Shown piece by piece: positions 1 through 64,000 of a stretch of DNA of 64,000 nt. Where the stretch lies: the NCBI GenBank assembly GCA_030681475.1, contig JAUXWT010000055.1:4914-68913 (forward strand), read 5' to 3'. The translations under genes and the position numbers were made by a program. The notes below the pieces were generated by a model, which saw only the letters and a program-made list of their open reading frames with translations, did not search any database and had not been told where the DNA came from. This DNA is from Bacteroidales bacterium (lineage in GTDB: Bacteria; Bacteroidota; Bacteroidia; Bacteroidales; FEN-979). Numbering within the stretch: position 1 is the stretch's first letter; every line of letters starts with the position of its first letter.

Positions 1-153
1 TACATGATTCACACATTTAAAAAGATGGATCAGCCAAAAATATGTGAATTATGCAACTTATATGAAATATTATGTAACACTTGATATGAGATTGGGATAG
101 ACCTTTGTCCTGTTGTGAAAAATCATTCACAAAAAAAAATAAAACGAAATAAA

Positions 154-2034
154 ATGAAAAAACAACTAGTTAGTTCATTAACGGTTTTTCTTCTTCTGTT
201 GATTCCAATTATGAATTTTGCACAAGCTCCTCCACTGGGAACCGCTGCCGGGTTTGTTCTCTTTTCAAGTGTTGGAGCAGTCACAAATACAGGAATTTCG
301 CACCTTACAGGGAATGTTGGCACAAACAGCGGTTCCAGTACCGGTTTCGGAAATGTGAACGGCGTGATGCATGACAACGATGGTGCAAGCGCTCAATGTT
401 CAGCAGATTTACTCATTGCCTACAATATCCTGAACAGTACCATTCCAAATTTCTTCCCTGCTCCTTTGTTTGGAAACGGGCAAACGCTTATTGCAGGCGT
501 TTATTCCATTTCGGGTGCGGCAACATTGAACGGAACCCTTAAACTCGATGCATTGGGAAATCCCAATGGTGTGTTTATTATTCAGATACAGGGCTCATTT
601 TCCACTGCCGCTGGCTCAAAAGTGCAGTTGATCAATGGCGCGGTGGCATGCAATGTATTCTGGAAAGTGGAAGGCCTGGTAAGTATGGCATCAGGAACTA
701 CGATGAGGGGAACAATTATTGCAAACAACGCAGCAATTGTAATGAACACCGGCGACACACTGGAAGGAAGAGCGCTTTCAACCGCGGGCGCTGTTACTCT
801 TGACGGCGTGATGGCATACACCCCCGTCGGTTGCGGAAGTCCTGTACTCACAGGACCCATGGCCCCTGCACTTGCCTCCACGGAATGTTACGCATTATTC
901 TCTTCAAACGGGGCTGTAACAAACACCGGTGTAACGCATGTTACAGGTGATGTTGGAACGAATGTCGGTTTAACGGTCGGTTTTGATCCGTTGCTGGTCA
1001 CGGGTACTATTCACCCCATTCCGGATGGTTCAACAGCACAATGTGCAGCCGATTTGCTTGACGTCTATAATTATCTGAACATTTTACCCTATGAGATTGA
1101 ACTGCTGTATCCGGCACAGTTTGGAAACAACCTGGTTCTCACACCACATACATACCTGTTAAACGCTGCCACAACCTTCACAGACACACTTTACCTGAAT
1201 GCAATGGGTTATCCAAATGCCGTTTTTGTCATCAAAATAAACGGCGCACTTTCAACAAACTCATATTCAAAGGTTGTCCTGATCAACGGAGCACAGGCAA
1301 AAAATGTTTTTTGGAAGATTGAAGGCGCGGTAAGCATAAACAGTTATTCCATTTTCAAAGGGACGATAATCTGTAACAACGGCGCATTGGGCTCATTGGG
1401 TACAGGCGTTATACTGGACGGAAGAGCGCTTACAACGACAGGCGCATTAAGTACCGCTGCAGCAACTGTAACCATGCCAACAGTTTGCTGCACTGCCGGT
1501 GTGATTCCCAACACTTTGCTGGTGACTGGTATTGTGAGCGGAGCAGAAACTGTATGTAAAAATGCAATACAGACAATAACAGTCGCGGGAGGCAGAACAA
1601 CATTTCAGGTTCAGAGCGGCGGCAGTGTGACCATGATTGCCGGTCAGAATATCCGCTTGCTGTATGGAACGAAGGTTTCTGCAGGTGGATATTTGCATGC
1701 ATACATTACAACTAGCGGCGAATACTGCTGTTCAACAGGGGCGAGTAAATCCGTCGAAATGAGTGAGGTTATCCCGGAAATGACAGCCGGTACCTTCTTC
1801 AAGGTTTATCCGAATGCAACCAGTGACAAGTTCTGCCTTGAACTGGATCCTACCTGCAAGGATACCAAAGTGATGGTCCAGATTTTCGGAATGGTCGGTA
1901 ATTTAATCCTGAACAAAGATTTGATCAACGATGATCGGCACGAATTCTCCCTCGGTGGGAAAACACCGGGCATCTACTTCATCCGTGTTATGGCCGGCAA
2001 TCGTCTCGAAACAAAGAAGATCGTCCTGAAATAA
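154..2034 (+). CDS. Secreted protein with two tandem DUF3494 (ice-binding-like) domains and a T9SS type-A C-terminal sorting domain
   Basis: ORF 115..2034. The internal ATG at 154 gives a classic signal peptide (MKKQLVSSLTVFLLLLIPIMNFAQA). The motif LGTAAGF..FSS.GAVTNTG...GNVGTN...TGF followed by AQC.ADLL..YN occurs twice, as in DUF3494/IBP beta-helix proteins. The last ~80 aa (FFKVYPNATSDKF...GIYFIRV...KKIVLK) look like a Por secretion tail. Confidence 0.8.
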   Translation: MKKQLVSSLTVFLLLLIPIMNFAQAPPLGTAAGFVLFSSVGAVTNTGISHLTGNVGTNSGSSTGFGNVNGVMHDNDGASAQCSADLLIAYNILNSTIPNFFPAPLFGNGQTLIAGVYSISGAATLNGTLKLDALGNPNGVFIIQIQGSFSTAAGSKVQLINGAVACNVFWKVEGLVSMASGTTMRGTIIANNAAIVMNTGDTLEGRALSTAGAVTLDGVMAYTPVGCGSPVLTGPMAPALASTECYALFSSNGAVTNTGVTHVTGDVGTNVGLTVGFDPLLVTGTIHPIPDGSTAQCAADLLDVYNYLNILPYEIELLYPAQFGNNLVLTPHTYLLNAATTFTDTLYLNAMGYPNAVFVIKINGALSTNSYSKVVLINGAQAKNVFWKIEGAVSINSYSIFKGTIICNNGALGSLGTGVILDGRALTTTGALSTAAATVTMPTVCCTAGVIPNTLLVTGIVSGAETVCKNAIQTITVAGGRTTFQVQSGGSVTMIAGQNIRLLYGTKVSAGGYLHAYITTSGEYCCSTGASKSVEMSEVIPEMTAGTFFKVYPNATSDKFCLELDPTCKDTKVMVQIFGMVGNLILNKDLINDDRHEFSLGGKTPGIYFIRVMAGNRLETKKIVLK

Positions 2035-2108
2035 CCACTAAAATTCAAGAATATAGAAGAGGTCGTCCCGACAATTTTACAGCATGATAAATTCATTGAA
2101 AAAAGAAA

Positions 2109-3194
2109 ATGATGAAAACGAAATTTAGAATTATTTCAGTATTCCTGATACTGCTAATAGCGGTCTCAATAAGCCCGCAAAAGATATCCGCACAGGGAGG
2201 AACAATCAGTTTCCAGGTTTTTTATGATGAATTAAGTCCTTATGGAAACTGGGTTTATGACACCGATTACGGATATGTCTGGATCCCGGATGTAGCGCCC
2301 GGATTTGTTCCATATTCCACGAACGGATATTGGATCTTTACCAATGAAGGTTGGACCTGGGTATCTGATTACTCATGGGGTTGGGCGCCATTTCACTATG
2401 GCCGATGGTATGTTGATGAAAGATACGGGCCCATGTGGGTTCCGGATAGAGAATGGGGCCCGGGATGGGTTACCTGGAGGAGATCAGGAGATTTTTACGG
2501 ATGGGCGCCGATCGGTCCTGGTGTCAGCCTCCATATAGCCTACGGCGATGGTTACTATGTCCCAAATTATCAGTGGACATTTGTAAGAGACAGGGATTTT
2601 GGACGAACAAACATCAACCAATATTATATCAACAACTCATACAATGTTACGATCATCAACAACTCTACCGTAATCAACAATACCCGGGTTGACAGATCGC
2701 GTAATGTAACATACAATGCTGGTCCCCAACGGGATGAAGTGGAGAGGCGTGCCGGCAAAAAATTCATCCCGGTCGCTATTCAAGAAAGCGCCAGGCCTGG
2801 TCAAAACCTGAACAAAGACCGGCTGCAGATATACAGACCGCAGGTGCAAAGAAATACCACCACTGAACGTCAAGCTGCCCCGGCCAAGGTAGGTCGTCTG
2901 GAAAATGTGAAAACTTCAGAACAAAGGAAGTTTGAAACTCCATCGCAAAAAGCCAATCAACCGGCCAGGCAGCAGCCATCGCAACATCAACGTCCTGCCG
3001 AACAGCAAAAACAGAAGCCACCACAGCAGCAGCAGCAACAGCAACGTCCTGCCGAACAACAGAAGCAGAAACCGCAGCAGCAGCAGCGTCCTGCCGAGCC
3101 TCCTAAGCAACAGAGACCTCAGAATGTCGATCCGCCAAAAAAAGCGGATAAGGAGAAGAATTCACAAAAGAATCGACCGCCGAAAACCATATAA
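2109..3194 (+). CDS. Secreted Trp/Tyr-rich repeat protein (YxWGxW-type repeats) with Gln/Pro/Lys-rich low-complexity tail
   Basis: Signal peptide MMKTKFRIISVFLILLIAVSISPQKISAQ. Dense aromatic repeats (YGNWVY, YGYVWIP, GWTWVS, YSWGWAPFHYGRWY, GPMWVP, WGPGWVTW, FYGWAPIG). C-terminal QRPAEQQKQKP(Q)n repeats. Confidence 0.6.
   Translation: MMKTKFRIISVFLILLIAVSISPQKISAQGGTISFQVFYDELSPYGNWVYDTDYGYVWIPDVAPGFVPYSTNGYWIFTNEGWTWVSDYSWGWAPFHYGRWYVDERYGPMWVPDREWGPGWVTWRRSGDFYGWAPIGPGVSLHIAYGDGYYVPNYQWTFVRDRDFGRTNINQYYINNSYNVTIINNSTVINNTRVDRSRNVTYNAGPQRDEVERRAGKKFIPVAIQESARPGQNLNKDRLQIYRPQVQRNTTTERQAAPAKVGRLENVKTSEQRKFETPSQKANQPARQQPSQHQRPAEQQKQKPPQQQQQQQRPAEQQKQKPQQQQRPAEPPKQQRPQNVDPPKKADKEKNSQKNRPPKTI
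2988..3105 (+). repeat. Imperfect in-frame tandem repeat (54-nt then 42-nt spacing) encoding QRPAEQQKQKP-Q(n)
   Basis: CAACGTCCTGCCGAACA recurs at 2988 and 3042. A degenerate CAGCGTCCTGCCGAGCC copy lies at ~3084, inside a CAG/CAA-rich tract. Confidence 0.7.
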
Positions 3195-3252
3195 AGCGGA
3201 CACAATTATATATAAGAACAATATTCACATCATATAAACTAAAATCTGAATT

Positions 3253-5322
3253 ATGAAAAATTTCTATCGACGCTTATCTAAGATAATGCTCGTCTTCCTT
3301 GTGACATCAATACCCTTTGCGACAACGGCTCAGGAAGCGCCCACAGAGCCAACGGTTCCGGCAAATACAGCCCAATGTTACAAGTATTGGTCCGTTGGGG
3401 CTTTTGGCGGTTTGACCCAATTTAACGGTGACCTGTCAAAGAATTTATGGGGTAACCTCTATTCGAAGAGCGTTGGTTACAATATCGGCCTGGTCGCCAC
3501 AAAACAGTTTTCGCGGGTGATCGGTGTGCGTGTGCGGTTCGCATACGCCAATATACATAGCGGGGTCCAGGATAAATGGGTATGGGACTATCAGGATGGG
3601 AATGGTGTGGCAGAAAAGGTTACCCATAGTTTTCGTTCGTCAATTTTTGAAACAGATTTGCAGCTCACGGTAAACTGGTTGAACTGGATCCTTGGTCATA
3701 AACCTGAACGGATCTTTTCGTCGTACCTTATTGGTGGCATTGGCATGGATCATTCCAGCGGAACTATGAAGGATATTAACGGAATTGCGCTGGCTTACCT
3801 GGGCAGAAACAGTGAAGCCCTGAACGTTGGCAACACAAGTGGCATCGGTGGCGATAATCTTCAATTTAAAGCAGAAGCCGGATTAGGTTTTGACTTTAAC
3901 CTGAGCAAGCATTTCTCTGTTCCTGTTGAATTTATCTGGAGATGGCAGAATTCCGATCTCCTGGATATGACCAGGGGTGGTGCAAAAAGCATGGTTAACG
4001 ACATGTACAGTTCCGGTACTGTCGGAATAACATATAAATTTGGGTATAGTTGTCCCAAACAGCCGGAAAAGCTCGCAGCAATGACCCTTACAGCAGTTGT
4101 GGCACCAATCCCTGAGCCGAATATCCGGTTTTCGGTTATCGCTCCCAGGAACATTCCTGCCGAGCGCAACGTAAGAGAGATATTCCCGATCCGGAATTAC
4201 GTTTTCTTTGACCTGGGATCAAAAGAGATCCCGGCACGTTATGTTCATCTCTCCAAGAACCAGGTGAAAGAATTCAAAGAGGAACAGGTGGCGATGTACG
4301 TGCCTGAAAACCTGTCGGGTCGTTCCTATCGGCAAATGACCGTTTATTATAATGTTTTAAACATCCTCGGTGACCGTTTAGGAAAAATTCCTGAAGCAGA
4401 TGTACATTTGACCGGCTCGTCAATGGAGGGGCCTGACGAAGGAAAGGCCATGGCAGAATCGGTGAAGAGATACCTGGTAAGCATTTGGGGAATTGAAGCG
4501 ACGAGGATCATTACAGAAGGAAGGGTTAAACCCGATATTCTGTCTGAGCAGCCGGGTGGAACAAAAGAACTTGACCTGCTTCGCGAGGAAGACCGCAGGG
4601 TGTCCATCTGGAGCGCAACGCCAGCATTACTGATGGAATTCCAGAACGGAGAAAATGCCCCGTTGAAGCCGGTGGAAATCCTGGCGCTCCAGAAAGCGCC
4701 GATTGAAAGTTATGTGAGATTCAACAATTACGGGGCGAACCTTGCGCTCACGTCGTGGTCATTTGTCATCAGGGACGATCAGGGAACTTTGCAGCATTTT
4801 GGTCCATATAGACAGGAGACCGTAGTGATACCGGGAAAAACCATTTTAGGCACACGTCCCGAAGGTAAATACAAAGTCACCATGACCGGCCTGGCTAAAA
4901 ACGGATCGACGGTCAGGAAGGACACCACCGTAAATATGGTTTTATGGACACCGCCTACAAACCAGGAAGTGTTGAGATTCAGCATTCTTTATGAATTCAA
5001 TGAATCGAAAGCCATTGTCTTCTATGAAAAGTATCTCACGGAGATCGTCGCTCCAAAGATCCCTGAAGGTGGCAAGGTTATCATCCATGGCTATACCGAC
5101 ATCATAGGAGACTCAACCTATAACCAGACGTTGTCGCTGGAACGGGCAAATGATGTCAGAAACATACTCATAAACGGCCTGTCAACGGCTGGAAATAAGG
5201 ATGTTCAATTTGAAGTATATGGATTCGGTGAGGATCAAAAATTATCACCGTTTGAGAACCAATATCCCGAGGAACGTTTTTATAACCGTATGGTTATCAT
5301 TGATCTCATTCCATTGAAGTAA
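3253..5322 (+). CDS. OmpA-family outer-membrane protein (N-terminal beta-barrel-like region, long middle region, C-terminal OmpA peptidoglycan-binding domain)
   Basis: Signal peptide ending FATTAQE. C-terminal IHGYTDIIGDSTYNQTLSLERANDVRNIL matches the OmpA_C signature (GxTD..G....N..LS..RA). Confidence 0.8.
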   Translation: MKNFYRRLSKIMLVFLVTSIPFATTAQEAPTEPTVPANTAQCYKYWSVGAFGGLTQFNGDLSKNLWGNLYSKSVGYNIGLVATKQFSRVIGVRVRFAYANIHSGVQDKWVWDYQDGNGVAEKVTHSFRSSIFETDLQLTVNWLNWILGHKPERIFSSYLIGGIGMDHSSGTMKDINGIALAYLGRNSEALNVGNTSGIGGDNLQFKAEAGLGFDFNLSKHFSVPVEFIWRWQNSDLLDMTRGGAKSMVNDMYSSGTVGITYKFGYSCPKQPEKLAAMTLTAVVAPIPEPNIRFSVIAPRNIPAERNVREIFPIRNYVFFDLGSKEIPARYVHLSKNQVKEFKEEQVAMYVPENLSGRSYRQMTVYYNVLNILGDRLGKIPEADVHLTGSSMEGPDEGKAMAESVKRYLVSIWGIEATRIITEGRVKPDILSEQPGGTKELDLLREEDRRVSIWSATPALLMEFQNGENAPLKPVEILALQKAPIESYVRFNNYGANLALTSWSFVIRDDQGTLQHFGPYRQETVVIPGKTILGTRPEGKYKVTMTGLAKNGSTVRKDTTVNMVLWTPPTNQEVLRFSILYEFNESKAIVFYEKYLTEIVAPKIPEGGKVIIHGYTDIIGDSTYNQTLSLERANDVRNILINGLSTAGNKDVQFEVYGFGEDQKLSPFENQYPEERFYNRMVIIDLIPLK

Positions 5323-5354
5323 GCAGTCCGGATAAATTGATTTTTTTCCTGCAG

Positions 5355-5387
5355 GAGGGCCGGTTGAATGAATTTCAGCCGGCCCTC
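5355..5387 (+). terminator. Stem-loop downstream of the OmpA-family gene
   Basis: Perfect 9-bp GC-rich stem GAGGGCCGG (5355-5363) / CCGGCCCTC (5379-5387) with a 15-nt loop, 33 nt after the stop codon. No U-tract follows. Confidence 0.5.
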
Positions 5388-5520
5388 TATCGCTGAGGTA
5401 AATAAGCGGACAAGTGTGAATCGTGTAACTTTTCCCTCAAATTGTATAACATTTCAGGCTATTAGTGTGACGACCCTTGTGATGTTGTGAAAATACCTTC
5501 ACACATTAAAATGACATCAA

Positions 5521-7392
5521 ATGAAAACACAGCTACTGAGCGTATTACAAATCGTTCTGTTACTCCTGATACCCATGGTGAATTTCGCACAGGCGCCTTA
5601 TTTGGGGACTGCTTCAGGATTCGTTCTTTTTTCAAGTATAGGTGCAGTTGGCAACTCCGGAATTTCCAAGATCACGGGAAATGTAGGCACGAATAATGGC
5701 TCCATCACCGGGTTTGGAAATGTGAACGGTGTGATGAGTGCAGCAGGCAGCGGAACAAGCGCGCAATGCGCGGCTGATTTACTTATTGCTTATAATATGC
5801 TGAACAGTGCAGTACCGGCTTTTTTTCCTACTCCGTTGCTTGGAAACGGGCAAACGCTTATTGCAGGTGTTTATTCCATTTCGGGTGCGGCAACATTGAA
5901 CGGAATTCTTAAACTTGATGCACAGGGAAATCCGGGCGGGGTGTTTATTTTTAAAATACAGGGTCCGTTTTCCACTGCTGCTGCTTCAAAAGTACAGTTG
6001 ATCAATGGCGCAATGGCATGCAATGTATTCTGGAAGGTGGAAGGCCTGGTCAGCATGGCTACAGGGACCACGATGAGAGGGACAGTTATCGCGAACAACG
6101 CCGCTATAAATATGAGTACCGGCGACACGCTTGAAGGAAGAGCCATGTCGACTACCGGTGCAGTAAATGTTCAGGGCGTTATGGCATACACGCCGGTCGG
6201 TTGCGGAAGTCCGGTACTAACGGGACCTGCGGCGCCGGCGCTTGCAACAACACAATGCTATACTTTATTTTCGTCCAACGGGCCTGTTTCAAACGCCGGG
6301 GCAACATATGTTTCCGGTGATGTAGGAACGAATGCAGGTTTAACTACAGGCTTCAATCCGCTTTTAGTAACCGGCACGATACATCCGATTCCGGATGGTT
6401 CAACATTGCAATGTGCAGCAGATCTCGGGATTGTCTATAACTACCTTAATGCAATGGGTTATTCAAATGCCGTTTTTGTCATCAAGATAAACGGCGCGCT
6501 TTCAACAAACACATATTCCAGGGTTGTCCTGATCAACGGGGCACAGGCAAAAAATGTTTACTGGAAGGTAGATGGCGCGGTGAGCATCAATGATTATTCG
6601 GTTTTCAAGGGCACGATCATATGCAACAATGGTGCAATCCTATTAAAAACAGGTGTGAATCTTGAAGGCAGGGCGTTATCAACAACAGGCGCATTAGGAA
6701 CAACCGCGATCACCGCCAACATGCCTGCCGGAGCTTCCATTGCCACCGGAGCAGGGACAACCACCATTACTGTTAATTTTGGCGGCACCGCGACTTCAGG
6801 AAAAATCACTGTTGCCGGAAACAGTTCATGTGGCAACGGACAAATATCCCCTGACTTTAATGTCAACATCAATGCGATCCCCCCTGCGGCTGTTGTTACG
6901 TTATCAGGCACAGTAATGACAAGCAGCGCCTCGTCAGGAAACCAGTGGTATTTTAATGGCGCTATAATTCCCGGGGCGACAGGCCAGACCTATACAGCTA
7001 TGAACTTTACCGGAAATTACTGGTGTGTGGTCACCCTGAACGGCTGCCCGTCGGATATTTCCAACAAGGTATGGGTCCAAATGGTTGGAATTACGGAAAT
7101 TCCTGCTAATGTGTCATTTAACATCTATCCGATACCAAATAACGGACAATTTACTGTTTCAATCACCAATCCGGTTGACCTCACCTGTTCGATCAGGATA
7201 TACGACCAGCTTGGCGGAACTATTTTCGAACGCCGGGATGTGACGACGGTTGATGGAAAATATGAAGCGGTAATCGACCTTCGTCCGGCGTCGTTTTTTA
7301 CCGCAGACGCAAAGGCGCAGAGAAAAATAGTATTGATTGTGAATCATCTGCATCTGTGCGTCTCCGCGGTTAATATTAAAAGTTGCATTTGA
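5521..7392 (+). CDS. Paralogous secreted tandem DUF3494 (ice-binding-like) protein with Ig/PKD-like region and T9SS-type C-terminal domain (altered 3' end)
   Basis: Signal peptide MKTQLLSVLQIVLLLLIPMVNFAQA. Long stretches are near-identical to the 154..2034 protein (e.g. GNGQTLIAGVYSISGAATLNG, ACNVFWKVEGLVSMA, GAQAKNV.WK). C-terminal FNIYPIPNNGQFTVS...IRIYDQLG is T9SS-like, but the frame runs ~18 codons past the expected KIVL end. Confidence 0.8.
   Translation: MKTQLLSVLQIVLLLLIPMVNFAQAPYLGTASGFVLFSSIGAVGNSGISKITGNVGTNNGSITGFGNVNGVMSAAGSGTSAQCAADLLIAYNMLNSAVPAFFPTPLLGNGQTLIAGVYSISGAATLNGILKLDAQGNPGGVFIFKIQGPFSTAAASKVQLINGAMACNVFWKVEGLVSMATGTTMRGTVIANNAAINMSTGDTLEGRAMSTTGAVNVQGVMAYTPVGCGSPVLTGPAAPALATTQCYTLFSSNGPVSNAGATYVSGDVGTNAGLTTGFNPLLVTGTIHPIPDGSTLQCAADLGIVYNYLNAMGYSNAVFVIKINGALSTNTYSRVVLINGAQAKNVYWKVDGAVSINDYSVFKGTIICNNGAILLKTGVNLEGRALSTTGALGTTAITANMPAGASIATGAGTTTITVNFGGTATSGKITVAGNSSCGNGQISPDFNVNINAIPPAAVVTLSGTVMTSSASSGNQWYFNGAIIPGATGQTYTAMNFTGNYWCVVTLNGCPSDISNKVWVQMVGITEIPANVSFNIYPIPNNGQFTVSITNPVDLTCSIRIYDQLGGTIFERRDVTTVDGKYEAVIDLRPASFFTADAKAQRKIVLIVNHLHLCVSAVNIKSCI
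7300..7370 (+). other. Imperfect palindromic element overlapping the 3' end of the second DUF3494 gene
   Basis: ACCGC-AGACGCA (7300-7311) pairs with TGCGTCT-CC-GCGGT (7357-7370): 12 bp with a 2-nt bulge. Inner GCAGA/TCTGC pairing is also possible. Confidence 0.4.
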
Positions 7393-7448
7393 GACACCTT
7401 CTACTGGTAAAGAAAGTTAAATAACCTGGAAATACTAAGAACAACAAA

Positions 7449-8009
7449 ATGAAAAGCTTAAGATTAATTGTTATCGGAATGATATTATGCTGCGCAGGAT
7501 CAATGCAGGCTCAATTTTCGCTGAGTTTTCATGTCACTCCCCCTCCCCCATGGGGACCTGCCGGTTATGCCCAAGTAAACTACTATTATTTGCCTGATGT
7601 TGAAGCCTACTATGACGTACAGGAGTCGACGTTCATTTATTTCAGTGGGAATGTATGGGTTCGCCGGCCTGCTCTGCCTTACAGGTACCGGAATTATGAT
7701 TTGTACCGGGGGTACAAAGTTGTGATGCACGACTATCGCGGCAAGACTCCGTACACACATTTCAAAGAGCACAAAAAGAAATATTCAAAAGGCTACCGTG
7801 GAATACCGCAGCGATCCATCGGTGAACGGCCGGGAAAAGGCAACCATGACTCGAAAAAATATTACGGAAATCCAAATGATAAACAGGGAAATGGTCATGA
7901 TAAAGGTAAAAGTTCGGGACATGACAATGATAAGGGTGGTTCCCACGGCAATGACAAAAGCAACAAGAAAGGTCATGGCCAAGGTGGTGGAAAGGGCAAG
8001 AAGAAATAA
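7449..8009 (+). CDS. Secreted hypothetical protein, Tyr/Arg-rich core and Gly/Lys/His/Asp-rich tail
   Basis: Signal peptide MKSLRLIVIGMILCCAGSMQAQ. Aromatic/basic core (YYYLPDVEAYYDV...YRYRNYDLYRGYKVV). Tail GNGHDKGKSSGHDNDKGGSHGNDKSNKKGHGQGGGKGKKK. No family recognised. Confidence 0.5.
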   Translation: MKSLRLIVIGMILCCAGSMQAQFSLSFHVTPPPPWGPAGYAQVNYYYLPDVEAYYDVQESTFIYFSGNVWVRRPALPYRYRNYDLYRGYKVVMHDYRGKTPYTHFKEHKKKYSKGYRGIPQRSIGERPGKGNHDSKKYYGNPNDKQGNGHDKGKSSGHDNDKGGSHGNDKSNKKGHGQGGGKGKKK

Positions 8010-8162
8010 CACTCAATCAGGTAAATCCCTGAGGTTTTATTAGTGATTGATTTTCTGATGTTTATATCCGTCGCAGATAATTAATGCTTTATAAAAATTG
8101 AAGATTCACATATTTTCATGCAATAAAATGTAATACGCTACATTAATTCGTGCGTTATTTTG

Positions 8163-8170
8163 TATATTTG
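8163..8170 (+). promoter_or_regulatory. Candidate Bacteroidota -7 promoter box (TAnnTTTG)
   Basis: TATATTTG lies 15 nt upstream of the ATG at 8185. No convincing -33 TTTG was seen. Confidence 0.3.
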
Positions 8171-8184
8171 CACAAAATAAGAGC

Positions 8185-9480
8185 ATGCAACGGTTTGCAC
8201 AAACAGCTTTGTCGCAGTGGAAAAAGTCAAAGAACAGGAAGCCTTTGATCATCCAGGGAGCCAGACAGGTGGGCAAAACCTGGCTCATGAAAGAGTTTGG
8301 CAGAAGAGAATATGAACAGGTTGCTTACATCAACTTCGAATCCTCCGATTCCCTGAAATCAATTTTCAGGGAAGATTTTGATATAGGCAGATTAATCACT
8401 GCCTTTCAAATTGAAACAGGGATCAGGATACGGCCTGATAATACATTGATCATTCTTGATGAGATCCAGGAAGTTGAAAGGGGAATTACCTCCCTTAAGT
8501 ATTTTTGCGAGGATGCTCCGCAGTATCATATCATCGCAGCCGGTTCTCTTCTCGGGATCACCCTGCATCAGAATACATCGTTTCCCGTCGGGAAGGTGGA
8601 CTTTCTGACCCTCTACCCCATGTCTTTCAATGAATTTTTATTGGCGCTGGGCCAGGAACAACTATATGAACTGCTGGAAAGCAATGACTGGCCGATGATT
8701 ACCACCTTCAAAACAAAACTGATCGGCCATCTCCGTCATTATTATTTTATCGGGGGCATGCCTGAGGCCGTAAGTTCTTTCATCAGTGAAAACGATTTTG
8801 ACCGGGTAAGAACCATCCAGAAAAACATTTTATCAGCTTATGAGCATGATTTTTCAAAACATGCCCCCGCAGAGATTGTTCCCCGGATAAAAATGTTGTG
8901 GCAATCAATTCCTTCCCAATTATCAAAGGAGAATAAGAAGTTCATTTACGGTGTCGTGAAACAGGGAGGTCGAGCAAAGGAGTTCGAGCTTGCGTTGGCC
9001 TGGATGGCAGATTGCGGACTGGTGCACAAAATTCAGCGCATTTCAAAAGCTGCCGTTCCGTTGGTTGCGTACCAGGATACTTCGGCATTCAAGCTGTATA
9101 TCCTCGATGTCGGTCTATTGTCTGCAATGGGAGGTCTGACCAAACAAACCATTCTCCTGGGAAATTCGATATTCAGCGAGTTCAAAGGAGCCCTTGCTGA
9201 GCAGTTTGTCCTGCAGCATCTTAAAAACCGGCAAAACGTGCAGGTTTTCTACTGGTCATCAGATACCTCCAGCGGCGAACTGGATTTTGTAATCCAAAAT
9301 AATGATCGTGTCATTCCTATTGAAGTAAAAGCAGAGGAGAACCTGAAAGCAAAAAGCTTGAAATCTTTTTTTGAAAAGTTCAGTCCGACAATTTCTGTCA
9401 GAACCTCAATGTCAGATTATCGGAAAGAAAGCTGGCTGGTCAACATTCCTTTATATGCGATTGATTCTTTTCCTTTCTGA
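8185..9480 (+). CDS. AAA+ ATPase of the COG1373 type (AAA_14 + DUF4143) with PD-(D/E)xK-like C-terminal motif
   Basis: Walker A GARQVGKT, Walker B-like LIILDEIQ. C-terminal GELDFVIQNNDRVIPIEVKAEE resembles a D...E.K restriction-endonuclease-fold motif. Confidence 0.8.
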   Translation: MQRFAQTALSQWKKSKNRKPLIIQGARQVGKTWLMKEFGRREYEQVAYINFESSDSLKSIFREDFDIGRLITAFQIETGIRIRPDNTLIILDEIQEVERGITSLKYFCEDAPQYHIIAAGSLLGITLHQNTSFPVGKVDFLTLYPMSFNEFLLALGQEQLYELLESNDWPMITTFKTKLIGHLRHYYFIGGMPEAVSSFISENDFDRVRTIQKNILSAYEHDFSKHAPAEIVPRIKMLWQSIPSQLSKENKKFIYGVVKQGGRAKEFELALAWMADCGLVHKIQRISKAAVPLVAYQDTSAFKLYILDVGLLSAMGGLTKQTILLGNSIFSEFKGALAEQFVLQHLKNRQNVQVFYWSSDTSSGELDFVIQNNDRVIPIEVKAEENLKAKSLKSFFEKFSPTISVRTSMSDYRKESWLVNIPLYAIDSFPF

Positions 9481-9488
9481 AAGATCAA

Positions 9489-9707
9489 TTTCCAAATCCG
9501 GCCACTCACACCATCAATCTCGTCCCATCGTTAAAATCCGGGACTGGAACCGCGATCTTACTCGACATAAGGGGAAGAGAACTTGGTCGTGCGGCAATAT
9601 CAGCGGATCATACTCAAATAGATGTCAGGCATATCGCCTCAGGCATCTATTTCGTACGGTTCATCAGTGATAGCAGGGTTGAATCAGCGAGGTTTATAAA
9701 ACAATAA
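9489..9707 (+). pseudogene. Orphan T9SS type-A C-terminal sorting domain (3' gene remnant without start or upstream body)
   Basis: My own translation of the frame ending at TAA 9705-9707 gives FPNPATHTINLVPSLKSGTGTAILLDIRGRELGRAAISADHTQIDVRHIASGIYFVRFISDSRVESARFIKQ*. There is no ATG/GTG/TTG in frame, and it starts right after the ATPase stop (9478-9480). Confidence 0.6.
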
Positions 9708-9800
9708 TGGATCCAAACCATCTATTTTGCAGGAACATTAAAAATAAACCCGACGCCAAAAACATTCTCAATACTCAGGTTTGGATCTTCTTTAAGATAT

Positions 9801-11558
9801 TTGCGGATTTTAGTAATAAACACATCCAGGCTCCTTTTTTATTATCCTCCCGACCTGGGAAGTCTTTATACCTATCGCAGTTACCATACATTCAAATATT
9901 TTGATATTACAGTGACAGGATCCGCCAACCAGGCCATCACTGGAAGGGTGTGGTCGAAAGCATGGCAGTTTAATTGCGGACCGGTCCAGCATCCTCCGAC
10001 CACCAGCCGGTTCTATGGAACCATGTTCATCCTTTCCGACGACAGCATTGTAACCAGTGTCAACTGCAATGGATTTGTCGGGGGTACATTTTCTGTTTCC
10101 AGCAATAAAACCGGATGTTCAACAACCGGGAATATCGACGTCGACCGGCAATCGCGAACCGGTTTCCATACCTACCCGCAATACAAGATCTTTTTAACTG
10201 ATCCCGACAACGTTATTTTTCCTACAGGGAAGGCTCAGCCGGGTATTATTCTCCCTATCCTGACCAACAGCCGTTGTGAAACAGGCGCCGTTGATATCGC
10301 GGTAAAAGTGGACCAGGATGGCTTGATGGAAATATTTATCGAAGTCAATCCCAACCCCGGCGCCGATCCCCAGGATGTAACACTTACGGCCAATGTACTT
10401 GCTGTTCCGGGGGGCAACGGATACAACATGATCCGGTGGAATGGTAAAGACGGCCAAGGCAAACCGGTCAAACATGGTACCAGCGTCATTGCCACGCTTA
10501 GGTTTATCCACGGAATTACACACCTTCCGATGTATGATATTGAATTCAACGACAATGGCTATAAGGTTGATGTCATACGCCCACCGGGGATAAGCCCGCT
10601 GATTTATTGGGACGACAGCATGATCCCGAATGGATATACAGTTAACCTGAGCGGATGCAATGATCCCACGGGCTGCCATTTGTGGGATATTGAAGCCGGT
10701 GATACCAATACCATCAATTCCTGGTGGTATGTGGCAAGTTCAACCGCCCCGGCCGTCACACTGACAGTGCTCAGAGGGCCGGGTAACCTCGGAAATGTCA
10801 TCGGAGAAGCCGCTCATTGTGAAGGTATGGTGACAAAGAACTATTCGATCAAAGCCGATTCAAATGCCACGGCCTATATATGGAGCTATACCGGGACAGG
10901 CGTTTCTTTGACCTGCAGCGGGACAAACCTCAGCATTGACTTTTCAGCCGATGCTACTTCAGGGGCGCTTTCTGTTTCAGGCAGTAATGCTGACTGTGGC
11001 TCCGGACCAGTCTCAACGTTGCCGATTACGATTTTTTCAACACCTGAGGTAACACTTGAAACATTTGATTCTGTTTGCTATAATGCGCCTTCATTCCAAT
11101 TGTACGGCGGTGCGCCTCCCGGAGGTGAATATTTTATCGATGGAGCAATAACCAGTACTTTTGATCCGCTAAATGCCGGCCAGGGAAGCCATTTCGTCAT
11201 TTACAGATATAAAGATTCACATGGTTGTATAAATTCAGACAGCTCTGTACTAAATATCAAAACTGGCCGGGAGTGCGAAATCGTGATGTGGGTCCCCAAT
11301 GCATTTACCCCGGATGGGGACGGGTTGAATGATACTTTCAGGCCGTTTTCGAGGAATATCAGAGAATTCAGCATGAACATCTATGACCGCTCCGGCGAAC
11401 TGGTATTCACCTCGATGCACCCGGATATGGGATGGGATGGTACCTTCCATGGATCGATTTGTCCGCCAGGAACCTATGTTTATATTATTGTTTACAGATC
11501 GCCGCCTTCGCTGCCAGATAACAAGATCTTGACAGGGGATGTTATTTTAGTCCGGTAA
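9801..11558 (+). CDS. Cell-surface protein with T9SS type-B (gliding-motility-associated) C-terminal domain, apparently lacking an N-terminal signal peptide
   Basis: C-terminal VPNAFTPDGDGLNDTFRPF...DRSGELVF...GWDGTF..G....PGTYVYII is the type-B CTD signature. The ORF opens with TTG at 9801 and no hydrophobic leader. The same frame is closed by the remnant's TAA at 9705. Confidence 0.65.
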   Translation: MRILVINTSRLLFYYPPDLGSLYTYRSYHTFKYFDITVTGSANQAITGRVWSKAWQFNCGPVQHPPTTSRFYGTMFILSDDSIVTSVNCNGFVGGTFSVSSNKTGCSTTGNIDVDRQSRTGFHTYPQYKIFLTDPDNVIFPTGKAQPGIILPILTNSRCETGAVDIAVKVDQDGLMEIFIEVNPNPGADPQDVTLTANVLAVPGGNGYNMIRWNGKDGQGKPVKHGTSVIATLRFIHGITHLPMYDIEFNDNGYKVDVIRPPGISPLIYWDDSMIPNGYTVNLSGCNDPTGCHLWDIEAGDTNTINSWWYVASSTAPAVTLTVLRGPGNLGNVIGEAAHCEGMVTKNYSIKADSNATAYIWSYTGTGVSLTCSGTNLSIDFSADATSGALSVSGSNADCGSGPVSTLPITIFSTPEVTLETFDSVCYNAPSFQLYGGAPPGGEYFIDGAITSTFDPLNAGQGSHFVIYRYKDSHGCINSDSSVLNIKTGRECEIVMWVPNAFTPDGDGLNDTFRPFSRNIREFSMNIYDRSGELVFTSMHPDMGWDGTFHGSICPPGTYVYIIVYRSPPSLPDNKILTGDVILVR

Positions 11559-11652
11559 AGAACACCCGGTTGACTTTCTGAAGAAACCGAAGTTATCTTT
11601 CAAGAATGAAATGACCAGAGCATTGTAAGCTTTTTCATTACCGTAAGGGGCA

Positions 11653-12921
11653 TCAGCCACACGTCATCTCCCCTGCATTCTTCTTTGCCGAAAGCAGGAT
11701 ATATGCCCCTTTGGTTACGATTTTGGTGTTCATTAAATCGAAGCCTGCAGGTGGCTGAATTTCCGTAAAACCATCATTGGTTTCACCTTTTACAACTTCG
11801 ATAAAGCGATATTCGGTAAAGGGCTTGCCGCCTTCTTCTTTGTCTTTTTCGTATGCAAGAATATAGTGCTTGTTATCAAACGACACTACTGCATCAGCAG
11901 GAACAGCGGCAACCTGTTTGTCTGTTTTTTCGATATGGGCCAGCACATACATCCCGGGTAAAACGTTTACACAAGGCTGCTGCACAGTTGCATAGACTTT
12001 GTAGGTTTTATCGGCATTAATTGATTTGCCGACCTGGTAAACAACCGCATTATGCTCATGGGATTCGTTATTAATAGCAAAATGAACTACCTGACCAATG
12101 GATATACTATTGGCATCTTTTTCGAACAGCGTCAGCTCAAGCAATAATTTATCTTTATTGACAATTTCGAACAACACATCGGATGGCGAAACATATTTAC
12201 CCATGCTGATATTGGCCGTTGTAATGTAACCACTAATAGGTGATCGCAGGGAAATAATCGCCGAAATGTTTTCTTCTGTAAGAACAGCAGCATTTATGCC
12301 AATGACAGATAGTTTTTGTTCGATGCCTTTTAACCGGGCCTTCAAACTAAGATAGTCGGAGGTTGTTTGCTGCAGGTTTTTTTGAGAATAAACATCGTTT
12401 TCATATAATTCGGTGTGGCGCTTGTATTCGGCGTAGGCAAATTCATACTTACTTCTTATTTCGAAATAATTTTGCTGAAGTTCTACAAACTCCATGTTCT
12501 CGATGGTAGCGAGTGTTTGTCCTTTTATTACTGCAATTCCGGGTAATAAGTTAGAAGATTTAACAAAACCACCAAGGGGGACACTTACCGAAGCCGTGTT
12601 TTGAGGAATAGTGGATACGATGCCGTTTGCTTTGATAACACCGCTTACCTGACGCATTTGCACTTTGCCCATCTCAATACCTGCTACTTTTATTTGCTCG
12701 GCATTCAGTTCAACGATATCGTCGGGTAACTCTTCGTGTCCTCCTTCAGCTTCAGCTTCACCGGCGCCATGATCATGGCCTGCATGGCTTTCTGTTTCTC
12801 CAGATCCGGCATGGATTTCGGCAGTATGACCGTGTTCATCGGTTTTTTCCCCTTTACACCCAAAAAGAAAAGCTGTCCCTGCCAATAAAGAAAGAATGAT
12901 ACTATATTTTAATGTTTTCAT
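11653..12921 (-). CDS. Efflux RND periplasmic adaptor subunit (CzcB/HlyD family) with His/Glu-rich N-terminal segment
   Basis: Lipoprotein-type signal (LAGTAFLFGCKGE). HGHTAEIHAGSGETESHAGHDHGAGEAEAEGGHEE tract. Overall barrel-sandwich/coiled-coil adaptor layout. 11 nt downstream of the RND pump gene. Confidence 0.85.
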   Translation of the reverse strand: MKTLKYSIILSLLAGTAFLFGCKGEKTDEHGHTAEIHAGSGETESHAGHDHGAGEAEAEGGHEELPDDIVELNAEQIKVAGIEMGKVQMRQVSGVIKANGIVSTIPQNTASVSVPLGGFVKSSNLLPGIAVIKGQTLATIENMEFVELQQNYFEIRSKYEFAYAEYKRHTELYENDVYSQKNLQQTTSDYLSLKARLKGIEQKLSVIGINAAVLTEENISAIISLRSPISGYITTANISMGKYVSPSDVLFEIVNKDKLLLELTLFEKDANSISIGQVVHFAINNESHEHNAVVYQVGKSINADKTYKVYATVQQPCVNVLPGMYVLAHIEKTDKQVAAVPADAVVSFDNKHYILAYEKDKEEGGKPFTEYRFIEVVKGETNDGFTEIQPPAGFDLMNTKIVTKGAYILLSAKKNAGEMTCG

Positions 12922-12932
12922 CGTTGTTTGAT

Positions 12933-15900
12933 TTAAAATGTTTTACCTGTGATAAATTCAATGGAAATGATGGTTTGGTTGTAGCCGTTGAGCGCATCAA
13001 GGAAACTTTGCCTGATACCCAGTGCACGGTTGAGGTGGAGTATATAATCAAGGTAATCCATGGCCCCTGCTTTATAACTCCGGGTTGCCTGGTCAATGAT
13101 CAGATCGGCTTCGGGAACGGCCTGCTTTTCGTAATAATCAACACTGTTGCTGTATTTTGAAAACTCGTCGAGCAAAGCCCGGTAGTTACCGGTAAGCGAA
13201 TTGGCATAATACTCGGCGTTAACCTGCGCAACCTGTCGTTTCAATCCGGCAGCCTTTATTTTCGAAGCGTGGGGTGCGAACCATAATGGGATTGCAATAC
13301 CGGCAAGGATACCATCGAAACGGTTGGCCGGACCAAAGGTGTGGGGTGTTCCGTTCACATCCTGAACACCCTGGATCGTCTGAGTAAAATAACCAATGTT
13401 AAAATCGGGCATCATGCGGCTTTGCTCCACTTTTTTCTCCAAAAGGGAAATTTCAACCTGTTGCTGCATATAAGCTGCCGAGGGATTTGCAGAAATTGCC
13501 AGACTATCGTCGACAGGCGAATAGACCATGCGCTGCAGAATCGTGTCGGCAGGATAAATAGTTGATTTAGTGTTTAAAATCGTTTGCAGCCTTTGAGCGT
13601 AAATACGCAGGTCGGCGGTCATCTGCTGCAACTTGTTTTTCACTTCAAGACTTTGCGAACGGGCGTTGATCATTTCAAGGCGGTTTGTTTCACCTGTTTT
13701 TGCCCTTTGTTCAGCGGCCTTCTGAAATCCTGAATACAAACTGTCCTGGTAGGTTAGCAATTTCTGTTTTGAGTAAAAATATACAAGTTGCCAGTACACC
13801 TGCTTTACCTGTGAGGCTATTTCGACCTGCGAGGTCTTATGCTGCCATTCGCTGCTTTTCACATTTGCGTTGGCCAGTTTGTGCTGGTTGATATACACCG
13901 TAGGAAAAGCAAAGGATTGCTGAACGGTAAAACTGTTATCATTGGAATATGAGTTAGATTGTCCGTATTGCCCTGCGATAACGGTCTTAGGGATATCCCA
14001 CGAAGTACCCTTCATTGCTTTCTGAATATCGACAGCAAAGGCCGATGATTGAACCGCCAGATTACTGTCCAGCGCCATTCTTACAGCATCCTGAAGGTTG
14101 ATGGTTTTATGTTGCTGGGCTCTGACATTGTTGAATAAGGAAGTTCCAAGAAACACCAGTACCAAGGCTAAACCGGTACTGATCCTGTTTCCACCGGCAG
14201 GCATCGTGAATTTCCGCCTGGTGAAAAGGATATATAAAACAGGCAAGACAACCAGGGTCAGCAATGTTGATGTAATCAACCCTCCGATGACCACTGTTGC
14301 CAGAGGTTTTTGAACTTCAGCGCCCGCAGAAGTTGACAATGCCATGGGCAGGAAGCCGAATGATGCGACGGCAGCCGTCATTACCACGGGGCGTAAACGT
14401 GTTTTCAAACCTTTCAATACCCGTTCGGTAGTATCGGCAATGCCTTCCTTTTCGAGGCGGTTGAACTCAACAATCAGAACAATGCCATTGAGAACTGCCA
14501 CGCCAAAAAGTGCAATAAAACCCACTCCTGCTGAAATGGAAAAATTCATATCACGCAGCCATAAAGCCACAACCCCGCCAATTGCAGCCATTGGTACAGC
14601 CGAGAAGATCAGCACGGTCTGCTTCAGTGAATGGAATGTGAAATACAACAACACGAAAATAAGCAGCAAAGCCACAGGAACAGCAATTGCCAGTCGTTCG
14701 CGGGCAGCGATGAGATTTTCGAACTGACCGCCATAGGTAGCATAATATCCAACAGGGAGCGATAATTTGTTGTCTATTTCAGATTGAACTTCACGCACGA
14801 CACTTTCCACATCCCTCCCACGCACGTTAAAGCCTATGGTTAGTCGGCGTTTGGTATTTTCCCGTGATACCTGTGCAGGTCCTGCTTTAATTTCGACGGC
14901 GGCCAGCTGGTCAAGAGAAATCATCCTGCCATCAGGAAGGGCAACAGTAAGATTTTTCACATCGGAGATATCCTTACGGTGCTCCTTATCAAGGCGAACC
15001 ACCAGGTCGAACCGTTTCTCCTCATCAAATACAACTCCGGCAACACTTCCGGCAAACGCAGCCTGCAAAATCTTGTTAAGATCTGCAACAGACAATCCGT
15101 ATTGTGCCAAACGCTTGCGATCGTATTCAACCTGTATTTGAGCCAGTCCCGTTACTTTTTCAACATTAATATCCTCAATGCCCTGTGTATTTTGAATTAA
15201 TTTTTCGATTTCGGCAGCTTTCAAGGCCAGGGTATCAAGATTATCTCCAAATAGTTTTATAGCCACATCCTGCCGTGAACCAGTCATCAGCTCATTGAAC
15301 CTTAACTGAATGGGCTGTTGGAATTCAAATTTCACACCAGCTAAGACAGCAAGTTTTTCTTCCATTTTCTCCACCAGCTCTTCCCGGGTTTTTGCAGTCG
15401 TCCATTCACTCTTGTCTTTGAGCGTAATGATATAATCTCCGGTTTCCATAGGCGTTGGATCAGTAGGTATTTCACCCGGTCCGATTTTGCAAACAAGGTG
15501 TTTAATTTCGGGAAAATTATCCCTTAAAATTTTGTTGGCTTTTTGAACCACTTCAATAGTGTTGGATGGAGAACCGCCTTGAAGTGTAATGACCAGTCCT
15601 GCCAGGTCTCCTTCTTCAAGTTGGGGGATAAACTCGCCGCCCAACCGGCTGAAAAGAAAAAGACTACCTGCAAATAACAAAACTGATGTTGCAACGACAG
15701 TGATCTTATGACGCAAAGCAAGTGCAATTACAGGTTTGAATGCGCTGTGAAGGAAATCCATGATCTTGTCGGAAATATTCGGTTTGTGTTCTGTTTTCTT
15801 GCTTAAGACCAATGAAGAGATCATTGGAACCCACGTAAGTGAGAGAATAAAAGCTCCGAATATGGCAAAACTTACCACCTGCCCCATTGGCCGGAACATT

Positions 15901-17321
15901 TTACCTTCGATACCTATCAGCGCCAGAATTGGCAGGTAAACGATGAGGATGATAATTTCACCAAATGCTGCTGCTGTGCGTATCCGGCTTGAAGCCTGGA
16001 ATACCTCTTCATCCATTTGTTTTTGTGAAAGCACTTTAAAGCCCGTATGATGCGATTTGCTTTGCGTTATACGATACACAATACTTTCGACAATTATGAC
16101 CGCCCCATCCACAATTAACCCGAAATCGATGGCGCCCAGGCTCATGAGGTTTCCCGAAACCCCAAAGAGTCTCATCATTGAAACGGCAAAAAGCATGGAA
16201 AGGGGTATTACAGAAGCGACAATAAGCCCTGCACGCATATTGCCCAGAAGCAATACAAGAATGAATATTACGATCAATGCCCCCTCAATAAGGTTCCTGG
16301 AAACGGTTCCAATAGCCCTGTCAACCAGATCGGTGCGGTCGAGGTAAGGAGTAATTTTGATACCGTCGGGAAGTGATTTTTGAATAGAGGTGATTTTTTC
16401 TTTTACATTTCCTATTACTTCGTGGGCATTGGCGCCTTTCAGCATCATGACCACCCCGCCAACCGTCTCGCTTGAATCGGAAACCAAAGCGCCGTAACGG
16501 GTTGCGTTTCCAAATTGTACCGTCGCGATATCGCGGATTAACACAGGAATACCGGTTACAGATTTTACAACAATGTTTTCAATGTCTGCGAGCGACGATA
16601 CAAGGCCAATACCCCTGATAAAATAGGCTGTTGGTTTTTTATCGATATAGGCGCTACCGGTATTTTCGTTGTTGTTTTCAAGGGCTTCAAAAATATTTGT
16701 CAGAGAAAGCCCCATCGCCCTCAACTTTTCCGGGTTTATGGCTATCTCGTATTGTTTGACAAACCCTCCGTAACTATTAACATCAGCCACCCCGGGTGTA
16801 CCCAGCATTTGACGGCGCACAATCCAGTCCTGAAGTGTGCGTAAATCCATAAGGGAATATTTATTCTCAAAACCCTTATCTATTTCCAGCGTGTACTGGA
16901 AAATTTCACCCAACCCTGTTGAGATTGGGGCCATCTCGATTTTTGCCAATCCCTGTGGAATCTGGTCTTCGGCTTCACGCAACCTTTCGCCGATCTGCTG
17001 CCGTGCCCAGTAAATATCCACATTATCTTTAAATACCACTGTAATGACCGACAATCCCAAACGCGAAATTGAGCGAAGTTCGATAACGTCCGGGATGTTG
17101 GCAACCGCCACCTCAACCGGGGCTGTGATGAAACTTTCCACCTCCTGTACAGCCAATGAAGGCGCTCGGGCAATTACCTGCACCTGATTGTTGGTTATAT
17201 CAGGTACAGCATCGATGGGCAAATGAATAAGCGAATAAGTTCCCCACAAGACCAATGCAAGGGTAAACAACCCTATTATTATCTTGTTCTTTATAGAAAA
17301 TTGAATGATATGTTCTATCAT
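12933..17321 (-). CDS. CusA/CzcA-family heavy-metal RND permease fused in frame to a TolC-like outer-membrane factor domain (1462 aa)
   Basis: Residues 1-~1036 have typical RND layout and motifs (e.g. VPDITNNQVQV, GAIDFGLIVDGAVIIVE). From residue 1040 (minus-strand ATG at 14204) the sequence MPAGGNRISTGLALVLVFLGTSLFNNVRAQ reads as a signal peptide. A ~420-aa TolC/CzcC-like domain follows (LQDAVRMALDSNLAV...). Confidence 0.85.
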   Translation of the reverse strand: MIEHIIQFSIKNKIIIGLFTLALVLWGTYSLIHLPIDAVPDITNNQVQVIARAPSLAVQEVESFITAPVEVAVANIPDVIELRSISRLGLSVITVVFKDNVDIYWARQQIGERLREAEDQIPQGLAKIEMAPISTGLGEIFQYTLEIDKGFENKYSLMDLRTLQDWIVRRQMLGTPGVADVNSYGGFVKQYEIAINPEKLRAMGLSLTNIFEALENNNENTGSAYIDKKPTAYFIRGIGLVSSLADIENIVVKSVTGIPVLIRDIATVQFGNATRYGALVSDSSETVGGVVMMLKGANAHEVIGNVKEKITSIQKSLPDGIKITPYLDRTDLVDRAIGTVSRNLIEGALIVIFILVLLLGNMRAGLIVASVIPLSMLFAVSMMRLFGVSGNLMSLGAIDFGLIVDGAVIIVESIVYRITQSKSHHTGFKVLSQKQMDEEVFQASSRIRTAAAFGEIIILIVYLPILALIGIEGKMFRPMGQVVSFAIFGAFILSLTWVPMISSLVLSKKTEHKPNISDKIMDFLHSAFKPVIALALRHKITVVATSVLLFAGSLFLFSRLGGEFIPQLEEGDLAGLVITLQGGSPSNTIEVVQKANKILRDNFPEIKHLVCKIGPGEIPTDPTPMETGDYIITLKDKSEWTTAKTREELVEKMEEKLAVLAGVKFEFQQPIQLRFNELMTGSRQDVAIKLFGDNLDTLALKAAEIEKLIQNTQGIEDINVEKVTGLAQIQVEYDRKRLAQYGLSVADLNKILQAAFAGSVAGVVFDEEKRFDLVVRLDKEHRKDISDVKNLTVALPDGRMISLDQLAAVEIKAGPAQVSRENTKRRLTIGFNVRGRDVESVVREVQSEIDNKLSLPVGYYATYGGQFENLIAARERLAIAVPVALLLIFVLLYFTFHSLKQTVLIFSAVPMAAIGGVVALWLRDMNFSISAGVGFIALFGVAVLNGIVLIVEFNRLEKEGIADTTERVLKGLKTRLRPVVMTAAVASFGFLPMALSTSAGAEVQKPLATVVIGGLITSTLLTLVVLPVLYILFTRRKFTMPAGGNRISTGLALVLVFLGTSLFNNVRAQQHKTINLQDAVRMALDSNLAVQSSAFAVDIQKAMKGTSWDIPKTVIAGQYGQSNSYSNDNSFTVQQSFAFPTVYINQHKLANANVKSSEWQHKTSQVEIASQVKQVYWQLVYFYSKQKLLTYQDSLYSGFQKAAEQRAKTGETNRLEMINARSQSLEVKNKLQQMTADLRIYAQRLQTILNTKSTIYPADTILQRMVYSPVDDSLAISANPSAAYMQQQVEISLLEKKVEQSRMMPDFNIGYFTQTIQGVQDVNGTPHTFGPANRFDGILAGIAIPLWFAPHASKIKAAGLKRQVAQVNAEYYANSLTGNYRALLDEFSKYSNSVDYYEKQAVPEADLIIDQATRSYKAGAMDYLDYILHLNRALGIRQSFLDALNGYNQTIISIEFITGKTF

Positions 17322-17405
17322 ATGGCAAATGAATTAATTAGAATTAATACTCAAATCATTATCCTCAAGCAACAGCTTGGAACAAGAAAAAAAACAGTTG
17401 AAGTA

Positions 17406-17717
17406 TTAAATTAATTCAGGTGGGAGCCAGATGGAACGATATGGTTCGGAATTGAAGTCAGCCGAATACCAGAATACCAGGTGACCCGGGAGGGAGATAA
17501 CTTCGGCAAGTACAATGCTTTCTGCAGATACGACCTGGTTTCCGCAACAATTGCAATCACAAAACGGAGAGCATTGGTCCGCATCATTTTCATGGTTGTG
17601 ACCTGCATGGTCAGTTTGCTCTGTCGGATGAATTGTACTTTCAAATGGCCTGTCAACGCAAGGGATTGCGATGAGGACCAAAATGTAGAGAGATAATATG
17701 AGCGTAAGTACCTTCAT
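17406..17717 (-). CDS. Small membrane-anchored Cys/His-rich protein (resembles what I recall as the DUF6660 type) upstream of the RND pump
   Basis: Internal ATG at 17717 gives MKVLTLILSLYILVLIAIPCVD, then HAGHNHENDADQCSPFCDCNCCG. Same strand as the pump, 84 nt upstream of it. Confidence 0.55.
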   Translation of the reverse strand: MKVLTLILSLYILVLIAIPCVDRPFESTIHPTEQTDHAGHNHENDADQCSPFCDCNCCGNQVVSAESIVLAEVISLPGHLVFWYSADFNSEPYRSIWLPPELI

Positions 17718-17728
17718 GATTGATTGCG

Positions 17729-17736
17729 CAAAGATA
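17729..17736 (-). promoter_or_regulatory. Candidate -7 promoter box (TATCTTTG on minus strand)
   Basis: The reverse complement of CAAAGATA is TATCTTTG, 11 nt upstream of the minus-strand ATG at 17717. Confidence 0.35.
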
Positions 17737-17881
17737 CAAAGAAAACTCATGCCACTGAATTTCAAAGTTATTCGAGGGAATTTGCACAAACTCCTGTTCC
17801 TCGTTGAAGAAAAATTTCACAAATTATCTACCTTTACAACCTGAACGAAAAAACTCAAACCGTTACACTACTGTTTCACCA

Positions 17882-18553
17882 ATGATTACAGAGAAAGACA
17901 AATTATCTGACGTGATCGGCAGGAACATCGACCTGCTTCCCATCGTTCACCGGTTGGGCCTTTCTTCATATATCCGGGAGAATACAATTCATGAAGCGTG
18001 CAGACTTAAGGGAATAGATCTCCGCTTCACCCTTGGGGTTGTGAATACCTTTTCTGCTGCCGGTTACCTGCCAAAACCGGAGGATATGGATTTAGTACCA
18101 CTTATCGATTTTCTTACCAAAACACATGATTATCATAAACAGGTCACCATACCCCGCATCTATGGCTTGATAGATCAGATGAAACTTGCGATGCCCGGTG
18201 AGAAACTGCTGATCGTTGTTGAGAAGTACCTTAACCAGTATATTGAAAAACTTATCACGCATATCGACTTTGAAGAACATGAGATATTCCCATTGGTTGT
18301 GAAAAAGCATGCAAGACGGAGCAAGGCAGTGGCTCCAAATTTAAAAAAACTGCTCCGGGAGCATACCAACGTCGAGAATGAGATCAGTGATCTGAAGACC
18401 ATCATTATCAGGCATATCCCTGAAAATTTTGACATGACCCTGATCCATGACCTGTTACATACCTTGTCTCATTTCGAGAAAGAACAGCTTGATCACGCCC
18501 GGTTTGAGGATAAGATTTTGATCCCCAAACTAATTGCTTTGCAGACTCATTAA
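17882..18553 (+). CDS. Hemerythrin-like (RIC/ScdA-like) domain protein, possible metal/redox sensor
   Basis: ORF 17804..18553 starts with TTG, and the first ATG is at 17882. The N-terminus (LSDVIGRNIDLLPIVHRLGL...EACRLKGIDL) resembles ScdA_N-like domains. His/Glu spacing (THDYHK, EHEIFP, REHTNVENE, IHDLLHTLSHFEKEQLDHARFED) resembles HHE cation-binding motifs. Confidence 0.45.
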   Translation: MITEKDKLSDVIGRNIDLLPIVHRLGLSSYIRENTIHEACRLKGIDLRFTLGVVNTFSAAGYLPKPEDMDLVPLIDFLTKTHDYHKQVTIPRIYGLIDQMKLAMPGEKLLIVVEKYLNQYIEKLITHIDFEEHEIFPLVVKKHARRSKAVAPNLKKLLREHTNVENEISDLKTIIIRHIPENFDMTLIHDLLHTLSHFEKEQLDHARFEDKILIPKLIALQTH

Positions 18554-18563
18554 ATCCTAAAAA

Positions 18564-19130
18564 GTGCAAACCGGTACTTCAGTGATCATCCATCCTTCGC
18601 CGATCATTCAACAAGGAATAAAAAGCATCCTGCTGTCCAGAAATATCTCTATCACTGAAATACTGAATGAGATACCTGAATTTGTTGTGGTATCCCAGTG
18701 GAAGGATATGTTGATCCTGGCAGATAAGCGGTTTGGAGATGAATTGACGAAACACGCCCGGATACTGAAAAAAAACGGTAATACCGTGATCGGTATCTTC
18801 ACAGGCGAAATCATACATGCAAAAGATACCATATTTGATGACATGATCTGCATCGACGACAATATGGATCATCTCCTGTCGAAGATCAATGGATACCTCT
18901 TCAGGGTTACGGGGACAAAATCGGACAGTCAGCTTTCAGTCCGTGAAACGGAAATACTCAAAATGGTGGCACAGGGATTCAGCAACAAGCAGATTGCCGT
19001 GCAGCTTTTTCTGAGTATCCATACCGTAATTACCCATCGTAAAAATATCACCTCCAAACTGGGAATTAAAAGCATACCGGGATTGACCCTCTATGCGGCC
19101 TTGAATAACCTGGTAGATTTCCAGCGATAA
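18564..19130 (+). CDS. LuxR-family transcriptional regulator with degenerate receiver-like N-terminal domain
   Basis: C-terminal LSVRETEILKMVAQGFSNKQIAVQLFLSIHTVITHRKNITSKLG is the GerE/LuxR HTH. GTG start. Sits 10 nt after the hemerythrin-like gene. Confidence 0.75.
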   Translation: MQTGTSVIIHPSPIIQQGIKSILLSRNISITEILNEIPEFVVVSQWKDMLILADKRFGDELTKHARILKKNGNTVIGIFTGEIIHAKDTIFDDMICIDDNMDHLLSKINGYLFRVTGTKSDSQLSVRETEILKMVAQGFSNKQIAVQLFLSIHTVITHRKNITSKLGIKSIPGLTLYAALNNLVDFQR

Positions 19131-19202
19131 AATACCAACATATTGGGATTGTCCGGGGTTTTTACTCTGCCTTTCTTTGCATTCAGATTTAAACAACTAA
19201 AT

Positions 19203-20018
19203 ATGAATGTACAGAAAGTATTAAAACGCAGTATCATGATCGTGGCAGCTTTCACCGGAATCATGACAATTCAGGCCCAGGACAGAATTTTCACATACAC
19301 CTACCAAAGTACCGTGTTGAATAAAGGTCAACGGGAACTGGAATCCTGGCACACCATCAGGGCAGGCAAATCTGATTTTTTTGTGAGGTACGACAACCGT
19401 ACAGAATACGAGATCGGGCTCGGCAGCAACCTCCAGACCGCTTTTTACCTGAATTTCACTTCAAAAACCAAGACTATGATGGATGACACGATAAAATCGT
19501 TATCCACCGAAACAGAATTCGGTTTTTCCAATGAGTGGAAACTGAAGTTGCTCGACCCGGTTGCAGATCCGATAGGCCTGGCGTTATACGCAGAGGTAGG
19601 AATTGCAAGTAACGAATTCGAGATCGAAGGCAAGGTCATTGTTGACAAGAAGATGGGAAACCTAACCATTGCTTTCAATGGCGTTTACGAGCAGGAATTC
19701 GCCCCACATTATGAGAAAAATAAATTGAAATGGGATACAGAACAAAAACTGGATGGGTATCTTGCCTTTGCCTGGTCGTTCAGCCCGAGGTTTCAACTTA
19801 CGCTTGAAAATGCCATAAAAAACGTGTTTGAAGATGGTAAAATAGCCCACAGCGCCCTTTATTCCGGGCTGGGCTTCGCCTATAACCTCGAACATTTCTG
19901 GGCAAACTTCACGGTGATGCCACAGTTGACCTCATTCAAAGGCGCCACCGGCAACAACCTGAATTTAAATGAATATGAAAAAATACAGTTCAGACTACTG
20001 TTCTCGTATATGTTCTAA
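19203..20018 (+). CDS. Hypothetical secreted protein, possible outer-membrane beta-barrel
   Basis: ATG at 19203 gives a signal peptide (MNVQKVLKRSIMIVAAFTGIMTIQAQ). Alternating amphipathic strands and a C-terminal aromatic residue (LLFSYMF). Confidence 0.4.
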   Translation: MNVQKVLKRSIMIVAAFTGIMTIQAQDRIFTYTYQSTVLNKGQRELESWHTIRAGKSDFFVRYDNRTEYEIGLGSNLQTAFYLNFTSKTKTMMDDTIKSLSTETEFGFSNEWKLKLLDPVADPIGLALYAEVGIASNEFEIEGKVIVDKKMGNLTIAFNGVYEQEFAPHYEKNKLKWDTEQKLDGYLAFAWSFSPRFQLTLENAIKNVFEDGKIAHSALYSGLGFAYNLEHFWANFTVMPQLTSFKGATGNNLNLNEYEKIQFRLLFSYMF

Positions 20019-20316
20019 AAAAACGATCATCATTGTTTGTCTGATCGGGTTTACCGTTGCGTTTTCATGTACATCGGCTTTGTACATTCCATCGGTAAAC
20101 CATGTAACACCCCATGCCAGTTTATCTGAACTGCAGAGTGGCAGAAAGCAATATATCAGGAAATGTGCCGGCTGTCACACACTCTATTTACCTGAAAAAT
20201 ATTCAAAAGAACAGTGGGTATACTGGGTGGATAAAATGGATTCAAAAGTAAAGATGGATTCCATTGAAAAAGATGAGATTCTGAAATATGTAAATCATGG
20301 AAAATATGGAAGGTAA
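19975..20316 (+). CDS. Small lipoprotein with a single c-type heme-binding motif (CxxCH)
   Basis: KCAGCHTLYLPEKYSKEQW. Lipobox-like VAFSCTS. Overlaps the preceding ORF by ~44 nt; 19969 is an alternative start. Confidence 0.5.
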   Translation: MKKYSSDYCSRICSKKTIIIVCLIGFTVAFSCTSALYIPSVNHVTPHASLSELQSGRKQYIRKCAGCHTLYLPEKYSKEQWVYWVDKMDSKVKMDSIEKDEILKYVNHGKYGR

Positions 20317-20637
20317 CGGGCTTTATACTTTACTTCATGCGACCTCCCGCAGTATAACCAGTATAGGTATCAATAGAAAAAGCGGAATTCAATGCATTGC
20401 CCTGAGGTAATGGGTTTTGCCATGTCCATTGTATAAACGCAACGACAGAGATCAATGCAAAGAGAACCTAGATCAGTGACTTTTTCATTATGATGAGTTT
20501 AATTAAAATCAAGTAGTATCAAGTTGACTCATTGCAGTCCTGCATAAGACCATGTAATGTACAAAAAAGTTTTACCAGAAATTCAGGCAACTCAGAAAAT
20601 ATATTGCCATATATTTAGTTTTTTCAATATAATGACT

Positions 20638-20645
20638 TATCTTTG
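20638..20645 (+). promoter_or_regulatory. Candidate -7 promoter box (TATCTTTG)
   Basis: Matches TAnnTTTG in the 400-bp non-coding gap, 78 nt upstream of the ATG at 20723. Confidence 0.3.
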
Positions 20646-20722
20646 CAATTAATATGCGAGATTTCATGTAATATTTTGACCACAACCTCGTTATTAACAT
20701 CAAAGCGTATTTATTCAGGAAC

Positions 20723-21124
20723 ATGATTAAGAGAACCGGACATATTTTAACAATACTTTTATTGCTTTTCGGTACAACCGGATTGACAATAAACCGGCAT
20801 TATTGCGGTACCAACCTGATGAACACTGTTATTTACGAAACCCCTGATAATTGCTGCGGGGGAGATTGCCCGGCCTGCCATACTGAAATGATAAGCTTCC
20901 GGATCACCGATCAGTTTGAATCTTCCCAGGAACTTACCGACTTCAACGCAGGGGTTAAAACCCTTTTAGAAAACAAATCACTGCCAATTATTCTGGCATT
21001 TTCGAGCCATACCGAAGCAACGATCATGGATGATGCTTTGAAAGATCATGGACTCAAACCCTTTCCCACCAAACCCATTTGTGCAGGACCCTCTACCCCA
21101 CTCCTGCAGGTTTTTCTTTTCTGA
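20723..21124 (+). CDS. Small membrane-anchored Cys-rich protein (HYC...CC..C..C motifs, possibly the HYC_CC_PP type)
   Basis: N-terminal TM (HILTILLLLFGTTGLTI) followed by NRHYCGTNL and DNCCGGDCPACH. Confidence 0.5.
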   Translation: MIKRTGHILTILLLLFGTTGLTINRHYCGTNLMNTVIYETPDNCCGGDCPACHTEMISFRITDQFESSQELTDFNAGVKTLLENKSLPIILAFSSHTEATIMDDALKDHGLKPFPTKPICAGPSTPLLQVFLF

Positions 21125-21243
21125 AAATCAAGTCATTTCGTCCTGATAAGGAAATGGTTGTCTCATAACCATCTCTTGGTATTTGTTGTGAAATATCATC
21201 ATATACCTCCTCTATTAAATACTCACAATTAAATTTTTTCAAA

Positions 21244-21504
21244 ATGAAAGCAATTGCATTAATCGCCATTGTAACTGTGATGATAACAGTTACCGGTTGT
21301 TCTTATCAGGGAGGTAACCCGGATCATGACAACAATCACATGAGTTCCGGGCAATTAAGTTATACTTGTCCCATGCATCCGGAGGTTGTTGCCGATAACC
21401 CCGGTAAATGTCCCAAATGCGGTATGGAACTTGTAAAACAGGAAATGCCTGCCGATACTGTTCATCAAATGCACAATGATTCCATGATAAAAATGCAACA
21501 TTAG
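21244..21504 (+). CDS. Lipoprotein with heavy-metal-binding zinc-ribbon-like module (YTCPMHP...CPKCGM)
   Basis: Lipobox VTGCS. The motif YTCPMHPEVVADNPGKCPKCGMELV is the same module found at the N-termini of the CusB-like and CopA-like proteins in this window. Confidence 0.65.
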   Translation: MKAIALIAIVTVMITVTGCSYQGGNPDHDNNHMSSGQLSYTCPMHPEVVADNPGKCPKCGMELVKQEMPADTVHQMHNDSMIKMQH

Positions 21505-21508
21505 CCAG

Positions 21509-22591
21509 ATGAAAAACAGAGCTTTAATATTTCTATCGCTGGCGCTTATCATCTTGATTGTGCCCGGGATGGCTCAGATATCACTTGATATTGAAGATCT
21601 TCCTCAACCTGGCAAAGCGCTTATCAGTGTTAATGTTGATAGCGCCCAGGGCGCTGCGCTCTCCCCCGGAATTTCCGGTGCGGATATAACCTGGGATTTC
21701 AATATGTTGCAACCATGCTGCGGCAGTCCGACGGCATCGTCCGATACCATAACATGGAGAAACCATACAGCAACAGCTAATGCCGGATATTTCCCCCTTT
21801 CAAACATCGCCCGCCAGGAAAGATGTTATTCGTATCATTCGCATGTGACTCATACCGATGCAACGGAATGCTATTATAATCATTACATCAGGGATAACAC
21901 AGGTCTGTTATACTACGGTCTTGAAGATCCTGTTATGGCGATTTTTAATAATAGCTTGAATGTGTTCCCATTATTGGCTTTTGGGGATTCCTTGCAGAAC
22001 GTTGCCAAAATCCATATTCCTGTTTCAGTTGATACGACAAGGATCTATCACATTATCAGCAAATCTGTTGCAGATGGATGGGGCACACTGATAACACCTG
22101 ACACTACAGTTCAGGTATTACGGATAAGGACTACAGAAATATTGTACGATACATTATACGTTAATGACGTTATTAGGGATGTTCGCGTTTATCCCGACAA
22201 CTACTATTACCGATGGTATGCTAAAAACACTGGCTTCCCTGTTCTGGAGATCAATAAAGGATTTCAGAATCAGCAACCGCCATTTTTCCAAAAAGTGAGC
22301 TATGCCAAAAAAAGTTATTCCGCCCTGGGAATCAATGTTGCCAATCCAACAAATGGTTTTACAGTTTTTCCAAATCCATTTTCTTCGGTTGTAACTATAC
22401 AACCCGGCGCCGGAAAAACACTTTTATCTTTTACACTTTTCAATTCGATCGGAAAAAAAGTTATGAGCCGTGACCAGATCAGTGATAACAAAATATTGAT
22501 CGATGGGGAAATGCTGCCTTCCGGTATTTATTTTTATACTGCCACTTTGAATAATAATGGTGCTTTTAGTGGGAAAATAATAAAATTTTGA
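21509..22591 (+). CDS. Secreted hypothetical protein with T9SS type-A C-terminal sorting domain
   Basis: Signal peptide MKNRALIFLSLALIILIVPGMAQ. C-terminal FTVFPNPFSSVVTIQ...GIYFYTATL...GKIIKF. Confidence 0.6.
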   Translation: MKNRALIFLSLALIILIVPGMAQISLDIEDLPQPGKALISVNVDSAQGAALSPGISGADITWDFNMLQPCCGSPTASSDTITWRNHTATANAGYFPLSNIARQERCYSYHSHVTHTDATECYYNHYIRDNTGLLYYGLEDPVMAIFNNSLNVFPLLAFGDSLQNVAKIHIPVSVDTTRIYHIISKSVADGWGTLITPDTTVQVLRIRTTEILYDTLYVNDVIRDVRVYPDNYYYRWYAKNTGFPVLEINKGFQNQQPPFFQKVSYAKKSYSALGINVANPTNGFTVFPNPFSSVVTIQPGAGKTLLSFTLFNSIGKKVMSRDQISDNKILIDGEMLPSGIYFYTATLNNNGAFSGKIIKF

Positions 22592-22611
22592 ATTCCTAAA
22601 CAATTGATAAC

Positions 22612-22868
22612 ATGATCAGCATATTAAGGATTGTAATAGTTTCATGGTTTTTTTTTGCTATTAATCTCCATCTCGCCACACAGCACCATGGTCATGGCGG
22701 AGGAGGGAATAACAACAGTCATGCAGGGCATGAGATTGATTCAGTAAAACAAAAAAAACTGTTTACTTTTATTGTACGGAACATCCATCGACCATTTCTG
22801 ATAAGAAAGGCAAATGTAATGTATGTAGCAAGAAATTTAAAAAGGTCAAAACCTTCTCTTATGAATAA
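22612..22868 (+). pseudogene. Frameshifted small His-rich + Cys4 metal-binding-module gene (shift at an A8 tract)
   Basis: The frame from 22612 encodes MISILRIVIVSWFFFAINL..HHGHGGGGNNNSHAGHE. After the A8 run at 22751-22758, the -1 frame encodes TVYFYCTEHPSTISDKKGKCNVCSKKF..YE* (stop 22866-22868), a variant of the Y.C..HP...G.C..C module. The original frame continues as featureless basic sequence. Confidence 0.5.
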
Positions 22869-23004
22869 TCTGATCTTAATCGCACAAAAATGAGATCTGT
22901 GAAAACTCAACTCGAGTAAATGAACAAAAGAAATGGATTATTTTCATTCAATGAACTGAGATGGAGTAATTAGTAAAATGGATCATAAACTTTAAAGAAA
23001 ACCT

Positions 23005-26000
23005 ATGTTTTTTAACAGACTCGTCAAGTATTTCCTTGATAACCGGCTGATCACTTTCATGTTTTTGATCGCCTTTTTAGCCGCCGGGATCGTGTATGCT
23101 CCATTTAACTGGAATACCGGGTTCTTTCCCCGGGATCCGGTGCCGGTGGATGCAATCCCGGATATAGGTGATAATCAGCAAATTGTTGCCACCGAATGGA
23201 TGGGCCGCTCCCCCAAAGACATTGAGGACCAGGTAACCTATCCCCTTACGACGGCTCTGCTGGGGATACCCGGCGTAAGTACGATACGCAGCACCTCCAT
23301 GTTCGGGATGTCATTTATCTATATCATATTTAAAGATAAGGTTGAATTTTACTGGAGCCGGTCGCGTATCCTGGAAAAACTCAACTCCCTGCCCTCCGGC
23401 ACCCTGCCGGCCGGTGTACAACCCACGCTGGGGCCGGATGCCACGGCGCTGGGACAGATCTACTGGTACACGCTGGAGGGGCGCAACCCTAAGACCGGTG
23501 AACCAAACGGCGGATGGAATCCCGAAGAGCTCAGAACGATTCAGGATTTTTATGTAAAGTACGGACTCACAACGGCAGAAGGCGTTTCAGAGGTAGCTTC
23601 AGTAGGTGGTTTCATCAAAGAGTATCAGGTGGACCTTAATCCCGACGCGTTAAAAGCTTATGGCGTGTCGGTGATGGATGTAATGGAAGCCGTTCGCAAA
23701 AGCAATCTCGACATCGGCGCCGAAACGATTGAATTAAACAACGTCGAGTACATCATCCGCGGGCTTGGTTATATCAAGAACCTCGATGACCTTGACAATT
23801 CCGTGATCGCGGTTCGCAACAACATCCCTGTGAGAATAAAAGATATCGGTCACGTTTCTTACGGACCCGCAACAAGGCGTGGCGGACTGGATAAGGAGGG
23901 CTCAGAAGCGGTGGGAGCTGTCATCGTCGCACGCTATGGTTCCAATCCCATGGAGGTGATCAACAATGTTAAAAAGAAAATTAAGGAACTTGAAGCAGGA
24001 CTGCCTCAGAAAACCTTGCCGGATGGCACCATTTCAAAGGTGACCATCGTTCCTTTTTATGATCGCACCGGGTTGATCAAAGAGACGATCGGTACCCTGG
24101 AGTATGCCCTTTCGCATGAGATCCTCATCAGCATCATCGTCATCATCGTATTGGTCATGAATATGAGGGCTTCCTTTATTGTAGCCGGATTATTGCCCCT
24201 GGGGGTGTTGATGACCTTTATTTTAATGCGTTTCTTTGGTGTGGATGCCAATATCGTGGCGCTCTCCGGGATTGCCATTGCCATCGGCGTGATGGTTGAC
24301 ATCGGTATCGTGGATGTGGAGAACATCCTCCGGCACCTGGAGATGCCTGAAAACAAGGGAATACGCGGAAAAAAACTATTGCAGGTCATCTACCTCGCTA
24401 CAACTGAAGTGAGGGCAGCAGTAGTAACTTCAATTGCCACCACTATTGTAAGTTTCCTGCCGGTTTTTGCCATGGAGGCGGCCGAGGGAAAACTTTTTCA
24501 CCCGCTTGCATTTACCAAAACCTTTGCCCTGTTATCGGCTTTTATTCTCGGGATCGTCGTCCTGCCAACCCTGGTGCACATCTTCTTCAACATACGGTTC
24601 GACAGAAAGAAGATCCGTACTATTTGGAACACAGGATTGATCGCCGCCGGCATTGTATTTCTGATTTTCTGGCACGCCTGGCCTGCTTTGGCCTTGACAG
24701 CCATCGGCATCAACAACCTGCTTGATCACCGCTGGCCGGAAAAACGCAAAGAGTTTCCAAACTACATCAATATCGCGATCACTGTTTTTGTTGCAGTATA
24801 TTATCTCTCCATCGAATGGTTGCCGCTTGGGGCACACAACAGCGTTCTGATCAACTTTATATTTGTGGCCGGCATCGTGGCAGTGATCCTTGCTGCCTTG
24901 ATGAGCATGGTCCATTTTTACGAACCCATCCTTCGCTGGTGCCTGCGCAACAAATGGAAATTCCTCATGCTGCCTGCAATTACATTGCTGTTCGGCCTTA
25001 TGGTGTGGCAGGGATTCGATAATATATTCGGATTTGTCGCGACGGGGTTTGAGAAGGTTGGCTGGCAAAGCTTCCGGCAAACTGCCTTCTGGCAAGGACC
25101 GACTAAAACCTTCCCCGGTACCGGCAAGGAGTTCATGCCTTCGCTCAATGAGGGATCATTCCTGCTGATGCCGACCAGTATGCCTCACACGAGCATCGAA
25201 AAGAACCTTCAGTACATCGAAACATTGGATAAACGGCTCTCGGCCATACCGGAAGTAGATGTTGCCGTGGGAAAATGGGGACGTGTAAATTCGGCTTTGG
25301 ACCCCGCTCCCGTTCAGATGTTCGAGAACACCATTAATTATCGTTCCGAGTATATCCTTAATGAAGACGGTCACCGGATGAGGTTCAAAGTTGACAGAGA
25401 CGATAATTACCTGTTAAAAAACGGGTCGAAATATAAAGTTGAAAATGAGAAATTCCGGGTTATTCCGGCTGACAGTCTTATTCCGGATGACAAGGGTGAA
25501 TATTTCCGTCAGTGGCGGTCACATATTAAAAAACCACAAGACATCTGGAACGAGATCGTAAAGGTCACCAACATCCCGGGGTTAACCTCCGCACCAAAAC
25601 TGCAACCCATTGAAACACGGTTGGTCATGCTCTCTACCGGGATGAGGGCGCCCATGGGATTAAAGGTATATGGGCCTGATCTGGAATCGATTGAACAGGC
25701 TGGCCTGGTGTTCGAGCAAGCGTTGAAGGAGGTGCCATCGGTCAAGGCCACCTCCGTTTTTTACGATCGTGCTGTGGGCGCCCCTTATCTGGAGATCAAA
25801 CTGAACCGTGAAGCGATGGCGCGTTACGGAATGACCATCAGCGACGTTCAGGAGGTGTTACAGGTTGCTGTGGGCGGTATGTCACTGAGCAACTCGGTTG
25901 AAGGACGGGAACGGTTCCCGATCCGGGTACGTTATGCCCGTGAGTTAAGAGATAATCCTGAGGATCTAAAACGAATCCTGATCCCCGCCATGAACGGTAC

Positions 26001-26856
26001 GCAGATCCCGCTGGGTGAAATTGCCGCTATCAGCTACACGCGCGGGGCACAGATGATCCGGAGCGAAAACACTTTCCTTGTCGGCTATGTTATATTTGAC
26101 AAACTGGAGGGCAAAGCTGAAGTTGATGTGGTGGAAGAAGCGACATTAGTCTTACGGGATAAGATGGATGCAGGTAACATGACATTACCTCCCGGCGTGT
26201 CGTACAAATTTGCCGGCAATTACGAACATCAGATCAGGGCTACAAAACGCCTTGCCATTGTAATTCCCCTGAGTCTGATCGTGATCTTGCTGTTATTGTA
26301 CTTCCAATTCCGCACGGTGACCGCGTCATTTATACACTTTTCGGGTGTGTTTGTCGCCTTTGCAGGTGGTTTTATCATGCTCTGGTTATACGGACAAGGA
26401 TGGTTCATGAACTTTTCCATAGCCGGGATAAATCTTCGTGACCTCTTCCAGATGCATACCATCAACCTGAGCGTTGCGGTATGGGTCGGTTTTATCGCCC
26501 TGTTCGGAATTGCTACCAATGACGGTGTCATCATGGGTACATACATTCACCAGGTATTTGAACAAAGGCATCCGGCAACTGTTTTTGAGGTTCGTGAAGC
26601 CGTGGTGGCGGCGGGCTTGAAACGGGTCAGGCCGGCCATGATGACCACCGCAGTTGCAGTGATAGCCCTGTTACCGGTACTGACATCAACGGGAAAGGGG
26701 GCTGATATCATGGTGCCGATGGCCATCCCCACGTTTGGCGGCATGATCATCCAGGTGATGACCATTTTTGTAGTGCCGCTGTTCCAGTCCATATGGAGAG
26801 AAAGGGCTGTTGGTCGCAACAGTAAAACAGTAAATCAAACAAATAATTCGCAATAA
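23005..26856 (+). CDS. CusA/CzcA-family heavy-metal efflux RND permease, oversized (1283 aa)
   Basis: RND hallmarks throughout (AIPDIGDNQQIV, GIAIAIGVMVDIGIVDVENI, GIATNDGVIMGTYI). Extra hydrophobic block at ~24589-24950 and an extra periplasmic segment at ~25330-25565 relative to ~1045-aa pumps. Confidence 0.9.
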   Translation: MFFNRLVKYFLDNRLITFMFLIAFLAAGIVYAPFNWNTGFFPRDPVPVDAIPDIGDNQQIVATEWMGRSPKDIEDQVTYPLTTALLGIPGVSTIRSTSMFGMSFIYIIFKDKVEFYWSRSRILEKLNSLPSGTLPAGVQPTLGPDATALGQIYWYTLEGRNPKTGEPNGGWNPEELRTIQDFYVKYGLTTAEGVSEVASVGGFIKEYQVDLNPDALKAYGVSVMDVMEAVRKSNLDIGAETIELNNVEYIIRGLGYIKNLDDLDNSVIAVRNNIPVRIKDIGHVSYGPATRRGGLDKEGSEAVGAVIVARYGSNPMEVINNVKKKIKELEAGLPQKTLPDGTISKVTIVPFYDRTGLIKETIGTLEYALSHEILISIIVIIVLVMNMRASFIVAGLLPLGVLMTFILMRFFGVDANIVALSGIAIAIGVMVDIGIVDVENILRHLEMPENKGIRGKKLLQVIYLATTEVRAAVVTSIATTIVSFLPVFAMEAAEGKLFHPLAFTKTFALLSAFILGIVVLPTLVHIFFNIRFDRKKIRTIWNTGLIAAGIVFLIFWHAWPALALTAIGINNLLDHRWPEKRKEFPNYINIAITVFVAVYYLSIEWLPLGAHNSVLINFIFVAGIVAVILAALMSMVHFYEPILRWCLRNKWKFLMLPAITLLFGLMVWQGFDNIFGFVATGFEKVGWQSFRQTAFWQGPTKTFPGTGKEFMPSLNEGSFLLMPTSMPHTSIEKNLQYIETLDKRLSAIPEVDVAVGKWGRVNSALDPAPVQMFENTINYRSEYILNEDGHRMRFKVDRDDNYLLKNGSKYKVENEKFRVIPADSLIPDDKGEYFRQWRSHIKKPQDIWNEIVKVTNIPGLTSAPKLQPIETRLVMLSTGMRAPMGLKVYGPDLESIEQAGLVFEQALKEVPSVKATSVFYDRAVGAPYLEIKLNREAMARYGMTISDVQEVLQVAVGGMSLSNSVEGRERFPIRVRYARELRDNPEDLKRILIPAMNGTQIPLGEIAAISYTRGAQMIRSENTFLVGYVIFDKLEGKAEVDVVEEATLVLRDKMDAGNMTLPPGVSYKFAGNYEHQIRATKRLAIVIPLSLIVILLLLYFQFRTVTASFIHFSGVFVAFAGGFIMLWLYGQGWFMNFSIAGINLRDLFQMHTINLSVAVWVGFIALFGIATNDGVIMGTYIHQVFEQRHPATVFEVREAVVAAGLKRVRPAMMTTAVAVIALLPVLTSTGKGADIMVPMAIPTFGGMIIQVMTIFVVPLFQSIWRERAVGRNSKTVNQTNNSQ

Positions 26857-28163
26857 TGATGAAAATCAAGTCATATACAAAATTAATGATGGCTTTCATC
26901 GGGATCTTTAGCTGGTTTATTGCCAACGGTCAGAAACTACCTGATTCTCTTGATCAATATCTTGCAATTGCGGCGAAAAACAACCCCGCAGTTTTACAGA
27001 AATTTTATGAGTACCAGGCAGCTATGCAAAAAGCGCCTCAGGTTGGAAGTCTGCCCGATCCTGAATTGACCCTGGGTGTTTTGGTCAAACCAATGGAACT
27101 GGTGAACGGAAAGCAGGTAGCGGACATCCGGCTGATGCAGATGTTCCCCTGGTTTGGCACACTGAGGGCGGCAAAAGATGAGATGAGCCTGATGGCCAAT
27201 GCAAAATTCGAATCGTTCAGGGATGCCAAACTTCAGGTGTATTTCGATGTGAAACGTAACTGGTACGAATTGCAGAAAGTGAAGGAAAACATTCAAATCT
27301 CCGAACGAAATGTTGAAATATTAAAAGTTATTGAACGGCTTACCCTGGTTAAATTTAAGGCTATGCCGTCGGGTGGCAACAGTTCTTCATCTGGTGGTTC
27401 CGGATTGGCTGATCTGTACCGTATTCAGATCGACATCGGCGACCTTGAAAACAACATCGTACTATTAAAAACTCAGCAAATATCCATAGAAGCGCGTTTC
27501 AATGCCTTCCTGAACCGGCCGTCTGAGATGAAGGTCTATCTTCCCGAAACTATCCTTGCCGAATCCCCTGATATCTCGATTACGACGTTGACGGATAGCA
27601 TGTTTATGCACAATCCGATGCTTGAAATGCTCCTGTATGAGCAAAAATCGCTGGAAGCCCGGAAGAAAATGGTTACCCTGATGGGTTACCCGATGATAGG
27701 GCTGGGCGTGAATTATTCTGTGAACAGCAAAAACAGCATGTCCGGCTCACCTATGAACGGCAAGGATATGATCATGCCAATGGCGACCATTACTTTACCG
27801 ATCTACAGGGGAAAATACAATGCCATGAAATTTGAGGCAGAGTTGTTAAGATCAGCAAGTGAACAGGATTACCAGTCAACATCAAACACATTGAATACAG
27901 AATATTACGAAGCCATTCAACTATTCACGGATGGACAGCGTAGAATTACATTATACGACAGTCAAAGCGACCTTACAAAAAAAACACTTGATATCATGCT
28001 GAAAAATTTTACCACCGGCGGTACATCGCTGACAGATATTCTGCGTATCCGGCAACAACTGCTTGATTATGAGTTTAAACAAACAGAAGCGCTGACTGAT
28101 TACAACACGGCCATTGCATGGTTGCAGCGCCTGATTGCATCATCATCCATTCAAGAAAAATGA
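26856..28163 (+). CDS. TolC-family outer-membrane efflux protein
   Basis: Signal peptide, then two-repeat coiled-coil/beta-barrel OMF layout (LDQYLAIAAKNNP...; ...TDYNTAIAWLQRL). The ATG overlaps the pump's TAA by 1 nt. Confidence 0.8.
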   Translation: MMKIKSYTKLMMAFIGIFSWFIANGQKLPDSLDQYLAIAAKNNPAVLQKFYEYQAAMQKAPQVGSLPDPELTLGVLVKPMELVNGKQVADIRLMQMFPWFGTLRAAKDEMSLMANAKFESFRDAKLQVYFDVKRNWYELQKVKENIQISERNVEILKVIERLTLVKFKAMPSGGNSSSSGGSGLADLYRIQIDIGDLENNIVLLKTQQISIEARFNAFLNRPSEMKVYLPETILAESPDISITTLTDSMFMHNPMLEMLLYEQKSLEARKKMVTLMGYPMIGLGVNYSVNSKNSMSGSPMNGKDMIMPMATITLPIYRGKYNAMKFEAELLRSASEQDYQSTSNTLNTEYYEAIQLFTDGQRRITLYDSQSDLTKKTLDIMLKNFTTGGTSLTDILRIRQQLLDYEFKQTEALTDYNTAIAWLQRLIASSSIQEK

Positions 28164-28204
28164 AGACAATGAAGACTATGAAATCAATGAAGACAATGAA
28201 GGTA
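28160..28204 (+). repeat. Five tandem 9-nt units each starting with ATG (ATGAAGACA-type) at the adaptor gene start
   Basis: ATGAAGACA ATGAAGACT ATGAAATCA ATGAAGACA ATGAAGGTA, encoding MKT MKT MKS MKT MKV. Confidence 0.9.
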
Positions 28205-29818
28205 ATCTTATTTAACAAGTACCTCCTTTTTGGAATGTTTGCCATGGCAGGACTTTTTATTGGCTGGTTATTATTCCATTCTTCCGGCAAGGTGGATGAA
28301 AAACATGAACATACAACAGAGGAAGTTCAGTCAACCATTTGGACCTGTGCCATGCACCCACAAATACGCATGGATGCGCCAGGTGATTGTCCGATCTGTG
28401 GCATGGAGCTGATCCCATTGAATAACAACCCTGCTGCCATTGACCCGGAGGCGATCCAACTCACCAAAGAGGCGGCACAGCTTGCCAATGTATTAACTTC
28501 GGTGGTGACCCGGCAAAAACCGGTCAAAGAGGTTCGCTTGTATGGCAAGGTTCAGGCCGATGAACGGCTGTTACAAAACCAGGTGGCCCACATTCCAGGG
28601 CGTATTGAGAAACTGATGGTAAACTTCACCGGTGAAACTGTCAAAAAAGGTCAGACCCTGGCCTTGATATATTCCCCTGAATTGGTTACATCGCAGCAGG
28701 AATTGCTGGAAGCATCGAAATCAAAAGTAACTCAACCGGAGATTTATGAGGCTGCAAAGGAAAAATTGCGGCTTTGGAAGTTAACAGACGATCAAATTTC
28801 TGCCATCGAACGGTCAGGGAGTGTTCAAACAAATTTCGAGGTAGTTTCAACTGCCTCCGGTATCGTTTTATCAAGACGGGTAAACAACGGTGACTATATA
28901 TCACAAGGCACTGTTTTATATGATCTTGCCGATCTTTCCACTGTGTGGGTGATGTTTGATGCGTATGAGAGTGACCTGCCGTTTCTGAAAACGGGAGATA
29001 AACTGACCTTTACGATCCAGGCCATGCCCGGACAGAACTACACGGGTAAAATAATCTTTATTGACCCTGTAGTTGATGCGGCAACGCGTGTTTCAAAAGT
29101 AAGAGTTGAGATCAACAATCAAACCGGAAAATTAAAACCGGAGATGTTTGCCACGGGCATCGTCCATGCCAACATGACTGACTTTAAAGATAAAATGGTA
29201 ATCCCCCGTTCAGCCGTGTTGTGGACAGGAAAGCGTTCCATCGTGTATGTGAAGCAACCTGACAGCGACGAGCCGGTTTTTAAAATTCGCGAAATCGGGC
29301 TTGGACCTATGCTTGGCAACAGTTACATCGTTGCAGATGGACTGTTGGAAGGAGAAGAGATCGTCACGCAGGGGACATTCAGCGTGGATGCTGCAGCCCA
29401 ACTAGAAGGCAAGCCAAGCATGATGAATCCTTCGGGAGGAAAATTATCAACGATGCCCGGGATGGATATGCCGGGCGATGCAAAGCCATCGGATGGTCAA
29501 AAAATGGCCGGTATGGATACACCGGAAGATAATAAAATGGAGGACAACAAAATGATAAAACACGAAATGTTCGCTGTATCCGGAAATTGTGAAATGTGCA
29601 AAGACCGGATCGAAAAGGCTGCAAAATCGGTCAAAGGCGTGAGATCAGCTTCATGGGATGTAAAGACAAAGAAAATTCATATCGAATTCGATCCCAGGAA
29701 GTCAGATTTACAAACAATTCAAAAGGCAATTGCCAAAGCCGGACATGATAACGGAAAATTCAAGGCCGACGATAAAACGTACGAGAGTTTGCCGGAATGC
29801 TGTCATTACAGGAAGTAG
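28160..29818 (+). CDS. CusB-like RND periplasmic adaptor with N-terminal CPxCGM metal module, Met-rich segment and C-terminal HMA-like domain
   Basis: ATG at 28160 overlaps the OMF stop (ATGA). WTCAMHPQIRMDAPGDCPICGMELI, then an adaptor core. Met-rich segment MPGMDMPGDAKPSDGQKMAGMDTPEDNKMEDNKM. C-terminal GNCEMCKDRIEKAAKSVKGV...CCHY. Confidence 0.85.
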   Translation: MKTMKTMKSMKTMKVILFNKYLLFGMFAMAGLFIGWLLFHSSGKVDEKHEHTTEEVQSTIWTCAMHPQIRMDAPGDCPICGMELIPLNNNPAAIDPEAIQLTKEAAQLANVLTSVVTRQKPVKEVRLYGKVQADERLLQNQVAHIPGRIEKLMVNFTGETVKKGQTLALIYSPELVTSQQELLEASKSKVTQPEIYEAAKEKLRLWKLTDDQISAIERSGSVQTNFEVVSTASGIVLSRRVNNGDYISQGTVLYDLADLSTVWVMFDAYESDLPFLKTGDKLTFTIQAMPGQNYTGKIIFIDPVVDAATRVSKVRVEINNQTGKLKPEMFATGIVHANMTDFKDKMVIPRSAVLWTGKRSIVYVKQPDSDEPVFKIREIGLGPMLGNSYIVADGLLEGEEIVTQGTFSVDAAAQLEGKPSMMNPSGGKLSTMPGMDMPGDAKPSDGQKMAGMDTPEDNKMEDNKMIKHEMFAVSGNCEMCKDRIEKAAKSVKGVRSASWDVKTKKIHIEFDPRKSDLQTIQKAIAKAGHDNGKFKADDKTYESLPECCHYRK

Positions 29819-29820
29819 GG

Positions 29821-29841
29821 CAAATGACAAATGACAAGTAA
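29821..29841 (+). repeat. Short tandem heptamer repeat just after a stop codon
   Basis: CAAATGA CAAATGA CAAGTAA begins 3 nt after the TAG at 29816-29818. Confidence 0.6.
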
Positions 29842-29872
29842 CATTCATTATTAACAATTAAATCTAAAAACA

Positions 29873-30220
29873 ATGAAAACAAAAACCATTATGTTAGTAG
29901 CAGGTCTGTTGTTATTCAGCATGACTGCAATGTTTGCCAATGAGGCAAAAACAGAAAAAATCAAAGTTTACGGAAACTGTGGCATGTGCAAAAGCCGGAT
30001 TGAGAAGGCTGCCAAATCGGTGAAAGGCGTTATCAAGGCCACGTGGGATGATGAGGATGCCATGTTAACCGTGACCTTCGATGACACAAAGACAACAACC
30101 CTGAAGATCGAAGAGGCCGTTGCAAAGGTCGGACACGATACAGATCACACCAAGGCTGCCGACAAAGTTTACAATGCATTGCCAGGTTGTTGTCAATATG
30201 ACAGGCCCGAAAAAAAATAA
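29873..30220 (+). CDS. Secreted single-domain HMA-like metal-binding protein (periplasmic metallochaperone candidate)
   Basis: Signal peptide. GNCGMCKSRIEKAAKSVKGV...GHDTDHTKAADKVYNALPGCCQYD closely parallels the C-terminal domain of the preceding adaptor. Confidence 0.7.
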   Translation: MKTKTIMLVAGLLLFSMTAMFANEAKTEKIKVYGNCGMCKSRIEKAAKSVKGVIKATWDDEDAMLTVTFDDTKTTTLKIEEAVAKVGHDTDHTKAADKVYNALPGCCQYDRPEKK

Positions 30221-30247
30221 CATTGTACTATCCAGGAAGGAGCTATC

Positions 30248-30427
30248 ATGAAACTAATAAAAGCATATATCAGGCACAGGATGTTTGACAAGGTTTACCA
30301 TACCATAAGGGAAAATGTGTATAAAGTCAGGACTGACGAAGAGGTATATTGGTTATATAAGAAAAGGGCGATTTCGGGATCTATTTTGAAACAATTTAAA
30401 AATACATCAGCGTATATATATTCTTAG
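30248..30427 (+). pseudogene. Possible relic of a P-II-like gene (59 codons)
   Basis: My own translation: MKLIKAYIRHRMFDKVYHTIRE|NVYKVRTDEE... The N-terminus resembles the P-II start (MKkIeAiIkPfkLDdV) and VRTDEE resembles the P-II C-terminal RIRTGEE. The ~75 residues normally between them are missing. Confidence 0.25.
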
Positions 30428-30428
30428 C

Positions 30429-32696
30429 ATGAAACTTCACCACAAACCACATTCTCAAATGGATACAAAACAAGGGAAATACTACTGCCCCATGCATTGC
30501 GAAGGGGATAAAACCTACGATAAATCTGGTGATTGTCCGGTTTGCGGTATGCACCTGAAAAAGCTCGAGGCAATATCCAAACCTGGTATAATTTATACCT
30601 GCCCAATGCACCCCGAAGTGAAACAAGACCATCCCGGCAACTGCCCAAAATGTGGGATGACACTGGTTCCGGAAAAAGGTGCAGAAATAAGCGAAGAAGA
30701 AAATTCTTACGGGAAAATGGCGAAAAAATTCTGGATTGCTTTAGCATTTACTGTTCCGGTATTTCTCATTGCAATGTCAGATCTTATCCCTTTTCTTCAT
30801 CTCGAATCGATTGTTTCAAAAAAAATTCTGAATTGGGTTGGATTCGGTTTAGCCACACCTGTGGTTTTTTATTCAGGCTGGCAATTCTTTATACGCGGGT
30901 GGAGTTCCATACGAAGATGGTCACCCAACATGTGGACACTTATTTCAATCGGAGTGGGTGCAGCCTACCTTTTCAGTGTTTTTGCCCTGTTTTTCCCAGG
31001 AATATTTCCATCTCAGTTCAAAGATGCAAACGGTAATGTCCACCTTTATTTCGAGGCAGCAGCAATTATTTTAACTCTGGTGCTTCTTGGGCAGGTATTG
31101 GAACTTAGGGCACACAGTAAAACAAATTCAGCAATCAAAGCCTTACTTGGGCTGGTACCACCCGTTGCCCGGGTTATCAGGAACGGTACGGAAGAAGAAA
31201 TTCCATTGGAAGAGGTAAAGGCGGGCGACCTCCTGAAAGTAAAGCCCGGGGAGAAAATCCCAGTTGATGGGATGATCTTTAAAGGAGATGCGATCATTGA
31301 TGAAAGCATGATCACCGGTGAACCGATGCCTGTTGAAAAGTCAAAAGATGATAAAGTAACCGCAGGTACCATCAATGGCAAAACCGCCTTTGAAATGAAA
31401 GCCGAGAAAGTGGGCAGTGATACGCTATTGGCTCAAATCATCGAAATGGTAAACAAGGCCAGCCGGTCGCGAGCGCCTATCCAGAAACTGGCTGATACAG
31501 TGGCTAAATACTTTGTCCAGATCGTGATTTCCATAGCAATAATCACCTTTGCCATTTGGGCATACTGGGGCCCGGAGCCGGCTTATGTATATGCTTTTGT
31601 AAATGCCGTTGCCGTTTTAATCATTGCCTGTCCATGCGCTCTGGGACTTGCAACCCCCATGTCGATTATGGTGGGAACAGGCCGTGGAGCCCAATCCGGT
31701 GTGCTGGTTAAAGATGCCCGTGCGATTGAGGAGATGAATAAAGTTGATATCCTTATCATTGATAAAACCGGCACCATTACCGAAGGGAAACCCAGTCTGA
31801 ATGGTTTTAAATCCTTTGGTGAAATGAGTGACCTGGAAATATTGCAACTGGCAGCTTCTGTTGATTCCAATAGTGAACATCCGCTGGCTGATGCTATTGT
31901 GGCCGGCGCTAAGGCCAACAACCTGGAACTTCTGACCCTCGACAAATTTGAATCGGTAACCGGCAAAGGGGTACAGGCGATTTATCAGGGGGGGAAAATC
32001 GGGTTGGGAAACCACCGGCTGATTGACGATTTTAAAACTTCCCTGTCAAAAGAACAGAAGGAACTGGCAGAAACATGGCAAATGAAAGGGCAGACTGTCA
32101 TGTATCTGATCATCCAACAACAAATAGAAGGTATTGTAAGCGTTTCCGACAAAATAAAGGAGACCTCGTCCGATGCCATAAAGACCCTGCAGAAAATGGG
32201 GATAAGCGTCCATATGCTGACCGGAGATAATCCATTAACAGCTAAAACAGTAGCTGAAGAACTGGGGCTGGATGGTTTTATGGCCGATTGTTTGCCCGAA
32301 GACAAATATAACAAAGTAAAAACACTGCAGGAACAGGGCCACGTAGTTGCCATGGCCGGCGATGGAATCAATGATGCCCCGGCGCTCGAGCAGGCCAATG
32401 TAGGCATTGCCATGGGTACCGGTACCGATATTGCCATGCAGAGCGCTGAAATCACACTGGTAAAGGGAGATTTGAACGGGATTGTCAGGGCACGTGATCT
32501 AAGCATGAAGGTGATGAGGAACATTAAACAGAATCTGTTTTTTGCCTTTGTATATAATGCCTTAGGAGTTCCAATAGCTGCCGGAATTTTATTCCCGTTC
32601 TTCGGGATATTGCTTAGCCCGATATTGGCGGCTACAGCAATGAGTTTCAGTTCAGTATCTGTTATTGCCAACGCTCTGCGCCTGAGAAATAGATAA
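30429..32696 (+). CDS. copA: Copper/silver-translocating P1B-type ATPase with two N-terminal CPxCGM metal modules
   Basis: YYCPMHCEGD..GDCPVCGMHL and YTCPMHPEVKQDHPGNCPKCGMTLV. TGEP, ACPCALGLATP (CPC), DKTGTIT, GDGINDAP. TM7 YN and TM8 MSFSS are consistent with the P1B-1 class. Confidence 0.9.
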   Translation: MKLHHKPHSQMDTKQGKYYCPMHCEGDKTYDKSGDCPVCGMHLKKLEAISKPGIIYTCPMHPEVKQDHPGNCPKCGMTLVPEKGAEISEEENSYGKMAKKFWIALAFTVPVFLIAMSDLIPFLHLESIVSKKILNWVGFGLATPVVFYSGWQFFIRGWSSIRRWSPNMWTLISIGVGAAYLFSVFALFFPGIFPSQFKDANGNVHLYFEAAAIILTLVLLGQVLELRAHSKTNSAIKALLGLVPPVARVIRNGTEEEIPLEEVKAGDLLKVKPGEKIPVDGMIFKGDAIIDESMITGEPMPVEKSKDDKVTAGTINGKTAFEMKAEKVGSDTLLAQIIEMVNKASRSRAPIQKLADTVAKYFVQIVISIAIITFAIWAYWGPEPAYVYAFVNAVAVLIIACPCALGLATPMSIMVGTGRGAQSGVLVKDARAIEEMNKVDILIIDKTGTITEGKPSLNGFKSFGEMSDLEILQLAASVDSNSEHPLADAIVAGAKANNLELLTLDKFESVTGKGVQAIYQGGKIGLGNHRLIDDFKTSLSKEQKELAETWQMKGQTVMYLIIQQQIEGIVSVSDKIKETSSDAIKTLQKMGISVHMLTGDNPLTAKTVAEELGLDGFMADCLPEDKYNKVKTLQEQGHVVAMAGDGINDAPALEQANVGIAMGTGTDIAMQSAEITLVKGDLNGIVRARDLSMKVMRNIKQNLFFAFVYNALGVPIAAGILFPFFGILLSPILAATAMSFSSVSVIANALRLRNR

Positions 32697-32726
32697 TCAC
32701 AGATAACATTTTCTTGGCCATGAAAT

Positions 32727-32734
32727 TAAATTTG
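32727..32734 (+). promoter_or_regulatory. Candidate -7 promoter box (TAAATTTG) ahead of the XRE-cupin/aminomutase operon
   Basis: Matches TAnnTTTG, 45 nt upstream of the ATG at 32779. Confidence 0.3.
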
Positions 32735-32778
32735 ATTTACTTTGTGAAGTATTTCTTAATTATGGGTTTTGTTGCGCT

Positions 32779-33330
32779 ATGTTTAAATTAGGAGAGCGGA
32801 TCAGGAAAAGAAGAGAAAACCTGAATATCCAAACCAACGACCTGGCATTTCTAATTGGGGTGACGCCCAGTCTGATCTCACAGATTGAACGTGCAAAAGC
32901 ATTTCCTTCAATCATTACCCTTAAAAAAATAGCTGACGCACTGCAAACCAGTGTTGGTAACCTGATTGGTGAGAATGAAACGTTTTCAAACAACCCGCTG
33001 GTTTCGTTCGATGATAAACGGCTTGTTCAAACCAACGATGAGGGGACAACCCTGTATCTGCTTTCCAATCACGACCAGCATAAGCTTTTCGAACCACATT
33101 TACTGACTTTCCCGCCCGGATCTAATTCAACCGGTTTGATCAACTACGCTGTGGGCCAGAGTTTTTATTATCCAATCATCGGGAGTTTCAAAATTGAGAT
33201 AAATTTTAAAAGTTACATGCTGAGTACCGGGGATAGTTTTTATCTTAACTCAAACTCATATCACACAATTACCAATACAACCCAACAAGAAGCTCATATC
33301 TTATGGATCTCCGCAAATCCTATATTATAA
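32779..33330 (+). CDS. XRE-family HTH transcriptional regulator with C-terminal cupin domain
   Basis: LGERIRKRRENLNIQTNDLAFLIGVTPSLISQIERAKAFPSIITLKKIADAL is an HTH_3 domain. The C-terminal half has cupin-like beta strands (GDSFYLNSNSYHTITN). Confidence 0.8.
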   Translation: MFKLGERIRKRRENLNIQTNDLAFLIGVTPSLISQIERAKAFPSIITLKKIADALQTSVGNLIGENETFSNNPLVSFDDKRLVQTNDEGTTLYLLSNHDQHKLFEPHLLTFPPGSNSTGLINYAVGQSFYYPIIGSFKIEINFKSYMLSTGDSFYLNSNSYHTITNTTQQEAHILWISANPIL

Positions 33331-33363
33331 TCCAAATAAAGTCTGACAAAATAATTCTGAAAC

Positions 33364-34941
33364 ATGAACACTGTACTTTTAAATTCTGTTCCCGACAGCA
33401 CGATCATTCCAGTCCTTGATGTAAAAAAAGTAATCGATCGTTATGGTTACAATGAAGAAACTCAGAACATTTTCAACAGGGAAAATTTACTGCCCGCCGG
33501 TGTTTTGAACCGGTTGCATTCAACATATTCGCAATATACGAGAAAATGGGTTGCCGACGACTTAATCTTCACAGGTAAAGAGCGTTATGAAGGCTTGAAG
33601 GGATTCAGGGAAATCGTTGACTTTTTACTGCTGAATGGAATTGAGATTGGATTTATCGAAGAGCGTGAACTGTTTATCGAAGTTTACCGGTTCCTGGCGA
33701 CCAAACATATATTGAATACGATCGATTGGAAAAACTTCGAATATGATTCCCTGTTTCAATTGGTATTTCCTCAACCTGGAATGATCAATGCGGAGACTGT
33801 CAACAGTTACGTATCGGCGAAAAACGAAGCAGAGAGGATGGCCATCGTTGAAGATTATATAAAGAAAACGAACCCCCATGATGGAAAGCAAAAGCTAAAT
33901 AAACCATGGTTCGTGAATGATTTTGGCGATAAGGAGTTTATTGACGGAAGTCAGCATAAATATCCGCAATGCCAGCTTATTTTCGATAAAACGACGCAAA
34001 ACTGCTTTGCCTTTTGCACCTATTGTTTTCGGCATGCCCAGGTTCGCGGAGACCAGGATATGTTTGTTCAGACCGATATCGGGCAGATCCACGATTATCT
34101 GAAGCGTCACACTGAAATTACCGATGTGCTGATCACCGGCGGCGATGCCGGATTTATTTCCTACGACCGGTTGGAGCAATATGTCACCCCGATCATTGAA
34201 GATCCTGCCCTATTCCATATTAAAACGTTGCGGCTGGGTTCCAGGGCCCTGACCTTTTTTCCCGGGTTGATCCTGTCCGGATCTTACAAAAGGATGTTGG
34301 GACTGTTTGAAAAACTGACTTTAAACGGCATCCAGATTGTCTGGATGGCACATTTTTCCACCCCCCGCGAAGTTCTCAACCCCGGTACCATCGCTGCGAT
34401 CAGAAGATTAAAAGCCCACGGTGTGATTATTAAAAGTCAAAGTCCAATGATGAACCACATCAGTTTATTCACAGATGAAAATGGTGAAGTTGATATTGAC
34501 CGCTCAGCACAAAACTGGATAGATTTAGGCAACATCCTTGCGATGCTATCGGTTGGGTTCCACTCAATTTACTGCGCCCGTCCCACCGGGGAACACCATT
34601 ATTTCACAGCGCCGCTGGCCGATATAAATAAGATATTCTGTAAGGTTTACCGTTCCCTGGCCTCCATCAACCGGCCTTCCAGGTATATCACCATGACCTC
34701 TTCGGCCGGAAAAACTTCATTGTTGGGTACAACCCAAGTCGGTGGCGAAACCGCTTTTGTCTTAAAATTCAATGAAAGCAGGAACATGGAGTGGATGGAT
34801 AAGGTGTACCTGGCAAAATATGATGAAACAACCACAGTCATTGAAAAACTGAAACCTTTCGACACTGATGCATATTTCTATGAAAAAGAACTAAACCAAA
34901 TTGAATCTGACCTTCAGATGCAAATGGATACGAATGATTAA
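33364..34941 (+). CDS. KamA-family radical-SAM amino acid 2,3-aminomutase-like protein (525 aa, divergent)
   Basis: CFAFCTYCFRH (CxxxCxxC) preceded by HKYPQCQLIF (cf. RYPDRVLL). ITGGDAG SAM-binding motif. SSAGKTS as candidate PLP-lysine context. Longer N-terminus, and no C-terminal Cys cluster seen. Confidence 0.8.
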   Translation: MNTVLLNSVPDSTIIPVLDVKKVIDRYGYNEETQNIFNRENLLPAGVLNRLHSTYSQYTRKWVADDLIFTGKERYEGLKGFREIVDFLLLNGIEIGFIEERELFIEVYRFLATKHILNTIDWKNFEYDSLFQLVFPQPGMINAETVNSYVSAKNEAERMAIVEDYIKKTNPHDGKQKLNKPWFVNDFGDKEFIDGSQHKYPQCQLIFDKTTQNCFAFCTYCFRHAQVRGDQDMFVQTDIGQIHDYLKRHTEITDVLITGGDAGFISYDRLEQYVTPIIEDPALFHIKTLRLGSRALTFFPGLILSGSYKRMLGLFEKLTLNGIQIVWMAHFSTPREVLNPGTIAAIRRLKAHGVIIKSQSPMMNHISLFTDENGEVDIDRSAQNWIDLGNILAMLSVGFHSIYCARPTGEHHYFTAPLADINKIFCKVYRSLASINRPSRYITMTSSAGKTSLLGTTQVGGETAFVLKFNESRNMEWMDKVYLAKYDETTTVIEKLKPFDTDAYFYEKELNQIESDLQMQMDTND

Positions 34942-34983
34942 TAAAACCGGAAATAAATCAATACAAGTTATTTTTAAGAAAAT

Positions 34984-35700
34984 ATGATAAATAAGATTTT
35001 TCAGTCTGCTGCTGATGCGGTTGAAGATATTTCAGACGGTTCTGTTGTGATGATCAGCGGATTCGGTGAAGCCGGGAGTCCGATAGAACTGATCCATGCG
35101 TTGGTTGACCGGGGTGCGAAAAACCTTACCGTGGTGAGTAACAACACCGGCAGCGGCAATGTTGGACTTGCCGCGTTGATTGAGAACAGGCAGGTCGGCA
35201 AAATGATCTGCTCCTTTCCGAGAACGGCTAATTCTACTGTATTTCCCGAGCTATATCGCAAGGGGGAGATAGAACTGGAACTGGTACCCCAGGGAACCCT
35301 TGCAGAACGGATCAGGGCAGGAGGCGCGGGGATCCCTGCGTTTTATACCCCCACTGCAGTTGATACACCGCTTTCCGAAGGAAAGGAGGTGCGTATCTTT
35401 AATGGTATCAGATATATCCTGGAATCCGCTATAAAAGCTGATTTCGCCCTTGTTAAGTGCAAATCTGCCGACCGTCTTGGTAATCTGATCTATAACAAAA
35501 CGGCAAGAAATTTTGGGCCGGTCATGTGCATGGCCGCGAAGACCTGCATTGTTCAGGCCAGGGAAATAGTTGAGCAGGGTAAAATAGATCCGGAAGCGGT
35601 CGTCACGCCAGGTATTTTTGTAACGAGGATTGTTGAAATCCCGCATCCTGCCCACGAATCACAACTTGTATTGGAAAACAGGAGGTACCCATGGATATAG
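34984..35700 (+). CDS. 3-oxoacid CoA-transferase, subunit A
   Basis: DGSVVMISGFGEAGSPIELIHAL, QGTLAERIRAGGAGIPAFYTPT. Typical family I CoA-transferase alpha subunit. Confidence 0.85.
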   Translation: MINKIFQSAADAVEDISDGSVVMISGFGEAGSPIELIHALVDRGAKNLTVVSNNTGSGNVGLAALIENRQVGKMICSFPRTANSTVFPELYRKGEIELELVPQGTLAERIRAGGAGIPAFYTPTAVDTPLSEGKEVRIFNGIRYILESAIKADFALVKCKSADRLGNLIYNKTARNFGPVMCMAAKTCIVQAREIVEQGKIDPEAVVTPGIFVTRIVEIPHPAHESQLVLENRRYPWI

Positions 35701-36350
35701 TAAAAACGAACAGCGGATGGGACCGCAACCAGATGGCACAGAAAGTCGCCCTCGATATTCCCGATGGCTCTTATGTCAATCTTGGGATAGGACTTCCTGA
35801 ACTCGTGGCAGCATATGTGCCTGAAGGCAGGGAGGTTATTTACCATACCGAGAACGGTCTTCTTGGAATGGGTTCAGCGCCGGAAACCGGTTTCGAAGAT
35901 CCTGAATTGATAAACGCCGGAAAAAAAGCGGTCACGGCAATTCAGGGCGCTTGCTTTTTTCACCATGCAGACAGTTTTGCCATGATTCGCGGCGGCCATA
36001 TTGACATTTGTGTCCTTGGCGCCATGCAGGTTTCGGAAGAGGGCGACCTTGCAAACTGGTCAACCGGTGAACCTCACTCCATCCCTGCGGTTGGAGGCGC
36101 GATGGATCTCGTGAGCGGAGTGAAAACGATATTTATCATTACCCAGCATGTCACCAAAGATGGCGAGCCGAAAATAGTCGGCAAATGCACCTATCCCCTC
36201 ACCGGGAAAAAGGTCGTTGACCGGATCTATACCGATCTGGCCATCATCGATGTAACGGATGCCGGACTATTCGTTAAGGAACTCGCACCCGGTATTACCT
36301 TTGAATATGTACAGAAAAATACCGGTGTTTCACTTAACCGTTATTTCTAA
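35691..36350 (+). CDS. 3-oxoacid CoA-transferase, subunit B
   Basis: YVNLGIGLP and the active-site context HTENGLLGMG (ENG glutamate). Overlaps subunit A by 10 nt. Confidence 0.85.
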   Translation: MDIVKTNSGWDRNQMAQKVALDIPDGSYVNLGIGLPELVAAYVPEGREVIYHTENGLLGMGSAPETGFEDPELINAGKKAVTAIQGACFFHHADSFAMIRGGHIDICVLGAMQVSEEGDLANWSTGEPHSIPAVGGAMDLVSGVKTIFIITQHVTKDGEPKIVGKCTYPLTGKKVVDRIYTDLAIIDVTDAGLFVKELAPGITFEYVQKNTGVSLNRYF

Positions 36351-36394
36351 ATATCTGAAATACAATAGACTATAGAACACAAACCTTTCTACCC

Positions 36395-37747
36395 ATGGGA
36401 TCATCTTACCAAAACTCAAAAAAGGATTTACTAAATCAAAATGAATTATATCACCAGGCTTGTGAGGTAATTCCGGGAGGTATCAGCAGAAATACGGTTT
36501 ACAGGGAACCCCATCCCAGCTATGCAGATTACGCCGAAGGATGTTATATCACCGATATTGAAGGAGCCCGGCGTATTGACTTTGCTAACAATATGGCTTC
36601 CCTGATCCATGGACATGCCCACCCAGCCGTCGTGGATGCGGTAATGGAACAGGTTAAAAAAGGAACCGCTTACATGATGGCGACTGAAGCCGAAGTGCGG
36701 TTTGCTCAATTGTTATGTGACAGGGTTCCAGGATTTGAAAAAATCCGGTTTGTCAATTCGGGTACCGAGGCTGTTATGGCTATGATCAAAGCATCGAGAG
36801 CTTTTACGGGACGGACTAAAATTGCCAAAGCCGAAGGGGCTTATCATGGAACTTATGATTTCGCGGAGGTGAGCCAGACTTCGAACCCGGCAAACTGGGG
36901 AGATATCAGCAAACCCAATAGTGTCCCTCTCGTGAAGGGAACTCCCCAGGGAGTTTTAAATGATGTGATTATTTTTCCATTCAATGATGTCGGACGCACA
37001 CTGGCCATACTTGATCAGTTTGCCGATCAGATTGCCTGCGTCATGATAGATCCTGTACCGCACAGGGTCGGTTTGTTTCCGGGAGACCCTGAATTTCTGG
37101 ATGCCTTGTACAAATGGACACGAAAAAATGATGCCCTGCTGGTATTTGATGAAGTTGTTACGTTTCGCGTAAACTATGGCGGGGCTCAGGAAAATTGTCA
37201 TGTCAGGCCCGACCTTACCGCACTTGGGAAGATCATTGGGGGAGGGTTCCCGGTTGGCGCGTTGGCCGGGAGGTCGGATGTCATGAAGGTGATGGATCAG
37301 CGGGAAAGCCCTTTGCTTTATTCACTGTCCGGAACTTTTTCTGCGAACCCCATTTCCCTGACAGCAGGTCGCGTTACGATGGAGTTATTTAACAGGGAGG
37401 CTGTCAATCAATTGAATGAACTCACCCGGACCTCTATTGACCAGTTACGTGAAGCAATTAAGATCGCAGATGTTCCTGTCTCAATAACAGGAGCCGGTTC
37501 GATGTTTCGGTTTCATTTAAAAGCCTCTCCTCCAAAATCTTACCGTGAAACTTATCAAAATAAAAAAGAGCTGGAAATCATCAATTCATTTATTGATCAT
37601 CTTTTTCTGAAAGAGAATATTTTGGTGATCAATACCGGCTCGTGCATGTTTTCCACGGCGCTGACCAGGCATGAAATCGATAGACTTACGGAGGGCGTGT
37701 TAAATGGTCTCAGGAAGATCAAACCTGAGCTTGAAAAATTATCATAA
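36395..37747 (+). CDS. Class III (HemL/GSA-aminomutase-like) PLP-dependent aminotransferase
   Basis: VIPGGISRN, NSGTEAVMAMIKASRAFTGR, VFDEVVTFR, LGKIIGGGFPVGA (PLP lysine context). Confidence 0.8.
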   Translation: MGSSYQNSKKDLLNQNELYHQACEVIPGGISRNTVYREPHPSYADYAEGCYITDIEGARRIDFANNMASLIHGHAHPAVVDAVMEQVKKGTAYMMATEAEVRFAQLLCDRVPGFEKIRFVNSGTEAVMAMIKASRAFTGRTKIAKAEGAYHGTYDFAEVSQTSNPANWGDISKPNSVPLVKGTPQGVLNDVIIFPFNDVGRTLAILDQFADQIACVMIDPVPHRVGLFPGDPEFLDALYKWTRKNDALLVFDEVVTFRVNYGGAQENCHVRPDLTALGKIIGGGFPVGALAGRSDVMKVMDQRESPLLYSLSGTFSANPISLTAGRVTMELFNREAVNQLNELTRTSIDQLREAIKIADVPVSITGAGSMFRFHLKASPPKSYRETYQNKKELEIINSFIDHLFLKENILVINTGSCMFSTALTRHEIDRLTEGVLNGLRKIKPELEKLS

Positions 37748-37756
37748 AACGTTGTA

Positions 37757-38965
37757 ATGATGAGAAACGAAGTATTTATCTGCGATGCGATCAGGACCCC
37801 GGTCGGAAAATATGGTGGTTCACTCTCCACGGTACGAACAGACGATCTTGCCGCAATTCCCCTTAAAGCATTGATGGAGCGGAACCCGGGTATTGATTGG
37901 AACGCTGTTGATGATGTGCTGATGGGTTGTGCCAACCAGGCTGGCGAAGACAATAGAAATGTAGCGCGGATGGCGCTGCTGCTGGCAGGGTTTCCCCCGA
38001 CTATTTCCGGTGCGACCATAAACAGACTGTGTGGTTCGGGGATGGATGCTATCGGATCTGCTGCCAGGACTATCCGCGCCGGTGAAGCCGATTTAATTAT
38101 CGCCGGAGGGGTTGAAAGCATGACCAGGGCTCCTTTTATAATGGCAAAAGCCTCAGGCGCTTTTTCCCGGTCAGTTGAAGTTTCTGACTCTACCCTTGGA
38201 TGGAGATTCATCAATAAATTGCTTCAAAAGCAATATGGCACTGATTCCATGATGGAAACTGCTGAAAATATTGCATCAGATATCAATATAAACAGGGTAG
38301 ATCAGGATAAATTTTCATATCTTAGCCAGGAAAAATATAACCAGGCCCACCGCAATGGTTGGCTTGCCGCAGAGATTGTCCCGGTCATAGTACCCCATGA
38401 AAAAGGCGTTCCGGTGATCTTTGATAAAGATGAGCACCCAAGGATGACAACGCCGGAGAAATTAGCCACATTAAAGCCGCTGACCCGAGAAAACGGAACC
38501 GTCACCGCAGGAAACTCTTCAGGGATCAACGACGGAGCTGCAGCGCTGATCATTGCCTCCGGATTGGCCGTAAAAAGATATAATCTGACCCCAATGGCCA
38601 GGATATTGGGTATGGATACTGCAGGTGTCCTGCCACGCATTATGGGCATGGGCCCGGTGTCTGCAACAAAAAAACTCCTAGGCAGGCTTGAATTGAAAAT
38701 GGATGATCTGGATATTATTGAACTGAATGAGGCATTTGCTGCGCAGGCTTTGGGTTGTATCCGTGAATTTTGCCTTGCCGATGATGATCACAGGATAAAT
38801 CCGCTCGGGGGCGCCATAGCTTTCGGACATCCTTTGGGAATGAGCGGTGCACGACTTGTTACGACCGCCAGTCATCAGTTGCAGCGATCAGGCCTTAATA
38901 AAGCGCTTTGCACGATGTGTATCGGTGTGGGACAGGGCATTTCAATGATCATTGAAAGGGTTTAA
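37757..38965 (+). CDS. Acetyl-CoA C-acyltransferase (thiolase)
   Basis: NRLCGSGMDAI (nucleophilic Cys), GNSSGINDGAAA, NEAFAAQ, GGAIAFGHPLGMSGARL, CIGVGQGI. Confidence 0.9.
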   Translation: MMRNEVFICDAIRTPVGKYGGSLSTVRTDDLAAIPLKALMERNPGIDWNAVDDVLMGCANQAGEDNRNVARMALLLAGFPPTISGATINRLCGSGMDAIGSAARTIRAGEADLIIAGGVESMTRAPFIMAKASGAFSRSVEVSDSTLGWRFINKLLQKQYGTDSMMETAENIASDININRVDQDKFSYLSQEKYNQAHRNGWLAAEIVPVIVPHEKGVPVIFDKDEHPRMTTPEKLATLKPLTRENGTVTAGNSSGINDGAAALIIASGLAVKRYNLTPMARILGMDTAGVLPRIMGMGPVSATKKLLGRLELKMDDLDIIELNEAFAAQALGCIREFCLADDDHRINPLGGAIAFGHPLGMSGARLVTTASHQLQRSGLNKALCTMCIGVGQGISMIIERV

Positions 38966-39088
38966 GTATTATCTGACCTGCGCATCCTTCGCCAGGAGTA
39001 AATGAAATTGACGTGGAGATCAGAAACCACTTGAAAAAACGGGGCATATTCCGAAAAGCCAGATGAGTAGGAAACCAAAAACAATAAT

Positions 39089-39940
39089 ATGATTAATTCG
39101 GATATTAATATTGATGGAATGCAAAAGGCATTAAAGAAAGGGCCTTTGAGGTCATGGCTGATTGTTGGCGCAATTATCCTGGTTATACTGCTATTCAAGC
39201 CCTGGGTGCAGATTGGCGCAGGTGAAAGGGGTATCGTACTTAATTTTGGCGCTGTTCAGGATAAAGTATTGGACGAAGGGATGCATTTCCGGATTCCTAT
39301 AATGCAGACAGTCATCATCATGGATGTCAAGGTTCAAAAGACACAGACCGATGCATCATCGGCATCCTCCGACCTGCAGGATGTGACCTTGTCGGTTGCG
39401 CTGAACTACCACATCATTCCCGACCGGGCAAACATTGTTTACCAAACCATCGGGGTTCATTTCAAAGAGCGGATCATCGATCCCGCGATCCAGGAGGTAA
39501 CCAAAGCGGTATCAGCCAAGTATTCGGCAGAGGAGCTGATTACTAAAAGACCTGCAGTTAGCGAGGCAATGAAAGAGTCCCTTACAGAAAAACTGATGGC
39601 CTCAAATATAGCAGTTGATGCGGTTTCTATCGTAACATTTAGCTTTTCGAAGGTATTTATGGATGCGATTGAAGCCAAACAGACAGCAGAGCAACATGCA
39701 CTGAAGGCCAAAAGAGACCTGGACCGGATCAAGATTGAGGCAGAGCAGACTATTGCTGCAGCAACCGCAGAGGCTGAAGCATTACGGTTACAAAAAATGA
39801 ATATTTCACCCGACCTTATTGAGCTCAGAAAAATAGAGGCAAACCTGAAGGCGATCGAGAAATGGAATGGTATCCTACCACAGGTAACTGGTGGCGGCGC
39901 TGTGCCGTTCATTGGCGTGAGTGATCTGCAGAAGAAATAG
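39089..39940 (+). CDS. SPFH/band-7 (prohibitin-like) membrane protein
   Basis: N-terminal TM, GERGIVLNFGAVQDKVLDEGMHFRIP, and a C-terminal coiled coil rich in A/E/Q. Confidence 0.8.
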   Translation: MINSDINIDGMQKALKKGPLRSWLIVGAIILVILLFKPWVQIGAGERGIVLNFGAVQDKVLDEGMHFRIPIMQTVIIMDVKVQKTQTDASSASSDLQDVTLSVALNYHIIPDRANIVYQTIGVHFKERIIDPAIQEVTKAVSAKYSAEELITKRPAVSEAMKESLTEKLMASNIAVDAVSIVTFSFSKVFMDAIEAKQTAEQHALKAKRDLDRIKIEAEQTIAAATAEAEALRLQKMNISPDLIELRKIEANLKAIEKWNGILPQVTGGGAVPFIGVSDLQKK

Positions 39941-39968
39941 TTGAACAATATCATAATTTGCAATCCCA

Positions 39969-40211
39969 ATGGTTAGATATATCATTCTAATTGCAATTGC
40001 TGGTCTCGTAGGAGCTATTTTAGCCAAACCAAAAGGGCGAAGCCAGATTTTGTGGTTCCTGCTATGCGCAATTGTTCCGCTTCTGGTAATTGCAATCGCG
40101 CTGCTTCCCCCGGTAGTTACAAAGGGATATACGAAAAGATGTCCACACTGTGCCGAGATCATCAGGGAGGATGCAACGCTATGCAAATACTGTGGAATGG
40201 GTGTTCAGTGA
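39969..40211 (+). CDS. Small membrane protein with C-terminal zinc-ribbon (CPHC...CKYC)
   Basis: Two hydrophobic helices, then CPHCAEIIREDATLCKYCG. Confidence 0.5.
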   Translation: MVRYIILIAIAGLVGAILAKPKGRSQILWFLLCAIVPLLVIAIALLPPVVTKGYTKRCPHCAEIIREDATLCKYCGMGVQ

Positions 40212-40243
40212 ATTGAAATTCGTTGCGTTGCTGTATCTCTTGT

Positions 40244-41146
40244 TCAGTATTTATCAGGCACAAATGTTTGTTCCGACATTGGCGGACGTACATAGGCTTT
40301 GTCGCGCTCAAGGGGCAGAAGCGTAATGGTATCGCGGGGAACATCTTTATATGGGACCATACTGAGCAGGTGGCTGATGCAGTTGAGCCTGGCTTTTCGC
40401 TTGTCGTCAGCCTCTACCACAAACCAGGGGGATTGTTTTGTGTCGGTATAAGAAAACATTGCATCCTTTGCCTTGGAATAGTCAACCCATTTTGACCTTG
40501 ATTCCACATCCATCGGACTGATCTTCCACCTTCGTGTGGGGTCGTTGATCCGGTGAATGAATCTTTTTTCCTGCTCCTTATCACCCACCGAGAACCAATA
40601 TTTGATAAGTATGATTCCTGACCGGATCAGCATGGTTTCAAAATTCGGGCATGATCGTAGGAAGTCCCAGTATTCGGCTTCAATACAAAATTCCATCACC
40701 CGCTCCACCCCTGCCCTGTTATACCAGCTCCGGTCAAACAGCACCAGTTCCCCTGCCGCCGGTAAATGGGGCACGTACCGCTGAAAATACCATTGAGTCT
40801 TCTCTTTTTCGGTTGGCACACCTAAAGCAACAACCCGGCAAACACGCGGGTTCAGGCTCGCCGTAATCCGTTTTATTGCTCCGCCTTTTCCTGCAGCATC
40901 GCGTCCTTCAAACAATACAACCACCCTGAGACCTTTGTACTTGATCCACTCCTGGAGCCGGACTAACTCGATCTGCAGTTTGCCAAGTTCTTCTTCGTAT
41001 TCATGTTTCGGCAACTTATCATCGCCCTCCTCTTCGTGGTCCTGTTGAACTGAAGGATCATTCAGGTCGCCATCTTTCTGATGACTGGATGATTTGTCTC
41101 TCATCTCCCTATCCTTATTCTTTGTTTTATCCTTTTTATGGCCCAT
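40244..41146 (-). CDS. ppk2: Polyphosphate kinase 2
   Basis: VVVLFEGRDAAGKGGAIKRI, QRYVPHLPAAGELVLFDRSWYNRAGVERVMEF. Start placed at MGHKKDK (minus-strand ATG 41146) rather than the far-upstream start at 41395. Confidence 0.85.
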   Translation of the reverse strand: MGHKKDKTKNKDREMRDKSSSHQKDGDLNDPSVQQDHEEEGDDKLPKHEYEEELGKLQIELVRLQEWIKYKGLRVVVLFEGRDAAGKGGAIKRITASLNPRVCRVVALGVPTEKEKTQWYFQRYVPHLPAAGELVLFDRSWYNRAGVERVMEFCIEAEYWDFLRSCPNFETMLIRSGIILIKYWFSVGDKEQEKRFIHRINDPTRRWKISPMDVESRSKWVDYSKAKDAMFSYTDTKQSPWFVVEADDKRKARLNCISHLLSMVPYKDVPRDTITLLPLERDKAYVRPPMSEQTFVPDKY

Positions 41147-41201
41147 AGTTTTAGCAATTATAAAGGACGAAGATAAATAAAATTTTTCCATCAATATTAC
41201 G

Positions 41202-41209
41202 TACATTTG
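41202..41209 (+). promoter_or_regulatory. Candidate -7 promoter box (TACATTTG), with a second TAGATTTG at 41217-41224
   Basis: Matches TAnnTTTG, 25 nt upstream of the ATG at 41235. Confidence 0.35.
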
Positions 41210-41234
41210 TTTACAGTAGATTTGTTGATGAATT

Positions 41235-41468
41235 ATGGAAATAAAAGTATTTCCCGGATATCTGTTTTGGTCGTACAGCCAAAAAGCTGACTTGCCTGAA
41301 GAATTGGTTGCTGAGCATGTGATATTATATGGTGATCTGGAAGATATATTTCGATTATCCGATCTGGTTTCCCATGATATTATCGCTAAGGTCAATCAGG
41401 AGATTTTTAACAGTGGACGGTGGCCCAAACGAAGTTATTTTATTAAAAAGGTTATTTTAGGGCTATGA
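41235..41468 (+). CDS. Small (77 aa) protein, upstream partner of an AbiEii-like nucleotidyltransferase
   Basis: Overlaps the downstream gene by 4 nt (ATGA). Shares LFW.Y...E..VE.IL.YGDL.DI..L with the 60555..60824 protein. Confidence 0.5.
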   Translation: MEIKVFPGYLFWSYSQKADLPEELVAEHVILYGDLEDIFRLSDLVSHDIIAKVNQEIFNSGRWPKRSYFIKKVILGL

Positions 41469-42130
41469 GTCTTGACTTAGGAAATGTACCCCCCGTGACT
41501 TCCTCACTATTCCAACGGTTAGCCAGAGAGAGTTTTATGAGCAGCTTTTCGTTGGTGGGTGGAACGGCCCTATCCCTTCAATTAGGTCACAGGCAATCGG
41601 AAGACCTCGATTTTATTTTTGATGGAGAAAAAATAAATTCAATTGGAATCAAACGTTTTATTGCCAAACTCTTTCCGGATTATCGGTTGATTCGAGAGGA
41701 AAAAGGTTATCAGCTTGACTTTCTGTTACAAGGGGTAAAACTTACTTTTTTTTCGACAGCGGCAGTACTCATTCCTTTTCCAGTAAAGGAGCATACAATA
41801 CGTTATGGAACCCTTAACATTGCAAATGTCTCTGCGATTTCAACGCTAAAAATGGCTACAATATCGCAACGATGCACAATTCGCGACTACTATGATCTAT
41901 ACTATGTGTCAAAATTTGTTATCCCACTCGCCGAAATTTATAAAACAACTAAAGCCCTGATTCCGAACCTATCGCCGATCACATACTCCGAAACCATTGT
42001 TTATATCATGGATATTCCTGAGACATCTGTTGATTCTCATCTATTTCCGAAGGAAATAGTTTCCAAAGAACAAATTGCCGAATATTTTATTGAAGAAATA
42101 AAGAAAATGAAAGGGAGTCATGGGATATGA
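41465..42130 (+). CDS. AbiEii/AbiGii-like nucleotidyltransferase (type IV toxin-antitoxin family toxin candidate)
   Basis: FSLVGGTALSLQLGHRQSEDLDFIF matches the GG(T/S)AL...R.S.D.D NTase motif of the AbiEii family. Confidence 0.7.
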   Translation: MSLDLGNVPPVTSSLFQRLARESFMSSFSLVGGTALSLQLGHRQSEDLDFIFDGEKINSIGIKRFIAKLFPDYRLIREEKGYQLDFLLQGVKLTFFSTAAVLIPFPVKEHTIRYGTLNIANVSAISTLKMATISQRCTIRDYYDLYYVSKFVIPLAEIYKTTKALIPNLSPITYSETIVYIMDIPETSVDSHLFPKEIVSKEQIAEYFIEEIKKMKGSHGI

Positions 42131-42149
42131 ATTATCCCAATTCCAATAT

Positions 42150-43358
42150 TTATTTAATTTCATACACCCCATCAGACACCTCTGCGATGTAAAAATCGGC
42201 CTTCAGTCCGGTTTTCATCTGGTATTCCTTCCCTGCCTTTTCGATAAATTCTTCAACGATGTTGTTGCGCACAAGACTCACGGTGCATCCCCCAAATCCG
42301 GCGCCGGTCATACGTGAACCCACAACACCATTAATTTTCCGTGCCTCCGCAACCAGGGTATCCAGTTCAAATCCGGTTACTTCATAGTTGTCGCGCAGCG
42401 ACTCATGAGAAGCATTCATCAGGGCGCCAAACAGCAGGATATCTCCTTTGAGGAGACTTGCCACTGAATTCAAAACCCGCTGATTTTCTGAAATTACATG
42501 GCGTGCCCTCCTGCGGATGAGTTCATCCTGAATTTCTTCCTGTATTTTATAGAACTGCATGAAACTGATCTCTCCAAGTTTTGAAATCTCCTGACGCTGG
42601 CTCAGGCTGGCCACCGCAAGCTGACATTCGGCAACACGCTCATTGTACTTTGAATCTGCAAGACCCCGCTGTTTGTTCGTGTTTCCAATGATGAGGCTGA
42701 ACCCTTCGAGCAAAAGTGCGACCTGCTTGTACTCCAGTGTATGACAATTCAGGAAAAGTGCATGATCCTTTTTTCCCATTCCAATCGCGAACATATCCAT
42801 GATCCCGCAGTTGACCCCTACAAATTCATTCTCGGCCCGTTGCGACAACTTTATAAGGTCGATCATTTCTAATTGGGTAGCATTCATCATCACGGTAAGT
42901 GCATAGGCGGTTACCATTTCTATAGAAGCGGAGGATGACAGCCCCGCGCTATTGGGGATATCACCTGAATAAAACAAATCGAATCCGCAAACAGGGATAT
43001 TCAACTGGGCGAACTGGTCAAAGATACCGAGGGGATAATTCACCCATTGGCGGTCAACCTTCTGATTCATGTTACTCAAAGAAATTTCAGAACTGAATTC
43101 AAAGTTGGCAGAGGTAAACCTTACGACATTATCGGTTGCTGCCCTGATCAGCAGGTAAGTACCGTATTGTATGGCACAGGGCAATACGAACCCACCATTA
43201 TAATCAGTGTGTTCGCCGATCAGGTTCACCCTTCCTGGGGCGAAAAAAACCCGGGGTTTATCTTCTTGATTTCCGTAGCGTTCAAAAAATTGTTCGTGTA
43301 ATTGGATAAGGTTCATGGGCAGTTGTTGAAGATTAATGTTCAGATTGTTATTCTTCAA
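42150..43358 (-). CDS. galK: Galactokinase
   Basis: GRVNLIGEHTDYNGGFVLP signature, PNSAGLSSSA, GSRMTGAGFGGC. Confidence 0.9.
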   Translation of the reverse strand: MKNNNLNINLQQLPMNLIQLHEQFFERYGNQEDKPRVFFAPGRVNLIGEHTDYNGGFVLPCAIQYGTYLLIRAATDNVVRFTSANFEFSSEISLSNMNQKVDRQWVNYPLGIFDQFAQLNIPVCGFDLFYSGDIPNSAGLSSSASIEMVTAYALTVMMNATQLEMIDLIKLSQRAENEFVGVNCGIMDMFAIGMGKKDHALFLNCHTLEYKQVALLLEGFSLIIGNTNKQRGLADSKYNERVAECQLAVASLSQRQEISKLGEISFMQFYKIQEEIQDELIRRRARHVISENQRVLNSVASLLKGDILLFGALMNASHESLRDNYEVTGFELDTLVAEARKINGVVGSRMTGAGFGGCTVSLVRNNIVEEFIEKAGKEYQMKTGLKADFYIAEVSDGVYEIK

Positions 43359-43415
43359 TCTTCCTGCTAAATTAATAAGAAATTGAATGAGTATGGATTA
43401 AAAGCAGGAAAATGG

Positions 43416-43423
43416 TAATTTTG
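43416..43423 (+). promoter_or_regulatory. Candidate -7 promoter box (TAATTTTG)
   Basis: Matches TAnnTTTG, 18 nt upstream of the ATG at 43442. Confidence 0.35.
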
Positions 43424-43441
43424 CGGTAAAATTGCCTGACC

Positions 43442-45970
43442 ATGAACCGTTATATCGCCATTTTCTTCCTTTTATTCTCCATATTGCTTTCAGAGCTCGT
43501 TAACGCACAAGATATCAACACCTTCGAGCTTGATAGCGGCTGGAAATTCCGTAGGGCAGGAACCAAAGAGTGGCTTCCGGCAAGTGTACCGGGTGTTGTT
43601 CACCTTGACCTGATGCGCAACAAAGTGATTCCCGATCCGTATTTCGGAGATAACGAGTCAAAACTTCAGTGGATCGGTGAAGTAGGATGGGAATACATGA
43701 AAAATTTCCATTATGATGAAAAAAAATTCGCCTGGCGACATATCGACTTGGTCTTGAAAGGATTGGACACTTATGCAAACGTTTATCTCAATGACTCGCT
43801 GATCCTTGTGGCCGACAATATGTTCCGCGAGTGGTATGTTGACATCAAGCAGAAACTTCATGTCGGTCCAAACACACTGCGAATCCAGTTTCCGGCTATA
43901 ATCCCCGAAAATAAGGCCCGGTATGACAAACTGCCCAATAAACTTCCGGGTGATGAAAAAGTCGTATGCCGGAAGGCAGCATATCATTTCGGTTGGGATT
44001 GGGGTCCTGAACTTGTCACATGCGGAATCTGGCGCCCGGTGTACATCCGGGAATGGAACGCGGTGAATGTGCTTGGGGTGCAGTTTATTCAGAAAAAGCT
44101 CACCGATTCAGCAGCTAACATGGCTGCCCAGTTTACCCTGTTCTCCGAACTTGACGACGCTGCAGATATCAGGATCTTTTTAGATACCACCGAAATTTTG
44201 CGCCAGGAGATTGGCTTGAATAAAGGCCCGAACGTTATCCGGGGTGATTTTTCAATTATTAACCCTCAACGATGGTGGCCCAATGGTTTGGGTAATCCAA
44301 CCTTGTACAACTTCGGATATGAGGTCTGGTTCAATGGCAGCTTGGCAGGCGAAGGGAGGCAGAAGATCGGGTTGCGCACAATAGAACTAATACAGGATAA
44401 AGATTCAACCGGCAAATCATTTTATTTTAATGTCAATGATATTCCCGTTTTCATCAAAGGCGCAAATTATATCCCGCAGGATAATTTTCTTCCCCGAGTT
44501 ACCGATAGCGATTACAGGGCGCTTATCCTGGATGTAAAACAGGCGAACATGAACATGCTGAGGGTATGGGGCGGCGGCATATACGAGAATGATATTTTTT
44601 ACGACTTATGTGATGAAAACGGCATCATGGTATGGCAGGATTTCATGTTTGCAAATTCCATGTACCCGGGAAATGTGGAGTTTCTTGATGGTGTTCGTAA
44701 TGAGGCCATCCAGAACATCGTACGGCTCCGGCGCCATCCCTGCATTGCTTTATGGTGCGGAAACAACGAGATAGATGAAGGCTGGAAAAACTGGGGTTGG
44801 CAGAAACAGTATGGGTACAGTCCTGAAGATTCTGCCGCCGTTTACAAAACGTACCGTACGATCTTCAATTACATTTTGCCCAACAATGTCAGACGGTTCG
44901 ACACGGCACGCGCCTATATCCCCACATCTCCATTGCATGGATGGGGTCGCCCTGAGAGCCTGACCGAAGGTGATTCCCATTACTGGGGCGTATGGTGGGG
45001 TAAAGAATCCTATGCGGCCTATGAGAAGAAGGTGGGCAGGTTTATGTCTGAATATGGTTTTCAGAGTTTTCCTGACTATTCTACCATTAAAAAATTCACC
45101 TCACAGGCTGACCTGTCGCTTAACTCGGCGGTGATGAAAGCACACCAGAAGCATCCCACAGGCTTTGAAACCATTGATGAGTACCTGTTGCGGGATTTTA
45201 AAAAGCCGAAGGATTTTGAATCCTATACATATGTCAGCCAACTCCTGCAGACCAGGGGCATTATTTCCGCCATAGAAGCGCATCGCAGGGCCAAACCATA
45301 CTGCATGGGTACCATGTACTGGCAGTTGAACGACTGCTGGCCGGTTGTATCCTGGTCTTCGCGTGATTATTACGGGAAAAAAAAGGCGCTTCACTATGCA
45401 ATTCCTGCAGCCTATGACAAGTTTCTGATCTCCCCGGTCATCGATGACGGCCATATAAAAGTTTATATCTCCTCTGACGATAAGGAACTGAACCAGGCGG
45501 TCATGACCGTAAAGGTGCTCGATTTTGCAGGCAACCTCTATTCTGATGAAGGATTCATGACCGCCATCCCCGGTAATTCATCCCTGGTATATTACGATAC
45601 ATTGCAATCTTCCCTGCTCGGCAACCTTGATCCGCGTGGTTTGTTGCTTCTGGTAACACTCAAAGGATTCGGCCTTTCTGAAATTGAGGTAAAAAACATC
45701 CTTTATTTCGTTTCACCGAAAGATCTGGAATTACCCCTTCCTTTGGTCGAAAAGGTTGTTACTGAAACGCCTGATGGTTACAACATCCGTCTCTCGTGCG
45801 ATAAACTCGTTAAAAACCTTTATCTCTCGACCTCTGTTAAAGGAGATTTCTCAGATAATTACTTCGACATGCTGCCCGGGGAGGCGGTGGATATACGATT
45901 CACCACTCCGAAAAAGAATCCGAAAATGGGTGAGTTGATCGTTGTGAGGAGTTTGGTGGATACATATTAA
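43442..45970 (+). CDS. GH2 family glycoside hydrolase, beta-mannosidase-like
   Basis: Signal peptide. GWKFRRAG..WLPASVPGVVHLDLM...IPDPYFGDNE, WCGNNE (acid/base context), SEYGFQSFP (nucleophile context). ~840 aa, as for beta-mannosidases. Confidence 0.75.
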   Translation: MNRYIAIFFLLFSILLSELVNAQDINTFELDSGWKFRRAGTKEWLPASVPGVVHLDLMRNKVIPDPYFGDNESKLQWIGEVGWEYMKNFHYDEKKFAWRHIDLVLKGLDTYANVYLNDSLILVADNMFREWYVDIKQKLHVGPNTLRIQFPAIIPENKARYDKLPNKLPGDEKVVCRKAAYHFGWDWGPELVTCGIWRPVYIREWNAVNVLGVQFIQKKLTDSAANMAAQFTLFSELDDAADIRIFLDTTEILRQEIGLNKGPNVIRGDFSIINPQRWWPNGLGNPTLYNFGYEVWFNGSLAGEGRQKIGLRTIELIQDKDSTGKSFYFNVNDIPVFIKGANYIPQDNFLPRVTDSDYRALILDVKQANMNMLRVWGGGIYENDIFYDLCDENGIMVWQDFMFANSMYPGNVEFLDGVRNEAIQNIVRLRRHPCIALWCGNNEIDEGWKNWGWQKQYGYSPEDSAAVYKTYRTIFNYILPNNVRRFDTARAYIPTSPLHGWGRPESLTEGDSHYWGVWWGKESYAAYEKKVGRFMSEYGFQSFPDYSTIKKFTSQADLSLNSAVMKAHQKHPTGFETIDEYLLRDFKKPKDFESYTYVSQLLQTRGIISAIEAHRRAKPYCMGTMYWQLNDCWPVVSWSSRDYYGKKKALHYAIPAAYDKFLISPVIDDGHIKVYISSDDKELNQAVMTVKVLDFAGNLYSDEGFMTAIPGNSSLVYYDTLQSSLLGNLDPRGLLLLVTLKGFGLSEIEVKNILYFVSPKDLELPLPLVEKVVTETPDGYNIRLSCDKLVKNLYLSTSVKGDFSDNYFDMLPGEAVDIRFTTPKKNPKMGELIVVRSLVDTY

Positions 45971-45999
45971 ATACCTTCGAAATATTCAAAATATCGTCC

Positions 46000-48960
46000 A
46001 TGATCAGACCTGGTTTTCAAAGAAAGATCCTGCTGCTTCTGCTTCCGATATGCATGGTGGCTGCGATAACAGGGGCTGTTCATGCACAGAATGCTCAGTT
46101 GCCCGCCAGCTTAGTCAATCCGTTTATTGGTACCGGTGGCCATGGGCATACCTTTCCGGGTGCCAGCGTTCCATTTGGCATGGTGCAACTCAGTCCCGAC
46201 ACCCGTCTTGATGGCTGGGACGGATGTTCTGCTTATCATGACAGCGATTCGGTGATCTATGGATTCAGCCACACCCACCTGAGCGGCACCGGATGCTCCG
46301 ACTACGGCGATATTCTGATCATGCCGGTTACCGGTACTGTGAACATCGGGGATTACGGATACGCATCCCCATTCAACAAAAATGATGAGGTTGCTTCTCC
46401 GGGATATTACCAGGTGCAACTTTTAAAGAATAAGGTTAAGGTTGAATTGACAGCCACCACAAGAGCAGGATTTCATCGCTACACCTATCCTGCATCAGAT
46501 CAGGCAAATATAGTATTTGACCTGAAGCATCGCGACAAGGTTCTTGAATCGGGAATGAAGATATCGGGCGTTGATGAAACAGAGGGCTTCAGGGTATCGC
46601 AGGCCTGGGCTTCAAAGCAGATGATCTACTTCGTGGCAAAGTTTTCAAAGCCTTTTAAATCACATACACTTTACTCAGGAGATCAGGTAGCGGAAAGTCA
46701 GAACGAGGTGGATGGCGACAATATAAAAGCCGCATTCCAATTTTCCACTACAGCCGGTGAACAGATCCTTGTCAAGGTGGGAATTTCGGGTGTGAGCGTC
46801 GAAGGGGCACGGAAAAACCTTGAAGCGGAAATTCCAGGTTGGGAATTCGATTCTGTGTCAAGCATGGCGTCTGCTGCCTGGAACAAGGCTTTGGGCAAGA
46901 TCAGGGTTGAAGAGGGTACACATGACCAGCATGTTGTATTTTATTCCGCACTGTATCATACGATGCTCCAGCCAAATGTTTACAGCGACATTGACGGGCA
47001 GTACCGTGGCCGCGACCTGAAAGTACACAAGGCTGACGGATTCGATTATTATACGGTATTTTCTCTCTGGGATACTTATCGTGCCGCCAACCCGCTATAC
47101 ACCATCCTGGAACCCGGACGTGTGAATGATTTTGTAAACACCTTCCTCCGGCAATACGATGAAGGCGGGATGTTGCCGGTATGGGAGCTTTCGGGCAATG
47201 AAACGGGTTGCATGATCGGATACCATGCCGTACCCGTTATCGCAGACGCATGGCTCAAGGGTATCCGTGGTTATGACGGAGAAAAAGCGCTTAATGCCAT
47301 GAAAAACAGCGCTGAGCAGGACCATCTCGGATTAAAATATTACAAATCGAAGGGGTATATCCCGGCTGACCGTGAAGGTGAATCAGTTTCCAAAACACTT
47401 GAATATGCCTATGATGATTGGTGCATTGCCATGATGGCCAAAGCGCTGGACAAGAAAGATGATTATAAAAATTATCTCATCCGTGCGCAGAATTACAAGA
47501 ACCAGTTTGATCCCATCAGCGGGTTCATGCGTGCCAAATCGAACGAAACCTGGTTCACCCCGTTCGATCCGGCTGAAGTGAATTTCAACTATACCGAAGC
47601 CAATGCCTGGCAGTATTGTTTTTATGTTCCGCAGGACCTGAGTGGCCTGATGCGGCTCTTGGGCGGGCGTGATAGTTTTGCAAAGAAGCTGGATGACCTT
47701 TTTACAGCCGATTCCAAAACGACAGGGCGAGTCCAGGCAGACATCAGCGGGCTTATTGGTCAATACGCGCATGGCAACGAGCCCAGCCACCACATGGCCT
47801 ATCTTTATGATTATGCCGGGAGCCCGTGGAAAACGCAGGAGTTGGTACACAGGATCTGTTCCGATTTTTATAAGAATACTCCCGGAGGATTAATCGGGAA
47901 TGAAGATTGTGGCCAGATGTCGGCCTGGTATGTGTTCAGTGCGATGGGCTTTTATCCTGTCACTCCGGGTTCGGGCATTTACGCCATTGGAACGCCGATA
48001 TTTCCAAAAGTCACGGTGAGTCTTGAGAATGGAAAATTTTTGGTTATCAGGGCTCCCAACGTCAGCGACCAGAATTTTTACATTCAGTCGGCAAGCCTGA
48101 ACGGAAAACCATTTACGAAATGTTATATCAGCCATGAGGAAATCCTGAAAGGCGGCGACCTCGTTTTCAACATGGGACCTCAGCCTAACAAAGCATGGGC
48201 AGTTGGATACGGCGGATTTCCTGAATCCTACATTTCAGAATATCCGGTCACCCCGGTCCCTGCCCTGCACCAGGGAAACCAAACCTTTATGGATTCGACG
48301 GTGGTGGCCCTTTCCTGCCCCTACCCGGCGGTGAAAATCCACTATACACTGGATGGCTCCGAACCGGGTCTGAGATCAAGCATATATCAGCGTCCGATCT
48401 TATTGCGGAAATCGTCCACGCTCAGGGCGTTTGCCATCAGTCAGGAGTTGAGAAGGAGTTTACCCATTGAGGCACAGTTTATCAAGATCCCAAAGAACCG
48501 TACGATCACACTGAAAACCAGTTATGCAGGCCAGTATTCAGCCGGGGGTGATCTTGCCCTTATTGACTTTCTGCGTGGAGGAGACACTTTCCATACCGGC
48601 GCCTGGCAGGGCTACGAAGGCGTTGATATTGAAGCCTTTGTTGACCTGGGAGCGGTACAACCAATCCGCAAGCTTTCCCTTGGATGCCTGCAGGACCAGG
48701 GTTCATGGATATTTATGCCATCCGAAGTTACCTGGTGGATATCTGAGGATGGTATTGATTATATAAAGATATTGACGTTGACCAATGATGTAAACGAACA
48801 TCACGCAGGCGCGATCACCAAAGAATTTACCGTATCCCTCAAAAACGAAAAAGCCCGCTATGTCAAAGTCCAGGCAAAAAACCGTGGAGTTTGCCCGCCA
48901 TGGCATCCTGGGGCGGGGGGCAAGGCGTGGGTGTTCGCTGATGAAATCACGATAGAATAA
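46000..48960 (+). CDS. GH92 family alpha-mannosidase with C-terminal CHB_HEX_C-like and discoidin-like domains
   Basis: VNPFIGTGGHGHTFPGASVPFGMVQLSPDT is the GH92 N-terminal signature. GNEPSHH. The C-terminus has VKIHYTLDGSEP. Confidence 0.85.
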   Translation: MIRPGFQRKILLLLLPICMVAAITGAVHAQNAQLPASLVNPFIGTGGHGHTFPGASVPFGMVQLSPDTRLDGWDGCSAYHDSDSVIYGFSHTHLSGTGCSDYGDILIMPVTGTVNIGDYGYASPFNKNDEVASPGYYQVQLLKNKVKVELTATTRAGFHRYTYPASDQANIVFDLKHRDKVLESGMKISGVDETEGFRVSQAWASKQMIYFVAKFSKPFKSHTLYSGDQVAESQNEVDGDNIKAAFQFSTTAGEQILVKVGISGVSVEGARKNLEAEIPGWEFDSVSSMASAAWNKALGKIRVEEGTHDQHVVFYSALYHTMLQPNVYSDIDGQYRGRDLKVHKADGFDYYTVFSLWDTYRAANPLYTILEPGRVNDFVNTFLRQYDEGGMLPVWELSGNETGCMIGYHAVPVIADAWLKGIRGYDGEKALNAMKNSAEQDHLGLKYYKSKGYIPADREGESVSKTLEYAYDDWCIAMMAKALDKKDDYKNYLIRAQNYKNQFDPISGFMRAKSNETWFTPFDPAEVNFNYTEANAWQYCFYVPQDLSGLMRLLGGRDSFAKKLDDLFTADSKTTGRVQADISGLIGQYAHGNEPSHHMAYLYDYAGSPWKTQELVHRICSDFYKNTPGGLIGNEDCGQMSAWYVFSAMGFYPVTPGSGIYAIGTPIFPKVTVSLENGKFLVIRAPNVSDQNFYIQSASLNGKPFTKCYISHEEILKGGDLVFNMGPQPNKAWAVGYGGFPESYISEYPVTPVPALHQGNQTFMDSTVVALSCPYPAVKIHYTLDGSEPGLRSSIYQRPILLRKSSTLRAFAISQELRRSLPIEAQFIKIPKNRTITLKTSYAGQYSAGGDLALIDFLRGGDTFHTGAWQGYEGVDIEAFVDLGAVQPIRKLSLGCLQDQGSWIFMPSEVTWWISEDGIDYIKILTLTNDVNEHHAGAITKEFTVSLKNEKARYVKVQAKNRGVCPPWHPGAGGKAWVFADEITIE

Positions 48961-49020
48961 TAATCGTCATTCATGTCATTTCATTCGCATATTCGTCATT
49001 CGCATATTCGGCATTCGTTA
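48961..49020 (+). repeat. Degenerate short tandem repeats (core CATTCG; 15-nt unit CATTCGCATATTCGK x2.5) directly after the GH92 stop
   Basis: CATTCGCATATTCGT (48982-48996), CATTCGCATATTCGG (48997-49011), CATTCG.. (49012-), preceded by GTCATT-containing units. Confidence 0.75.
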
Positions 49021-49039
49021 GTGATAAGCAACTGCACCA

Positions 49040-49924
49040 GTGTATAAAACAAGCCTCCGCTCAGACCTGATCCTTCTCCTCGCAGCAGTCATCTGGGGTT
49101 TTGCCTTTGTCGCCCAGCGGGTGGGGATGGATTATGTGGGCCCGTTTACCTACAATGGCGTGCGGTTTGCACTGGGGACACTCGTTCTTGTTCCATTTCT
49201 GTTCCTTAAATCCACAAAGGTTGAATCGTGGATTAAAGTCTCGAATCCTTCCGGGCGGCGAAAAATCATCATAGGAAGCCTTGTGACTGGACTACTTTTG
49301 TTCGGCGGTGTTGCCTTCCAGCAATTGGGATTACAGTACACCACGGCAGGCAAAGCGGGGTTTATAACAGGCTTGTATGTGGTGTTTGTTCCCATAGTCG
49401 GCCTGTTTTTTGGCCAGCGTTCAACGATAACCATGTGGACAGGGGCAGTACTGTCCGTAGTTGGTCTTTATCTTCTAAGCATGACGAGTGGTTTCACCAT
49501 TGCGCCAGGGGATAAACTGGTATTATACTGCGCAATAATTTTCACCTTTCATGTGCTTTTCATTGCATGGCTCTCACCACTGATGAACAGTTTCCTGCTT
49601 GCCTTCATCCAGTTTGCCATCTGCGCACTGCTCAACATGGTGGTTGCTTTTGCCATAGAGCCGGTTCAACTTGTCTCCATCATGCAGGGCTGGCTGCCTA
49701 TCGTATATGGCGGGATCTTATCGGTTGGAGTCGCCTATACACTCCAGGTGATTGCGCAGAAAACTGCCCATCCTTCCTCTGCATCGATCATTTTGAGCCT
49801 GGAAGCTGTTTTCGCGGTATTAGGCGGAACGATTCTGTTGCACGAGATACTTACCACCCGGATGTTGATCGGATGTGCGCTGATGCTGACGGGGATGATT
49901 GTGGTGCAGGTGAGAAGTAAATAG
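49040..49924 (+). CDS. EamA/DMT-superfamily transporter
   Basis: GTG start. Ten hydrophobic helices in two EamA-like halves (LLAAVIWGFAFVAQR...; ...ILSLEAVFAVLGGTILLHE). Confidence 0.8.
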   Translation: MYKTSLRSDLILLLAAVIWGFAFVAQRVGMDYVGPFTYNGVRFALGTLVLVPFLFLKSTKVESWIKVSNPSGRRKIIIGSLVTGLLLFGGVAFQQLGLQYTTAGKAGFITGLYVVFVPIVGLFFGQRSTITMWTGAVLSVVGLYLLSMTSGFTIAPGDKLVLYCAIIFTFHVLFIAWLSPLMNSFLLAFIQFAICALLNMVVAFAIEPVQLVSIMQGWLPIVYGGILSVGVAYTLQVIAQKTAHPSSASIILSLEAVFAVLGGTILLHEILTTRMLIGCALMLTGMIVVQVRSK

Positions 49925-49947
49925 TGAAATAGCGAAATGGCGAAATC
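49924..49947 (+). repeat. Three tandem 8-nt units GYGAAATN directly at/after the EamA stop
   Basis: GTGAAATA GCGAAATG GCGAAATC. The reverse complement (CATTTCGC) resembles the CATTCGC core upstream of the gene. Confidence 0.7.
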
Positions 49948-50004
49948 TGGGTGGGGAAAGGTTTTTATATTTGTGGTTTTATTATTTATTAAAAATTGAA
50001 GGGA

Positions 50005-51354
50005 ATGAAAATGAATACATTTCGTGTATTATTGTTGTTTGTTGCGGTTCTGTTCCATCCCCGGGTAATCTGGTCACAGGCCGGAACTGATGTTGCTACT
50101 GCCACATCAATTGATCCGAATCCTGCTTCTGAAACCTTTGACAAATATTTTATTGCTAAAACACTTCGTGTAGATTATCTCCTGGCCGGTGATAACCGAT
50201 CGGAGACGGCCTGTTTTGTTCAGATGAAGGAAGAACCTTACTGGGGAGGTCCGTACAAGAACCTGATTGATCCGTTCGGTTACGGAACCTATCGCTATGC
50301 GGCATACGATTCCGTATCAGCGAAACTGCTGTTCTCCCGCGGGTTCAGCACACTTTTCCAGGAATGGAAAGGAACGAATGAGGCAACGAAAATGAAGCGT
50401 GCATGGCCAATGACTGCTGTGATGCCTTTTCCGAAAAACTCCATCCGTTTTGTCATCGAGAAAAGATCCTTTGAAACCAATGAGTTTGAATTGATGTTCG
50501 AACGGTATATCGACCCCACCGATTATTTTATCAACAGGGAGAGCATCAATTCATATAAGTTAACCAAGATCAAAGATTCGGGAGAGCCGCGCAACCATGT
50601 CGATATCGCCTTCCTGGCCGAAGGGTATACCTCGATTGAAATGGATAAATTTCAAGTGGATGCCAAACGAATCTGTGACTATTTTATGTCGGTGGAACCT
50701 TATGCAAGCCATTCCGGAAAATTTAATTTTTATGCAGTAGAATCACCATCACAGGAATCGGGAGTGACCATCCCCGGGAAGGATATCTACGTGAATACCA
50801 ATATACGCAGCAGTTTTTACACCTTCAATATGGACAGGTACCTCACCACATCCGACACCAGGGCCATGTATGATATTGCCGCAAATGTTCCCTATGATCT
50901 CATTTTCGTACTTGTAAACAGCAAACGCTATGGTGGCGGCGGATTTTACAACCATTACGGACAAAGTACGGTTGACCATCAGCTTTCCAACATCGTAGCA
51001 TTGCATGAATTCGGCCATGAGTTTGCAGGGTTGGCCGATGAGTACTATACTTCTGAGATCACTTACTCCGATTATTATAATTTGAAGTTCGAGCCATGGG
51101 AGCCGAACATAACGACCAATGTGAACTTTGAATCAAAATGGGAAGAACTGGTATCTCCGGAAACACCTGTGCCCACGCCCCGGGAAGAGAAATTCAAAGG
51201 GGTTGCCGGTATGTTTGAAGGAGGCGGTTATCTTGCAAAAGGGATCTACAGCCCGGTGATGGATTGCCGCATGAAGAGCAATGAGGCGCCGGAATTCTGT
51301 CCGGCATGCGAGGAAGCGATCAGGAGGATGATTTTGTTTTATACAGACAATTAA
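50005..51354 (+). CDS. M64-family (IgA-peptidase-like) zinc metallopeptidase
   Basis: Signal peptide. ALHEFGHEFAGLADEY (HExxH...DEY). N-terminal LRVDYLLAGD region. The ORF opens with TTG at 49996, and the first ATG is at 50005. Confidence 0.75.
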   Translation: MKMNTFRVLLLFVAVLFHPRVIWSQAGTDVATATSIDPNPASETFDKYFIAKTLRVDYLLAGDNRSETACFVQMKEEPYWGGPYKNLIDPFGYGTYRYAAYDSVSAKLLFSRGFSTLFQEWKGTNEATKMKRAWPMTAVMPFPKNSIRFVIEKRSFETNEFELMFERYIDPTDYFINRESINSYKLTKIKDSGEPRNHVDIAFLAEGYTSIEMDKFQVDAKRICDYFMSVEPYASHSGKFNFYAVESPSQESGVTIPGKDIYVNTNIRSSFYTFNMDRYLTTSDTRAMYDIAANVPYDLIFVLVNSKRYGGGGFYNHYGQSTVDHQLSNIVALHEFGHEFAGLADEYYTSEITYSDYYNLKFEPWEPNITTNVNFESKWEELVSPETPVPTPREEKFKGVAGMFEGGGYLAKGIYSPVMDCRMKSNEAPEFCPACEEAIRRMILFYTDN

Positions 51355-51360
51355 ATCTGC

Positions 51361-51383
51361 AATCGCTAATCGTCCAATCGTAA
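51361..51383 (+). repeat. Short degenerate tandem repeat AATCGNN(N) between convergent genes
   Basis: AATCGCT AATCGTC CAATCGT, starting 7 nt after the TAA at 51352-51354. Confidence 0.55.
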
Positions 51384-51402
51384 ATACCTGATATAACAAT
51401 AT

Positions 51403-52077
51403 TTAGTTCGTCAACCTCACCGCATATCCAATCGTTATCCCGCCCGAAATCGTTCTGCCGATGGTAAATGCATCTTCAAGCACATCGCTTATTCCGTGGA
51501 AATAGGTCACTTTGAGCATAATATCTCCCGGGCCCAGTTTGTAACTCAACCCGGCTTCACCCACCCAACTTAGCTCCACTTCACTGAAACGTGTAAAAGG
51601 CATGAAAAACCGGTAGTACGGTCCTGAAAAAAGCGCTCCCGGATTGGGTCTTCCAATGGCAAAATCTACCTTTGGCCCGGTAGCTATCTGCAAGCCGAAT
51701 TTACTTTGGTTAAAATGGAAACGGTATCCGATGAGTGATGATAATCCTATGTAATTTTGCCTGGCAGCCGTTTGCCAGGGCCACCCGACGGAATCTGTGA
51801 AGGTCACATTTGCCAATCCTTTGTTGCTGTAACTGAAACCCGTTGACAAATAAAAGTTCTTTCCGAGGTCCACATCCACATGAATGGCCGTCAAAACCGA
51901 GCCGACATTTGTCCTGAACGACATGGAATCAAGCAAATAATCCATTCGCCCGATGCGCTCATATTCTGCAATTCGAGTATGTGTTCCGAGAAACCCAGCC
52001 TGGATGCCGATTAAATTTTGTGAAATCAGTTGGAATGAAATACAACTTAAAAAAAGGATAAGGATCAGTTTTTTCAT
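51403..52077 (-). CDS. Outer-membrane beta-barrel (porin-family-like) protein
   Basis: Signal peptide MKKLILILFLSCISFQLISQ. Alternating beta-strand pattern, ~220 aa. Confidence 0.6.
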   Translation of the reverse strand: MKKLILILFLSCISFQLISQNLIGIQAGFLGTHTRIAEYERIGRMDYLLDSMSFRTNVGSVLTAIHVDVDLGKNFYLSTGFSYSNKGLANVTFTDSVGWPWQTAARQNYIGLSSLIGYRFHFNQSKFGLQIATGPKVDFAIGRPNPGALFSGPYYRFFMPFTRFSEVELSWVGEAGLSYKLGPGDIMLKVTYFHGISDVLEDAFTIGRTISGGITIGYAVRLTN

Positions 52078-52235
52078 GCGCAGGGCCGTTTGAATGAATT
52101 GGTTGGATTCAGAATCTGGATTACCAGCGCAAATGTACGGAAGTTTGGTGAAATCATATTGTTAACTTATCAGTCACCGCCAGTGATGAGGTTGTCTGCG
52201 CAAGACAAAGGTTGTGCAAAAGGTCACCCAACTAT

Positions 52236-55200
52236 CTATCCGGAGTGGTATCTGAATCCGGATGGAATAACAACAGTTACCTTTGTTCCTGTAGGTTCGT
52301 TTTGTTCATTGAACAGGTCGGTCACATCGTGAAGGATCTTCTGATCGTTGTACCTGTCGAAAAAATCATAAAAGTAGTTGAGGATCATCAACCCCTTCGC
52401 GGTTGACTTCTCTGGCATCTTCCCGGCTTGTTCCCTTCCGATTCCGTTGTCTTCCACTACGATATATAATTTATTTGCTTCTTCACGTAAAGTAATTGTG
52501 AGTTCACCAGTCCCTTCCCTTTTGTTAAGCAGACCATGTTTCAACGCATTCTCAGCGTATGTATGGATGACCATCTTGGGAACCTCCTGGTCCAGGTTTA
52601 CCGGCTGAATAATGTTGATGGTGAATTGAAACGAATCCCGGAACCGCAACTTTTCGATCTCAAGATAATTTTGCACGAAGACAAGTTCTTCGGCAAGGGT
52701 ACGCGTCACCTTATCACTTGAGGTCAGCACCTGCCTGATCAGGTTTGAAAATTTTACAAAGAAAGCGTATGCTTTTTCCTTTTCCTCCTTTAGGATCACT
52801 GACGCAATAGAGTTCATCGCATTAAAGGTAAAATGCGGATCGATCTGGTTTCGGATGGAGATCAGTTGCAACTCAGCCATCTTTTTCTCCGATTCAAGTT
52901 TAAGCTGTAAAAGCTTTTTCCTGCGATTCATGACCAGGTATCCTGACCAGAAAAAGAATGCTGCAAGAATGCACAAAAGAAAAGCTAAAAATAACCATGT
53001 TTGCCAGAATGCTGGAACGATTTGAATTGTAACTGAAGCTGTTTCAGACCATATACCTTCATCGCTGGCAGCCATCACCTTGAACTGATACTTGCCTGGT
53101 TTAAGATTGGTATAAACGGCAAACCGTTCGACGGTAGGTGCACACCAGCCATGTTCATGGCCATCCAACATATAACGATACCTGACATTTCTGGGCGAAC
53201 GGAAACAGAGTCCGGCAAAATCGAAGCGGAGATTTGATTGTTGATGGTTGAGTTCCAGATATCCGCTGTCAATATCCGTTGAAATTAAAGGAGTTTGCTG
53301 CATGGTGACACTGATCACACTGACCCCGGTAATATATATTTGCGGACCGCAGTTTGAGTACGGAATCCTGACCGGGTCCAGACTGACCAAGGTGTTTGTC
53401 GTAGCAAACCACAAAAGCCCCCTGCCGTCCATGGTCACCGCATTCTGCTGGCACTCCTGCCCAAGGAATCCGTTATCGCGGTCGAAATAGCGAATCACTG
53501 CTGTGTCTTTATCATAAAAACGGTCCAGGTCCATCAACCCGATACCTCTCAGTCCGCCAATGAACAATGTCGAAGTATCTATTAAACATAAACTTACAAC
53601 AAGATCGTTGAACCATGGATTATCAACTTTTTTAAATTGCTTGTTATCAAATAGATAAAGGCCGTCGGTGTTGCCGATCCACACGTTATCGCGTCCATCG
53701 CGCACCATGGCATTTGCTCCCTGGTCGTAAGGCAAGTCTGCAGTGGGCAGGTGCATGACTTTTTCTCCCTCCAGAAAGCTGACACCCCGGAATCCGCCAA
53801 GGATCAGCCTCCCCCTGCCATCTTTTTCAATCGAAACGATCTTATTGGTCTTGTTTCCCGGAGAGGTTGTCAGCAAGCTGAATGCAGATCCTTCAGGTTT
53901 AATGAGCAAACCATAGTCAACACCATAATATTGAGTATGATTCTGTTGATCCTCGAAAAAATAGAGCGAAGTTGTTTTTGGAACATCAGTCGGAAAATAC
54001 AACCTGGCACCGTCCCATAAAACGGTGCAATATGGATTGACACAAAAATGGACAATGCCCTTGTGATCTCTTCTGCCACCCGGATATATATAGGTACGTG
54101 AATGTTGATCTGAGATCTTCGGGAAAGGGTACCTAATGAATTTACCATCTTTTAGTACCTGGATTCCCTGACCACTGCCACCGGTGACGATATTGCCAAG
54201 CATATCCTCCGCAACACTCTGGTTGTCGGGAAAAAGTCCCTCTTGATCAGTGTAGTTCGAAAAACATAATGGTAACGTTCTTATCAGGCCCAAAGCAGAA
54301 CCTAGCCATAGGTTGTCCTCCCTGTCTCGCAAAACAGCTGCAGTAATGGGAATGTCATACGGGTATGTCGTATGACGCTTATTCTCGTAAATCGTAACGC
54401 TTTGCTTCGAATTATCCAAAGTCAGAAAATTATCCTGATCTGTAATATAAAACACACAGTTTGATATTTTTTGCTCCCCGCCGAAGTCATGAACTAATGT
54501 TAAAAGGGTATCGGCAATCCTAAAAAGTCTGACCTGCTGGGGAATTTTGGTTGAATGTTCATGTTGGTACATGATTCTCCCGTTTTCGGTAATAGTGTGG
54601 TTCAACCTTTCCGGAGTTAGAATATACAAATGACCATCCTTTCCTGTTGTCATGACGCTAAAAGCGGTGCCTGGCAACTCCACAAGCCTGTCACCCCTTA
54701 GGCAACAAAGGTTCCCTGAACTGCCCTGAAAATAAATATTCCGACTGGCCGGAGCATATACAAAACTCCCCCATAACCCCGGTAAAAATTTATCTCTCAG
54801 GATATCAAGATATGAATGATCGATCTTACGCAATCCACCACGATCAGCTTCAAATAGCATCGTGGTTGAATCATTTTTTACTACGATCTCTCCCTTCCCA
54901 TCCTTGATCCAGAAACCCACGAGGTTATCCGGTATTTTACCTGAGGTGACTCTTTTGTTTAATTTCAGGTACTCATACAAAACGTAACCCCTGTTAGTCA
55001 CAATCAGCACAGCGCTGTCGTCAAGATTATCAATAAAACGCACCTGTGACCTGGCAACCTGGCCGGAATCTGTGATGGTTTGAAAAGCATGACCATCAAA
55101 ACGGCTGATCCCGTTTTTGGTGCCGATCCATAAAAATCCCTTTTTATCCTGATGGATGACCATGACCTCCGATTGTGCCAGGCCATCGGAAACAGTGTAC

Positions 55201-55286
55201 AACCTGTATCCCGGATGCTGAGCATTAAGGCAGGTAGAAATTAGCAGGAAAAGAAAAAGAAGTTGGGGCCAGAAAGGAGATCTCAT
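52236..55286 (-). CDS. Sensor histidine kinase: periplasmic two-component-regulator propeller repeats + Y_Y_Y domain + TM + LytS-type kinase core
   Basis: Signal peptide. Repeated ...D..G.lWiGT..Gl... propeller motifs. VRYRYMLDGHEHGW...KPGKYQFKVMA (Y_Y_Y). QIDPHFTFNAMNSIASVI (His_kinase/LytS H-box). GTGELTITL...VEDNGIG (HATPase). Confidence 0.8.
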   Translation of the reverse strand: MRSPFWPQLLFLFLLISTCLNAQHPGYRLYTVSDGLAQSEVMVIHQDKKGFLWIGTKNGISRFDGHAFQTITDSGQVARSQVRFIDNLDDSAVLIVTNRGYVLYEYLKLNKRVTSGKIPDNLVGFWIKDGKGEIVVKNDSTTMLFEADRGGLRKIDHSYLDILRDKFLPGLWGSFVYAPASRNIYFQGSSGNLCCLRGDRLVELPGTAFSVMTTGKDGHLYILTPERLNHTITENGRIMYQHEHSTKIPQQVRLFRIADTLLTLVHDFGGEQKISNCVFYITDQDNFLTLDNSKQSVTIYENKRHTTYPYDIPITAAVLRDREDNLWLGSALGLIRTLPLCFSNYTDQEGLFPDNQSVAEDMLGNIVTGGSGQGIQVLKDGKFIRYPFPKISDQHSRTYIYPGGRRDHKGIVHFCVNPYCTVLWDGARLYFPTDVPKTTSLYFFEDQQNHTQYYGVDYGLLIKPEGSAFSLLTTSPGNKTNKIVSIEKDGRGRLILGGFRGVSFLEGEKVMHLPTADLPYDQGANAMVRDGRDNVWIGNTDGLYLFDNKQFKKVDNPWFNDLVVSLCLIDTSTLFIGGLRGIGLMDLDRFYDKDTAVIRYFDRDNGFLGQECQQNAVTMDGRGLLWFATTNTLVSLDPVRIPYSNCGPQIYITGVSVISVTMQQTPLISTDIDSGYLELNHQQSNLRFDFAGLCFRSPRNVRYRYMLDGHEHGWCAPTVERFAVYTNLKPGKYQFKVMAASDEGIWSETASVTIQIVPAFWQTWLFLAFLLCILAAFFFWSGYLVMNRRKKLLQLKLESEKKMAELQLISIRNQIDPHFTFNAMNSIASVILKEEKEKAYAFFVKFSNLIRQVLTSSDKVTRTLAEELVFVQNYLEIEKLRFRDSFQFTINIIQPVNLDQEVPKMVIHTYAENALKHGLLNKREGTGELTITLREEANKLYIVVEDNGIGREQAGKMPEKSTAKGLMILNYFYDFFDRYNDQKILHDVTDLFNEQNEPTGTKVTVVIPSGFRYHSG

Positions 55287-55296
55287 AGGTACCGGG

Positions 55297-56436
55297 TCAG
55301 TTACTATTTTCTGTCAATGAACTTGCATCCCCTGAGGACTGACCGTCCTTCAGCCACAAAATAAACAGATTATATCCCAGTGATAGCACCACCGCCCCAA
55401 CAAAAAGCCCGATGGTGCCATAGCTGATAAACCCGCCAATGGCCCCGAGAAAGATCACCATCATGGGCACAGGAGCGCCCCGTCCAAGTAAAATTGGCTT
55501 TAACAGGTTCTCCATCAACAGCAGCGGAACGCACCAAACAGTCAGGAGAATGGCGGTTAGCGTGCTTAACTTCAGAAATGAATAGATCAAAACGCCGATC
55601 ACTACCGGACTTATGCCGATCTGAACAATGGCCAGTACAAAACTGAACAACGCCCATAGTCCTGCTCCCGGGATGCCGGCAACGAGGAAACCGATGCCGG
55701 CCAGAAAAGCTTGGATAAAGGCGACGCCCAAAATACCACGGGCCACGTTGCGAACCGTTACTTCGGCATTGGAAACAGTTTCGACCCCTCTGGCTCCCAT
55801 CAACCGCACTGCGATCCTCCTTGATGTGCCCGCACCGGATTCTGCATAAACTAAAAATACTCCGGAGATGATGATGGATACGATGAACAGCAGCACACCC
55901 AGCCCGGCATTCGTCAATGCTGAAATGAACCAGGTGATCCCGGTCATCATTTGGGGTTCAAACTTCCTGGCTACGTCGGTAAGGTTTTCAGACGCAATTT
56001 GCCAGAAACCGTAAAACTGTACACCTATAACAGGCCAATCTTTAACAGTCTCCGGCGGCGGTGGAATCAGATTGGCGCCATTAGTCAGCGATTCCTTTAC
56101 ATAATTAACCGCCTCTGCAAGCGAACCGCCCAACAAAATGATCGGCAGGATGATCAGTACCAAAAGAAACAAGGTGACGATGATTGCAGCGAGTTTCGTC
56201 CGGTTGCCCAGCCTGATTTTCAGTCTCCTGAAAAAAGGATATGCAGCGACTGCGAGAATGATCGCCCACAACAAAAGCATCAGAAACGGTTTCATGATCA
56301 TGAAACACCAGACAATCAGACCCAGTAACAGGCCTATCTTGATTGTAACCTCGAGACTTTTTCCAAAAAAATCGTTTCCGCCTGAACTGGTTTTAGGCTC
56401 GTCCATGCTTGCTGAAATTTTTGCTAAATGTAGCAT
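55297..56436 (-). CDS. AI-2E (PerM/UPF0118) family transporter
   Basis: ~8 TM helices with typical layout (FLMLLLWAIILAVAAYPFFRRL..., ...GAIGGFISYGTIGLFVGAVVL). Confidence 0.75.
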   Translation of the reverse strand: MLHLAKISASMDEPKTSSGGNDFFGKSLEVTIKIGLLLGLIVWCFMIMKPFLMLLLWAIILAVAAYPFFRRLKIRLGNRTKLAAIIVTLFLLVLIILPIILLGGSLAEAVNYVKESLTNGANLIPPPPETVKDWPVIGVQFYGFWQIASENLTDVARKFEPQMMTGITWFISALTNAGLGVLLFIVSIIISGVFLVYAESGAGTSRRIAVRLMGARGVETVSNAEVTVRNVARGILGVAFIQAFLAGIGFLVAGIPGAGLWALFSFVLAIVQIGISPVVIGVLIYSFLKLSTLTAILLTVWCVPLLLMENLLKPILLGRGAPVPMMVIFLGAIGGFISYGTIGLFVGAVVLSLGYNLFILWLKDGQSSGDASSLTENSN

Positions 56437-56598
56437 ATTTCTTTGAAAAAACAGACCCCTGTTTTCAGCAATTGGTCTTTATGGCTTCCCGCAATTGTTT
56501 GTAAAATAAAAGCAGTGTATTTTTACCGGTATCGGATTCATCTATTTCCGGATTAGATCCCAACATAATACCGATGAGAAAAATAAACGTAAAAACAC

Positions 56599-58860
56599 AT
56601 GGTCATGAAAAAAATAAAACTCTTCTTGTTAATCTTTATATCGATAATTTGGGGAAGTATTTCGGGATTTTCTCAGAAATCCTATGAAATGGAACTCCTC
56701 AACCTTGTTCAACACAATGAAACTGAATACAGATTCGATGTCAGGATGCGGAATACTTCGGCCAACCCCTCCTCCACCGGTGCATTTGCCATTGAAGGAA
56801 TCCAGTGGCAGTTATTGTACAATACAGCGCGGTTGAATGGAGGTGCGCTGAACAATAATTACCTGACCTATGTTTCCAATACCACAGATCTGACAGGGAC
56901 TGCAATTGTACCAGAGTCATCCAGGTTTACCACCGATCAAACTATCATGCAGTGGCTTACTGCCGCCTTGGATATAGATGGGAAAACGACCCTGTTTAAT
57001 GATGGTACCTGGAAAAGGATCGGTACCTTTAAAGTGATCCTCCGGGATGTAAGTACGAACCCTGGATCGGTAGCAAAAAACTGGAGCGATGGCTTGCTGG
57101 ATCTTGTATTTAACGGATCTGCCAATATGATCGTCACGGAATGTAATTATTATGAGGAAAATGGCTCCTTTTATAGAGCAGATGCCGGTTTTACTGTTAT
57201 TGCAGGGCAAACTTTAACCAATTCGACGGTTAATAAACAACTGTTCAGCAGATGTTTTACCGGAACCGGAAATTTCAATACCTCAGTCAACTGGAACAAC
57301 GCGGTGGCTCCAACCGATGCCACTTACCATGTCGTTCCATCCTCCGGCGGAAATAACATATCCATTGGCGGGTACAACACAGGCGGAACTATTTCGCCCG
57401 GTATCTGTACCCTGACGGACCACAATATCATTAATGATCTGACAATAAAAAGCACATCAACACTGACGATAGATCCCGCGAAACAACTTACTGTCAACGG
57501 TACGTTATACATAGACAACAGTGCATTCACCGCCCTGACTTTAAGATCAACTGCCGCGGGAACAGGATCGCTTATTCACAGCACAGAAGGCATCAACGGG
57601 ACAGTAGAAAGATATATTGCAGGCTGGACGGGTAGCCCCAATCCCGAAAACCATGGATGGCACTTTCTCGGATCTCCCGTAGCCGCACAGCCCATCAGCG
57701 TTTTTCATACGGCAGGTTCAGGAAACGATTTTTACAAATGGGTTGAAACCAATCCCAACCAGGAGAAATGGGTCAACCGGACTGCAATTGGCGGCGGACT
57801 AAATGGTGGTTTTGAGACCAATTTTGCATTAGGTACAACCGGCTATCTCATTGCCAATTCGACCACAACGACGCTCCCTTTCACGGGTAATCTGAATGTT
57901 TCCGATATTCAGGTTACCGGATTAACCAACAGCGCCGGATCATCTTACGGCGGCTGGCACTTGTTGGCAAATCCGTTTTCAAGCGCCGTTAAATTCAATC
58001 AGGGATCATGGAATAAGACAAATATCGCAACTTATGCACAAATATGGGTAGAAAGTTCAGCGAGCTATAAAGTAATGGCAGGAAACCAGATAATACCGGC
58101 AACTAACGGATTTATGGTCTATACCGACGGCAACGGCTCTTTGACTATCCCGGCAAACTCACGGGTTCACAGTGATTCAACCTGGTACAAGGAAGAAACA
58201 TCAGACGAAAGGATTTTACTGCTGGCCAGGGATTCCGGGGGTAAAACTTCCCAGGAAACCATCGTTGCCTTTAACAGTGATGCCACCGAACATTTCGACA
58301 TGCTTTACGACAGTTACTTTATGGCCGGCTTTGCTCCATCCTTTTATTCTTTCAACAACTCCGGATATTTTGCGCTCAACACATTGCCGGAACTTCGGTC
58401 GGACCTTGTGATCCCTCTTGGTTTTGTTAAAAATAATGCAGCTAATTTTTCCATACAACTCATTGAGACCATTCCCGGACTGACGATCTATCTGAAAGAT
58501 TTGAAAATAAATCAGGATCATGATCTCACAAAAAATCAGGCATATCAATTTATCTCAGCCGATGGTGATGATGCATACAGATTCCAGCTTCATTTTGCAA
58601 CCGTCGGGATCAATAAAACATCACCAGATAAAGGGGCTGGCATCTTCGCGTTAAATAAAACCATTTACATTAAAAGCAAAACCAGCCAGGGACTTACCGG
58701 TAATGTGATGGTTTACAATATGATCGGCCAGGTAATGGTCAACCAGTCCCTCAGCGATGAACCGGTAACAACGATCAGTACGAACAGCGGGACAGGTTAT
58801 TACCTAGTCAGGGTGATCACCGCCGGTCAGACTGTTACAGCTAAGATTTTTTTGAAATAG
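56599..58860 (+). CDS. Large secreted hypothetical protein with T9SS type-A C-terminal sorting domain
   Basis: Signal peptide MVMKKIKLFLLIFISIIWGSISGFSQ. C-terminal ...VMVYNMIGQVMV...GYYLVRVITAGQTVTAKIFLK. Confidence 0.6.
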   Translation: MVMKKIKLFLLIFISIIWGSISGFSQKSYEMELLNLVQHNETEYRFDVRMRNTSANPSSTGAFAIEGIQWQLLYNTARLNGGALNNNYLTYVSNTTDLTGTAIVPESSRFTTDQTIMQWLTAALDIDGKTTLFNDGTWKRIGTFKVILRDVSTNPGSVAKNWSDGLLDLVFNGSANMIVTECNYYEENGSFYRADAGFTVIAGQTLTNSTVNKQLFSRCFTGTGNFNTSVNWNNAVAPTDATYHVVPSSGGNNISIGGYNTGGTISPGICTLTDHNIINDLTIKSTSTLTIDPAKQLTVNGTLYIDNSAFTALTLRSTAAGTGSLIHSTEGINGTVERYIAGWTGSPNPENHGWHFLGSPVAAQPISVFHTAGSGNDFYKWVETNPNQEKWVNRTAIGGGLNGGFETNFALGTTGYLIANSTTTTLPFTGNLNVSDIQVTGLTNSAGSSYGGWHLLANPFSSAVKFNQGSWNKTNIATYAQIWVESSASYKVMAGNQIIPATNGFMVYTDGNGSLTIPANSRVHSDSTWYKEETSDERILLLARDSGGKTSQETIVAFNSDATEHFDMLYDSYFMAGFAPSFYSFNNSGYFALNTLPELRSDLVIPLGFVKNNAANFSIQLIETIPGLTIYLKDLKINQDHDLTKNQAYQFISADGDDAYRFQLHFATVGINKTSPDKGAGIFALNKTIYIKSKTSQGLTGNVMVYNMIGQVMVNQSLSDEPVTTISTNSGTGYYLVRVITAGQTVTAKIFLK

Positions 58861-58927
58861 TCCGCAGAAAAACATCGCCTTGACTAATCATAACCCATTG
58901 GTTCCTGATTTACAAAAAAACTACTGT

Positions 58928-60433
58928 ATGATCTTTATAATGAACAAAGTAGCGCAGTTATCGGCATTCTGTTTATTCATTTCCCCGCTATTCACAGAAC
59001 CTGCTTTTGGGACTGTCAAATATCAGTCCAATCCGAATACAAATACCGTGCTGACCATACATGAGGATGGAAACACCATAGCTCGGGGCAATAGCGCCAC
59101 CGGTGGCTTGCTGACTAATTATGGGACTGTTGATCTCAAGCATAACATTGACAATCAGACAGGTACTTTCTCCGACCTTGGAGCCGGTGACTTTATATTT
59201 TCTGGAACAACTTCACAAACGATCTCCGGACCGGTTACATTTCAGAATCTGACGCTGAATAATCCTGACGGAGTTACAACCGTTTCAGACATTCAGGTAA
59301 ATGGAGTCTTCACGCTGACCAACGGACGGCTAACCCTGGGCGGCAGCAACCTCCTGCTTGGCAACGCTGCTTCAATTGCCGGTACTCCTTCGGCTTCAGC
59401 CATGGTAGTGGCCACGGGAACCGGAGAGCTGAGGAGGTCTTTTCCTGTTTCTCCGTCATTCCCGTTTGCATTTACTTTTCCGGTAGGTGATGTTGACGGA
59501 ACGGCCGAATATTCGCCGGTTACGGTTAATTTTACTTCAGGAACCTTCGGAAGCGGAAATTATCTGGGTGTCAGTCTGAAAAACGAGGCCGATCCATTTC
59601 CCGGAATCGCTACAGGAAACTACCTGAACCGTTATTGGATATTAAACAGCGACGGGATCACCGGCTCTATTTCCTGCGACCTGACCTTTAAATTCACTGA
59701 TGCGGATGTTTCCGGGGTGAAATCGAACCTGTATTGCATAAAAACATCGCCGGCACTTTTTGAATATGACAATTATCTCAGCAATAACGTGCTCAATGGG
59801 ACAGTGAGCACGTTCAGCCGATTCACAGGGGCGGATCAACTGGTTAAAACTAACCTTAAACTCTTCCTTGAAGGATTGTACAACCCGGCTACGGGTCAGA
59901 TGAATAAGGCTCAGGATTTTGACGGTGGAGGTTATTTCGACAAATACGAAGGTACCATTGCCGATGTTATAAACGTTGAATTACATGACGGGTTGAATTT
60001 TCAGACTATTGCTTACAGCTTTCCCGACCTGGAATTGCAACAGAATGGAACATTGACGTTCAATTTGCCGAAATCATACATGGGCTCCTATTATACCGTG
60101 CTGAAACACCGGAATCATATTGAAACAGTCAGCATGAGCCCGGTCTCTTATAATCCCGGCATGGTATCCTACGATTTCTCCACCGCAGCAGGACAGGCAT
60201 TTGGCAACAACCAGAAGCAAGTGTCAACAGGGATCTGGGGGTTTTTCACAGGGGATGTAAATCAGGATGGGATTGTGAACCTCATCGACCTTTCGTCAGA
60301 AAATTCAGCGGTACTGAACCTGGAAAAAGGTTACCTTTCCACCGATCTGAACGGTGACGGTATTGTTAACCTCATAGACCTGTCCACTGTCAATTCAGCA
60401 ACGTTGAACCTTGTCACCCGGAAGACTCCCTGA
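58928..60433 (+). CDS. Secreted hypothetical protein ending in two dockerin-like Ca-binding repeats
   Basis: ATG at 58928 gives a hydrophobic leader (MIFIMNKVAQLSAFCLFISPLF). C-terminal GDVNQDGIVNLIDLSS...TDLNGDGIVNLIDLST. Confidence 0.55.
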   Translation: MIFIMNKVAQLSAFCLFISPLFTEPAFGTVKYQSNPNTNTVLTIHEDGNTIARGNSATGGLLTNYGTVDLKHNIDNQTGTFSDLGAGDFIFSGTTSQTISGPVTFQNLTLNNPDGVTTVSDIQVNGVFTLTNGRLTLGGSNLLLGNAASIAGTPSASAMVVATGTGELRRSFPVSPSFPFAFTFPVGDVDGTAEYSPVTVNFTSGTFGSGNYLGVSLKNEADPFPGIATGNYLNRYWILNSDGITGSISCDLTFKFTDADVSGVKSNLYCIKTSPALFEYDNYLSNNVLNGTVSTFSRFTGADQLVKTNLKLFLEGLYNPATGQMNKAQDFDGGGYFDKYEGTIADVINVELHDGLNFQTIAYSFPDLELQQNGTLTFNLPKSYMGSYYTVLKHRNHIETVSMSPVSYNPGMVSYDFSTAAGQAFGNNQKQVSTGIWGFFTGDVNQDGIVNLIDLSSENSAVLNLEKGYLSTDLNGDGIVNLIDLSTVNSATLNLVTRKTP

Positions 60434-60518
60434 TTGCCTCAACGCTGTTCCTGGTCAATAGATTTTTCCTTGGATCTGAAATTCCGGATTGATCATTGCC
60501 GGTAAAATAAAATTGTGT

Positions 60519-60526
60519 TATCTTTG
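60519..60526 (+). promoter_or_regulatory. Candidate -7 promoter box (TATCTTTG)
   Basis: Matches TAnnTTTG, 28 nt upstream of the ATG at 60555. Confidence 0.35.
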
Positions 60527-60554
60527 TTTTACAACTCCGTATTGATCTTTCACC

Positions 60555-60824
60555 ATGAACAGTCCTGAGATAAAAGCGTTTATCCGTGAAAATAAAAACC
60601 TCTTCTGGTACACTCCTGAAGATAAAAAAGAGGATATCAGCCTGGAATTTCTGGTTGAAACCATTTTGAATTACGGGGATCTGAAAAACATCAAAACACT
60701 GATAAGTATTCTCGGCATGGAGGAAATATCCCGGATTTTCTTTGGCGCCGATGGAAGAAAGAGATTAAACTACTATCCTGAAATCCATAACTATTTTTCA
60801 ATATTTTTTTCAAGGTATGCATAA
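60555..60824 (+). CDS. Small (89 aa) protein, upstream partner of second AbiEii-like nucleotidyltransferase
   Basis: Overlaps the downstream gene by 8 nt. NLFWYTPEDKKEDISLEFLVETILNYGDLKNIKTL aligns with the 41235..41468 protein. Confidence 0.5.
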   Translation: MNSPEIKAFIRENKNLFWYTPEDKKEDISLEFLVETILNYGDLKNIKTLISILGMEEISRIFFGADGRKRLNYYPEIHNYFSIFFSRYA

Positions 60825-61440
60825 AGAAATTTTGTCAGAAAACCAGGTGGAGCTTTTACCACTGGTTAAACAATTTATCCGGGAGTATTACCTTGTGGGT
60901 GGAACGGCAATTGCATTGCATATCGGACACCGCAGATCAATTGACTTTGATCTGTTTAAGTTTAACCCCATTAAACCTAAAACCATTGTATCTAAAATTT
61001 CAGCATTTAACTTTCCATACACAATAACAAGAAGAGTTACAGAACAAGTGAATCTAACAATTCATGATGTGAAGTTCACCTATTTTCAGTACCCTTTTGA
61101 GATTGATGCAAAAAGCAGATTTGAGAAATATTTCCGATTGCCCGAACTCCTTGATTTGGCTGCAATGAAAGCATACGCACTTGGTCGCAGATCAAAGTGG
61201 AAAGATTACGTTGATCTCTTTTTTATTTTGAAACATCATTATTCAGTGAAACAAATATCCGATAAAGCCGATGAAATTTACCAGGAACTCTTTTCAGAAA
61301 AACTGTTCAGGGCGCAACTTGCCTATTTTGTTGATATAGATCACTCCGAACCCATTGAATACATCGTCCCACCCGTTCCTGAGGATGAAATTAAAGAATA
61401 CCTGATCGATGTCGCCACCGATATCGATTTGTTCGACTAA
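60817..61440 (+). CDS. AbiEii/AbiGii-like nucleotidyltransferase (second copy)
   Basis: YLVGGTAIALHIGHRRSIDFDLFKF matches the same NTase motif as 41465..42130. Confidence 0.7.
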   Translation: MHKEILSENQVELLPLVKQFIREYYLVGGTAIALHIGHRRSIDFDLFKFNPIKPKTIVSKISAFNFPYTITRRVTEQVNLTIHDVKFTYFQYPFEIDAKSRFEKYFRLPELLDLAAMKAYALGRRSKWKDYVDLFFILKHHYSVKQISDKADEIYQELFSEKLFRAQLAYFVDIDHSEPIEYIVPPVPEDEIKEYLIDVATDIDLFD

Positions 61441-61452
61441 ACATTCCGCACC

Positions 61453-63855
61453 ATGATCCGGATTCCAAGAATGATACTGTTGGCGCTTATGGTAGCGCCT
61501 GCAATCTGTTATGCGCAAACCAACCTTTCAGTCACTGCCGGGAAAGTAAAGAGTATCCTGCGAACAGAACATGGCCTGATCATCAGGGCTGACAATGCTT
61601 TTGCCCAAATTTATTCCTACTCCCCCACTGTTATCCGTTTCCGGATCACCCAACATGAACCTGAAGATGACTTTTCGCATGCAGTTATTCGTAAACCTTC
61701 GTCATTTTTCCGTGATCTGAAAGAGAGCCGGGATTCATCAATTGCCCTGACCGATTCACTCCAGGTAGTAATTTACATGAATCCGATGCGTTTCTCGGTC
61801 AGAACCCTGAAGGGAGAGGTGATATCCGAAGATTATGCAAACCTTCCGGTTTCGTGGCTTGGAACTGAAGTAACCACCTATAAAAAACTTTTCAGCGATG
61901 AAAAATTCCTGGGACTGGGTGAAAAGACAGGAAACCTTGATAAACGGGGTAATTCCTTTGAAAACTGGAATTCCGATGTTCCGGCCTATGCCATCAACCA
62001 TGATCCGCTATATCAGAGTATCCCTTTTTTTATCGGAATTCATGGAAAAGTTACCTACGGCATCTTTCTGGATAACTCCTACCGCACTAAATTCAACTTT
62101 GGCGCTTCAACCGATGAGCAATACAGCAGTTTTTCGGCCGCGGATGGTGAAATGAACTATTATCTCTTCGGAACATCTGGTGTCTCAGGGATCATCAGGG
62201 ATTACACATGGCTCACCGGCCGCATGTCTTTGCCACCCTATTGGAGCCTTGGGTACCAGCAATGTCGCTGGAGCTACTTCCCCGAATCGCAGGTGATGGG
62301 CATTGCACAGCAATTCCGCGACAGGCAGATCCCGTGCGATGTGATCTATCTCGACATTGATTACATGGATTCCTATAAAATCTTTACCTGGGATAAGGAG
62401 CGGTTTCCACAACCTCAAACCATGATCGGAAAACTGAATGCCATGGGCTTCCACGTGGTTACTATCGTTGACCCGGGGATAAAGGTGGAAAAAGGATATT
62501 TTGCCTACGATGAAGGAGTGAAAAACAATTATTTTGCTAAATATCCTGACGGGAGCAACTATACCGGAAGTGTGTGGCCCGGCCGGTGCCATTTCCCCGA
62601 CTTCACCAGTGAAACGGTAAGAAAATGGTGGGGAGCATCATTCAACAGTCTCACCGATCCTGGGGTGGAAGGATTCTGGAACGACATGAATGAACCAAGC
62701 GCATGGGGACAAAGCATCCCTAACATCGTTCAGTTTGACGGTGACGGAGGAAAGGCGCCAATGTCGAAGGTACATAATATTTACGGACTTGAAATGTCGC
62801 GCGCAACTTTTGAAGGAACGAAAACCCTTATGAAAGGCAAACGTCCGTTTGTCCTCACCCGTGCAGGCTATGCAGGAATACAGCGCTATTCAGCCGTGTG
62901 GACCGGCGACAATGAAGCCACCGACGATCACATGATGCTCTCGGCTCGCATGATTACCGGACTCGGACTTTCCGGTGTATCATTTACCGGCCCCGATGTG
63001 GGTGGATTCATGGGTAATCCAACCGAAGAGTTATATACTCGCTGGATGTCGATGGGTGTTTATACTCCGTTGTTCAGGAACCATTCGGCCTGGGATACAA
63101 AAAGTAAGGAGCCGTGGTCATTCGGACTTAATGTTGAACGCATGGTTAAAGAGATGGTCGAACAACGGTATCGCCTCCTGCCGTATATCTACTCGGCTTT
63201 CTATGAATCTACCCTGACTGGTCTGCCGGTGGCCCGTAGCCTGGCGATCAACTTTCCTTTCGATGAAAAGATATACTGGCGGAAATACCAGAATCAATAT
63301 CTTTTCGGTGATAACATCCTGGTAGCGCCTGTTTCCGCCAATCAGAATTCAGCAAAGGTTTACCTGCCCGCAGGTGGCTGGTATCGCCTCAGCAACGGGG
63401 AATTTTATAAGGGCAATTCCGAAGTAAATGTTGATGCACCGCTCGATGATCTGCCCGTATTTGTGAAATCATCCGGGATAATTCCGATGCAATCTGTCAT
63501 ACAATACACTGCACAAAAACCCTCCCACATCATGGAATTGCATATTTATAATGGCGATCAAACCAACACCCTGGTCTATTATGAAGATGACGGGGAGACA
63601 TACCAGTTCGAAAGTGGCCAATATTTTCGCAGAAGGATCACCTTTGACCCGGTTCGCCGGCAGATCAACTTTTCAAAAACTGAGGGGAACCATTTATCCA
63701 GGTTCACTACTATCCGCCTTGTACTTCACTCCTTTGATGATGTAATGACCCTCAATTCGGCTGGGAAGGAGTATTCGCTGAAACTCAAATCAGTCACGGA
63801 ACGATCGGCTGAAATTCCAGCGGGCGGCGTGGAGGAGATGATTTTCAGTTATTAA
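61453..63855 (+). CDS. GH31 family alpha-glucosidase
   Basis: Signal peptide. GFWNDMNEPS (catalytic nucleophile signature), YSAVWTGDN, PLFRNHS. Confidence 0.85.
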   Translation: MIRIPRMILLALMVAPAICYAQTNLSVTAGKVKSILRTEHGLIIRADNAFAQIYSYSPTVIRFRITQHEPEDDFSHAVIRKPSSFFRDLKESRDSSIALTDSLQVVIYMNPMRFSVRTLKGEVISEDYANLPVSWLGTEVTTYKKLFSDEKFLGLGEKTGNLDKRGNSFENWNSDVPAYAINHDPLYQSIPFFIGIHGKVTYGIFLDNSYRTKFNFGASTDEQYSSFSAADGEMNYYLFGTSGVSGIIRDYTWLTGRMSLPPYWSLGYQQCRWSYFPESQVMGIAQQFRDRQIPCDVIYLDIDYMDSYKIFTWDKERFPQPQTMIGKLNAMGFHVVTIVDPGIKVEKGYFAYDEGVKNNYFAKYPDGSNYTGSVWPGRCHFPDFTSETVRKWWGASFNSLTDPGVEGFWNDMNEPSAWGQSIPNIVQFDGDGGKAPMSKVHNIYGLEMSRATFEGTKTLMKGKRPFVLTRAGYAGIQRYSAVWTGDNEATDDHMMLSARMITGLGLSGVSFTGPDVGGFMGNPTEELYTRWMSMGVYTPLFRNHSAWDTKSKEPWSFGLNVERMVKEMVEQRYRLLPYIYSAFYESTLTGLPVARSLAINFPFDEKIYWRKYQNQYLFGDNILVAPVSANQNSAKVYLPAGGWYRLSNGEFYKGNSEVNVDAPLDDLPVFVKSSGIIPMQSVIQYTAQKPSHIMELHIYNGDQTNTLVYYEDDGETYQFESGQYFRRRITFDPVRRQINFSKTEGNHLSRFTTIRLVLHSFDDVMTLNSAGKEYSLKLKSVTERSAEIPAGGVEEMIFSY

Positions 63856-64000
63856 CCACATTAGGCACAGTGGGGCACAATAGAAGGACACATTAGTATC
63901 CTTTTAACAAGTGGGCATAAAGGTCTGTTACCAGCGTTTTCTGGCCTTCCCTGAAAATATTCATACAATTGAAATTGATCAGTATCCCTTTGGGTTTTTC

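Follow-up and report, generated by a model that had tools for sequence, protein, structure and literature searches.

Organization and distribution of the operon

Which compound is degraded by an operon that joins a KamA-like radical-SAM/PLP enzyme to a class-III aminotransferase, a two-subunit 3-oxoacid CoA-transferase and a thiolase? The six plus-strand open reading frames that the initial annotation had placed at 32779-38965 of the window, the whole stretch of 64,000 nucleotides analysed here, were reproduced at the same coordinates and with the same junctions of 33, 42, -10, 44 and 9 nt, the negative value being the overlap of the subunit B ORF with subunit A by 10 nt (Table 1). The generic route then suggested, from an alpha-amino acid through a beta-amino acid, a 3-oxo acid and a 3-oxoacyl-CoA to thiolysis, is supported as the most parsimonious one for a unit conserved across phyla. 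The substrate, held at that stage to be unreadable from sequence, appears inferable: among the candidates listed, 2-aminoadipate is favoured by the thiolase and by the neighbours of related operons. Our computational prediction, made with moderate confidence, is that the operon breaks down lysine-derived 2-aminoadipate to succinate and acetyl-CoA.

Table 1. Features of the operon, with positions in the window
Feature	Position	Strand	Remark
Candidate Bacteroidota-type -7 promoter element, TAnnTTTG	32727..32734	+	45 nt 5' of regulator start codon
XRE-cupin regulator gene	32779-33330	+	183 aa ORF
KamA-like radical-SAM/PLP enzyme gene	33364-34941	+	525 aa ORF
3-oxoacid CoA-transferase subunit A gene	34984-35700	+	238 aa ORF
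3-oxoacid CoA-transferase subunit B gene	35691-36350	+	219 aa ORF
Class-III aminotransferase gene	36395-37747	+	450 aa ORF
Thiolase gene	37757-38965	+	402 aa ORF

The conserved core comprises the five enzyme genes (KamA-like, CoA-transferase A and B, aminotransferase, thiolase), which keep their order and strand in 61 of the 61 loci with enough contig, an arrangement that therefore exceeds chance. Subunit A is encoded in 76 and subunit B in 75 of 80 loci, and the 19 loci from which the thiolase is absent all stop short of its expected position. The KamA-like gene occurs in at least 465 species genomes from many phyla, with identities across phyla of 54-83% for each of the five proteins. The cassette is carried by anaerobic or facultatively anaerobic bacteria, a lifestyle suited to an oxygen-labile radical-SAM enzyme. 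As already noted in the initial annotation, the lysine-fermentation genes kamDE, kdd, kce and kal are missing from the 64-kb window; its concern that kamDE, kdd and kce might always flank orthologous clusters is answered by the loci themselves, none of which carries these genes.

The regulator combines HTH_3 (45 bits) and Cupin_2 (33 bits) domains in a PuuR-like architecture, scoring 69 bits on the PuuR model, below its cutoff of 211, and probably serves as a small-molecule-responsive operon regulator. Describing the cassette as regulator-linked holds for some lineages only: an XRE-cupin orthologue accompanies just 14 of the 80 loci, in some of these directly upstream, and Proteobacteria loci have a divergent LysR in its place. 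Control would be lineage-specific, by XRE-cupin here and by LysR or AsnC-type regulators elsewhere. Read directly in the sequence, TAAATTTG is a tentative candidate for a -7 promoter element by the consensus of Bacteroides promoters. Counts from a simple promoter and terminator scan lay inside the shuffled-sequence range and were hence uninformative.

Thiolase, CoA-transferase and aminotransferase

On sequence criteria, the thiolase is a 3-oxoadipyl-CoA thiolase orthologous to PcaF. It passes the cutoffs of the TIGR02430 equivalog (653 bits, cutoff 597) and NF006551 (673 bits, cutoff 605), shares 61.5% identity along its whole length with the P. putida PcaF crystal structure 6PCA and 61.7% with 8GQH, and scores ~550 bits with PcaF-type structures versus ~300 bits with acetoacetyl-CoA thiolases. 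The catalytic contexts recognized at the outset are all present (LCGSG, GHPLG, CIGVGQG).

CoA-transferase subunit A scores 343 bits on TIGR02429 (cutoff 128.5), and its best PDB match is 3CDK, the A subunit of a succinyl-CoA:3-ketoacid CoA-transferase (221 bits, versus 162-165 bits for acetate/acetoacetate-type A subunits). Subunit B scores 303 bits on TIGR02428 (cutoff 243.55), shares 60-66% identity with B subunits annotated as 3-oxoacid CoA-transferase and carries the expected catalytic-glutamate motif as HTENG. The pair can be assigned to the PcaI/ScoA and PcaJ/ScoB families, in which sequence does not separate PcaIJ from ScoAB specificity, and is proposed to act as a succinyl-CoA:3-oxoadipate CoA-transferase.

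The aminotransferase matches Aminotran_3 (196 bits) and has HemL as its best NCBIfam model, bearing out the GSAM-like class III type first ascribed to it. At 336 bits it falls below the HemL cutoff of 527, and its best PDB match (362 bits) is 6K8H, a Sphaerobacter beta/gamma-amino-acid omega-transaminase (PMC10589169), compared with at most 242 bits for GSAMs and 196 bits for beta-Phe aminotransferase; the possibility, raised early on, that it is HemL itself thus finds no favour. It is proposed to be a 3-aminoadipate:2-oxoacid beta-transaminase.

A divergent KamA-family enzyme

The KamA-like protein, labelled 'hypothetical protein' by NCBI, falls in no known clade of the aminomutases. Against cutoffs of 199-650 it scores only 47-70 bits on every KamA-family model: 70 on the family model TIGR00238 (cutoff 199), 61 on the lysine 2,3-aminomutase (LAM) equivalog (cutoff 525), 58 on the glutamate enzyme (cutoff 650), and 61, 61 and 47 on the arginine aminomutase, AblA and EpmB models, far under their cutoffs. 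It forms a discrete cluster at 50% identity, with the closest relatives outside it reaching no more than 39%, rather than joining EpmB or AblA, an outcome that the initial annotation had regarded as damaging to its reading. Relationship to LAM is nevertheless evident over the whole chain: hhalign against 2A5H gives a probability of 98.2%, and the best Foldseek match of the AF2 model (pTM 0.81) is again 2A5H (421 columns aligned at E=1e-12, with a structural-alignment identity of 19%), the next matches having E>=1.8e-3.

The motifs first picked out in the translation are there: CFAFCTYC (C214/C218/C221), ITGGDAG and SSAGKTS (K450). The three cysteines, R223, GGD 259-261 and K450 are invariant in 81 sequences, so that the enzyme shares with LAM the CxxxCxxC, the GGD and, through alignment of R223 with R134 and K450 with K337, the alpha-carboxylate arginine and the PLP lysine. 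It differs, as initially observed, in being ~100 aa longer and in lacking the C-terminal Zn-Cys cluster, with zero cysteines beyond K450. LAM Asp293 and Asp330, the residues that bind the lysine epsilon-ammonium group, are both replaced, by R406 and T/S443, and the protein therefore looks like an aminomutase for a substrate other than lysine. Arginine at the D293 position is common to many uncharacterised KamA-like relatives in natural-product clusters and is thus no reliable indicator of a substrate with an acidic side chain.

We propose that this divergent family member is an L-2-aminoadipate 2,3-aminomutase. Some other radical-SAM/PLP chemistry (e.g., on 2-aminopimelate or a D-amino acid) might still end in 3-oxoadipyl-CoA or a similar dicarboxylyl-CoA, and it keeps some weight because the protein is so far from all characterised clades, with its N-terminal elaboration of ~100 aa and missing Zn-Cys cluster, and because confidence is low at active-site loops 222-233 and 407-413 (pLDDT <50). 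It appears unlikely, as the carboxylate arginine, GGD and, at LAM spacing, the PLP lysine are conserved, the sole strong structural match is LAM, and the beta-transaminase-like enzyme downstream requires a beta-amino (or omega-amino) donor.

Neighbouring genes and the choice of substrate

Genes that produce 2-aminoadipate lie in or beside the operon in five arrangements. In Cloacimonadota, SDH-LKR is found directly upstream with gaps of 12-13 nt (PDB matches: saccharopine reductase, 314 bits; human AASS LKR domain, 265 bits). Prolixibacteraceae-type loci have, directly downstream, a P6C dehydrogenase (798 bits, cutoff 730), with or without LKR, plus SDH. One locus whose operon lacks the thiolase (L091) runs from an omega-aminotransferase through the cassette genes to a P6C dehydrogenase (784 versus 730); another (L073) has a divergent SDH, and in SAR324 (L024) a P6C dehydrogenase (818 versus 730) lies ~7 kb upstream. 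Such genes are near the cassette in only ~10 of 86 inspected loci and are absent from the 64-kb window itself; the inspected loci contain no other recurring metabolic neighbours. It is the PcaF-type thiolase together with these recurrent in-operon saccharopine and P6C-dehydrogenase genes that leads us to 2-aminoadipate.

A glutamate route would lead from L-glutamate through beta-glutamate and 3-oxoglutarate to 3-oxoglutaryl-CoA and on to malonyl-CoA and acetyl-CoA, or would consume environmental beta-glutamate. Both lysine-binding aspartates are gone, the D293 position is basic (Lys in glutamate 2,3-aminomutase), a dicarboxylic substrate suits the thiolase type, and ubiquitous glutamate would account for most loci having no dedicated transporter. 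The route is nonetheless quite unlikely, given the score on the glutamate equivalog, a thiolase orthologous to PcaF, whose substrate is C6, and in-operon partners that yield 2-aminoadipate, not glutamate. Moreover, 3-oxoglutarate is very unstable, and thiolysis to malonyl-CoA is not known to occur.

Very unlikely, too, is lysine itself as the substrate, converted via beta-lysine, 6-amino-3-oxohexanoate and its CoA ester to 4-aminobutyryl-CoA and acetyl-CoA, with the saccharopine genes as a parallel, co-located route. The best-known KamA-family enzymes, including EpmB, are lysine 2,3-aminomutases, only the glutamate and arginine enzymes differing in substrate; lysine-catabolic genes adjoin the cassette, a related 'beta-keto' route for beta-lysine operates in Pseudomonas B4, and the kamA-yodT operon of B. 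subtilis includes CoA-transferase subunits. Against this stand the replaced aspartates, the low LAM score, the lack of an acetyltransferase or deacetylase, a thiolase for dicarboxylyl-CoA, and an in-operon P6C dehydrogenase that is sensible only as a source of substrate for the cassette.

The reverse, biosynthetic direction, from succinyl-CoA and acetyl-CoA through 3-oxoadipyl-CoA, 3-oxoadipate and 3-aminoadipate to 2-aminoadipate, which would feed a secondary metabolite or lysine synthesis of the saccharopine type, is highly improbable: aminomutase, transaminase, CoA-transferase and thiolase reactions are all reversible in principle, LYS9-/LYS1-type genes, biosynthetic in fungi, flank the Cloacimonadota cassette, and distant KamA-like relatives occur in NRPS/PKS clusters, but the partner in three arrangements is an oxidative P6C dehydrogenase rather than an alpha-aminoadipate reductase, LKR best matches the catabolic AASS domain, NRPS/PKS genes lie near the cassette in 0 of 86 loci, and patchy distribution, mobility and LysR/AsnC regulators are typical of catabolic modules.

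Proposed pathway and its relation to known systems

In the favoured route, L-2-aminoadipate would be supplied by lysine degradation, whose saccharopine and piperideine-6-carboxylate branches both end in it. The KamA-like enzyme would shift the C2 amino group to C3, giving 3-aminoadipate, and the GSAM-like aminotransferase would pass this beta-amino group to a 2-oxo acid, giving 3-oxoadipate. The PcaIJ/ScoAB-type CoA-transferase would then form 3-oxoadipyl-CoA at the expense of succinyl-CoA, and the PcaF thiolase would split it into acetyl-CoA and a succinyl-CoA that re-primes the preceding step, so that the predicted balance is 2-aminoadipate + 2-oxo acid + CoA to succinate + acetyl-CoA + amino acid. 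Within this hypothesis CoA transfer may, though we rather doubt it, precede transamination, which also fits the gene order mutase, transferase, transaminase, thiolase.

The final steps resemble the lower beta-ketoadipate pathway (PcaIJ and PcaF) in thiolase, CoA-transferase families and the closed succinyl-CoA loop. The cassette differs in lacking aromatic ring-cleavage genes, in its largely strictly anaerobic hosts and in that its 3-oxoadipate would come from an amino acid via aminomutase and transaminase. The saccharopine/P6C pathway (LKR, SDH, AASA/P6C dehydrogenase), which in several lineages has its genes in one operon with the cassette, ends in the proposed substrate. The known continuations from 2-aminoadipate run via 2-oxoadipate and lead to glutaryl-CoA or D-2-hydroxyglutarate, whereas for the cassette we propose that a 2,3-amino shift comes first and beta-keto cleavage after it.

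The B. subtilis kamA-yodPQRST operon, in which the KamA gene stands together with those for a class-III aminotransferase and for two subunits of CoA-transferase, and the Pseudomonas B4 route for beta-lysine, which runs via N6-acetyl-beta-lysine transaminase (EC 2.6.1.65), share with the cassette this gene combination and the conversion of a beta-amino to a beta-keto acid. Compared by description, those systems combine a canonical lysine aminomutase with an acetyltransferase and a deacetylase; the cassette has neither of the latter two and adds the PcaF thiolase. Identity of the canonical aminomutase to 2A5H is 60%, and both KamA and YodT of B. subtilis are SigE-dependent, with physiological role unknown (PMC6522883).

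Kat, the 3-aminobutyryl-CoA aminotransferase of variant lysine fermentation (Perret et al. 2011, PMC3149608), is likewise a HemL-like class-III enzyme of Cloacimonadota and Bacteroidota in anoxic habitats, forming a beta-keto from a beta-amino compound that a neighbouring thiolase cleaves. Identity of the cassette with the Kat system was rejected, the aminotransferases being 28% and the thiolases 39% identical; Kat requires a CoA thioester and acts after KamA, KamDE, Kdd and Kce, none of which is encoded with the cassette, and the AtoAD described with it differs at the N-termini from the cassette CoA-transferase.

No earlier description of a 2-aminoadipate aminomutase/beta-keto route was found in the literature. 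The novelty would lie in the pathway and its enzyme specificity, not in the 'beta-keto' principle, for which Kat and the Pseudomonas B4 beta-lysine route are precedents. The five enzyme genes are best explained as a self-contained, horizontally mobile catabolic module, through which 2-aminoadipate is proposed to reach central metabolites without oxygen.

Organization, conservation and spread of the cassette

The six forward-strand genes of the operon were recovered exactly as described in the initial annotation, with junctions of 33, 42, -10, 44 and 9 nt. They comprise a regulator, recognized by curated models as an XRE helix-turn-helix joined to a cupin domain, and five enzyme genes, referred to here as the cassette: a KamA-like radical-SAM/PLP protein (kamA-like), the A and B subunits of a 3-oxoacid CoA-transferase (ctA and ctB), a class-III aminotransferase (AT) and a thiolase. 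The motifs attributed to these proteins are all legible in the translations (in the KamA-like protein CFAFCTYC, a CxxxCxxC [4Fe-4S]/SAM motif, with ITGGDAG and SSAGKTS; the catalytic-Glu motif HTENG in ctB; and, in the thiolase, LCGSG, GHPLG and CIGVGQG for the catalytic Cys, His and Cys), and the reported lack of a C-terminal cysteine cluster in the KamA-like protein holds, no cysteine being present beyond K450.

The cassette is a conserved unit rather than a chance juxtaposition. The genes run kamA-like, ctA, ctB, AT, thiolase on a single strand in each of the 61 loci, out of the 80 best, whose contig is long enough; the contigs of the other 19 end short of the thiolase's expected position, and all five proteins retain 54-83% identity across phyla. 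The regulator is outside this core: the proposed XRE-cupin link stands for the present operon but extends to only 14 of the 80 loci, with a divergent LysR gene in Proteobacteria and an AsnC/Lrp-type gene in a further locus, L091. Upstream of the operon no riboswitch or other RNA was found, and a scan for sigma-70 promoters and terminators was uninformative, giving the same counts as shuffled sequence. The sole RNA match, a DUF805 motif, falls within the 123 nt that separate the thiolase from an SPFH/Band-7 gene; it pairs here with the SPFH gene, not with a DUF805 gene, and marks a separate downstream unit.

Over 1,300 close homologues of the KamA-like protein were found (64-71% identical, ~510-570 aa), essentially unnamed, and a scan with one genome per species places relatives in at least 465 species. 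Hosts include Bacteroidales, Cloacimonadota, Ignavibacteriota, Balneolales, Acidobacteriota, Elusimicrobia, Krumholzibacteria, Clostridia, SAR324 and Desulfuromonadales, as well as cultured marine Gammaproteobacteria (Shewanella atlantica, S. corallii, Photobacterium sagamiensis, P. obscurum, P. atrarenae, Gallaecimonas, Aliivibrio and Motiliproteus). When 1.84 billion representatives were searched exhaustively, the family fell into one full-length 50%-identity cluster (741 bits), separated by a gap from its next relatives (at most 39% identity, 306 bits). In Photobacterium obscurum (L079), two tandem genes called integrase-like from reading their translations, rather than by HMM, lie ~3.5 kb from the cassette and its LysR gene, an arrangement consistent with recent horizontal acquisition; together with the cross-phylum synteny and identity, they indicate that the cassette moves as a module. 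A plasmid search returned no KamA-like orthologues, only relatives of ~30% identity. The cassette is thus a widespread, mobile module that has gone without annotation.

A divergent clade of putative radical-SAM aminomutases

The 525-aa protein, annotated in its source genome as a hypothetical protein, matches no Pfam family and falls well below the cutoffs of every aminomutase model applied: 70.1 bits against 199.2 for the KamA family (TIGR00238, aligning residues 189-367 only), 61 against 525 for lysine 2,3-aminomutase (TIGR03820), 47 against 369 for EpmB (TIGR03821), 58 against 650 for glutamate 2,3-aminomutase (TIGR04368) and 61 against 600 for arginine 2,3-aminomutase (TIGR04468). Its fold is nevertheless that of lysine 2,3-aminomutase (LAM, PDB 2A5H): profile-profile alignment by hhalign, with a LAM sequence identical to the PDB chain, gives a probability of 98.2% across LAM residues 31-307, and an AlphaFold model (pTM 0.81, mean pLDDT 77.9) retrieves 2A5H by Foldseek at E=1e-12 over 421 columns, all other matches being generic radical-SAM cores with E>=1.8e-3.

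Across 81 members C214/C218/C221, R223, G259-G260-D261 and K450 are invariant, and in a wider alignment they correspond to C125/C129/C132, R134, the GGD motif and K337 of LAM, of which R134 binds the substrate alpha-carboxylate and K337 carries PLP. Conservation of these equivalents implies that the PLP/radical-SAM machinery for a 2,3-amino shift on an alpha-amino acid has been kept. The two LAM residues that hold the lysine epsilon-ammonium, Asp293 and Asp330, are both replaced, the former lying opposite invariant R406 (MAFFT) or the adjacent A405 (hhalign register) and the latter opposite T/S443, which indicates that lysine-type side-chain recognition has been lost. R406 was considered as a diagnostic carboxylate binder and dropped, given the A405 register of hhalign and the frequency of Arg among uncharacterised relatives; many of those at ~30% identity share it, with "RD" where the clade has "RP", so that this Arg alone cannot name the substrate.

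Two such ~30%-identity proteins, annotated "lysine 2,3-aminomutase", are encoded on Rhodococcus and Mycetohabitans megaplasmids (L092 and L093) inside NRPS/PKS/ATP-grasp clusters, the Rhodococcus one also holding a gene with a saccharopine-dehydrogenase domain. This large, uncharacterised sister group probably consists of beta-amino-acid-forming mutases, and its label is likely a mis-annotation; the family of the 525-aa protein itself, about 65-70% identical from phylum to phylum, carries one of two database names, "hypothetical protein" or the incorrect "lysine 2,3-aminomutase". Second KamA-family or KamA-like genes also occur near cassettes in a Sunxiuqinia and a Krumholzibacteria MAG (L077 and L071; see table).

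The downstream enzymes and the end of the pathway

The thiolase is a PcaF orthologue, exceeding the cutoffs of both PcaF models (653 bits against 597 for the equivalog TIGR02430, and 673 against 605). Its identity to the crystallised Pseudomonas putida PcaF (6PCA) is 61.5% over the full length, with a score of ~550 bits against that enzyme versus ~300 bits against acetoacetyl-CoA thiolases. This sequence relationship strongly supports a pathway whose final step cleaves 3-oxoadipyl-CoA to succinyl-CoA and acetyl-CoA. The CoA-transferase subunits likewise exceed their family cutoffs (ctA 343 bits against 128.5 for TIGR02429; ctB 303 against 243.55 for TIGR02428) and are nearest to succinyl-CoA:3-ketoacid enzymes (221 bits, versus 162-165 bits for acetate/acetoacetate-type subunits). 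No model discriminates PcaIJ (3-oxoadipate) from ScoAB (acetoacetate), nor does the 60-66% identity of ctB to generically annotated B subunits separate the two.

That the aminotransferase might simply be HemL is disfavoured: the best NCBIfam model for it, HemL (TIGR00713), gives 336 bits under a cutoff of 527, and its closest solved relative, 6K8H (362 bits), an omega-transaminase from Sphaerobacter that acts on beta- and gamma-amino acids, outranks every GSAM structure. ForI comes next, followed by the GSAM enzymes (<=242 bits), and aromatic beta-transaminases are also related.

Gene neighbourhoods and a possible supply of 2-aminoadipate

Clustering of flanking ORFs found nothing broadly conserved beyond the cassette. 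The sole metabolic genes that recur alongside it encode enzymes converting lysine to 2-aminoadipate, and they occur in differing arrangements. In four Cloacimonadota loci (L010, L011, L012 and L022) SDH-type and LKR-type genes of the saccharopine pathway lie immediately upstream with 12-13 nt gaps (best PDB matches saccharopine reductase, 314 bits, and the LKR domain of human AASS, 265 bits), and an amino-acid permease gene immediately follows the cassette. In Prolixibacteraceae-type Bacteroidota (L052, L059 and L077) genes for L-piperideine-6-carboxylate (P6C) dehydrogenase (798 bits, cutoff 730), LKR (L077 only) and SDH come after the thiolase, and in L073 a divergent SDH gene stands upstream. 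Locus L091 reads AsnC, omega-aminotransferase, kamA-like, ctA, ctB, AT and P6C dehydrogenase (784 bits against the same 730). Since P6C dehydrogenase makes 2-aminoadipate, its presence in the operon makes sense if the cassette uses that product. In SAR324 (L024) a P6C dehydrogenase (818 against 730), a DadA-like oxidase, a Lys/Arg/Orn-type ABC system and a hydroxylysine-phospholyase-type gene lie ~7 kb upstream; the PRK06148-type family represented there is a class-III aminotransferase and kinase fusion resembling hydroxylysine kinase/phospholyase, which hints that 5-hydroxylysine could also supply 2-aminoadipate to the cassette.

The window itself has no lysine-to-2-aminoadipate genes across its 64 kb, and Proteobacterial contexts, L091 excepted, offer only the divergent LysR gene, without a transporter or substrate clue. 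The CCA-adding enzyme, MiaA, carbonic anhydrase and similar neighbours were rejected as functional partners, reflecting instead Bacteroidales housekeeping synteny. In a Clostridia MAG (L055) five genes trail the cassette and could be another C6/C7 dicarboxylate (2-oxoadipate/homocitrate) route.

Proposed pathway and comparison with known systems

The succession of aminomutase, transaminase, CoA-transferase and thiolase put forward in the initial annotation is supported by synteny, family memberships and neighbourhoods. Its substrate, then regarded as unreadable from sequence, can now be narrowed by the PcaF-type thiolase and the neighbouring genes: backtracking from 3-oxoadipyl-CoA via CoA-transferase, beta-transaminase and 2,3-aminomutase leads to 2-aminoadipate as the single alpha-amino-acid start, and 2-aminoadipate is the probable substrate. 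The KamA-like mutase would convert 2-aminoadipate to 3-aminoadipate, the AT acting as a beta-transaminase would yield 3-oxoadipate, a succinyl-CoA-dependent CoA-transferase would form 3-oxoadipyl-CoA, and the PcaF thiolase would release succinyl-CoA and acetyl-CoA. The substrates throughout are predicted, and the reading is computational as a whole; what the sequences show directly is the composition and synteny of the gene set, the orthology of the thiolase to PcaF, the family memberships, the LAM fold with its catalytic residues, and the links to neighbouring genes. Because succinyl-CoA would be recycled, the module would need no further enzyme, in agreement with its portability. The gene order (mutase, transferase, transaminase, thiolase) raises the alternative that CoA transfer might precede transamination, as for 3-aminobutyryl-CoA aminotransferase (Kat); against this order, the AT is far nearer to the free-acid beta/gamma-transaminase than to Kat.

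Identity with the variant lysine fermentation locus containing Kat (CLOAM0809), retrieved with the published primer of Perret et al. (PMC3149608), was rejected, the AT being 28% identical to Kat and the thiolase 39% identical to its counterpart, with differing AtoAD N-termini. The classical Kam/Kdd/Kce/Kal route differs in that its genes are absent beside the cassette: kamDE, kdd, kce and kal, already noted as missing from the window, are found neither there nor among the neighbours that recur across 86 loci. The cassette, the Bacillus subtilis kamA-yod operon and the beta-lysine route of Pseudomonas B4 all combine an aminomutase with a class-III aminotransferase and a CoA-transferase, but the latter two employ a canonical lysine aminomutase together with acetylation and deacetylation, which the cassette lacks. 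For B. subtilis, PMC6522883 describes KamA as having no known physiological role and YodT as uncharacterised. The last two steps of the cassette are those of the lower branch of the beta-ketoadipate pathway, here without aromatic genes. A search of openly available full-text literature found no natural 2-aminoadipate 2,3-aminomutase, 3-aminoadipate catabolic route or description of the cassette. To our knowledge, 3-aminoadipate chemistry has only been postulated, by metabolic engineers.

Each enzyme belongs to a known type, and what appears novel is the aminomutase clade, its predicted specificity and the complete pathway. The balance tips slightly towards the 525-aa protein founding a new radical-SAM/PLP class, L-2-aminoadipate 2,3-aminomutase, and the cassette forming a lower branch of lysine catabolism, undescribed and independent of oxygen, which would run from saccharopine/P6C through 2-aminoadipate, 3-aminoadipate and 3-oxoadipate to succinyl-CoA and acetyl-CoA.

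Other features of the window

Directly upstream of the operon lies a heavy-metal efflux cluster, whose metal is probably copper or silver. The window also encodes an unusual pump-channel fusion, two large secreted proteins and, in a glycoside-hydrolase-rich region (GH2, GH92, GH31), two adjacent large ORFs with a Y_Y_Y hybrid sensor kinase on one side and a GH31 glycosidase on the other.

Coordinates of features in the window and in loci of other genomes
Locus	Position	Strand	Feature	Remarks
Window	115-2034	+	Secreted protein, Ice_binding-like domain	243 bits; type-IX secretion tail
Window	5521-7392	+	Secreted protein, Ice_binding-like domain	204 bits; PKD-like domain
Window	11653-12921	-	HlyD/CusB-type adaptor	Adjoins 1462-aa RND transporter
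Window	12933-17321	-	1462-aa RND transporter	ACR_tran, 947 bits; C-terminal fusion to outer-membrane-factor (OEP/TolC-like) domain, residues 1274-1459
Window	23005-32696	+	Heavy-metal efflux cluster	Includes second RND pump
Window	28118-29818	+	CusB-like adaptor	Met/His-rich region, C-terminal HMA-like domain
Window	29873-30220	+	Small HMA protein	
Window	30429-32696	+	CopA-type P1B ATPase	Several N-terminal CxxC motifs
Window	32779-38965	+	Six-gene operon	
Window	33364-34941	+	KamA-like protein	525 aa
Window	37757-38965	+	Thiolase	
Window	39008-39077	+	DUF805 RNA motif (Rfam RF03081)	72 bits; gathering score 51.1
Window	39089-39940		SPFH/Band-7 gene	
Window	39969-40211		80-aa membrane/zinc-ribbon-like ORF	3' of SPFH/Band-7 gene
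Window	56599-58860	+	753-aa ORF	No Pfam match at E<=1e-5
Window	58880-60433	+	517-aa ORF	No Pfam match at E<=1e-5
L024	41-1264, 1402-2928	+	P6C dehydrogenase adjoining C-terminal part of PRK06148-type protein	
L055	15707-20801	+	Five genes trailing cassette	Homoisocitrate/isopropylmalate-dehydrogenase-like; HMG-CoA-lyase-family; family-III CoA-transferase; homoaconitase-family large and small subunits
L071	1643-3052	-	Second KamA-like ORF	22% identity
L071	15116-15523	+	PaaI-like hotdog thioesterase	Directly 3' of thiolase
L077	19915-21399	-	Second, different KamA-family gene, 494 aa	Directly after saccharopine genes trailing cassette; TIGR00238 144 bits, below 199 cutoff; long insertion where window residues 396-416 align
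L079	3827-6425	-	Two tandem integrase-like genes	
L092	7010-8326		~30%-identity KamA-like protein	
L093	6905-8284		~30%-identity KamA-like protein	

Implications

If the proposed branch is real, strict and facultative anaerobes would dispose of 2-aminoadipate without the 2-oxoadipate dehydrogenase/glutaryl-CoA dehydrogenase route, gaining from each molecule one acetyl-CoA, hence ATP, plus succinate. Amino-acid degradation would connect with the beta-ketoadipate pathway, and the known substrates of radical-SAM aminomutases would extend to a C6 dicarboxylic amino acid. Natural enzymes would connect 2-aminoadipate, 3-aminoadipate and 3-oxoadipate, which is relevant to the production of bio-adipate, levulinate and beta-amino acids. 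The existence of cultured hosts makes the prediction directly testable. The unnamed KamA-like family of at least 465 species would acquire a function, metabolic models of Bacteroidales, Cloacimonadota, Ignavibacteriota and marine Shewanella and Photobacterium would be improved, and the branch would be common in anoxic sediments and digesters and among marine facultative anaerobes.
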